NCBI GenBank assembly: GCA_951812855.1 | Contig: OX638337.1 | Coordinates: forward strand, 750,001 to 782,000 | DNA length: 32,000 bases | Reading direction: 5' to 3' | From: an uncultured Lentisphaeria bacterium | Lineage (GTDB): Bacteria > Verrucomicrobiota > Lentisphaeria > JABSQK01 > JAJFLO01 | In this document: positions 1 through 32,000 of the stretch, piece by piece | How positions within the stretch are numbered: the stretch's first letter is position 1 | How the letters are laid out: each line of letters starts with the position of its first letter | Notes under the pieces: model-generated | Seen by the model: the letters and a program-made list of their open reading frames with translations, nothing else | Told to the model about the DNA's origin: nothing | Database searches by the model: none | Translations under genes and position numbers: made by a program

Positions 1-3000
1 TTGCCGCATTTTCATTTCATCTAATTTTGGAGTTACACCACTTGAAGGAGTATTGATAATCCATTTTACATCTTTATCAGCAATAATATCTAAAATATTA
101 GGCTTTCCTTCTGAAATTTTTAGTATTGCCTGACTCTTAATATTATTTTTACTTAACAGAGTGCCGGTGCCTTTCGTTGCATATATAGAGAATCCCAGAT
201 CTATTAATCGTTTTGCCAGTGGAACGAGTAACTCTTTGTCCGAATCTCTTACACTCAAAAAGATATTACCTGATTCCGGAAGTTTATTTCCTGCAGCAAT
301 CTGGCTTTTAAAATAAGCAATTCCCTTTGAACAATCAGCACCCATTACTTCTCCAGTGGATTTCATCTCTGGAGATAAAACGATATCTGACCCTGGAAAT
401 CTTACAAAAGGAAATACGGCCTCTTTTACTGAATAATAGGATGGAACTATTTCTTTTGTATAACCCAGGTTTTTTAATCTATCCCCTGCCATTACCAATG
501 CTGCCAGCTTCGCAAGCGGTACTCCGATTGCTTTACACACAAAAGGAATTGTTCTGGATGCTCTGGGATTTACTTCAAGTATATAAACATGTTCCTCTTT
601 AACCGCAAATTGTACATTCATCAGACCGATAACATTCAATTCACGACATAAAGAGTAACAATGGCTTCGAATCGTGTCTTTTACACTTTCTGAAAGTGTC
701 GGTGCAGGAATGACACAGGCACTGTCACCAGAATGTACACCTGCAAATTCAATGTGCTCCATTATTGCACCAACGATATAGGTTTCACCATCAGAAATAC
801 AATCAACATCAACCTCAACCGCATTTTCTAAATACCGGTCAATCAGAACAGGCCGCTCCTCTGAGATTGAAACCGCTTCGTTCATATATTTCTCTAATAA
901 TTCCTCATTATACACAATGACCATTGCACGTCCACCTAAAACAAACGATGGTCGTACTAAAACAGGAAATCCAATTCGTTGAGCAATCTCTATTGCTTCC
1001 TCTGTTGTTGATGCCGTTCCATTTTCGGTTTGACTGATTCCAATTTTATCAGCTAATTTTTGGAAAAACTCCCTGTCTTCGGCAGCTTCAATACTCTTAG
1101 GGGATGTTCCCAGAATGTTCACTCCATTCTTTTCCAAATCCAGGGCCAAATTTAAAGGTGTCTGCCCCCCGAACTGCACAATTACTCCGTAACACTCTTC
1201 ATTTTCATAAATATGAAGAACATCTTCCAGGGTCAACGGTTCAAAATACAATTTATCACTTGTATCATAATCCGTACTCACGGTTTCCGGATTACTATTG
1301 ACCATAATCGTTTCAAATCCTGCGTCTCGAAGTGCAAATGATGCATGAACGCAACAATAATCAAATTCAATTCCCTGTCCTATTCGATTCGGGCCACCGC
1401 CTAAAATCATGACTTTTCTTTTATCACTAAGGCGAGACTGATCCTGATCTGCATAGGTTGAATAAAAATACGGTGTGTAAGCTTCAAATTCAGCGGCACA
1501 AGTATCAACCAGCGAATATACGGGAAATATTTTTAATGATTTTCGACATTGTCGAATCGAGTCTTCTTCAGCATTCAGGAGAAAGGCGATCTGCCGGTCT
1601 GAATAACCAAATTCTTTAGCCTGTTTTAATAGAGAATAATTATTGACTAACTCTTCCACATCTCCCACTGATGCTATTTCATCCTCAAAGAATGCCAATT
1701 CTTCCAGATGATAAAGGAACCATGGGTCAATTTTACATAGATCATGAATATGTTCAACAGTCCAGTTTCTTTTGAATCCTGCTCTTACAGCAAAAATTCT
1801 GAATGCATTCGGTCGAGATAAAAGCTTTCCAAGTTCGTTATCACTCATAGATTCAAACTCTTTATCTTTACCATCAGCACCAAAACCAAATCGCCCGATT
1901 TCAAGTGACCGCAACGCTTTCTGCAACGATTGTTTAAATGTCTTGCCAATACTCATTGTTTCTCCGACCGATTTCATTTGGGTTCCCAGTGTACTGTCTG
2001 TATCTGGAAATTTTTCAAAAGCAAATCGGGGAATCTTGGTAACAACATAATCAATAGTCGGTTCAAATGATGCCGGCGTTTCCCTGGTAATATCATTTTG
2101 AATTTCATCCAAGGTATATCCCACTGCTAATTTCGCAGCAAATTTTGCAATTGGAAATCCAGTTGCTTTAGAAGCAAGTGCACTTGATCGGGATACTCTG
2201 GGGTTCATTTCAATAACAACCATTCGTCCATTATCCGGATTAATCGCAAATTGGACATTTGAGCCTCCCGTATCCACTCCAATTTCACGCATAACCGCAA
2301 GGGAAGCATCTCTCATAATTTGATATTCTCTATCCGTTAATGTTTGAGCGGGGGCAACAGTAATGCTGTCACCAGTATGAACTCCCATTGGATCAAGATT
2401 TTCAATCGAACAAATGACAATGCAATTATCTTTTCCATCCCTCATGATTTCAAGCTCAAATTCTTTCCAGCCCAAAATACATTCTTCGATCAGAACCTCA
2501 GATATTGGGCTGCATCTCAACCCGCAGGATACAATTTCTTTAAATTCACGTTGATTATAAGCAATGCCCCCTCCAGCTCCGCCAAGAGTGAAACCCGGTC
2601 TGATAACTAAGGGAAAACCGCCAAGTTCTGCGACAACCCCTTCAGCTTCTGCTAATGTATGAACCGAATAGCTTCCAGGAACTTCCAGACCGATATTCTT
2701 CATGGCTTCTTTGAATAGTGATCGGTCTTCTGCCTTTTTAATTACATCTGGCCTGGCACCGATCATTTCGACATTAAATGATTCCAGAATCCCTTCCTGA
2801 TGAAGAGACATGGACAGATTAAGAGCAGTCTGCCCCCCGACCGTCGGTAAAATTGCATCAGGCTGTTCCTTGCGAATTATTTCGTGCAGTATGTCAAGAG
2901 ACAATGGCTCAATATAGGTAACATCAGCGAATTCTGGATCCGTCATAATCGTGGCCGGATTACTGTTAACCAGGACAATCTCGCAGCCTTCTTCCTTTAA

Positions 3001-3108
3001 GGATTTACAGGCCTGGGTTCCTGAATAGTCAAATTCACATGCCTGACCAATAATTATAGGTCCTGACCCTATTAACAGTATCTTGTGTATATCGTTTCGT
3101 TTTGGCAT
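1..3108 (-). CDS. carB: carbamoyl-phosphate synthase large subunit, partial (C-terminal ~30 aa lie beyond the left edge)
   Basis: Absent from the ORF track because no stop lies in the window. Reverse translation from ATG (3108..3106) gives [62 protein letters not shown]. The same strand at 1-400 reads ...[47 protein letters not shown]...ATKGTG (MGS-like C-terminal domain). Confidence 0.93.
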
Positions 3109-3196
3109 TGATTTATTAATTAAATTATTATTTATATCTATTTTAACTTAAAATGGTAAAGAGAAGGTCAGTTATTAAAAATCAAAAGCGACGTTT

Positions 3197-4609
3197 CTAT
3201 TCGCTGCTGCGTTCACAGGTCAATGCAGGCTTCACTGGATAATCACCCGAATAACATGCGTGACAGTAGTCCTCTGGAAGAGTATTTTTGACGCATGCAA
3301 GCATTCCTTCCAGGGAAAGATAAGCCAGACTGTCAACTCTTATTAATTTAGAGATTTCCTTAATACTATAATTATTTGCGATAAGTTCTTTTTTGCTGGG
3401 AAAATCTATTCCATAATAACACGGGCTGATATGAGGCGGTCCGCTAACCCTGAGATGAACCTCTTTGGCACCGCAGTTCAATAATGTTTTCACTCGCTCC
3501 CGACTTGTGTTTCCTCTGACGACACTATCTTCAATTAAGCAGATTTTTTTTCCTTTTATCGCTTCGTTTATTGGATTTAATTTTACTTTTACAGCAGAAA
3601 TCCGAGCCTCATGATTGGGTTGAATAAACGTCCGGCCAATATAATGATTTCTCATAATACCCATATCAAATGGTATTCCAGAAGCTTCTGCATATCCAAG
3701 AGCTGCATAAATTCCACCATCAGGTACCGGCATTACGACATCAGCATTAACAGGGGCTTCCTCAGCTAACTTCCGGCCAAATTCTTTCCTTATATGATAT
3801 ACATGTTCACCAAACACCCTGCTGTCAGGGCGGGCAAAATAAATTAATTCAAATATGCAATGTGCTTTTCTTGGTGCAAAATCAAAGTATGACGATTCTA
3901 TAGTTCCATCCTCCCGGGCAATAATAATTTCTCCCGGCTCCACGTCCCGTTCGTAAACAGCACCGATCATGTCAAACGCACTGGTCTCGGATGCAAAAAC
4001 CACAGCATCGCCCAGCTTCCCCATAGCTAAGGGACGAAACCCATACGGATCCCTTGCTGCGATCATACCTGCTTCACAGAGTGCGACAATAGAAAAAGCA
4101 CCTTCAATACTTTTTAATGCCGATTTTAAAGAATCCCACGGTTCAGTCCCTGTTTGATGATTTCTTGCAATAAGATGAAGAATAATTTCAGTATCGGTAT
4201 TCCCCTGAAGAATTGCCCCGCTTTGCTTCAATTGTTTTCGTAAAACTCCGCCATTTGAAAGATTACCATTATGTGCAAGTGATAAATTCCAGGTATCAAG
4301 TTCAACCATGAATGGCTGTGCATTAACTAATGACGACGATCCTGCAGTACTATATCGAACATGACCGATGGCCATTGATTGGGGCACATTCCACCATTCT
4401 CCTGGTAATTTTCGAAATACATCAGAGACTAATCCCATTCCTTTCTGTAATTCACATTTGCCATTGGTGTATAAACAAATTCCAGCACTCTCCTGACCGC
4501 GGTGCTGGAGTGCATATAAGCCGAGACGGGTTAATTCCGCGGCTTTTTTATGATTGGCAATTCCAAAAATACCACAATGATCTTTAATTCGACTCTCATT
4601 TTTAGACAT
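3197..4609 (-). CDS. purF: amidophosphoribosyltransferase (glutamine PRPP amidotransferase)
   Basis: 470-aa ORF. It has an N-terminal HCGIFGI Ntn-Cys motif, a PRTase-type acidic motif (ICLIEDSVVRGNT) and C-terminal cysteines typical of the Fe-S type PurF. Confidence 0.95.
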   Translation of the reverse strand: MSKNESRIKDHCGIFGIANHKKAAELTRLGLYALQHRGQESAGICLYTNGKCELQKGMGLVSDVFRKLPGEWWNVPQSMAIGHVRYSTAGSSSLVNAQPFMVELDTWNLSLAHNGNLSNGGVLRKQLKQSGAILQGNTDTEIILHLIARNHQTGTEPWDSLKSALKSIEGAFSIVALCEAGMIAARDPYGFRPLAMGKLGDAVVFASETSAFDMIGAVYERDVEPGEIIIAREDGTIESSYFDFAPRKAHCIFELIYFARPDSRVFGEHVYHIRKEFGRKLAEEAPVNADVVMPVPDGGIYAALGYAEASGIPFDMGIMRNHYIGRTFIQPNHEARISAVKVKLNPINEAIKGKKICLIEDSVVRGNTSRERVKTLLNCGAKEVHLRVSGPPHISPCYYGIDFPSKKELIANNYSIKEISKLIRVDSLAYLSLEGMLACVKNTLPEDYCHACYSGDYPVKPALTCERSSE

Positions 4610-4656
4610 AACTATAAATTGGTTTTAACATTTATTTGATTTCTTACTTATCATTG

Positions 4657-6282
4657 TTATTTCTGAAATTGTTTGGCAGCCTTAATAAATGATGCAAATA
4701 ATGGATGGGCATTTAACGGGGTTGATTGAAATTCAGGGTGAAACTGACAGGCAACAAACCAGGGATGATCTTTTATTTCAATAATTTCAACAAGATTATT
4801 GTCTGGTGATGTTCCTGAAAAGATTAATCCATTTTGTTCCATTTTACTTTTATAGTCATTATTGAATTCAAACCGATGCCGATGCCGTTCTGATATTTTG
4901 TCCTTCCCATATGCCGCATAAGAATGCGTATTCTTTTGAAGAGTACATGGATAAGCACCTAATCTCATCGTACCGCCTTTATTTTTTACACTCTCTTGCT
5001 TTTCCATTAAATGAACGACAGGATACTTCGTCGTTTTCTTAAACTCTTTGCTGTTTGCACTGGACAAATTACAAACGTTTCTGGCAAATTCTATGACAGC
5101 ACATTGCATTCCCAGGCATATACCGAAATATGGAATCGCATTTTCTCTGGCAAACCGCACCGCATTAATCTTTCCCTCTATTCCACGATCTCCAAAACCA
5201 CCCGGGACCAATATACCATCAACTCCCCCAAGTAAATTCTCTGCACCCTGATCTTCAATGTTTTCAGCTTCGACATGCCGAATTTTAACTTTAACGGAAT
5301 TTGCAATCCCGCCATGAATCAAGGCTTCATAAATGCTTTTATATGCATCCATAAGACTAATATATTTACCGATAACCGCAATCTCAATTTCACCATTCTC
5401 CGGGTTGATGTGAGATGCAACCATTTTTTTCCAATCCTCAATATCCAAAGAACAAACATGGAGATTCAACAATTCCAAAATGTATGTATCTAAATCTTGT
5501 TTTGCCAATTCTAAAGGAACTTCGTAAATGCTATGCTCTACATCTTGTTCTTCAAACACAAGTTCTCTACCTACATTGCAGAATAAAGCAAGTTTTTCCT
5601 TATGTTCTTTTGTGATTTTATGATCTGCTCGGCAAATCAATAAATCTGGTGTTATACCGATTTCCCTGAGTATACCGACAGATTGCTGAGATGGTTTTGT
5701 TTTTAGCTCACCGGCTGCCTTAATATAGGGAACCAGAGTCAAATGAATGAAAATGCCATTATCTCGTCCAATTTCATGCCGCATCTGACGAATAGCTTCC
5801 AGAAACGGTAATGATTCAATGTCCCCTGCGGTCCCCCCGATTTCTATAATCGCTATATCAGTTTCATCATCGGCGGTCAAAGAATTTATGCACTTCTTGA
5901 TCTCATCGGTTATATGCGGGATGACCTGAACTGTTTTACCAAGATATCCCCCTTCTCGTTCACGAGCGATTACAGAACGGTAAATTCTACCGGTTGTATA
6001 GTTACTTTCCAGTTGGCATGCAATATCGGTAAACCGTTCATAATGTCCCAAATCAAGATCCGTTTCAGCACCGTCTGCGGTCACATATACTTCTCCATGC
6101 TGATAGGGGGACATTGTCCCCGGATCAACATTGAGATACGGATCAAGTTTCTGCATGCGAACTCTGTAGCCTCTTCGAGACAATAAAAGAGCAATCGAAG
6201 CCGTTGTGATTCCTTTACCCAGGGATGAAACAACACCCCCGGTAACAAAGATATATTTAACGTGTGATTTTTTTCTGTGCAT
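4657..6282 (-). CDS. pyrG: CTP synthase
   Basis: 541-aa ORF with [15 protein letters not shown] near the N-terminus and a C-terminal GATase domain ([15 protein letters not shown]). Confidence 0.96.
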
Positions 6283-6283
6283 A

Positions 6284-6823
6284 TCAGCGAATAATCTTTA
6301 AGATTTTCTTAAAATCTTCCCCCCCGGCAATTCCCGACAATTCAAATAATATCATTTCTGTTGTCGTCAACTTTATGCCTTCCTGCATCATGCGCTTAAT
6401 TGCGAATTCCCGGTTTGAGTCTTTCCTTGCCGAAATGGCATCGGCAACGAGATGGACACCGTAACCATTTTTCATAAGGTCTATTGCAGATTGATATACA
6501 CATACATGGGCTTCAATCCCTGCGAGGATAATATTCTTATAGTTACCTGAATTTATTTCGTTTATGAAAGCAGGCTCTTTCCAGCAACTGAAACTGTGTT
6601 TTGAAATCGATGTTGCATTATGCAGCCCCGTCGTAATATCAGCAACTGTTCTGCCTAGTTTTTCTGGATATTGCTCAGTTAAAATTATTGGCATTTTTAA
6701 TGCTGTTATTCCACTTAGGAGACGACCCAGATTATCAATTAACGCCTGCTGTCGGCTCATTGCTGTAATCAATCTCTCCTGAACATCAACAATTACCAAA
6801 ACTGAATTATTTTTTGTCAGCAT
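6284..6823 (-). CDS. isochorismatase-family hydrolase
   Basis: 179-aa ORF with VLVIVDVQ near the N-terminus and a GIEAHVCV catalytic-Cys region. Its stop lies 1 nt from the pyrG start, so it is probably co-transcribed with pyrG-purF-carB. Confidence 0.85.
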
Positions 6824-7190
6824 CTGAATATGTAAAAAGTTAAGGATAGCCTGAAGTTTATAATTGTAAAGTTACAACCCCGGAGAAATAAAAATGTCTA
6901 AAACATATACTCATGAAAATAAAAGAGGAGAACACAAGGTATAATAAATAATATTTGTGAAAATTGTAACTGTACTGGACGGTCATAAATATTTTCACTT
7001 CTCTTGCTTTTTTTGCCAATATTTTTCCCAATAATTGTAAGAAACGCTGTTATCCTGACGTAATTGTTTCTGGAAACAATTCGTTACATAATACTATTTT
7101 AATCAGGGGAGCTTCAGCAGTGTATCGAGTCATCTTAATATAATTTGAGTATTTTCCCATAACTTTTTAACTAAAAACAGAGCTGAATTA

Positions 7191-7897
7191 ATGTATACCC
7201 TTTCAGACAGCATAGGGTTTTACATGAAAGATATTGGAAACATTCCCCTGGTCAATACTCAAGAAGAAGTTGAGTTGGCGACTTCAATCCGCGATGGATC
7301 TGAAGAGGCTGGACTTAGGTTAATTATATCTAATTTGAGATTAGCAGTAAAGATTGCACATGATTTTAAGAGTCTGGGCTTGCCTCCGGAAGATTTAATT
7401 TATGAAGGAAATATCGGACTTATGAGAACCGTCGAAGAGTTCGATCCACAAAAAGGTGCCAAATTCAGCAACTGTACAGTTTGGTGGATAAAGCAAGCAA
7501 TGCGACGCACCCTTCTCGAAAAAGTAAGCCCGTCGGTATACCGGTTACTTCCGCTGGCAAAATTAATACGATAAAGTCAATCCGATCTCGGTTAACGAGT
7601 AAACCTGGCAGAGATCCAACAGACAAAGAAATCGCCTGCCAACCGGCTCTAAGTGTTCGGGTTTTTTCCAGATTAAAACGTGCTGATTTAAAACCGTTTC
7701 ATTACAAAATCCAATGACAGAGGATAAAGAAGGATGGTTCTCCGACGAAGACATTAGAAGATGTAAGCAAAACCATCGGCCGGACTCGTGAGCACGTTCG
7801 ACAGATTCAAAACAAGGCCCTTCAAAAAATGAAAAATCTGATCAATAGTGATTGTGCAGTTGAAAAACTAAATACTAAAAAGTCAATACTTAACTAA
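7191..7897 (+). pseudogene. sigma-70 family sigma factor, decayed (three frame changes, region 3.2-4.1 deleted)
   Basis: Region 2 (FSNCTVWWIKQAMRR) is in frame 0 up to ~7520. Region 3 (SKPVGIPVTSAGKINTIKSIRSRLTSKPGRDPTDKEIA) is in frame 2. TVSLQNPMTEDKEGWFSDEDI is in frame 1. Region 4.2 (TLEDVSKTIGRTREHVRQIQNKALQKMKN) is back in frame 2 and ends at TAA 7895-7897. Confidence 0.8.
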
Positions 7898-8041
7898 AAC
7901 AGCACCCTGGTCCTGAAAAATCACCTTATTTATGGATTATTTTGTGTGAATTTGATCCTTATATAATTATCTTATGCTTGATATAGTTCCAAACAGGATC
8001 ATAGAGCAATAGGAAAAAGGATTGCAATATCAGAAAATATT

Positions 8042-8593
8042 TTATCTCTGCTTACTGCCTGTTATTTCATCATCAAGAAACACTCGACTGCCGACCGTTT
8101 TATCCTGCTTTTGATATTTCCCTCGGTAGGGTGACTTGGTTTCTTGATCCATTTTGCAAAAAACCAGCTGACAGACCCGCCGACCTGACTGCAGCTTGAT
8201 AGGCAGTGAATTTGCATTATAAAGCTCCAAGGTTATATACCCCTCAAAACCCGGATCAACCCAACCCGCATTCTGGATAAAAAGACCAATCCTGCCAATT
8301 GAACTGCGGCCTTCAACAAAGGCAGTTAAAAAATTCGGCAATTTTATATATTCATGAGTCGTTGCCAGTAAAAAAGAATGTGGAGGAATTATTATGGAAT
8401 CACTTTCAATATCTCGATATTTTATTTCACTGTCTAACGTCAGACAATCCATCGAATTATCTTCTATTACCAGATAATGAGTACCCAATCGACAGTCAAT
8501 TGATGCCGGCTGAATCGAATTCTCTCCGATTGGGCCAACAGTCAATTCACCACTGGCAATAAGTTGTTTTAATGTACTGTCCGAAAGTATCAT
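8042..8593 (-). CDS. dcd: dCTP deaminase
   Basis: 183-aa ORF starting MILSDSTLKQLIASGEL, with GRSSIGRIGLFIQNAGWVDPGFEGYITLEL typical of Dcd. Confidence 0.93.
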   Translation of the reverse strand: MILSDSTLKQLIASGELTVGPIGENSIQPASIDCRLGTHYLVIEDNSMDCLTLDSEIKYRDIESDSIIIPPHSFLLATTHEYIKLPNFLTAFVEGRSSIGRIGLFIQNAGWVDPGFEGYITLELYNANSLPIKLQSGRRVCQLVFCKMDQETKSPYRGKYQKQDKTVGSRVFLDDEITGSKQR

Positions 8594-8650
8594 CAGTATT
8601 TGATTCTCCTGTTAATTTAAGTCGGGCATTAAGGGAATTAACTCAGCGGC

Positions 8651-9175
8651 TTAATTGAATGATATGATCCCGGATAGAAACCAATGACTCTTCACAATTA
8701 CAGGAATATGATTTAGAAAATCAATTGTACTGCTGTCTGGTTCCAACCCAATAATATTGCCTGCTTCAATTTGGAAAATACTTATACCTTCCTTTTTGCA
8801 TTTCCCATTGAGCAACTGTGCCGTCAAGTCGCCAACCTGAATCAATGCCGCTAAATGAAGTCCCAATCCATTTTCGTCATTCCCGGTAATATCAGACAAA
8901 TGATGATTAAATGCAATACATTGATGAATTTCAATGGTCAAATTCCATGATGTTGCAATTAAACCTCCAACCCTTTCGTGAAATGAAGAAAAAAGACCCG
9001 ATAGAGAGTCTTTTGTTATTTCCTGATCATCATTTATCTTGTTTTGACATGAGACTGTCAGCTCTCTTAAAATTGCCAATTTCCCGATATCATGAAGCAG
9101 ACCGGCCATATAAGCATTATCTGGATTCGGATAATAACATTGACTCAGCCCGCATGTTGGAGCACCGATTGTAAT
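8651..9175 (-). pseudogene. HDOD-domain protein remnant (N-terminal ~90-100 aa of the domain missing)
   Basis: The ORF contains AGLLHDIGKLAIL plus the distal HDOD helices. The frame stays open upstream of the ATG at 9109 (ITIGAPTCGLSQCYYPNPDNAY) only as far as an in-frame TAA at ~9176-9178. Beyond that is AT-rich non-coding DNA. Confidence 0.6.
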
Positions 9176-9393
9176 TTAAGATTTTTGATCCTTTGTAGAA
9201 TTTATTGATGTTATTTTTCTTTTCCGGAATCAAATCACGTCTTTTTTTCATTATTTTTACACACTCCCCTTACCCCCAATCGGTTTGTATAATATGTTTT
9301 TATTTGAAATCTGTTATTTATAACACATTATATCTCGTTTTAATCGTAACATTTTTATTCTATGAGGTAGAAACGTTCTCTTAGTTATCATGG

Positions 9394-9597
9394 ATGTTTA
9401 TGTCAATTGTAATTCCAGTTGTTGAAAGGGTTTTTGCATCAAGAGATAAGAACGATTTAATGATTGGCCGCAGAAGAGTTTCTATATTTGATTTACACGA
9501 TGACGAGCTGGCACACTTTAATAAAAATACGGGAGAATTAGAAATTAGCCAATATGTTCGTAGCAAATTGGCAGAATTGAAGGAAGCCAGACTTTGA
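9394..9597 (+). CDS. small ribbon-helix-helix (CopG/MobC-like) protein, putative; real start may be the internal Met at 9460
   Basis: RRRVSIFDLHDDELAHFNKNTGELEISQYVRSKLAEL fits a beta-strand/helix/helix RHH pattern. No convincing SD precedes 9394. Confidence 0.4.
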   Translation: MFMSIVIPVVERVFASRDKNDLMIGRRRVSIFDLHDDELAHFNKNTGELEISQYVRSKLAELKEARL

Positions 9598-9814
9598 ATA
9601 TGGTGAAAAAATAACGGAAGACTCAAAAAAAAACTAAAACCTTTCTTGAGAACAAAAATATACTGTGAGAACAGATTTGTTTTATATAATGACGATTGGA
9701 TAACCACAGATGAACTCAAAAAAAAAAATTCAGTTAATGCCGGCCGAACAAAATCGTCTTGACGCTGAGCAGCAAGAGACTGAACAAAACCCATTAATAA
9801 GGAAGAAGAATCCG

Positions 9815-10042
9815 ATGATGATCAAGCAGCACTCTGGGATTGGTGATTTGCCGATTTCGAAGGAACTCTTAGATATATTAGCATGCCCTGCCTGTGATGA
9901 AAAGCCTCCGGTTACATTATCCGAAGACCTTCAGTTTCTCATATGTAGTAAATGTGCTAAAAAGTATCCTGTCAAAAATGGTATTCCAGTTATGTTGGTG
10001 GAGGAAGCCGTAGATGCTGTCCATACCCGGAGGATACTCTAG
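9815..10042 (+). CDS. Trm112/YcaR-family small zinc-ribbon protein (UPF0434)
   Basis: LLDILACPACDEKP...LICSKCAKKYPVKNGIPVMLVEEA. The track ORF starts at 9710, but the family is ~60-75 aa, so the ATG-ATG at 9815 is the likelier start. The stop TAG abuts the ATG of the next gene. Confidence 0.8.
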   Translation: MMIKQHSGIGDLPISKELLDILACPACDEKPPVTLSEDLQFLICSKCAKKYPVKNGIPVMLVEEAVDAVHTRRIL

Positions 10043-11955
10043 ATGTGCGGGATTGTCGGAGGATTTTGGAACAAGGTCCGGAAAGAAGAGATTGATGCCC
10101 GCCTGCGATCAAGCCTGACATCTCTCAGGCACCGCGGTCCGAACGACAGCGGTCATAAGGTCGTCCGTAATGCGGCACAGACAGTTGCACTTGGCCAAAC
10201 TCGCTTGTCTATCATCGATCTCAGCTCCGATGGACACCAACCCATGGTGAGTAACGATGGGTGCCTTATGCTGGTCTTCAATGGCGAAATTTACAACTAC
10301 AAGGAGCTGCGCAGCGAGCTTCGCACCAGGGGGCATACATTCCGTTCCGAGTCCGACACAGAGGTGCTTCTCGCAGCATACGCCGAGTGGGGAAGGGAGT
10401 GCCTGACGCGGTTGGTCGGCATGTTCGCCTTCGTCGTATACGACCGGTCGTCGGTCGTCGGTCGTCGGTCGTCGGTCGGCTGTTTTGTGCCCGTGATGCC
10501 TTTGGCATCAAGCCGTTTTTCTATGAATGGAACGATAACGGTTTTCTTTTTGCATCGGAGCAATCAGCACTGCGCGTATTGCGGAACAGGCCGTTTGAGC
10601 CCGATCTGCAACGCAGTTACGACTATCTGGTACACGGCGATTACGACAGTCAGGAACGCAGTTTTCTGAAAGGGGTGAAACATTTGCCTCCCGGCTCGTT
10701 TCTTGAAGTCGATGTAACCTCGAAAAATCGATCCAGGCCAACAACATGGTGGCGAGTGCCAACCGCGGAAACAAAACTCTCCTTTCCTGATGCAGCTGCA
10801 GCATTGCGGGAGCAATTCTTGTCCAGTATCAATTTCCACCTTCGCAGTGATGTTCCGGTTGGAATGGCTCTTTCCGGAGGGATCGATTCGTCGGCAATTG
10901 TTTGTGCTGTCCGACACCTGGCACCTGACATACCAATCCATACATTCAGTTATATCGCCGACGACAGTCGGCTTTCAGAGGAGAAATGGGTCGATCTGGT
11001 AAATGAAAAAGTCCGTGCCATACCCCATAAAGTGAGGGTGACCGGGGACGATTTGATGCGCGACCTGGATCGACTGATTGCCATTCAGGGAGAGCCATTC
11101 GGCAGTACGAGCATTTATGCGCAGCATCGTATTTATCAATTGGCAAAAGAGAATGGCATCACGGTGACTTTGGATGGTCAGGGTGCCGACGAGCTTCTCG
11201 CAGGCTATAGTGGATATCCTGGTCAGCGCCTCCTTAGCTTGTTTGAGAGTCGACGCTTCCTTGCCATGCATCGGTTCGCACGGAGTTGGGCTGCTTGGCC
11301 GAACAGGTCATACTGGCAGGCCTTCATGTACCTCGGGAAGGTTGTCTTTCCAGATTCGATCTATCGGTATGCTCGCAAGTCCCTGGGACGGGATTTTGAA
11401 CCGGCCTGGCTTAAGACAAACCTCCTGCGGGAGGCTGGCGTCGAGTTTCGCGAAGCACGAATGCCGTTTCGGCGTGATTACAGACAAAGGCGAGTGATCG
11501 AGCAACTCGCCCACAGCTTGCAGATTCGCGGGCTGCCACATCTCCTTCGGCAGGGTGATCGCAACTCGATGGCGTTTTCGATTGAAAGCCGCGTCCCCTT
11601 TCTGACCGCACAAATGGCTGAGCTTTTATTGTCATTGCCTGAGCATTACCTGATTGCAGAATCCGGAGAGACAAAAAGCGTATTCAGAGCGGCAATGCGC
11701 GGCATCGTGCCGGACGCAATCCTTAACCGTAGAGACAAGATTGGTCTGGCCACACCTGAGCGTGAGTGGTTCTTGCAGGGAGGTCAGGGGATGCGCAAGT
11801 GGTTTAGGGACGGGGACTCAATACCATTCATCAATCGCAATGAATTAGCGGCTGCATTCGATGCCATACTGGATGGCAAAGTGCCTTTCAGCTGGCAAGC
11901 GTGGCGGTGGGTAAACTACATTCGATGGTATGGGGCACAGGGCTTCAATGGTTAG
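10043..11955 (+). pseudogene. asparagine synthase (glutamine-hydrolysing), polysaccharide-cluster type, split by a frameshift inside a 7-nt repeat
   Basis: The N-terminal part is MCGIVGG...RLSIIDLS...FNGEIYNY...SDTEVLL...GMFAFVVYD (frame of 10043). It continues as LFCARDAFGIKPFFY...MALSGGIDSS... to 11955 in the frame of 10261. The switch lies at 10446-10480. Confidence 0.85.
10446..10480 (+). repeat. tandem heptanucleotide repeat: (GGTCGTC) x4 perfect plus GGTCGGC
   Basis: Counted base by base. The perfect units are 10446-52, 10453-59, 10460-66 and 10467-73, and the degenerate unit is 10474-80. Confidence 0.95.
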
Positions 11956-11956
11956 G

Positions 11957-12603
11957 ATGACCAACACATTGCACATATCTAATACGGACATTGAGTTCGA
12001 TAGTCGCATATGTAAGTAATTGAAGGTGCTCAGCGAGCTGTCCACATCTCGTACCTGGCACTGATGATGAAAGAAGCCGATTTGAGACCCCTGGTTGTCC
12101 ATATAGATGCCGGCTACACCGAGCTTGCCGTTCACAACATTGGGCAGATTGTAAGGCACTGCGGCTATGAGCTGGTTACTCATGTGATAGACCGGGAAGA
12201 GGTTCGCGACCTACAGCTTGCTTTCGTTCGCTCAGAAATTGCGAATCAGGACGTTGTGCAGGATCACGCTTTTTTTTGCGACCTTATATCATTTTGCTGT
12301 TGAAAATAATATCCAATACGTGATCAGTGGTCGAAACACGGCAACAGAATGTATTAAGACCCAAACATCGGAGCACTCCGCGATGGATGCAATTAACCTG
12401 CGTGCCATCTACAAGAAGTTTGGCAATATTCCACTCAAGCATTACAAAACCATTTCCTTTTTTCAATACTATTTCTATTATCCCTTCATCAAGAAGATGG
12501 CTACAGTCAAGTCTCTCAACTATACGCCCTATGATAAACCTGCCGAACCGGAAAGACTGAAACAGGAGATCGGCTACAAGGATTACGGTCAAAAACACGG
12601 CGG
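11957..12603 (+). pseudogene. N-acetyl sugar amidotransferase (WbpG-like PP-loop enzyme) remnant, copy A
   Basis: MTNTLHISNTDIEFDSRICK then a stop. Next comes VIEGAQRAVHISYLALMMKEADLRPLVVHIDAGY, a degenerate SGGxDS PP-loop. REEVRDLQLAF...QDHAFF is followed by a frameshift at T8 (12270-12277), then ATLYHFAVENNIQYVISGRNTATEC...YYPFIKK...GYKDYGQKHGGS. The 3' end is missing. Confidence 0.75.
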
Positions 12604-12864
12604 ATCCAGGAACTTGTTGAAGCAATGGCTCTGCTTGATAACACACGGTTGAATCTTGTTGGCAGATTCAATGATGAAGAATTCGAAGCACGCATCAGGT
12701 TGTCTGCAGGCTGGAGTAAGGTAAATGAACTTGGATTCGTTAAGCGTAATGATGTAGCAGACGTGCCTGGACGTTCGAGGGCGGGTATTGTCACCTATTA
12801 CCCGGTGCCCAATTACATGGAGGCTCAACCGAACAAGTTGTTTGAGTACATGAGTGCCGGATTG
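12604..12864 (+). pseudogene. glycosyltransferase family 1 (GT4-type) C-terminal fragment
   Basis: IQELVEAMALLDNTRLNLVGRF...VNELGFVKRNDVADV...RAGIVTYYPVPNYMEAQPNKLFEYMSAGL matches the GT1 C-terminal Rossmann/EX7E region. No N-terminal half is present. Confidence 0.65.
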
Positions 12865-13194
12865 CTTGATGGTCTGACGATTACGAAACCCCTTGGCTAC
12901 CTGGATACCATGATGCTGATGAAAAATGCCTCCGCTGTTGCGACCGATTCCGGTGGTATTCAGAAAGAAGCATATTTCCATCAGGTCCCCTGCATCACAC
13001 TACGCGATGAGACTGAATGGTCTGAACTTGTGGAACTTGGCTGGAACCGCCTTTGTTCGCCGTTACTGGGGGACGGCCAGATCGTAAATTGTGTTACCCA
13101 AAGCATTGGACGCCATGGTAAATCAGGCACTCCATATGGTGGAGGCGATGCTGCTGTCAAGATTATTGACCATCTGTTGAGTCGATTTAACTGA
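12865..13194 (+). pseudogene. UDP-N-acetylglucosamine 2-epimerase (WecB-like) C-terminal fragment, fused in frame to the GT1 fragment
   Basis: KPLGYLDTMMLMKNASAVATDSGGIQKEAYFHQVPCITLRDETEWSELVELGWNRL...YGGGDAAVKIIDHL is the conserved WecB C-terminus. The first ~250 aa are absent. Confidence 0.7.
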
Positions 13195-13214
13195 TGTTGT
13201 AATAGGGGTGGTTA

Positions 13215-13794
13215 TCCTGCAAACACTATCAACACAAACTCGGCGTGAGCTTCAAGCGATTGCCCTGCCGGGAAAGGTGCGAGCGGTTTACTTGATGCTG
13301 CACAGCCTGGGTTCATCCCGAAAACAAAGCGACGTCGCCCTGTACCCCCGGCGTCGGAACCCATTCAGGAGAATGCCTGCAAGATGATCACTCTGTGAGG
13401 TGCGAAGTGAAGCATGTCCTGACACTGTTTTTTTTGATGCCTGGCAATACGGATGGTTTATTACCCGTTCATTATCAGGATGCGGAGCCACCGTCCGCTG
13501 GAATGGGTCGATTACAACAAGGCCGATGTAAAGAAACTTCTGATGCAAGAATTGGGCTGGTGCGATTATGGTAACAAGCATTATGAATCTGCTTTCACCA
13601 AGTTTCTCCGGGCTTATTACCTGCCCGAGAAATTTGGCTATGACAAGCGGCTGGCTCATCTTTCAAGCCTTGTGGTTTCTGGCCAAATGACCAAGGCCGA
13701 AGTGCAAGCCGAGCTGCAATTGCTGATCTATGACCTGCAAGAGCTGAAAGAAGATCGCATCTACTGGATCAAAAAGATGGGCCTTACTCAGTAA
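13215..13794 (+). pseudogene. N-acetyl sugar amidotransferase remnant, copy B (diverged from copy A)
   Basis: The intact C-terminal ORF 13453-13794 reads YYPFIIRMRS...ELGWCDYGNKHYESAFTKFLRAYYLPEKFGYDKRLAHLSSLVVSGQMTKAEV. Upstream there is only weak multi-frame similarity (RRELQAIAL; GVGTHSGEC; KHVLTLFF), with a T8 run at ~13431-13438. Confidence 0.65.
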
Positions 13795-13941
13795 GAGTAT
13801 GATGAGGTGACGGCCGCAAAAGAGAAAGTTACACCCCCCCTATAAGTGGAGGCAGTGGCGTTTCTATTATCTTCTCCATGCATAGTTAATGGGTAAAAAG
13901 CTGACTTATTAGAAAAAAATTTAATTTTCTTACAATTTTGT

Positions 13942-13969
13942 TTGACATTGTTAAAAATTATGCTATTAA
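13942..13969 (+). promoter_or_regulatory. sigma-70-type promoter of the dcw operon (candidate)
   Basis: TTGACA (13942-13947), a 16-nt spacer, then the extended -10 TGCTATTAA (13961-13969), ~60 nt upstream of the mraZ start. Confidence 0.5.
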
Positions 13970-13982
13970 GCAGTGTTGCGTG

Positions 13983-13998
13983 TAGGGGTAAATAGGGG
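13983..13998 (+). promoter_or_regulatory. two TAGGGG direct repeats 10 bp apart (candidate MraZ operator)
   Basis: TAGGGG occurs at 13983-13988 and 13993-13998, between the putative -10 and the mraZ SD (GGAGGA, 14015-14020). Confidence 0.3.
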
Positions 13999-14026
13999 AA
14001 TTTAGTTTAACTTTGGAGGATATAGT

Positions 14027-14479
14027 TTGAATATTAGTTTTTTAGGTTGGTTTACACATTCAATTGATTCACAACGCAGAGTTGCAATTCCGAGAGAGTG
14101 GCGATTCAAAAGTGATAGCCAGGACTCAGTATTTTACTTAATGCCCGGGAGGGATGAGAGTATCCAAATCTTACCTCAGGAGCTATTCGAAGCTGAAATT
14201 TTGGCAAAGATTAGCAAAGTGCCCGTTACTAATGCTGCAAGGATGCGTGCAATCGCACAGATCGGTGCAAAAACAAGCAAGAGTCAATGCGATAAACAGG
14301 GACGAATTACACTGACCCCATACCTCATGGAATATTCGGGATTACAGGATCAGACAGTTTTAATCGGTGGTTTCTCCAGTATTCAGGCCATGTCCCCTGA
14401 GCGTTGGGAAAAAGCAGAAATGAGTTATGATGATATGCTCGATCAAATTGAAAGAATTCAAGAGAGTAGAGAAATTTAA
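14027..14479 (+). CDS. mraZ: transcriptional regulator MraZ
   Basis: 150-aa ORF with a TTG start 6 nt after GGAGGA. It has two SpoVT/AbrB-like halves (DSQRRVAIPREWRF; DKQGRITLTPYLMEY) and heads the dcw cluster. Confidence 0.9.
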   Translation: MNISFLGWFTHSIDSQRRVAIPREWRFKSDSQDSVFYLMPGRDESIQILPQELFEAEILAKISKVPVTNAARMRAIAQIGAKTSKSQCDKQGRITLTPYLMEYSGLQDQTVLIGGFSSIQAMSPERWEKAEMSYDDMLDQIERIQESREI

Positions 14480-14499
14480 TTAAGCAATCAGGAATCATA

Positions 14500-15441
14500 A
14501 TGTCTAAACTGGACCAAGAGCATCACATCCCTGTTTTAGGAAACGAAGTCATTGATTCTCTATCATTACAGGATAATGGATTTTACATAGACGGAACAGT
14601 CGGATTCGGTGGACATGCAAATCAAATATTAAGCAGCAATGCATCAGTAAACTTACTGGGAATCGATCGGGATGCAGAAGCGATCAGTTATACAGAAAAT
14701 TTTCTTAAAAAATATAAAAACCGAGTCACGCTTATTCAGGGCGAATTTGGAGCAATGAACAATTACACAAACAAATTAGGGTGGCAATATGTTAATGGCA
14801 TTCTCCTGGATATAGGTATCTCATCATTTCAAATCGACAATGCAATACGTGGGTTCAGCTTCGCCCAAAATGGTCCTTTAGACATGCGTATGAACAGAAA
14901 TCAACGACTGACGGCAAGTGAATTAATCAACACGACAACGGTGAAAACATTGATATCAATTTTTAGGAATTATGGGGAAGTATCCAACGCTAAAAAATTA
15001 GCGGCTGCTATCGTGACTGAACGTGCAAAACGACCCTGGGAACGAACCCTTGAATTAGCTAATTTTATTAAGAAAACAAATCATGAACCATTACAAAAAT
15101 ATTCAAAAACAGTCGCGAAATGTTTCCAGGCTCTGCGAATTGCTGTTAATGACGAATTAGGACAACTCAAACAGGGTTTGCATTCTGCAATTAACCTACT
15201 GACCAGAGGGGGAAGAATAATAGTCATTTCTTTTCATTCTTTGGAAGACCGAATTGTAAAAGAAACATTTCGATATGAAGCACTAACCTGTGAGTGTCCA
15301 CCGAAACTGCCCGTCTGTCGATGCGAAAAACAATCTCGATTAAAAGTACTTACAAAACGACCTGTTACTTCTTCAGCCGAAGAAGTAACAATCAATAATC
15401 GATCATCTTCTGCCAAATTAAGAGTTGCTGAACGTATTTAA
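14500..15441 (+). CDS. rsmH: 16S rRNA (cytosine1402-N4)-methyltransferase
   Basis: HIPVLGNEVIDSL...YIDGTVGFGGHA...LLDIGISSFQIDN..RGFSF...ISFHSLEDRIVK. Confidence 0.95.
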   Translation: MSKLDQEHHIPVLGNEVIDSLSLQDNGFYIDGTVGFGGHANQILSSNASVNLLGIDRDAEAISYTENFLKKYKNRVTLIQGEFGAMNNYTNKLGWQYVNGILLDIGISSFQIDNAIRGFSFAQNGPLDMRMNRNQRLTASELINTTTVKTLISIFRNYGEVSNAKKLAAAIVTERAKRPWERTLELANFIKKTNHEPLQKYSKTVAKCFQALRIAVNDELGQLKQGLHSAINLLTRGGRIIVISFHSLEDRIVKETFRYEALTCECPPKLPVCRCEKQSRLKVLTKRPVTSSAEEVTINNRSSSAKLRVAERI

Positions 15442-15455
15442 TTAAGGAATAAAAA

Positions 15456-15827
15456 ATGAGAAATAGTTATCATTCACTCTATGTTGATTTTAATGGAAAA
15501 GACCGTTCAAAATCTCATAAAAAAAGTCTATTTGATAATTTTGTTATTTTTGTCATTGTTATTTTGTTACTTGCTGGTTCATTGGGCAAAATTTACTTTG
15601 ATAGGAAAACAACTAAAATGAGACTTGAATGGGGGAAGACAAATGACAAATTTATAGTTGCCAAAAAGGAATTTGCCAACCTGCAAATGGAACAGGAAGA
15701 GTATATGCAGGGACAATACATTTTATTCTGGGCAAAAGAGAAACTAAAATTAAGACCTTCCGACCCGGGCCAGATAAGATTAATGAGAAACATCAAAAAC
15801 CGCAACGATCTGATAGCGTCTAAGTAA
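15456..15827 (+). CDS. ftsL: FtsL/DivIC-like cell-division protein
   Basis: 123 aa with a single TM segment (FVIFVIVILLLAGSLG) followed by a coiled-coil-like stretch. The call is positional (between rsmH and ftsI), not based on strong sequence motifs. Confidence 0.65.
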   Translation: MRNSYHSLYVDFNGKDRSKSHKKSLFDNFVIFVIVILLLAGSLGKIYFDRKTTKMRLEWGKTNDKFIVAKKEFANLQMEQEEYMQGQYILFWAKEKLKLRPSDPGQIRLMRNIKNRNDLIASK

Positions 15828-15967
15828 AAAATCAACTTTCGGGTAAAATTTCAGAAAATTAGATCAATTAAGTTGAATAAAAAAAACATTATCATCAATC
15901 GTTATGATTATATTTTCACGATTAATTCATTTCAGTTTGCAAATAAAATTTACCAGTCTCAAAAAAA

Positions 15968-17716
15968 ATGGAACACGATGTTTATCTTTTAAGAATTCTA
16001 TGTATTTATATTCTAATTTTTACAGTGTTCACTGCCCTTTCTTATCACATCTACACTATTCAGATCACCAAGCATAACAACTACTATAGAAAAGCCAAAT
16101 CTTTATACACATCTAAAAAGACAAGAATTGGCAGCAGAGGCAGCGTCTATGATTACCACGGAAATCCTTTGATTGGAAATTTAGCGTGTAAAGACATACT
16201 TGCTGATCTGACGTTAATCTCCCCTGACAAAAATATACGGAATGTAATTATAAGGAAGCTTGGGATAATACTGGATATCGACACACAGATATTGCAGCGT
16301 CGATTTGCTTCCGATGCTCGTGAAGTTGTCATAAAAAATAAAGTAGACATGGACCTCGCGGAAAGGGTGTCAAAGCTTAAAATTCGCGGTATTCGACTCG
16401 TTGATAACCAGAAACGATACTACCCGAAGGGTCAACTGGCTGCCAACATACTTGGCATTACAACATCCAAAAATGAAGGGATTTATGGATTAGAACTTGT
16501 TTTAAATGACGAACTCAAACCCCATCAATTAACTCAGGTTTATGAGCGCGACAGAAAAGGTCGGATGGTTCACTATAACCCGGTAAAATCTGCAAAAATT
16601 GTTGATGGAAATGATGTTTATCTTACCATTGATGAACCGATACAGCATATCATGGAATCCGAATTGGAAAATATGGTAATCGAATTCGAGCCCCGCTATG
16701 CCTATAGCATAATGATTAATCCGAAAACCGGGGCGATTTTGGCACTTGCTCAATTTCCTTCTTTCGATCCGAATGATCGCAGTGATATAGATATCGAAAA
16801 TTGTACAAACCATTTTATTACTGATATTTATGATCCGGGATCAACCATGAAATGCCTGGCCGTTGCCGGTGCAATTGATTATGGAATCGTAAACCTGAAC
16901 ACAGAATTTGACTGCGAAGATGGATACTGGTATTATGGTGGTTATCCCTTGCGTGATTCAGGACATCGTTATGATCAGTTAAGTGTTACTGAAATTATTC
17001 AAAAATCAAGTAATATCGGCACGGCAAAAATTGCATTAAAAATGGGTGAAAACCGGTTATATCAAACTCTGAAACGGTTTGGATTTGGTACAAAAACCGG
17101 CATTGAACTAAAAAATGAGTCTCCCGGTATTTTAAGAAACCTGACAGATTGGGATAAGTTAAGCATTACCAGATTCCCGATAGGTCAGGGAATTTCGGTT
17201 ACGCCATTGCAAATGATTCAAGCATATAGCGGACTTGCAAATTCCGGAACCATAATGCAGCCCTATCTTATTGACCGAATAATTAATGCGAGAACCGGGC
17301 TGGTACAAAAAACAGAACCAAAGGTTAAACACCTGGCGATTCGTCCCTACGCTGCCAGACAAATTATCCATGCAATGATTACTGTAACAGAAGAAGGCGG
17401 CACAGCAACCAAAGCTGCAGTAGAAGGGTATACCGTTGCAGGTAAAACCGGAACATCACAAAAACTGATCGATGGAAGCTATGCCGGACATGATAAATAT
17501 GTTGCTTCTTTCATTGGATTTGTGCCTGCACATGATCCGGCGTTTGTACTAATTGTTGTTGCCGACGAGCCTTCGAAAAAATCGTACTATGGTGGTACTG
17601 TTGCAGGTCCCACATTTAGTCGAATTGCCAGCCAAACCCTTCGTTATCTCCACGTTCCTCCACAGCACCAGGCTGAAAAAAAAAATGAGGATAATGAAAA
17701 ATTAGCAATAAGGTAG
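15968..17716 (+). CDS. ftsI: peptidoglycan D,D-transpeptidase (class B PBP)
   Basis: 582 aa with an N-terminal TM segment, a PBP dimerisation region and the transpeptidase motifs STMK (GSTMKCLAVA), SSN (KSSNIG) and KTG (AGKTGTS). Confidence 0.93.
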   Translation: MEHDVYLLRILCIYILIFTVFTALSYHIYTIQITKHNNYYRKAKSLYTSKKTRIGSRGSVYDYHGNPLIGNLACKDILADLTLISPDKNIRNVIIRKLGIILDIDTQILQRRFASDAREVVIKNKVDMDLAERVSKLKIRGIRLVDNQKRYYPKGQLAANILGITTSKNEGIYGLELVLNDELKPHQLTQVYERDRKGRMVHYNPVKSAKIVDGNDVYLTIDEPIQHIMESELENMVIEFEPRYAYSIMINPKTGAILALAQFPSFDPNDRSDIDIENCTNHFITDIYDPGSTMKCLAVAGAIDYGIVNLNTEFDCEDGYWYYGGYPLRDSGHRYDQLSVTEIIQKSSNIGTAKIALKMGENRLYQTLKRFGFGTKTGIELKNESPGILRNLTDWDKLSITRFPIGQGISVTPLQMIQAYSGLANSGTIMQPYLIDRIINARTGLVQKTEPKVKHLAIRPYAARQIIHAMITVTEEGGTATKAAVEGYTVAGKTGTSQKLIDGSYAGHDKYVASFIGFVPAHDPAFVLIVVADEPSKKSYYGGTVAGPTFSRIASQTLRYLHVPPQHQAEKKNEDNEKLAIR

Positions 17717-19203
17717 AACGTATTAAAACACTTAGAGATTACCTTAGTTCCTGCAATGGTCTTGAAGATGATCTTGAAGGCAATCCTGATATCCCGATTA
17801 CACACCTGACAAATGACTCAAGAAATGTAGAACCGGGGTCCCTATATGTTGCAATCCGGGGATCTACCCTGAATGGACAGGAATTTATAGGTCAGGCAAT
17901 ATCTCGCGGTGCGTCAGCAATAGCCTATGCTTCTGATAAAAAACTATCTTTGCAGATACCCTCCTTTCGTGTAAAAAATGATTATTCAGCTTTTGCCAGA
18001 ATGGCTGAATTCCACCTTGATTATCCAAGCAAAAATCTAAAACTCATTGGCGTTACCGGTACGAATGGGAAAACAACCACGACAACACTGATAAGACATT
18101 TATTAAATGATACACACTATAATGTTGGTTTGATAGGTACGATTAGCTATCAATACAACGATATATCAATTAAGGCATCCCGCACAACTCCGCCGGCACT
18201 GGAGTTGCAAAAATTGATCAGAACCATGAAAGATGCTGGTATAAATCTGATTATTATGGAAGTATCCAGCCATGCACTGAATCAATACCGCCTCGGTTCA
18301 ATGAAATTTGACATGGCAGTATTTACTAATTTATCAGAGGAACATTTAGACTGTCACAAAACAATGGACGGCTATTTCAGTGTTAAAAAGAAACTATTCA
18401 TTGATCACATTAAAAAAAATGGAAAGACAGTGATTAATATTGATGATAGTTATGGTAAGAAGTTATGTGGTCAACTAATTGGTACTGAGCAAATAACATA
18501 CGGATATTCCACGGCGTCACAAAATAGAATCATATCGATTAAATCGACACTGAAAGACAGTATAATAAAAATAATAACACCAAACGGGAATATATTCTCA
18601 ACGTGTTCACTGATTGGAAAATATAACAGTTATAATATCGCTGCTGCTGTATTGGTTGCATTGAATTTAAAACTGTCAACAGATCATGTCATCGATAGAT
18701 TGAGTCAATTTTATGAAGTTTCAGGACGATTACAAAGATTAACAACAAGCGATAAAATCAATATTTTTATTGACTACGCTCATACAGAAGATGCATTAGA
18801 AAATGTATTGCAAACACTTAAACGACTTTGCAGAAATAATAAATTAATCGTAGTTTTTGGATGCGGTGGTAACAGGGATAAAACTAAACGTGCAAAAATG
18901 GGTAAGGTTGTTTCAGAATATGCCGATAAAATCTATATTACCAATGATAATCCCCGCAACGAAGATCCCCACCAAATTATTAGCCAAATAGTTGGAGGGT
19001 TACCATCAAAAACTAACTGTGAAATCATTGCAGATCGTAAAAATGCCATTGAAAGTGCCATCAAAAATGCAACCCTGAATGATACAATAATCATTGCCGG
19101 TAAGGGTCACGAAGAGTATCAGGAGTTTGGCAATAAAAAAATCCATTTTAGCGATACTGAAGTTGCCCTAAATGCAGTGAAAAGTTTTGGATTATCAGGT
19201 TAG
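17701..19203 (+). CDS. murE: UDP-N-acetylmuramoyl-L-alanyl-D-glutamate--2,6-diaminopimelate ligase; start codon unresolved
   Basis: The track ORF starts at TTG 17950. The same frame is open back to 17698 and encodes genuine MurE N-terminal sequence (ITHLTNDSRNVEPGSLYVAIRGSTLNGQEFI). Also present are GVTGTNGKTTT and DNPR. No ATG/GTG/TTG lies in frame upstream; the candidate start is ATT at 17701. Confidence 0.85.
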   Translation: MSNKVERIKTLRDYLSSCNGLEDDLEGNPDIPITHLTNDSRNVEPGSLYVAIRGSTLNGQEFIGQAISRGASAIAYASDKKLSLQIPSFRVKNDYSAFARMAEFHLDYPSKNLKLIGVTGTNGKTTTTTLIRHLLNDTHYNVGLIGTISYQYNDISIKASRTTPPALELQKLIRTMKDAGINLIIMEVSSHALNQYRLGSMKFDMAVFTNLSEEHLDCHKTMDGYFSVKKKLFIDHIKKNGKTVINIDDSYGKKLCGQLIGTEQITYGYSTASQNRIISIKSTLKDSIIKIITPNGNIFSTCSLIGKYNSYNIAAAVLVALNLKLSTDHVIDRLSQFYEVSGRLQRLTTSDKINIFIDYAHTEDALENVLQTLKRLCRNNKLIVVFGCGGNRDKTKRAKMGKVVSEYADKIYITNDNPRNEDPHQIISQIVGGLPSKTNCEIIADRKNAIESAIKNATLNDTIIIAGKGHEEYQEFGNKKIHFSDTEVALNAVKSFGLSG

Positions 19204-19207
19204 ATAA

Positions 19208-19771
19208 TTATTCCGATTTAACAATTCCAATAACACCACATCCGATGCGTGCCCCTGCAGCACCGGCAGGCTGACTCTCCAGATCATCTGTCCCTGCATG
19301 AATAATTATACCCCGACCAAGCACTGGATTTTTCTTGCCGGCAATTGTGATATTGTCTACCATTTTTTCATAACTGGCATTGCCATTCTCATCTGCTGCA
19401 AGATTTCCTAAATCTCCAGCATGTCTTACATCGTCATCCGGTCCGGCATGACTGTGACCTCCCGGATTATAATGCCCGCCTGCACTTTTCCCATCGCCCG
19501 AACGACAGTCGCCAAATTGATGAATATGAAAACCATGCTTGCCATTGGGCGTTAATCCAGATATAGCCGCAGTAACTTTAACCTTATTTCCCGCTCTCTG
19601 GAAACGGACTGTTCCACTAACATTATTTCCCGCGGTAGAATTAATTTCCGCTACTGCACTTTTTACTCCAAAAAATCCTCGTTTATCTGATTTCTTGTTC
19701 CCTTCTGCCTGTACTATCATTGTAATCGTTAATAATGACACTATAAAAAAAGAAAACTTCATGTGACGCAT
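19208..19771 (-). CDS. sodC: periplasmic Cu,Zn superoxide dismutase
   Basis: Signal peptide followed by GFHIHQFGDC, GGHYNP, HAGDLGN and RIGCGVIG. The second ATG (MKFSFF, 19762) may be the true start. Confidence 0.93.
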   Translation of the reverse strand: MRHMKFSFFIVSLLTITMIVQAEGNKKSDKRGFFGVKSAVAEINSTAGNNVSGTVRFQRAGNKVKVTAAISGLTPNGKHGFHIHQFGDCRSGDGKSAGGHYNPGGHSHAGPDDDVRHAGDLGNLAADENGNASYEKMVDNITIAGKKNPVLGRGIIIHAGTDDLESQPAGAAGARIGCGVIGIVKSE

Positions 19772-19945
19772 TTTTTACCTCCCTATGATTGGTTGTAATA
19801 AAACGAAGCAGCTGCCATGTCTTTATTTCTATTCAAATACCTATAATGATTACCTAAGATTTTTAAAAGTCAAATATGAATATAAACCTAAAAGTGTATA
19901 ATCATAATTCCAATAATTATATTGAAAAATTAATAATCTGCCTGT

Positions 19946-20821
19946 TTGAAAATAATGTGTGACACCAAATCATTTGAGAAACTCTATCCATTTAAGTCGC
20001 ATTACTTAGATATCAATGGATTAAACTATCATTATTTGGATGAAGGAAACGGTCCTGTTATCGTCATGCTTCACGGAAATCCAACCTGGTCATTTTACTA
20101 TCGGAATTTAGTCGTAGCCCTTCGCAAAAATTATCGCGTAATCGTGCCGGATCATATCGGTTGCGGCTTTTCAGACAAACCACAGGATTACCCCTATCAA
20201 CTTAATAATCATGTTGATAATCTAAAAACGTTGTTAACGCATCTGAATATAGAAAAACTAACTATGTTTGTACACGATTGGGGTGGCCCAATTGGACTGG
20301 GTTATGCTGTGGACAATCCTGAAAAGATTGAAAAGATGGTTGTTTTCAATTCATCACCATCTTTAACAAAAAAATTTCCATTTTTAATTCTCCTGTGCCG
20401 AATTCCTTTATTAGGAAATTTAATGGTTCGAGGTATGAACTATTTTGCTGTCGCAGCAACGTATCTGGCATGCAAAAAAAGAGAAAAAATGACACCGGAA
20501 GTCAAAGCAGGATACCTTAAACCCTATGATAGTTATGAGAATCGTATCGCAACCCTGCGTTTTGTCGAGGATATCCCGTTCACGAAAAAACATCCGACCT
20601 GGAGTACAGCTGAATCTATCCAGTCTAAACTATCTGTGATCGAGAATAAACCCATGCTCATCTGTTGGGGCATGCAAGATTTTTGTTTTACAGAGCATTT
20701 TCTCCATCTTTTTCAAGAACGATTCTCAAACGCGACCGTTCATAAATTTGATGATGCCGGACATTACATCGTTGAAGATGCTATCGACCAAATATTGCCG
20801 TTGGTAAAAGATTTTTTGTAA
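19946..20821 (+). CDS. alpha/beta-fold hydrolase, haloalkane-dehalogenase-like subfamily
   Basis: VMLHGNPTWSFYYRNL, the nucleophile elbow HDWGGPIGLGYA and a C-terminal DDAGHYIVED. The ATG at 19955 is a likelier start than the TTG at 19946. Confidence 0.85.
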   Translation: MKIMCDTKSFEKLYPFKSHYLDINGLNYHYLDEGNGPVIVMLHGNPTWSFYYRNLVVALRKNYRVIVPDHIGCGFSDKPQDYPYQLNNHVDNLKTLLTHLNIEKLTMFVHDWGGPIGLGYAVDNPEKIEKMVVFNSSPSLTKKFPFLILLCRIPLLGNLMVRGMNYFAVAATYLACKKREKMTPEVKAGYLKPYDSYENRIATLRFVEDIPFTKKHPTWSTAESIQSKLSVIENKPMLICWGMQDFCFTEHFLHLFQERFSNATVHKFDDAGHYIVEDAIDQILPLVKDFL

Positions 20822-21202
20822 ATAACTAACTGAATTCAATACTGCAAGTTATGTGTGAAATCCAGATCCCGGACGAACTCCAATTCGGGAGGAAGCGTAT
20901 GAAACACAGGAAGCCTGCTGCTCTGAACCGCATGAGCTGAAAAGGATTTTGTTGTCAATGTAACAGGTCTCTTTTTGAGCAGTCAATTCAACCATAGATA
21001 AGTTTCTGTCTGATTATTAACTTACCTGTAAATTATTGATTATTGTTTCCGGGATACAGCAGAGATAAGCAGATAATTCATTCTTTTTTGTCATAGAAAA
21101 TGATTAAAATTTCAAATCCTCATTGCAAACATTAAAATTCATTTCTATGTTACTCGTCCTTTAAAATATAATGTATAACAATCAAATGGAATAAATCGAC
21201 AG

Positions 21203-21631
21203 ATGAGTTCGTATTTAGCAAAACCAGATCAAGTAGAAAGAGAATGGGTATTAATTGATGCCGATGGGCAAGTCCTTGGGCGTTTGGCAGTAAAAATTGC
21301 TAATATTCTTCGGGGTAGAAATAAACCTCAATACACTCCTCACGTTGATACCGGTGATTTTGTCGTAGTCATTAATGCAGAAAGGGTAAAGTTGACCGGG
21401 AAAAAAGAGCAAAATAAGATTTATCAGGATTATTCCGGATATATGAGTGGATTGAAAGAAAAGACTGCAAGTGAAATTCGGAAAAAACATCCGACTCGAT
21501 TAATTGTAGATGCAGTTAAGGGTATGATGCCGAAGAATCGACTCAATCGTCAACAGATTGGGAAATTGAAAGTATATGCAGGCAGTGTCCATCCTCACGA
21601 AGCACAACAACCTCAACTTCTGACGCAATAG
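21203..21631 (+). CDS. rplM: 50S ribosomal protein L13
   Basis: REWVLIDADGQVLGRLAVKIANILRGRNKPQYTPHVDTGDFVVVINAE. Confidence 0.96.
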   Translation: MSSYLAKPDQVEREWVLIDADGQVLGRLAVKIANILRGRNKPQYTPHVDTGDFVVVINAERVKLTGKKEQNKIYQDYSGYMSGLKEKTASEIRKKHPTRLIVDAVKGMMPKNRLNRQQIGKLKVYAGSVHPHEAQQPQLLTQ

Positions 21632-21656
21632 ACAACATTAATATAAGGTTTAAACT

Positions 21657-22052
21657 ATGACAGACAGTGATTACATTTGGGCCACAGGTCGCCGTAAAGA
21701 ATCAACGGCTCAGGTACGTATGATCTCAGGTTCGGGAAAAATCACAGTTAATTCAAAAGAATTTGAGGTTTACTTTCCGATTGGGCCGATGCGGGGTTAT
21801 GTAACTCAACCGCTTCAGGTAACGAATACACTTGATAAATATGATATAAAAGTGAACGTTAAAGGTGGCGGAAAAATGGGACAGACAGGTGCATTACGTC
21901 ACGGGATTGCTCGTGCACTTGTTAAATGTGATTCTGGCAGTCGAAGCGTGCTGAAGGAAAGTGGTATGCTTACTCGCGACTCCAGGGTTAAAGAGCGGAA
22001 AAAGCCGGGTCAACCAGGAGCAAGGAAACGATTCCAGTTCTCGAAACGATAA
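21657..22052 (+). CDS. rpsI: 30S ribosomal protein S9
   Basis: ATGRRKESTAQVRM...GGGKMGQTGALRHGIARAL...LTRDSRVKERKKPGQPGARKRFQFSKR. Confidence 0.96.
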   Translation: MTDSDYIWATGRRKESTAQVRMISGSGKITVNSKEFEVYFPIGPMRGYVTQPLQVTNTLDKYDIKVNVKGGGKMGQTGALRHGIARALVKCDSGSRSVLKESGMLTRDSRVKERKKPGQPGARKRFQFSKR

Positions 22053-22083
22053 ATTTACTACTGGAAATTTTCGAATTGCAAAA

Positions 22084-22120
22084 ACCCGAATCGCTTTTAA
22101 GGATTCGGGTTTTTTTCTTT
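22084..22120 (+). terminator. rho-independent terminator after rpsI
   Basis: A perfect 9-bp stem (ACCCGAATC 22084-92 / GATTCGGGT 22102-10) with a 9-nt loop, followed by TTTTTTCTTTTT. An A-run on the 5' side could let it work in both directions. Confidence 0.85.
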
Positions 22121-22242
22121 TTCGTGGCATTATCTCATTGGCAATTTGGTTTTAAAAGCAGTAATGCAAAATTTCTCTGAATACCAACTCCATTTCTACT
22201 AACATTGATTCAATATTAACAGATTGATTATTAATAAATAAA

Positions 22243-23280
22243 ATGAATAAGAATAAAATAAAAACTGCTATTGTAGGTGCATCAGGATATACAGGGGAAA
22301 TCATGATTGGCCTGGCCCTTAAACATCCGTTAATTGATATCACCTGTATTACATCAAGAGAATATGCAGGAACGCCAATTGGGGAAGTTTATCCTCGCTT
22401 TACAGATAGTAATTTGACATTCACCTATCCCGACGTAAATGAAATCCAGAAAGATGCAGAGGCTGCATTTATCTGTCTGCCTCATGGGTTATCTGCTGAA
22501 TATGCCGAGCCTCTATTTAAAAGAGGTTTAAAGATATTTGATCTTGGTGCAGATTTTAGATTAAAATCAGTAAAAAAATATAGCGATTATTACTTATTCA
22601 ACCATCCTGCACCTGCTATGATCTCTGAATCTGTTTACGGGCTTCCCGAAAAGAACAGGATACAAATTAAAACGGCATCGCTGGTTGCCTGCCCGGGGTG
22701 TTATTCTACAAGTGTCATTATTCCATTACTGCCATTGCTACATAATAAATTGATATCTACAAACAATATTATTGTATGTAGTATGAGTGGTGTAAGTGGT
22801 GCCGGAAAAAAAACGGATACCTCACTCCTGTTTGCCGAATGCAATGAAAGTATTCGTTCCTATACCATTTGTGGGCATCGGCATACACCGGAAATAGAGC
22901 AGGAACTAAGTGAATTTTCCCAGGTTGAAAATGTAACCATTGAATTTACTCCAAATTTAATCCCGGTTAACAGGGGGATAAATTCAGTCATATATCTAGA
23001 CTTGATAAATGATGATGCAACAATTGAAAAGATTGAATCAGTGTTGGAAGAATATTATGCAGACGAACCGTTTGTTCGTGTTTTGTCAGGCGGTAAGCCG
23101 GCAGATACAAAAAATGTGACAAATACAAATACCATTGAAATCGGGGTTGATTATAATCCGCGTACAAACCGAATTATTTTGACCTCAGCAATTGATAATT
23201 TAATGAAGGGTGCTGCCGGTCAGGCAATTCAATGTTTTAATCTTGTTTTTAATTTAAATGAAATATTGGGTCTAAAATAA
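22243..23280 (+). CDS. argC: N-acetyl-gamma-glutamyl-phosphate reductase
   Basis: 345 aa with IVGASGYTG, an active-site CPGCYST region and a C-terminal IDNLMKGAAGQA. Confidence 0.94.
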   Translation: MNKNKIKTAIVGASGYTGEIMIGLALKHPLIDITCITSREYAGTPIGEVYPRFTDSNLTFTYPDVNEIQKDAEAAFICLPHGLSAEYAEPLFKRGLKIFDLGADFRLKSVKKYSDYYLFNHPAPAMISESVYGLPEKNRIQIKTASLVACPGCYSTSVIIPLLPLLHNKLISTNNIIVCSMSGVSGAGKKTDTSLLFAECNESIRSYTICGHRHTPEIEQELSEFSQVENVTIEFTPNLIPVNRGINSVIYLDLINDDATIEKIESVLEEYYADEPFVRVLSGGKPADTKNVTNTNTIEIGVDYNPRTNRIILTSAIDNLMKGAAGQAIQCFNLVFNLNEILGLK

Positions 23281-23400
23281 AATTTTAATAAAATAGAATT
23301 CAATGACATTAAGTCGAGGATTCTTCATGTGCATTATCCGGTTTTTAAGTTTGGAATTAGCTCGCGAATTTTAACTCAATGACATTGAAATAATACTTCT

Positions 23401-23436
23401 GTGAAAAGTAATCACTGATCAGTGATTACTTTTCAC
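23401..23436. repeat. perfect 36-bp palindrome GTGAAAAGTAATCACTGA|TCAGTGATTACTTTTCAC
   Basis: The reverse complement of 23401-23418 equals 23419-23436 exactly. The centre is TGATCA and the palindrome ends 22 nt before the argJ ATG. Confidence 0.95.
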
Positions 23437-23458
23437 CTGGAATGTTGAAGGATCAATT

Positions 23459-24685
23459 ATGAAAGAAATTAAACAGGGCAGTGTCACCACTCCCAAAGGA
23501 TTTAAGGCTGCCGGTATTGCTGCCGGTCTCAAGCACAGCGGAAAAAAAGACTTAGCAGTAATTTATACGGAATCGCCGGCACATTTTACCGGAGCATTTA
23601 CGGCAAACAAATTATGTGCACCGTCTATAAATTACTGTAAACGTATTGTCGAGAGCTCTGATACCATTCACGCTATTGTAATTAACAGCGGCAATGCAAA
23701 TGCCTGCACTGGCCGCCAGGGGGTGCAGGATACGGAATCAATGGCGATCAAGGTCGCGAAATATTTAAATATCAATCCGAACCAGGTTATGGTTTCATCA
23801 ACCGGTGTAATTGGAGTTCCTTTACCGATAGACCATATTACCAGGGGACTGGAACAAGCAGTAAACAGTTTATCATGTGATGGAGGACGCGATGCGGCAC
23901 AGGCGATTATGACTACCGATACTGTACCAAAATCTAACGCTGTTAGCATTGAGATCGGTGGATGTACGGTTACAATAGGGGGTATTGCTAAAGGCTCAGG
24001 TATGATTGCACCAAAAATGAACGTGGTTCAACCTCATGCAACAATGCTTGCTTATATAACAACAGATGCCGTAATTGAGTCGGGGTGCTTAAAACAATGT
24101 CTGGAGAAATCTCTTCCTGTCTCATTTAACAAAATCACAGTTGATGGTGACACGAGCACCAATGATACTGTGATCGCTATGGCGAATGGGCTTGCTGAAA
24201 ATACCGTCATTAAAATCGGATCTTCCGAAGCTGAAATATTTTTAAATGCCTTTAACCATGTCGCAGAAGATTTAGCAAAAAAGATTGTACGTGATGGTGA
24301 AGGAGCAACAAAATTTGTAAATGTAACCGTTAGGGGAGCAAAATCTGAATCTCAGGCACGACAATGTGCATTTGCAATTGCGAATTCGCTGTTATGCAAA
24401 ACCGCCTGGTTCGGCGAGGATCCTAACTGGGGCAGAATACTTGATGTCGTCGGCTATAGTGATATTGAAATTGATCCTGATAATATAAATGTATTTTACG
24501 ATGACCTTCCCATAGTCAAGAATAGCCGGGGAGCTGAAACACCGATAGTTGATCAAAGGAATGTCCTTAAACAGAAGGAATTCAATGTCACTGTAGATGT
24601 GGGTATTGGCTCTGAGGAATATTCTGTATGGACCTGCGATTTATCGTATGATTACGTAAAGATTAATGCTGAATATCATACATGA
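23459..24685 (+). CDS. argJ: bifunctional ornithine acetyltransferase / N-acetylglutamate synthase
   Basis: 408 aa with GFKAAGIAAGLK, the autoproteolysis site HATMLAYITTDA and a C-terminal YVKINAEYHT. Confidence 0.95.
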   Translation: MKEIKQGSVTTPKGFKAAGIAAGLKHSGKKDLAVIYTESPAHFTGAFTANKLCAPSINYCKRIVESSDTIHAIVINSGNANACTGRQGVQDTESMAIKVAKYLNINPNQVMVSSTGVIGVPLPIDHITRGLEQAVNSLSCDGGRDAAQAIMTTDTVPKSNAVSIEIGGCTVTIGGIAKGSGMIAPKMNVVQPHATMLAYITTDAVIESGCLKQCLEKSLPVSFNKITVDGDTSTNDTVIAMANGLAENTVIKIGSSEAEIFLNAFNHVAEDLAKKIVRDGEGATKFVNVTVRGAKSESQARQCAFAIANSLLCKTAWFGEDPNWGRILDVVGYSDIEIDPDNINVFYDDLPIVKNSRGAETPIVDQRNVLKQKEFNVTVDVGIGSEEYSVWTCDLSYDYVKINAEYHT

Positions 24686-24844
24686 AAAAATTTTAGCTCT
24701 TAGATTTTGGATTGCAGATTTTATTTGTATATATAGAGTAAACGGTTGCTGAACTGTGTTACAGTTAAGTTTATGTCATTATCATTTTGAAAAATTGAAT
24801 TTTTTTCGGATTTACAGTTTGGAATTGAGAATTTTTTATGATAT

Positions 24845-24918
24845 GGCGTGGTAGCCAAGTGGTTAGGCAGGGGTCTGCAAAACCTCGGACACCGGTTCGA
24901 ATCCGGTCCACGCCTCCA
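24845..24918 (+). tRNA. tRNA-Cys (anticodon GCA), CCA encoded
   Basis: Manual cloverleaf. Acceptor stem GGCGTGG/CCACGCC, D arm GCC-AAGTGGTTA-GGC, anticodon stem GGGGT/ACCTC with loop CTGCAAA, T arm ACCGG-TTCGAAT-CCGGT, discriminator T, then CCA. Confidence 0.9.
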
Positions 24919-25063
24919 AGTTAAAACAATTTTAATTAGAATTGGTGAAGTAGGTTTTAGTATTTTTTCGTTACGGTTCTAACATCTCAAAAACGTCTCT
25001 GGATATACCAATATTTTTAAATTTCATCTTAGATTTTAGTTGCCTGATCTATTATTAAAATAG

Positions 25064-25483
25064 AAGAATTCAGCTCTGAGCGTTGGGAAAATCAGTTTAA
25101 ATACGAGAGTTATTTTACCAGAATTAGTAAATCATTCCTGGACTTGGGAAGACGCAAAGATTAATATCCTATTAGAAGTTGCTTCTCGATCATTAGCTCA
25201 ACTCGATGCATTTTCTATAATTGTGCCAGATATCGATTTGTTTATTGGCATGCATACAATTAAGAAGCAAGACTTTCGGATAAAATAAAAGATACCTATA
25301 CAGAGGTAGAAGAAGCTCTACTTCCTGAAAAGGAAATAATGCCTGAGCGTCGAGATGATTGGAAAGAAGTAAATAATTATGTTGAAGCTGTGCATCGAGC
25401 AATTAGTGCTCTGCCGGAACTTCCGTTATCTAACCGTATTATTCAACAAGCCCGTTCAATTTTAATGAGAGGTGTTTTCGCTG
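25064..25483 (+). pseudogene. Fic-family protein N-terminal remnant (no start codon, one frameshift, catalytic Fic motif absent)
   Basis: ILPELVNHSWTWEDAKINILLEVASRSLAQLDAFSIIVPDIDLFIGMHTIK is in one frame. From ~25262, EARLSDKIKDTYTEVEEALL...DDWKEVNNYVEAVHRAISALPELPLSNRIIQQARSILMRG is in the next frame. This matches Fic_N-type architecture, but the remnant ends before HPFxxGNGR. Confidence 0.6.
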
Positions 25484-25502
25484 TGAATATCGTCGTAGTT
25501 AA

Positions 25503-25832
25503 AATTGGATTGTTGATACGATTCGCTACTATGAACGTGTGGGCCTTATCGTTCCTCTTGAGCGTACCAAGTCCGGCTACAGAAAATTTGCACTGGAGAA
25601 TATTAAGCGTTTACACTTCATCCGAAAGACACAGAGTCTAAATTTTACACTTGAGGAGATAAAAGCCCTTCTCAATCTAAGCGAGAAACCTGAAGCAGAT
25701 TGTTCAGATATCCGTGACTGTGCAGAGAGTAAACTCAATGATATTAGAATCCGTATCGCTGATTTAACAATAATAAGAGATTGTCTGAAAAAATTAGCTG
25801 ATTCTTGTCCGGGAAAGGCTAAATCATTATAG
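25503..25832 (+). pseudogene. MerR-family (CueR/ZntR-like) regulator lacking the first helix of its HTH
   Basis: An in-frame TAA at 25500-02 is followed by NWIVDTIRYYERVGLIVPLERTKSGYRKFALENIKRLHFIRKTQSLNFTLEEIKALL... and ends ...DSCPGKAKSL. The first canonical start (GTG 25539) lies after the IRYYE recognition helix. Confidence 0.6.
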
Positions 25833-25871
25833 TAATTATAATGTCTTAAAATATTTTTATGGAGATGAGTA

Positions 25872-26261
25872 ATGAAATTATTATCAGTATTAAGCATACC
25901 ATGTTTACTGGTGTCAGCATTTTTCAGCAATGCCGCGGGTTCCAAATTTACGGCGAAACCGAACGAGGCGGTATTCCAGGTGCATGGTGTTGTCTGTTCG
26001 TTCTGCTCTGCAGGACTCCGGAAGAAACTTTCAAAACTGCCGTTTGTGGATCATTCCAGGTATAAAAAAGGCATTCATGTCACCATCAAAAACCAACGCA
26101 TCACCATGGCCGTAAAGCCTGATGCAACTGTTGATTTAAAGGCTGTTTATAAATCAATTAAATCCGGAGGTTATGATCTTATAAAAGCGGTGGTTGCAGA
26201 CGGGAAGGGTGTATCAACGTATTACGATAAAAAAGGAAATCTATGTATCGACTGTTCCTGA
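25872..26261 (+). CDS. secreted heavy-metal-associated (HMA, MerP-like) domain protein
   Basis: SD GGAGA lies 6 nt upstream. The signal peptide is MKLLSVLSIPCLLVSAFFSNAAG. The HMA fold carries GVVCSFCS (a CxxC) and the protein ends in a second CxxC (LCIDCS). Confidence 0.75.
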   Translation: MKLLSVLSIPCLLVSAFFSNAAGSKFTAKPNEAVFQVHGVVCSFCSAGLRKKLSKLPFVDHSRYKKGIHVTIKNQRITMAVKPDATVDLKAVYKSIKSGGYDLIKAVVADGKGVSTYYDKKGNLCIDCS

Positions 26262-27136
26262 TCGTTGTTTGGTTCTTCCTGACACTTTCCTTTTCCTATG
26301 CTCACCAACCCGTTATGGATATGGCACCGCGCTGGGAAGACGGATACGGTTTTCAATTTCGTCATGAGTATTACGGTTCAAACAATTTGATGGATAGTGA
26401 TTCACGAATTTCCAATCCCTTAGGTCTGGAACGGTTCGTGAATAAAACATGGTTAGAAGGTGTCTATACGTTTAGCCGATCAAACCGTATAACATTTAAA
26501 TTACCTTATGTTCAGCAGCGACGCATTAAAAACATTGCCGGCGTCGGCGTTAAACAGGAAACCAATGGGATTGGCGATTTGGTATTGGCAGCACCCTTTA
26601 AATTCTATAAAAACCTTCGTGCAAATACGCGTAATTTCGGGATAACACCATCAGTTCGTATTCCAACAGGACGATCAGGTGGAGATTTCCCAATTAGCGA
26701 TGGAAGTTGGGATTTTGGATTGAGCATATCCTACAGCTCAGAGGGTTATCCATTTGGCAAGGATAACCACATTAAAATCTACCAACTTTACGATCTTTTC
26801 TATTGGCAGAATACTGAAGGGAAACATGATATGCACGACGGAAATGAATTGGGGCTGGATATAAATATCGGTTTACATCCGTATCACAATGATCAGATTA
26901 ATGCCGGTATGTTTATCATGTGGGATATCACAGCAAGATATAACCGTACACCGAATTCAGCAACATTAACGACAGCCAGCGGCGGAAAACGCGTTCAGAC
27001 CGGTCCGGTTCTGGTGTTATATAAGGACAACATAATGTTTCGTAGTGAATACAAATTTCTGGCGTACGAGAATACCCGTAACGTATCTGTATCACGCGGC
27101 CACAAACTTAATATCGGTATTGGATTTACGTTTTAA
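26243..27136 (+). CDS. outer-membrane beta-barrel protein (MetA-pathway/transporter-like family, tentative)
   Basis: Signal peptide ending SYA|HQP. Alternating amphipathic strands, a GIGDL motif, and the C-terminal ...NIGIGFTF with terminal Phe typical of OMPs. The start overlaps the HMA gene by 19 nt. Confidence 0.65.
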   Translation: MYRLFLIVVWFFLTLSFSYAHQPVMDMAPRWEDGYGFQFRHEYYGSNNLMDSDSRISNPLGLERFVNKTWLEGVYTFSRSNRITFKLPYVQQRRIKNIAGVGVKQETNGIGDLVLAAPFKFYKNLRANTRNFGITPSVRIPTGRSGGDFPISDGSWDFGLSISYSSEGYPFGKDNHIKIYQLYDLFYWQNTEGKHDMHDGNELGLDINIGLHPYHNDQINAGMFIMWDITARYNRTPNSATLTTASGGKRVQTGPVLVLYKDNIMFRSEYKFLAYENTRNVSVSRGHKLNIGIGFTF

Positions 27137-27199
27137 GCTAACTTGAATTTCGAAACCAATGCCGAATCGCGAAGGAAAAATCAAAAATAATTCAAAATA

Positions 27200-28180
27200 C
27201 TATGGTTTCTTGTTTCTATTTTTCTGGATAGCAAGTGTATTACGTTCCCAGAATACACCGTCTTTATAGCCTTGGATTGATGTGTCGTTATCCGCAGTTT
27301 CCAATCGCTTTAAGGAAAGCATTGCATACTCTTCATCTAACTCAATTGCATAGAAGTTGCGATTTAATTTTTTTGCGACAACAGCGGTTGTTCCCGAACC
27401 GGAAAACGGATCGAATACGACATCACCGGAGCTGGAACTGGCGAGAATTAATTTTGCCAGGAGTTTTTCCGGTTTTTGCGTTGGATGATCCGTATTTTCA
27501 GGCATACTCCAAAACGGAATACTGATGTCTGTCCACAAGTTACTCGGATGCGTTAGTCTAAAATTACCCTCTGAATTCTCTTCCCAATCCTTGGGTTTAC
27601 CGTTTTTACGATACGGTGCAATTACTTTCCGCTTAGGCTTGATATCCTCAACATTGAATGTGTAATCATTACCTTTTGTGGTAAACCAGATATCTTCATG
27701 AGAATTTTTGAAATTCTTCTTTGCTCCCCGCCCCTTTTCACGCTCCCAGGTTATTCGGTTGCGAACGACCAAATAATCACTGATAACCTGATATATCGAA
27801 ATCGATGTTTTCCAATCCCCACAGGTATAAACCGAACCGGTATCTTTTAATTTTGGGACCAATAATTTAAACCACGATCGAAACCAGTCCGTGTACTTTG
27901 CTTCTGTCGTTTTATTGAAGCTGCTATTATTAAACCGCTTACTCAGATTATACGGCGGGTCTAAAAAGATCAAATCAACAGAAGAATCCGGGATATACTC
28001 GATTGAGTCATAAAAATCCCCGTGAATAATGGTATTTAATGGTACAGCTGATTTCAATTTACTGGCAAGCAATAATTCTTTTCGGAATTTTTCCCTTTCA
28101 GCATCATTAAGTGTTATTGTCTGATTCCGACCGGATCGTTTTTTTTCTTTCATGGTGTTTTTGCTTTTTGAGTTATGCAA
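27200..28180 (-). CDS. beta-class DNA methyltransferase, DPPY motif (N6-adenine type probable)
   Basis: Motif IV (DLIFLDPPYN) precedes motif I (VFDPFSGSGTTAVVA), with HPTQKP between them, giving CcrM/HinfI-like order. The track start is TTG 28180; the ATG at 28153 (MKEKKRSG) is more likely. Confidence 0.88.
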   Translation of the reverse strand: MHNSKSKNTMKEKKRSGRNQTITLNDAEREKFRKELLLASKLKSAVPLNTIIHGDFYDSIEYIPDSSVDLIFLDPPYNLSKRFNNSSFNKTTEAKYTDWFRSWFKLLVPKLKDTGSVYTCGDWKTSISIYQVISDYLVVRNRITWEREKGRGAKKNFKNSHEDIWFTTKGNDYTFNVEDIKPKRKVIAPYRKNGKPKDWEENSEGNFRLTHPSNLWTDISIPFWSMPENTDHPTQKPEKLLAKLILASSSSGDVVFDPFSGSGTTAVVAKKLNRNFYAIELDEEYAMLSLKRLETADNDTSIQGYKDGVFWERNTLAIQKNRNKKP

Positions 28181-28517
28181 AAATTCTATAAGTTATTCGA
28201 ACAACTTCTGTACTATTAGGAAGATTGATATTTGGCTCCTTAAAGCTCCGATTATATCGGCGACGACGTTTTATAGAATTCATAGAGAACCTCCTGTAAA
28301 ATATAACATAAGATCATGGTGTGTCCTCTATTTCGGGGTAAGGTCAATAATCTCAGGGTTTAAGGTTATGATTTAGCACTTCCATGCTGTTGGAGAATCG
28401 TCATTCTCACTGCTGCCTGTGTATTTATTTGTATACCAAAATTATATTTTTCAGCTATGCTGAGGTATTGGTAAATTACTGTACTCTATATTTTATAACA
28501 AATTGAATTTTTCATGA

Positions 28518-28922
28518 AAGGAAATTGATATCAAAACAACAACAATAAATTTCACGATAAGTCTGGACGAAAATGATACGCCGGAAAAAATCACCTGGCA
28601 AGCTGACGGTACGGCATCAAACAAGGAGCTGGAATCGAAGGCAATTGCAATTTCCATTTGGGATCAGAAAAAGGAAAATACAACCCGTTTTGATCTGTGG
28701 ACAAGAAACATGACCCGGGAGGAAATGTCTAAATTTGTTTTCCAGACATTTCTTTTAATGAGTGAGGCATTTTCCAACTCTACCGGTAACAGAGAAATGG
28801 CAAATGAAATGATAAAGTTTGCAGAACATTTTGGCGTGAAAACCGGTGTGATTAGAATGAAAACTGATAAGCAATCGAAGGCCGGCAATGATGAAATCAA
28901 GCCGTTTGAACTCAAAATATAG
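28518..28922 (+). CDS. gldC: GldC-family protein; start codon unresolved
   Basis: The frame is open from 28518: KEIDIKTTTINFTISLDENDTPEKITWQADG...AIAISIWDQKKENTTRFDLWTRNMTREEMSKFVFQTFLLMSEAF. By recall this matches the GldC family. The track reports only the internal Met at 28710. Confidence 0.7.
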   Translation, partial: KEIDIKTTTINFTISLDENDTPEKITWQADGTASNKELESKAIAISIWDQKKENTTRFDLWTRNMTREEMSKFVFQTFLLMSEAFSNSTGNREMANEMIKFAEHFGVKTGVIRMKTDKQSKAGNDEIKPFELKI

Positions 28923-29115
28923 TTAGAAATCGATTTTTTCAGGACAAGCTCATACTAATTTAAACTGTATTGCTTAAGACCAACTTTTTATATTAGAAAC
29001 AATCGAAGCATTAGCATGACGAGTTTCCTGCTCCGAAAGGTGATATGCAATTTAGATCAGGTTCAAGGAAACATATCAAAAATAGATTTGACAATAGCCA
29101 ATAGTGTTGCGAAAA

Positions 29116-30105
29116 TTACTTTAACAAATCTTCTACAACTTCCCGCTCATCAACCAGCTCACATGTCGTTTTTTCAATTTTTTCAGAAAGATAATCATCC
29201 ATCTCAAAACCCGGAACAATTTCGACACCGCCTGCAGTTGTATTTCGGCAGGGGAATGAAAAAATCAGCCCTTCAGGAACACCGTATGGATTACCATCAC
29301 TGATTACCGCAGAACTGTAAACTTCGTCCGTATTATCAGATACAATAGATTTAACCGCATCAACAGCTGCGGATGCTGCGGATGCTGCGGACGATTTTCC
29401 TCTGGCACTAATAATTGCTGCACCGCGTTTTGCAACAACATTAATAAATTCTCCCTGCAAGTAGTCAAGATCATTAACCACATCTACCGCACTGCGGCCA
29501 CTGACAGTCACATTTTTGTAGTCCGGGACCTGATTGGCTGAATGATTACCCCAAATGATCATATTTTTTATATCGCTGACATCAGTATTCGTCTTCTCTG
29601 CAAGCTGATTTACTGCTCTATTCTGATCAAGACGAGTCATTGCGTGAAATCGGTTTCTCGGAATATCAGGTGCATTGTGCATCGTGATCAAACAATTTGT
29701 ATTACATGGATTTCCCACAGTCAAAATGCGTACATCGGAGGAAGCGTAATTGTTGATTGCCTTCCCTGTACTGGTAAAAATTGGACCATTTTCTTTGATC
29801 AAATCGGCTCGTTCCATTCCGGGACCCCGGGGCTTCGAACCCACCAGCAATGCCCAGTTTACATCTTTCATTACCGTATTAACGTCGTCGGTCAAGACAA
29901 TATCTTTAAGGAGAGGAAATGCACAATCATCAAGTTCCATTGCCACCCCTTCAAGTGCCCCCATGGCAACGGGAAGTTCGAGTATATTAATTGCAACAGG
30001 TTGCTCAGGACCAAACATTGCCCCGGATGCGATTCTAAATAATAAGCTGTAACATATTTGTCCTGCACCACCAGTAACGGCGACTCGTATTGTAGAACCA
30101 GCCAT
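29116..30105 (-). CDS. mdh: malate dehydrogenase (329-aa, LDH-unlike 'cytosolic/Thermus' type)
   Basis: [50 protein letters not shown] and [10 protein letters not shown]. Confidence 0.94.
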
Positions 30106-30322
30106 AACATTTCCTTTCAGTTTTTTATTCAGTCCCGGTCAAATATCTCTATGATACAACCGATATTTGTCGGTTATCCCGGTATTATAATTTAGTGCAT
30201 AAAAAATTATTTTTTAGTCGCTGATTTTGTTCCATATTGAAAAAAAGTTTTGATTTAGTTGGTATAGTCGATAAATTCCCCTTTATCTGCCAATGCAAAA
30301 AAAGTCAACGAAAACGACACTT

Positions 30323-31897
30323 TTATTGGTTGAACTTCGTTATCTCACGATCAAGTACCTGTTGAATATTTTCGGGAATTGTTGATCTGAAATACTGAAG
30401 CATTCTGACTTTTAAATGTTGAAATTCTGGAAGCCCCCGGCGATTTATATCTGCTTCATTCGCCATTTTTGACATATAGTTTTTGTATACTTTTCGTGCT
30501 AACATATCAAACCCATTTGCCCGTTCAATTTCGTGAAGACATATCGATTGATATGCTTTCAATATTAATGCCTGTATAGTTGACTGGGCATTTTCCAATG
30601 ACATGTTATTAATATCCTTAGATAACTCATCAATGACAAATGCGGACAACGCTTTATTAAATCGACTTTTTTCTGAGATCTCCGGCATATCACGCAGTGA
30701 CTCTAAATACTGCTCTGCCTTTTCTTTCAATCCAAACGTATAAAGAATAATGACTGCATCAATCATGAAATTTTCATAACCGGACAGGATATAATTACCG
30801 GCACCATGCCGTTTCATTGTATCTGAATAAGCGTTGCGAACAGCATCACAAAGTGTGACATTAGGCATTGTATTAACTGTATTTGATCCATCAAAATAGA
30901 GTAGTTTACCAGAATTAAACGCAGTCTTAAGACTTTGGAATATCATACGCTCACATTTGATATGAAGATCATTCTCTGCCAGTTTTAAACCCTGATGAGC
31001 CCAAAATAATGAATGTGATTCCGGTAAACGAAAATCTAAATAACCGTATTTTTCCAATACCGCTGAAACCAGAGCCGGGTCAAGCCGGTACTCGTCCCGG
31101 AGCCAGGTTGCCCGAAAATAATTGTCTGAAATTTTAAGAATATTCAATTCTCTTAATTTCAATGAAACAGAATCACTAAACTTCCCGTCCCTGCGAAAAT
31201 GAAGTGCTAATTGATCCAGCGTCAATTTTTCTTTAAATAGTATCTCTTCAAACGCAGACCGATTATTTTTTAACGCCAGTAAAAATTGATCAGAAGAGAG
31301 GGGGGCTAACGACAATTCATTCCAGAAATATTCATCTCCATCACCAATAATACGATGCATTTCTTTAGCTAAAGCAACCTTGTAGTACCGATTTGCATCA
31401 TCAAGTACCTGACCAATTTTATGTTGGTACAACCAGCCTAATTCCCAATATAATAAGGGATCGGATAAATTATAAGTCAACGCATTGTCCCTGAGGAGTT
31501 TTATCCCGTGATTTACCCATCGCCACCGATCTTCCGGTGCCTTACATACAACGGAAACATTATAGGCCATATTCCAGGCCAAAAATGAAGCCGCCCCTGT
31601 AAATCGCGGCTGAAGATTTACGATCCACTCTGAAAGCTGCACCATTTCAAAAAAATTTTCGCTATTTTTCTTGTTCTGCAATCTTAAGAAAAGAATATCT
31701 GCCAGCAATCCCCGAAATCCGCCCAGCATAATTGTAGTAACGACCATCATCGGAGGTGCATTTTCCAGGGGTTCAACTGTCGTTAATTTATTTTGAGTCC
31801 GGATGACATTCATTTTGGAGTGAATAGTAGAAATCAATCCCGGGAGTATCATCATAAAAATACATAAAATACAGAAATATTGTTTTGTCATCTTCAT
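30323..31897 (-). CDS. membrane-anchored protein of unknown function
   Basis: 524-aa ORF with an N-terminal hydrophobic segment (YFCILCIFMMILPGLIS) and a second one (MMVVTTIMLGGFRGLLADILFL). The remainder is helical-repeat-like. I recognise no family. Confidence 0.6.
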   Translation of the reverse strand: MKMTKQYFCILCIFMMILPGLISTIHSKMNVIRTQNKLTTVEPLENAPPMMVVTTIMLGGFRGLLADILFLRLQNKKNSENFFEMVQLSEWIVNLQPRFTGAASFLAWNMAYNVSVVCKAPEDRWRWVNHGIKLLRDNALTYNLSDPLLYWELGWLYQHKIGQVLDDANRYYKVALAKEMHRIIGDGDEYFWNELSLAPLSSDQFLLALKNNRSAFEEILFKEKLTLDQLALHFRRDGKFSDSVSLKLRELNILKISDNYFRATWLRDEYRLDPALVSAVLEKYGYLDFRLPESHSLFWAHQGLKLAENDLHIKCERMIFQSLKTAFNSGKLLYFDGSNTVNTMPNVTLCDAVRNAYSDTMKRHGAGNYILSGYENFMIDAVIILYTFGLKEKAEQYLESLRDMPEISEKSRFNKALSAFVIDELSKDINNMSLENAQSTIQALILKAYQSICLHEIERANGFDMLARKVYKNYMSKMANEADINRRGLPEFQHLKVRMLQYFRSTIPENIQQVLDREITKFNQ

Positions 31898-32000
31898 CGT
31901 TTTATAACATCTATTCTATATCGTTTATAAAAGACGCTTACGATTACAATTCGGATTGAACTGATAAGTTTTAATCGCAAAATCCAAAGCGGATTTTTGT

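Follow-up and report, generated by a model that had tools for sequence, protein, structure and literature searches.

Probable remnant of a horizontally acquired surface-polysaccharide cluster, with a strain-variable heptanucleotide repeat in its one nearly whole gene, beside the dcw operon of an uncultured Verrucomicrobium

Results

The stretch of DNA analysed (the window, 32,000 nucleotides of contig OX638337.1) belongs to an AT-rich Verrucomicrobium with a genome of roughly 1.9 Mb and carries a GC-rich island between two native genes which, like all the coding remnants inside it, lie on the forward strand. At the left border is a Trm112-like gene (9710-10042, 110 aa, Pfam Trm112p E=5e-8) and at the right border is mraZ (14027-14479, Pfam MraZ), with which the native dcw operon for cell division and cell wall begins. 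The first-pass annotation had read a rise in GC at 10005-10043 and a fall at about 13860, and a two-change-point likelihood fit now places the borders at 9996 and 13860 (log-likelihood ratio 86), with a GC content of 0.508 inside and 0.362 outside; the left change point stays within 2 log-likelihood units over 9966-10026. The composition is not uniform in 500-bp windows either, GC being 0.45-0.57 over 10001-13500 against a mean of 0.384 (sd 0.033, maximum 0.454) for the rest (z = 2.0-5.7). Tetranucleotide profiles correlate with the host flanks at only 0.06 for the asnB part of the island and 0.46 for its right half, compared with 0.84-0.95 for all 2-kb flank windows, and GC3 is 0.575 in the island, 0.29-0.37 in the adjoining host genes and 0.43 in the bordering Trm112 gene. 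The island DNA is compositionally foreign to its host, with both the GC rise and the foreign tetranucleotide signature found by the calculations that had been suggested. Searches for signs of mobility agreed with the earlier reading that there are none: no integrase, transposase or other mobility-gene signal was found at the island, no meaningful border repeats at its edges, no Rfam match inside it and no tRNA in or near it, the sole tRNA being a tRNA-Cys at 24845.

The first gene of the island is an asnB-like glutamine amidotransferase gene (10043-11955) with GATase_6/7 and Asn_synthase domains (Pfam, NCBIfam), full length but for one frameshift. Its ATG at 10043 directly abuts the Trm112 stop codon (TAG 10040-10042), as the first-pass annotation had noted, and a GGAGGA motif lies 8 nt upstream. 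The GC change point falls 15-75 nt 5′ of this ATG, which puts the last ~5-25 codons of Trm112 inside the zone of GC rise. The Trm112 tail, which the first-pass annotation took to be probably island-derived and which may be so, is 3-8 residues longer than those of its closest homologues; across the homologues the tails span 3 to 19 residues. By the criteria for asparagine synthetase B-type proteins (TIGR01536 / PF13522 + PF00733), the domains and motifs, including the N-terminal Cys (MCGI...) and the PP-loop SGGIDSS, are present and the continuous ORF is missing, in this strain and in a second one described below. The protein aligns to PDB 7YLZ and 1CT9. It shares its two-domain architecture, N-terminal Cys and PP-loop with the class II glutamine amidotransferase / asparagine synthetase B 1CT9, and its best structural relative is the hydroxyamidotransferase 7YLZ; unlike these two, it belongs to a clade of ~630-aa proteins inside polysaccharide clusters and is frameshifted here.

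The best full-length match among about 15 billion database proteins is P0001 (82% amino acid identity), and none of them is a full-length allele from the same species. On its own branch the asnB-like gene has an omega of about 0.1 (dN about 0.08, dS 0.77-0.96) and shows 121 S>W against 23 W>S changes, 76 at third codon positions; the low omega, together with the drift from GC to AT, therefore indicates that it was long kept by selection. The AT-ward bias could date from a moderate-GC donor, not from this host.

The sole lesion of the asnB-like gene is a tandem repeat, (CGGTCGT)n, at 10445-10478, which sits at codon 135 of 632 and consists here of 4 perfect units followed by CGGTCGG. Tandem Repeats Finder (TRF) gives 4.9 copies with 100% match, making it the best-scoring tandem repeat of the window. 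The ORF would be uninterrupted if the repeat lost 2 units or gained 1, giving 632 or 639 aa respectively. The repeat is lineage-specific, since the closest homologues lack it and have DRSRGRI or similar at the site, which in the AF2 model of P0001 is a 4-residue β-hairpin turn between strands 125-133 and 138-143. On this model, the repeat plausibly encodes an extension of the hairpin turn in the glutaminase domain, a site that may well tolerate it.

Downstream of the asnB-like gene only pieces of genes remain. The N-terminal remnant of a GT4 glycosyltransferase gene (11957-12052, ~32 codons) was recognised by tblastx and blastn to locus L035 (7666-7761) and to L040; its ORF (11957-12019) is 20 codons long and closes at a TAA nonsense codon (12017-12019), while homology runs to about 12052 and a deletion junction lies at about 12045. 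It is succeeded by a first fragment of a WbuX/WbpG-type N-acetyl sugar amidotransferase (12025-12598; TIGR03573 positions 81-154 and 147-269, tblastn), here WbuX-1, which covers reference residues ~80-276 and has a GC content of 0.42-0.48, compared with 0.54 for the asnB-like gene. One frameshift was found in it, at a T8 run (12270-12277). Its best database relative is 66% identical, and it has 68% nucleotide identity to the low-GC locus L075. An internal piece of a GT1-family glycosyltransferase (12580-12864; reference residues ~200-295, Pfam Glyco_trans_1_4 positions 33-101, tblastn to the references from L053, L045 and L058) is fused in frame to the C-terminal third of WecB, the UDP-GlcNAc 2-epimerase (12805-13194), in a chimeric 189-aa ORF at 12625-13194. 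The WecB piece spans reference residues ~245-370 (Pfam Epimerase_2 233-346 of 347, TIGR00236 256-363 of 366, tblastn) and keeps the natural stop, although the full two-domain protein of ~366 residues is not present. A GC-rich spacer (13195-13414, GC 0.43-0.59), to which no family was assigned, had no Pfam or NCBIfam match on either strand at E<=1 and no tblastx match to any fetched locus. The last fragment, WbuX-2 (13415-13794; TIGR03573 positions 227-336 of 344, tblastn and frame translations), is the C-terminal third of a WbuX/WbpG-type protein (reference residues ~230-358) with its natural stop and a frameshift near 13450. It is a paralogue of WbuX-1 and not its continuation; two WbuX paralogues also occur within the single cluster L059. 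Beyond it lies the right junction zone (13795-13905), with the drop in GC at 13860 and homology to a relative's mraZ upstream region from about 13905.

The NASAT family, to which P. aeruginosa O5 WbpG and E. coli O145 WbuX belong, is defined by a tetracysteine Zn motif and the PP-loop SGGxDS (PMC10607449). Compared with intact NASATs, WbuX-1 begins just past the PP-loop (profile position 81 on) and WbuX-2 retains only positions 227-336, so that both copies lack the N-terminal tetracysteine motif as well as the PP-loop and cannot be active. The earlier statement that every gene is of polysaccharide type and that none is intact is borne out by Pfam, NCBIfam and tblastn with full-length references; the GT4 remnant and the heptanucleotide repeat are additions to that list. 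Flippase, polymerase and initiating transferase were all absent from the island by Pfam, NCBIfam and tblastn, and it does not qualify as a functional O-antigen/EPS cluster.

A second strain carries the same island. Its genome (L034, ena:ERZ18545485:ptg000035c, 1,941,460 bp) is 99.6% identical and has the same island fragments and the same junctions, differing from the window by 57 SNPs and 4 indels over 21 kb, of which 6 SNPs and one indel are inside the island. The contig is of the circular hifiasm style, its name ending in 'c', and is presumably HiFi-based. The first-pass annotation had offered a chimeric assembly join as one explanation of the locus, and the abruptness of the compositional borders is what such a join, or contaminating sequence, would give. 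This explanation is scarcely credible now: host-type sequence lies on both sides within a single contig, an independently assembled genome of a distinct strain has identical junctions, and HiFi-type reads, as inferred for that assembly, would span the whole 3.8 kb. The island is a real part of the genome, joined to its flanks in the same way in both strains.

The single island indel is the heptanucleotide repeat, which has 9 perfect units in the sister genome against 4 here, a length difference of 35 bp. The two alleles are out of frame, in different frames, whereas n=2, 5, 8 or 11 would restore the ORF; no in-frame allele was seen among the 2 genomes. Both known alleles being out of frame, no full-length enzyme is made. 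SNP density is 1.6/kb in the island and 5.7-9.9/kb in adjacent neutral native DNA. Such a SNP-poor state of the whole island relative to its native neighbourhood is not what simple neutral decay predicts. Between the strains the asnB-like gene shows 2 synonymous changes and no non-synonymous one, where ~10 non-synonymous changes would be expected from the synonymous rate of the host (P=5e-5) and ~3 from the rate within the island (P about 0.05). This pattern is easier to reconcile with a gene still under selection than with one already dead.

The genes of the island have counterparts in intact clusters elsewhere. The donor-type loci L035-L040 are intact polysaccharide clusters of 60-64% GC, with 74-78% nucleotide identity to the asnB-like gene starting at its ATG; the DNA homology continues into the following gene for ~32 codons, and in these clusters, as in the island, this gene is of the GT4 family. 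Donor DNA 5′ of asnB gave no alignment with the window. Both WbuX-like fragments match TIGR03573, the family of the Wbp/Wbu pathways for acetamidino and diacetamido sugars, and their intact relatives in L059 and L075 adjoin WbuY and WbuZ (HisH-/HisF-like), WbpB, WbpD, WbpE and GT genes. As judged by homology, the island genes match an intact-cluster kit of asnB-like, GT4, WbuX (with partners WbuY and WbuZ), WbpB/WbpD/WbpE for diacetamido sugars, GT1 and WecB. The nearest relatives of the two halves of the island are on contigs of 60% GC (asnB) and 35% GC (WbuX-1), and therefore either the ancestral cluster was itself a mosaic or acquisition took place more than once.

The nearest relative with usable context, the Verrucomicrobia MAG L001 (RsmH 80%, FtsI 84% identical), is colinear with the window from mraZ on (78% amino acid identity for mraZ) and has no island 5′ of it, with homology starting at about 13905 and no GC rise; this is one distant relative, in which the upstream synteny is broken. 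Gene order around Trm112 and around mraZ is not conserved in the available relatives. That the cluster is native or ancestral to the lineage and atypical in composition for gene-specific reasons is very improbable. Polysaccharide clusters often do deviate in GC from their genomes, but the deviation is usually downward and not +15 points, and the GC3 and tetranucleotide values given above, the missing island in L001 and the DNA identity of asnB to 60-64% GC contigs all stand against it.

The native DNA just left of the island is also decaying, as a sigma-70 fragment there is frameshifted and an HDOD gene truncated, and the island is therefore probably one more product of general reductive evolution, with nothing particular to the dcw promoter behind it.

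Discussion

Our data make it probable that a Wbp/Wbu-type cluster for surface polysaccharide (O-antigen or EPS) was acquired horizontally, that the island is what is left of it in situ, and that the asnB-like gene is a recently inactivated pseudogene. A foreign cluster in decay had been proposed at the outset, and the foreign composition, the homology to intact high-GC clusters and the truncated genes uphold it. That the decay is late-stage applies to the right half, with its deletion-truncated fragments, and does not apply to the asnB-like gene, which is full length with its motifs kept, an omega of about 0.1 and only repeat slippage against it. The cluster may once have worked in the host lineage or in a moderately AT-biased predecessor and then become dispensable, whereupon at least four internal deletions and a few point lesions would have reduced it to 3.8 kb. 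These deletions would have made gene starts and ends abut, leaving the N-terminus of GT4, the middle of WbuX-1, the middle of GT1 and the C-termini of WecB and WbuX-2, and the asnB-like gene appears to have outlasted the rest. The CGGTCGT repeat would have arisen in its hairpin turn, slipped-strand mispairing would then have altered the length of the repeat, and this length would now be drifting in a recently inactivated pseudogene.

It is unlikely that the fragments never worked in this host. They would in that case have come in already damaged or pieced together, for instance when environmental DNA was taken up and joined by illegitimate recombination, once or several times, and would so far have escaped deletion. 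Such an origin would suit the absence of mobility genes, tRNA and border repeats, the differing GC of the segments and of the contigs that carry their nearest relatives, and the lack of transporter, polymerase and initiating transferase. However, the left end is an exact gene start and the right end lies just past a natural stop, the gene types are in the order of real clusters, and the asnB-to-GT4 junction is kept as in the donor clusters. Furthermore, asnB is complete, with the low omega and a strong third-position AT-ward drift on its own branch.

A reading that we regard as possible but doubtful is that the asnB-like gene is alive and phase-variable, the tract being a contingency switch that is ON at 2 mod 3 perfect units, and the rest of the island a dead relic. 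The tract would then toggle an orphan acquired amidotransferase, which would modify a surface polysaccharide produced by genes at other loci. Consistent with this, the intragenic unit is not a multiple of 3 in length and lies at codon 135 of 632 in an ORF otherwise open in both strains, the two 99.6%-identical genomes are 5 units apart in the tract, which is the sole island indel, and each allele is one unit from an ON state. The long-term omega and the recent changes, the retained catalytic motifs (N-terminal Cys, SGGIDSS), the GGAGGA motif 8 nt 5′ of the ATG and the position of the tract in a turn that the model suggests is tolerant also point this way. On the other side, no ON allele was seen in the 2 genomes, the best full-length database match is 82% identical with none from the same species, all the pathway partners in the island are destroyed, and the repeat length of a pseudogene would drift as well. 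The nonfunctional fragments are also SNP-poor, and the lack of non-synonymous changes in asnB is therefore only marginally significant against the island rate. Our still more tentative suggestion is that a heptanucleotide repeat arising de novo in the acquired asnB-like gene may be a working on/off switch, making this gene, as the only survivor of a dead polysaccharide cluster, a contingency gene for surface variation in a Verrucomicrobium of small genome.

The nearest precedent for such a switch is neuO of E. coli K1, in which (AAGACTC)n in the 5′ coding region switches a polysaccharide-modifying enzyme; the tract lies at the extreme 5′ end and has 3-53 units, ON alleles are documented and switching has been measured, and the gene is OFF in 66% of sequenced genomes (PMC13001214). 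Given that frequency, two OFF alleles of two are no evidence against phase variation. Both genes have a 7-bp unit in an acquired polysaccharide-modification gene, ON at every third copy number, with a strain-variable copy number; in contrast to neuO, the asnB-like gene has its tract within a folded domain, at codon 135, and is known only from two OFF alleles, of 4 and 9 units, and the partners are dead. The LPS genes of Haemophilus influenzae have mostly tetranucleotide repeats, experimentally validated, in a pathogen with many such loci (PMC2651432). Intragenic repeats and slipped-strand mispairing are common to these loci and the asnB tract, whereas the asnB switch is a candidate only.

For the island as a whole, the closest parallels are the cryptic, pseudogenised O-antigen clusters of bacteria that are host-restricted or have recently specialised, such as the cluster of Yersinia pestis: in that cluster as in the island, a dispensable polysaccharide cluster has been inactivated in place and is recognisable by homology to intact clusters. 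The Y. pestis cluster, described by Skurnik and colleagues in 2000 (cited in PMC4491175), reportedly keeps all its genes with few frameshifts; the island is mostly deleted (3.8 kb of fragments) and compositionally foreign, and its host is an uncultured Verrucomicrobium.

Collectively, what we describe is most likely ordinary genome decay, save for one nearly whole gene broken only by a strain-variable 7-base repeat. The island is a clean worked example of how a shrinking genome apparently takes apart a foreign polysaccharide cluster, through a few large deletions and not slow point-mutation erosion. It also illustrates that, in metagenome genomes from long reads, a GC island with abrupt borders is not necessarily a misassembly. 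For annotation, gene calls at this locus, such as the 'asparagine synthase' of 458 or 564 aa and the 189-aa 'epimerase', are pseudogene-fragment artefacts. To our knowledge, phase variation by simple sequence repeats has not been described in the phylum Verrucomicrobia. If the repeat is a real switch, the low SNP density of the island would come partly from selection on the asnB-like gene or from its recent spread between strains, and the island would document how a contingency locus originates within an acquired gene, extending repeat-mediated phase variation to an uncultured Verrucomicrobium.

The island and its borders

In 500-bp windows between 10001 and 13500 the GC content lies at 0.45-0.57, compared with a mean of 0.384 (s.d. 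0.033, maximum 0.454) over the rest of the window. Fitted by likelihood with two change points, the borders fall at 9996 and 13860 (GC content 0.508 inside and 0.362 outside), essentially where the first-pass annotation drew them. The check suggested there, of sliding GC together with tetranucleotide usage, sets the island apart from its flanks in both measures: the correlation with the host tetranucleotide signature is 0.84-0.95 in all 2-kb flank windows, 0.06 in the asnB part of the island and 0.46 in its right half. The asnB-like gene has a GC3 of 0.575 against 0.29-0.37 in neighbouring host genes, the bordering Trm112-like gene (9710-10042) having a value of 0.43. The compositional island is real and has sharp bounds.

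The C-terminal ORF of the asnB-like gene recurs with 100% identity on contig ena:ERZ18545485:ptg000035c (1,941,460 bp, with a hifiasm-style circular name). The same locus in this sister genome (L034) differs from the window by 57 SNPs and 4 indels over 21 kb (99.6% identity) and is hence distinct from it, and its island, fragments and junctions are all as in the window. Because both joins recur in two strain-level assemblies, a chimeric assembly, the alternative raised in the first-pass annotation, is not credible; misassembly is our last-ranked reading and its probability is negligible. A metagenome scan with the reconstructed AsnB returned only relatives of at most 68% identity, and no further host strains or repeat alleles were found. 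The indels outside the island lie at 7844, 8799 and 20820 (6, 2 and 15 bp, respectively), the 15-bp one at the 3' end of an alpha/beta-hydrolase gene (19946-20821).

Gene content and mode of decay

The island was mapped with Pfam, NCBIfam and tblastn searches using full-length reference proteins, and contains no intact gene. An asnB-like gene for a class II amidotransferase (10043-11955) is complete save for one frameshift. It is followed by the first ~32 codons of a GT4 glycosyltransferase gene (11957-12052, with a TAA at 12017-12019), GT4 being the gene after asnB in related clusters, and by a fragment of a WbuX/WbpG-type N-acetyl sugar amidotransferase gene (WbuX-1, 12025-12598) that spans reference residues ~80-276, with one frameshift at a T8 run (12270-12277, the same in both assemblies). 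An internal GT1 piece (12580-12864) and the last third of WecB (12805-13194) are joined in frame within a chimeric ORF of 189 aa (12625-13194). Then come a spacer with no family assignment (13195-13414) and the C-terminal third of a second amidotransferase (WbuX-2, 13415-13794), paralogous to WbuX-1. Pfam searches at E<=1 of 13195-13450 and of antisense ORFs gave no match.

The NASAT/WbuX family is defined by a tetracysteine motif and a PP-loop (PMC10607449), and both are missing from both WbuX pieces. We rejected the possibility that the two are halves of a single gene, as they overlap at profile positions 227-269, their sequences differ and two-paralogue clusters exist. In one such cluster, the low-GC metagenome cluster L059, the first paralogue (13643-14431) is split by a frameshift into a 152-aa ORF and a second frame, and the second (18682-19791) is intact.

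Profile searches and tblastn agree on the gene inventory of the first-pass annotation, to which we add the GT4 remnant and the repeat tract. Its statements that no gene is intact, and that integrase, transposase, tRNA and clear flanking repeats are missing, are also confirmed: neither tRNAs nor Rfam families, border repeats or remnants of mobility genes turned up in or around the island.

Point-type lesions number only about four over ~1,200 aligned codons: one nonsense codon, the frameshift in the repeat and two other frameshifts. The codon-position structure of the fragments is still coding-like, and at least four abrupt junctions bring the middle of one gene up against the middle or end of another. 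Together these features point to destruction mainly by a few large deletions. Both strains carry all of the deletions, which are thus older than the split between them.

The heptanucleotide repeat in the asnB-like gene

The asnB-like gene has a single defect, which lies within a perfect (CGGTCGT)n tract at 10445-10478, the top-scoring tandem repeat in the window. Two units fewer than the four present, or one more, would give an ORF of 632 or 639 aa with the N-terminal Cys, glutaminase motifs and PP-loop intact. In the sister genome the tract has nine perfect units, and no other indel separates the two copies of the island; this allele too is frameshifted, into the other of the two wrong frames, and a tract of n=8 or 11 would open the ORF. 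A homopolymer sequencing error was rejected as the cause, since the lesion sits in a repeated 7-mer, with a length difference of 35 bp from one assembly to the other. The closest homologues have no repeat at this site, where they read D-RSRGR-I and the n=2 state would read D-RSSVVGR-L, so the tract is a lineage-specific invention. In the AlphaFold model (mean pLDDT 85.6) of P0001, a full-length relative with 82% identity, the site is predicted to form a 4-residue beta-hairpin turn between strands 125-133 and 138-143.

We consider it probable, and rank first, that the island is a relic in decay, with asnB the last gene to be inactivated and its repeat now drifting. In the reading ranked second the island is likewise a relic, but asnB is still active and subject to phase variation driven by its repeat. 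A close precedent is the neuO gene of E. coli K1, which codes for a polysaccharide-modifying enzyme and is switched by a heptanucleotide tract within its coding sequence; two thirds of the genomes sequenced carry it in the OFF state (PMC13001214). The asnB-like gene shares with neuO an intragenic heptanucleotide tract but lacks an ON allele, none being present in the two genomes, and no partner pathway survives in the island; we regard phase variation as possible but rather doubtful.

Compared with three orthologues of donor type, asnB on the window branch has a dN of about 0.08 and a dS of 0.77-0.96, for an omega of about 0.1. Of the changes specific to the window, 121 run from GC to AT (76 of them at third positions) and 23 from AT to GC. 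The low omega and the AT-ward bias indicate that purifying selection acted on asnB through most of the time since it branched off, as its composition moved towards AT. The data are compatible with this shift having happened either in the present host or in an intermediate of moderate GC. That the fragments were never functional in this host is improbable and ranks third.

Origin of the cluster

Full-length relatives of the reconstructed AsnB, 74-82% identical, occur on metagenome contigs; its named matches (59-67% identical) are from the Proteobacteria Mesorhizobium, Rhizobiaceae, Sphingopyxis, Cupriavidus and Pseudomonas. The best contigs (L035-L040) have 60-64% GC and carry intact polysaccharide clusters with WbpB-, WbpD- and WbpE-like enzymes, a flippase, AsnB-like, GT4, a second AsnB-like, more glycosyltransferases, an initiating transferase and Wzz. 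DNA homology of the window to these contigs (74-78%) starts exactly at the asnB ATG and stops ~70-100 nt inside the next gene; the right half of the island has no counterpart in them. In one of them, L039 (ena:ERZ25039485:contig_22268), many genes are split into 2-3 adjacent ORFs, e.g. PGI, a GFO/IDH oxidoreductase, Wzz and GATase, which suggests an error-prone long-read assembly, and rates involving L039 may therefore be slightly inflated.

Elsewhere, AsnB-like genes occur in clusters together with WecB, GT1 and a pair of WbuX paralogues (L059) or with GT4, WbuY, WbuZ and WbuX in series (L075). As these share the gene types of the island, the ancestral cluster was a normal member of this mosaic cluster type. 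The best database relative of WbuX-1 is just 66% identical, and at the DNA level the fragment is closest to a contig of 35% GC. A plasmid search gave short matches only, at 67-80% identity, and on sequence comparison the exact donor cannot be named. These data support the view in the first-pass annotation of a foreign cluster in decay; a native cluster, which we rank fourth, is highly improbable.

Divergence between the two strains

Host genes differ between the strains with pS = 0.0069 and pN = 0.0007, and native non-coding and pseudogene DNA beside the island has 5.7-9.9 SNPs/kb. Across the 3.8 kb of the island there are 6 SNPs (1.6/kb). Two of these are synonymous changes in asnB, both G-to-A in the window strain, and none is a non-synonymous change there; this deficit has P=5e-5 at the host synonymous rate and is marginal (P about 0.05) at the island's own rate. 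SNPs are likewise scarce in the non-functional right half (4 in 1.9 kb, P=0.003).

Synonymous SNPs are patchy across 622-21940, at 0-3/kb in purF-like, pyrG, ftsI, sodC, hydrolase, rplM and rpsI genes, and at 10-30/kb in dcd, Trm112, mraZ and ftsL compared with 1.8/kb in several host genes pooled. The flank SNPs nearest the island are at 9988 and 14050. Candidate causes of the low divergence of the island relative to its flanks are recombination imports in the flanks or a recent spread of the island. In mraZ (14027-14479) there are 4 non-synonymous against 2 synonymous differences; polarisation with the Verrucomicrobia MAG L001 shows three SNPs at 14050-14205 to be AT-to-GC changes derived in the window strain, and at a fourth, unpolarised SNP (14238) the window has C. 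This pattern may reflect relaxed selection or a small imported patch.

The host locus

L001, the nearest relative with usable context (RsmH 80% and FtsI 84% identical), is colinear with the window from a point upstream of mraZ (~13905) onwards; before that point it has other genes and no GC rise. Two further relatives (L042 7103-8219, L043 7064-8213) have upstream of Trm112 a ~310-aa gene, absent from the window, whose end overlaps the Trm112 gene, and the downstream neighbours of Trm112 there are unrelated to the window's genes. Since the Trm112 neighbours differ, synteny is not conserved to the left of the island, and the comparison proposed in the first-pass annotation, whether relatives have Trm112 directly followed by mraZ, does not apply to these genomes.

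The window Trm112 ORF has an N-terminal extension of ~45 residues (9110-9840 region) that is seen in no homologue. Past the conserved EEA its tail has 11 residues, compared with 3-8 in the closest homologues and 3-19 across the family. The GC change point lies 15-75 nt 5' of the asnB ATG, and donor sequence 5' of asnB gave no alignment to the tail. The proposal that the C-terminal tail is island-derived is plausible but unproven.

Left of the island, a native sigma-70 gene (7191-7717, +) is reduced to regions 1.2 and 2 in a 127-aa ORF; region 4 is absent, and the start of region 3 lies in another frame (7481-7717, sub-threshold Pfam match, E=7e-4). This remnant is a pseudogene of native composition. 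An HDOD-domain gene (8651-9109, -) retains only profile positions 123-195 of 196 and contains the 2-bp inter-strain indel at 8799, and is thus probably also a pseudogene. The 600 bp 5' of Trm112 are empty. The native DNA left of the island is also decaying, and the island sits within a pseudogene-rich patch of a small, AT-rich genome of ~1.9 Mb.

Further along, the window encodes a DNA methyltransferase (N6_N4_Mtase; 27200-28180, -) with no obvious restriction partner among the scanned ORFs, and two ORFs with no Pfam match (26243-27136, +, 297 aa; 30323-31897, -, 524 aa).

Collectively, our data support the island being a pseudogenised, horizontally acquired polysaccharide cluster, which is a kind already known. 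The feature worth attention is the heptanucleotide tract, variable between strains, inside an otherwise intact asnB-like gene.

Follow-up and report, generated by a model that had tools for sequence, protein, structure and literature searches.

Heptanucleotide repeat in an asnB-like gene

An asparagine synthase-like (asnB-like) gene of an uncultured bacterium is split between two reading frames at a run of seven-base repeats, and the locus raises the question of whether this run is a switch that turns the gene ON and OFF or the lesion that put it out of use. The window, i.e., the whole 32 kb stretch of DNA that was analyzed, belongs to a host genome of ~1.94 Mb and 38% GC in the Planctomycetes-Verrucomicrobia-Chlamydiae (PVC) group. 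The start site, the two parts of the gene and the repeat are arranged as follows:

10029..10045, + strand: Shine-Dalgarno sequence GGAGGA (10029-10034) and ATG (10043-10045), which comes immediately after the TAG that ends the upstream Trm112-like gene; left edge of a GC-rich island
10043..10444, + strand: 5' part of the asnB-like gene, frame A, codons 1-134, containing the Cys2 nucleophile along with the initial two thirds of the glutaminase (GATase_7) domain (ORF list, Pfam and NCBIfam on the repaired protein, alignment)
10440..10451, no strand: perfect 12-base palindrome ACGACCGGTCGT at the 5' edge of the array, formed by the upstream flank and the first unit
10445..10479, + strand: heptanucleotide simple repeat, four perfect CGGTCGT units (10445-10472) and a degenerate end unit CGGTCGG (10473-10479)
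10480..11955, + strand: 3' part of the asnB-like gene, frame B, with the remaining glutaminase domain and the Asn_synthase domain carrying the SGGIDSS pyrophosphate-binding loop; TAG at 11953-11955

Tandem Repeats Finder recovered the array at 10445-10478 (period 7, 4.9 copies, 100% matches, score 68); it is the same array that the initial annotation had described, in another register, as (GGTCGTC)x4 plus GGTCGGC at 10446-10480. The 28-base repeat pattern gave 0.00 occurrences in 100 dinucleotide-preserving shuffles, and the array is the sole simple repeat with at least three perfect copies of a 2-9-base unit in the 32 kb window. A perfect tandem simple repeat thus lies inside a coding sequence, as in contingency loci. 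A pattern scan also flagged stem-loops in the repeat followed by TGTTTTGTG, which could be read as an RNA hairpin or intrinsic terminator; this candidate was rejected, as such sites were fewer than in shuffled sequences, and RNA and DNA folds of the four- and nine-unit alleles were no better than those of shuffled sequences (z = -0.1 to -0.7, coding strand).

The repeat had been placed exactly at the frame break of the asparagine synthase, and the open reading frames bear this out: ORF 10043-10669 (208 aa) ends in GMFAFVVYD followed by the repeat, and ORF 10261-11955, which contains LFCARDAFGIKPFFY, lies in a different frame. The gene is 1913 bases long, i.e., 2 modulo 3. When it was rebuilt with k units, an uninterrupted ORF appeared only at k = 2, 5 and 8 (632, 639 and 646 aa), which agrees with the earlier arithmetic that gaining one unit or losing two would rejoin the halves; extended further, a single ORF exists only for 2, 5, 8 or 11 units, and every other k leads to an early stop. 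At k = 2 the junction reads YD-RSSVVGR-LFCARD. The unit length, 7, is indivisible by 3, so the frame depends on the number of units, and a whole-unit change toggles between a full-length and a truncated product, again as in contingency loci. The repeat itself has no stop codon in any frame. With four units, as in the window, the product has 208 aa; with nine, the stop falls 8 codons past the repeat, so that the reading frame is disrupted in both alleles, as in a pseudogene. A search for other lesions in the gene had also been proposed, and zero further stops or frameshifts were found. Annotation pipelines will mis-call this gene, which is now split into odd ORFs (458-aa and 564-aa products).

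Alleles in a sister strain

The sister genome L001 is 99.7% identical to the window over 21.3 kb, with 57 substitutions and 4 indels (0.27% of sites), and both strains occur in one sample. L001 carries nine perfect units against four in the window, a 35-base (5-unit) indel at 10444 with identical flanks. Unit number thus varies between closely related strains, as it does in contingency loci, and a difference of four versus nine units at 99.7% identity makes the tract hypermutable; the comparison of repeat number in relatives that had been proposed as a check turned out positive. All four inter-strain indels are tandem duplications or slippage events, so this mode of mutation is general in the lineage. 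Host genes differ between the strains by 21 synonymous and 8 nonsynonymous changes, an excess which indicates real divergence rather than sequencing error.

Both genomes (2/2) are OFF, with k = 4 in one and k = 9 in the other. These are the only known alleles, and the probability of drawing two OFF alleles is 4/9 even under free switching; because two thirds of alleles are expected to be OFF under the null, the pair is uninformative. Further alleles were sought with exact patterns of both repeat flanks in genome and metagenome contigs, and none was found. A protein search with the N-terminal 141 aa returned nothing above 67% identity, and the full-length search returned only two products, P0008 and P0121, both from the same species, the latter identical to the 3' ORF 10261-11955. 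The public protein and contig collections searched contained no further genome or fragment with an identity of at least 90%, and no in-frame allele.

Between the strains the asnB-like gene has accumulated 0 nonsynonymous and 2 synonymous changes. About 3 nonsynonymous changes would be expected at the rate of the island remnants and about 10 at the host synonymous rate (0.71%); the shortfall is borderline with the island-remnant baseline (0 vs ~3, P ~0.05) and significant only with the host synonymous baseline. The whole island (~3.8 kb) has only 6 substitutions, and its dead remnants are under-diverged too (4 in 1945 bases), so that the island as a whole seems to have a more recent shared ancestor.

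The repeat site in the protein

Homologues carry no repeat at this site, which answers another check proposed for it; they read GAC CGG TCG CGC GGC AGA ATC and encode a five-residue turn (DR-x-R-x-R) of variable sequence and fixed length. The core of the palindrome, GACCGGTC, is already there in these repeat-less homologues, and the palindrome at 10440..10451 may have seeded the first duplication. The initial annotation had placed the repeat in a linker that varies among homologues; this needs correcting, as only the sequence of the turn varies and its length is identical in 119/119 homologues, and likewise in the PDB structures 7ylz and 1ct9. In the structure model the site is a tight β-hairpin turn between strands 126-134 and 141-146. 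In-frame alleles lengthen the turn by 2, 9, 16 or 23 residues. The ancestral length of 15 bases is unreachable by 7-base steps; a 1-base indel, hence an OFF intermediate, must therefore have occurred.

Family assignment and constraint

The repaired protein starts with MCG and contains LSGGIDSS. Pfam assigned it GATase_7 (152.6 bits) and Asn_synthase (207 bits, with PF00733 covering residues 250-624), NCBIfam matched the generic asparagine synthase model TIGR01536 at 418.7 bits against a cut-off of 267.1, and its PDB matches were 7ylz and 1ct9. It thus combines PF13537 and PF00733, a Cys after Met1, the SGGxDS loop and scores above the cut-offs, as proteins of the AsnB-type family do. The WbpS/WbqG-type exopolysaccharide amidotransferase model eps_aminotran_1 (TIGR03108) reached 342 bits, below its curated cut-off of 816.9.

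The dN/dS values against homologues (0.08-0.12) equal those among intact homologues, and 1 of 229 family-invariant residues is altered (H499Q), intact relatives ranging from 0 to 9. Catalytic motifs, Shine-Dalgarno site and start codon are all retained. As judged from this substitution pattern, the asnB-like gene has been under purifying selection in the past. GC3 has fallen to 0.575, compared with 0.71-0.81 in homologues, while GC2 is unchanged, so that third codon positions account for most of the GC drop, a pattern suggesting that selection has long maintained the gene in a low-GC host. The multiple lesions or relaxed constraint of a pseudogene were not seen in any of these measures (second lesions, dN/dS, invariant residues, nonsynonymous changes between strains). 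By our estimate, inactivation would date back less than roughly 3% neutral divergence.

Genomic context

The gene opens an island with a higher GC content than its surroundings, and the other genes of this island survive as fragments:

9710..10042, + strand: Trm112-like host gene (Pfam PF03966); both inter-strain substitutions synonymous
10043..13850, no strand: GC-rich island of horizontal origin, its GC content declining from 53% to 46% compared with ~38% in the flanks, between the trm112-like gene and mraZ
11948..12043, + strand: GT4 glycosyltransferase remnant, ~30 codons left, in-frame TAA at 12017-12019, rest deleted
12064..13794, + strand: graveyard of polysaccharide-gene fragments, NCBIfam matches all partial and far under curated cut-offs
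12064-12303, 12218-12652 and 13453-13794: WbuX pieces (profile positions 81-154; 147-269, in another frame; 227-336)
within 12625-13194: C-terminal piece of wecB (profile 256-363 of 366; Pfam Epimerase_2 positions 233-346 only)

Upstream of the asnB-like ATG there is zero similarity to homologues, and the gene is probably co-transcribed with the Trm112-like gene. The closest homologues sit in Wzx / GT4 / Bac_transf polysaccharide clusters, and in intact clusters, as in the gene order of L002, L003, L004 and L006, there is an 8-base overlap between GT4 and the asnB stop; the remnant in the window reads MVRMTNTLHISNTDIEFDSRICK*LKVLSELS against MSDVLHISHTDIEFDSRIRKELKALSQLPEV in L002. A functional surface-polysaccharide cluster is thus a feature of the homologues, and at the locus itself every neighbouring island gene (GT4, WbuX, wecB) is a fragment. 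The deletions took both neighbours and stopped within a few bases of the asnB-like gene, so that a good Shine-Dalgarno sequence and a stop-start junction remain.

Decay extends into the host flanks, where comparison with a related metagenome-assembled genome (MAG), L041, revealed pseudogenes of an HDOD gene (residues 192-354 remain) and a sigma-70 gene (frameshifted). The MAG of the closest species representative, 'Verrucomicrobia bacterium OFTM167', has no asnB-like gene at either island edge; it is syntenic only from mraZ onward (L007), and the pyrG side is syntenic up to the HDOD gene (L041). A replication origin beside the island, suggested by a cumulative GC-skew minimum near 9 kb, was considered and rejected: DnaA-box matches numbered 11 against 10.35 expected, with 0 at 9.1-9.7 kb, and the skew change coincides with a switch in gene orientation.

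Lesion or switch

The locus is a true heptanucleotide repeat of the slipped-strand type; it sets the reading frame and is built like NeuO or PglE. We favor, with a probability of roughly 0.55, the explanation that it is a young variable-repeat lesion in an orphaned, pathway-less gene, with a tract now drifting as a neutral variable-number repeat. The repeat, its frame rule, the inter-strain length variation, the lack of other lesions, past purifying selection, the dead neighbours and the invariant loop length are observations; slippage as the source of the mutations, the present neutrality of the tract and the loss of the pathway are inferred. The microsatellite would have arisen at codons 135-140 in a gene, acquired horizontally, for a glutamine-dependent amidotransferase of the AsnB family, and slipped-strand mispairing during replication would then add or remove whole 7-base units. 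Alleles with k = 2, 5, 8, 11 and so on would yield the full enzyme of 632 or more aa; with any other k, translation would end after a truncated glutaminase domain. The repeat would be the lesion that switched off a gene which had presumably lost its pathway, and the tract would since have drifted neutrally. Reversion to an in-frame allele would mechanically be one unit away, and its upkeep by selection seems improbable.

The alternative, a maintained contingency (phase-variation) locus, is a possible but less probable account: the amidotransferase would still be useful, e.g., for amidating a uronic-acid sugar of the surface whose synthesis is encoded elsewhere in the genome, the tract would be kept for reversible high-frequency ON/OFF switching, the assemblies would have caught majority-OFF populations, and ON alleles would carry (RSSVVGR)n loop extensions comparable to the heptad-encoding repeat of NeuO. 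A working switch in the β-hairpin turn of an orphaned AsnB-family amidotransferase from an uncultured genome-reduced PVC bacterium (Verrucomicrobiota-like), with ON alleles varying a surface loop in (RSSVVGR) steps, is likewise possible but less probable than not. Much of what argues for a switch also argues against a lesion. The gene is without sign of relaxed constraint, with zero other lesions in 632 codons in both strains, kept catalytic motifs, dN/dS ~0.1 and 1/229 invariant positions altered; its GC loss is mostly at third codon positions; the start, Shine-Dalgarno sequence and junction were precisely spared while neighbours were deleted; and the strains differ in it by synonymous changes alone (2 vs 0 nonsynonymous). 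A five-unit difference between strains that share a sample and diverge at 0.27% of sites, a stop-free repeat placed in a hairpin turn rather than a strand, its standing as the single simple repeat of its kind in 32 kb, and a gene class and horizontal origin matching the known cases NeuO and PglE further favor a switch, and a perfect 9-unit heptamer array is unusual in neutral bacterial DNA. Against a switch, and for the lesion, stands the decayed context: with the GT4 partner (~30 codons and a nonsense codon) and all other island genes dead (WbuX and wecB partial), no substrate pathway is visible, and the genome is visibly shedding genes around the locus, as in the HDOD and sigma-70 pseudogenes. 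The tract is a derived and awkward insertion in a length-invariant turn; given this invariance across 119 homologues and distant solved structures, the enzyme may not tolerate 2 to 23 inserted residues, the ancestral length is not restorable by whole-unit changes, and homologues lack the repeat. Its position in mid-domain, at codon 135 of 632, is unlike the 5'-end placement in most contingency genes; a second simple-repeat locus is absent from the 32 kb window; and an ON allele was seen in neither of the two genomes, nor an in-frame allele in the collections searched. Of the initial annotation's interpretation, frame control, a lesion-free remainder and an architecture like that of NeuO and PglE stood up, and use as a contingency switch did not; its hedge on a lesion is at least as likely as the switch, with the twist that the lesion is still changing.

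Two further explanations carry little weight. An artefact of assembly or sequencing as the source of the repeat, or of its difference in length, is very improbable: the evidence does consist of consensus assemblies, and the contig name ptg000035c suggests a metagenome long-read assembly collapsing mixed populations, but arrays of 35-70 bases are easily spanned by single reads, both assemblies show perfect whole-unit arrays with identical flanks, their divergence is real (21:8 synonymous excess), nearby homopolymers of A9 to A11 are unchanged between them, and a third contig, from the same sample, matches 8.7 kb of the window with 100% identity. That programmed ribosomal frameshifting or transcriptional slippage yields a full-length enzyme despite the break, or that the two halves function as a split enzyme, was rejected as more improbable still. 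Ribosomes can read through a repeat that is stop-free in any frame, but a slippery X XXY YYZ site or homopolymer is absent, the two strains need opposite corrections (k = 4: 2 mod 3; k = 9: 1 mod 3), and the local RNA folds no more stably than shuffled sequence (z = -0.3 to -0.7); as for a split enzyme, the break divides the glutaminase β-sandwich midway (strands 126-134/141-146) and not at a domain boundary, so that the 134-residue N-terminal piece is an incomplete domain.

Implications

If the lesion is the correct explanation, the locus offers a snapshot of microsatellite birth in a coding sequence, out of an Arg/Ser/Gly-rich palindromic codon stretch. The repeat would be the first and fastest-evolving hit in a gene lost during genome reduction, and would serve as a strain marker rather than as regulation biology. 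If, on the other hand, a switch is in use, it would join the few simple-repeat contingency loci documented beyond cultured pathogens adapted to a host, would indicate that a 7-base repeat is tolerable inside a catalytic domain, and would open a way to study how surface glycans vary and strains coexist in an uncultured bacterium of the PVC group. NeuO-type heptad phase variation would then extend to a new enzyme family, a mid-domain position and a non-pathogen lineage whose strains differ in state while living side by side.

Comparison with known systems

Neutral variable-number tandem repeats are found in pseudogenes of reducing genomes, e.g., at Mycobacterium leprae or Coxiella typing loci. 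As at such loci, a perfect short-unit array here differs in length by several units in strains that are almost identical, in a pseudogene-rich genome and alongside small tandem-duplication indels. Unlike those pseudogene loci, the gene is intact save for the repeat and has evidently been under strong purifying selection; to our knowledge, old pseudogenes do not look so intact.

The AsnB homologues WbpS and WbqG have been shown or proposed to amidate uronic-acid sugars (uronic acid to uronamide) (PMC7468200). The window protein shares their two-domain AsnB architecture and N-terminal Cys nucleophile; unlike them, it falls under the TIGR03108 cut-off, is named only as a generic asparagine synthase and has had its cluster destroyed.

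Among loci with heptanucleotide repeats, PglE, a glycosyltransferase of pilin glycosylation in Neisseria meningitidis, carries one in its ORF with a unit number that varies by strain (PMC7157529), and Haemophilus influenzae has them internally in hmw1A (strain PittAA) and in an HI1369 homologue (PMC2651432). In these genes, too, unit number differs between strains, some of which have a truncated ORF, and the hmw1A repeat is likewise mid-ORF. Those organisms, however, carry many loci, with ON/OFF switching documented in carriage isolates, whereas here there is one locus in 32 kb, in an uncultured PVC host, with two alleles that are both OFF.

NeuO, the phase-variable K1-capsule O-acetyltransferase of the E. 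coli CUS-3 prophage, has 3-53 units and is OFF in 65.6% of 64 genomes (PMC13001214). In both cases a heptanucleotide repeat lies in the coding sequence of a horizontally acquired enzyme, which in NeuO modifies a surface polysaccharide; the number of units shifts by strand slippage, which for the present locus is the probable mechanism; one residue class modulo 3 is full-length; and three units encode a heptad added to the protein. In NeuO the unit is AAGACTC, and the array, in the 5' region, lengthens an N-terminal tail for which more units are tolerable or even beneficial, whereas CGGTCGT sits at codon 135, in a length-invariant β-hairpin turn of an enzyme from another family, with dead neighbours and both alleles OFF.

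Heptanucleotide array and reading frame

A tandem-repeat search placed a period-7 array at 10445-10478 (4.9 copies, 100% matches, score 68), precisely between ORF 10043-10669 and ORF 10261-11955, which lie in two different frames; the repeat thus sits at the frame break of the asnB-like gene, as the initial annotation had proposed. The array reads (CGGTCGT)x4 + CGGTCGG, of which the originally described GGTCGTC register is a one-base shift. Its 28-base core did not occur in any of 100 dinucleotide-preserving shuffles, and it is the sole simple repeat in the 32 kb with at least three perfect copies of a 2-9-base unit. A 9-base in-frame perfect repeat, GCTGCGGAT (2.9 copies, 29366-29391), was observed in a malate/lactate dehydrogenase gene (29116-30105, minus strand), outside sister-strain coverage. 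Folds compared with shuffles gave no support for an RNA or DNA hairpin or intrinsic terminator at the array, nor did a DnaA-box scan for a replication origin near the island.

When the gene was rebuilt in silico with 0-8 units (k), an uninterrupted single ORF appeared at k = 2, 5 and 8 only (632, 639 and 646 aa). The rebuilt alleles bear out the earlier arithmetic, by which gaining one unit or losing two restores the frame, together with its example junction YD-RSSVVGR-LFCARD. Apart from the frame break caused by the array, no further stop codon was found in the gene, either in the window or in the sister-strain locus L001.

Encoded protein and the turn that holds the array

The repaired protein comprises GATase_7 and Asn_synthase domains, passes the NCBIfam asparagine-synthase model (418.7 vs a cut-off of 267.1 bits), fails the WbpS-type eps_aminotran_1 model (342 vs 816.9 bits) and is matched by the solved AsnB-family structures 7ylz and 1ct9. 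The Cys2 nucleophile, the RLSIID/NGE/SDTE glutamine-site motifs and the SGGIDSS loop all fall in columns invariant among 20 aligned relatives. The best homologues (74-82% identity, GC 60-64%) are located in O-antigen or exopolysaccharide clusters, where the gene has a Wzx flippase and an unannotated 460-aa protein on one side and a GT4 glycosyltransferase that overlaps it on the other; a Bac_transf initiating transferase lies farther along. For WbpS and WbqG, AsnB homologues of such clusters, conversion of uronic acids into uronamides has been shown or proposed (PMC7468200). At one homologue locus (L005, ena:ERZ25039485:contig_22268), the asnB homologue P0002 is itself unbroken and most neighbours are in 2-3 pieces (PGI x3, GATase x2, Wzz/GNVR), which looks like the indel errors of a noisy long-read assembly.

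Homologues carry GAC CGG TCG CGC GGC AGA ATC (D-R-S-R-G-R-I) at the repeat site, without a repeat. In an AlphaFold model (pLDDT 78.6, pTM 0.83), residues 135-140 form the turn that joins strand 126-134 to strand 141-146 in the glutaminase sandwich. Across all 119 full-length homologues, and in the distant solved structures, this five-residue turn does not vary in length; both structures leave a gap of 2 residues opposite the k = 2 repair. An in-frame allele therefore lengthens, by 2, 9, 16 or 23 residues, a turn that is never extended elsewhere. Since the ancestral 15 bases are unreachable from 7k+7 bases, the origin of the array would have required an indel of 1 base and an intermediate OFF (out-of-frame) state. 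Both the palindrome GACCGGTC and a pair of GGTCG motifs were already present in the ancestral codons, and the 5' edge of the present array is a perfect 12-base palindrome, ACGACCGGTCGT (10440-10451), a plausible seed from which the first unit duplication may have arisen.

Strain comparison

Two products of the asnB-like gene are present in the public collection, from closed contigs of 1,941,460 bp and 1,947,381 bp. Against window positions 622-21940, L001 (the 1,941,460-bp contig) shows 57 substitutions and 4 indels (99.7% identity). It has nine perfect units vs four in the window; the 35-base difference consists of whole units and the flanks are identical, so that repeat number does differ in a related strain; the nine-unit allele is likewise out of frame, with no second lesion. 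The alternate contig L040 (ena:ERZ18545485:atg001969l) is 100% identical to window positions 1-8676 (8,676 bases), where it stops short of the repeat, and derives from the same ENA sample and metagenome assembly as L001 (ptg000035c). One sample therefore contains both the 4-unit and the 9-unit strain, which are 0.27-0.3% apart. Intact host genes show 21 synonymous vs 8 nonsynonymous changes (pS 0.71%, pN 0.075%), and A9-A11 homopolymers near the repeat have the same length in both strains; with the L040 identity, these show that the window and L001 are real strains rather than assembly noise. Artefact or frameshift-bypass explanations, taken jointly, are very improbable.

Only 6 substitutions separate the strains across the ~3.8-kb island; set against these, the five unit steps mean that mutation at this one site outpaces point substitution by orders of magnitude. 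The repeat tract is hypermutable.

Several further features were noted. Tandem duplication or slippage likewise accounts for the remaining three indels (7844, 8799, 20820): the first is ATAGTG x1 vs x2, the second an AT dinucleotide step within the HDOD pseudogene, and the third an imperfect duplication of 15 bases (AAAAGATTTTTTGTC) where the alpha/beta-hydrolase gene 19946-20821 has its 3' end. The Trm112-like ORF preceding the asnB-like gene has homopolymers A11 (9718-9728) and A9 (9625-9633) just before it or at its 5' end, both identical between the strains. Divergence of the GC-rich island, dead fragments included (10043-13900), is 0.16%, compared with a host-gene synonymous rate of 0.71% and ~1% in the non-coding or pseudogene DNA that flanks it. 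This suggests that the island copies share a more recent ancestor, e.g., because co-occurring strains recombined or a sweep took place. The mraZ gene (14027-14479), whose Pfam match is partial, holds 6 of the 57 substitutions; 4 are nonsynonymous (W8C, A60E, A71E, Y134D), half of the nonsynonymous total in 13.6 kb of host genes, and it could be under relaxed or diversifying selection.

Decay of the surroundings

The rest of the island is dead, and host pseudogenes, called relative to the related MAG OFTM167 (L041; PyrG 90% identical), lie beside it:

7224-7894 (+), sigma-70 pseudogene
8684-9172 (-), HDOD pseudogene
11948-12043, GT4 remnant, ~30 codons left with an in-frame TAA; in intact clusters, GT4 has an 8-base overlap with the asnB stop

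Beyond the remnant, WbuX is left as three incomplete pieces that differ in frame and a wecB as its final 110 residues, all scoring far under family cut-offs. The sigma-70 pseudogene is frameshifted, eroded and split over two frames (residues 1-103 at 81% identity; 100-273 at only 51%, with gaps), and the HDOD/HD protein keeps only residues 192-354 of 354. Inter-strain substitutions are densest by these pseudogenes (~1% across 7574-8042 and 8594-9709).

The named PyrG relatives (Verrucomicrobiota, Lentisphaerae, Kiritimatiellae) indicate that the host, with a genome of ~1.94 Mb, belongs to the Planctomycetes-Verrucomicrobia-Chlamydiae (PVC) group. In OFTM167, gene order matches the window only from mraZ onward (L007) and, towards pyrG, as far as the HDOD gene (L041); an asnB-like gene is absent from both edges, and these loci did not yield the pre-insertion state. 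At the start of murE (17725-17950), homology to L007 begins ~75 codons before the first ATG/GTG/TTG, in a frame open from ~17725, and the L007 start shows the same feature; probably, either MurE uses a non-canonical start codon or its annotated length (400-417 aa) is too small.

Signs of recent function

Several lines of evidence indicate that the asnB-like gene was probably functional until recently. Its dN/dS is 0.08-0.12 against three homologues (0.09-0.16 among intact ones), and a three-taxon decomposition, by arithmetic on pairwise values, assigns its own branch dN ~0.09, dS ~0.9 and omega ~0.1. In a leave-one-out test the protein departs at 1 of 229 otherwise invariant columns (H499Q), intact relatives at 0-9. 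GC1/GC2/GC3 is 0.588/0.442/0.575, compared with 0.63-0.65/0.45-0.46/0.71-0.81 in homologues and a host-gene GC3 of 0.29-0.43; it is therefore mainly synonymous positions that have drifted towards the composition of the host. Selection preserving the protein during its residence in this low-GC genome would be expected to leave that pattern, assuming a donor resembling the known homologues. The left island edge lies within a few bases of the ATG, which is preceded by GGAGGA and adjoins the TAG of the host Trm112-like gene, and the right-hand deletion begins ~90 bases past the stop; deletions thus took both neighbours and left the asnB-like gene. Both inter-strain substitutions in the gene are synonymous, and the outcome of a selection test between strains depends on the baseline chosen.

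Mechanism and competing readings

Slipped-strand mispairing of the 7-base unit is the sole process that explains perfect whole-unit differences, and it is very likely the one at work here. By adding or removing units, slippage would bring either allele ON, i.e., into frame, in one step (4 to 5, 9 to 8), and the locus is very likely, in mechanical terms, a reversible translational ON/OFF element. That much of the proposed switch stands; that selection still maintains it as a switch is the less likely reading, and we favour, with a probability of roughly 0.55, the view that the gene is orphaned and its variable repeat a young lesion. The perfectly preserved gene, the long and perfect array, and the gene class with its horizontal origin speak for a maintained phase switch, but the pathway appears dead, the neighbourhood is decaying, the array lies mid-domain in a turn of invariant length, and no second simple-repeat locus is in view. 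Nor was an ON allele seen, and flank scans of contig collections and protein searches returned no alleles beyond the two known; the chance of two OFF alleles is 4/9 under either model, which makes this sample uninformative. In NeuO, 65.6% of genomes are OFF (PMC13001214).

Relation to known heptanucleotide systems

NeuO comes closest: this capsule-modifying enzyme, also horizontally acquired, has a heptanucleotide repeat in its coding sequence, is ON in one class modulo 3 and gains a heptad per three units (PMC13001214). PglE of Neisseria (PMC7157529) and the intragenic heptanucleotide repeats of H. influenzae (PMC2651432) are further members of the same kind. The asnB-like case differs from them in enzyme family, host lineage and dead surroundings, and its repeat lies in a catalytic-domain turn, whereas that of NeuO is in a 5' tail. 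It is best filed as an unproven member of the known heptanucleotide kind or, alternatively, as an ordinary variable-repeat pseudogene caught very early.
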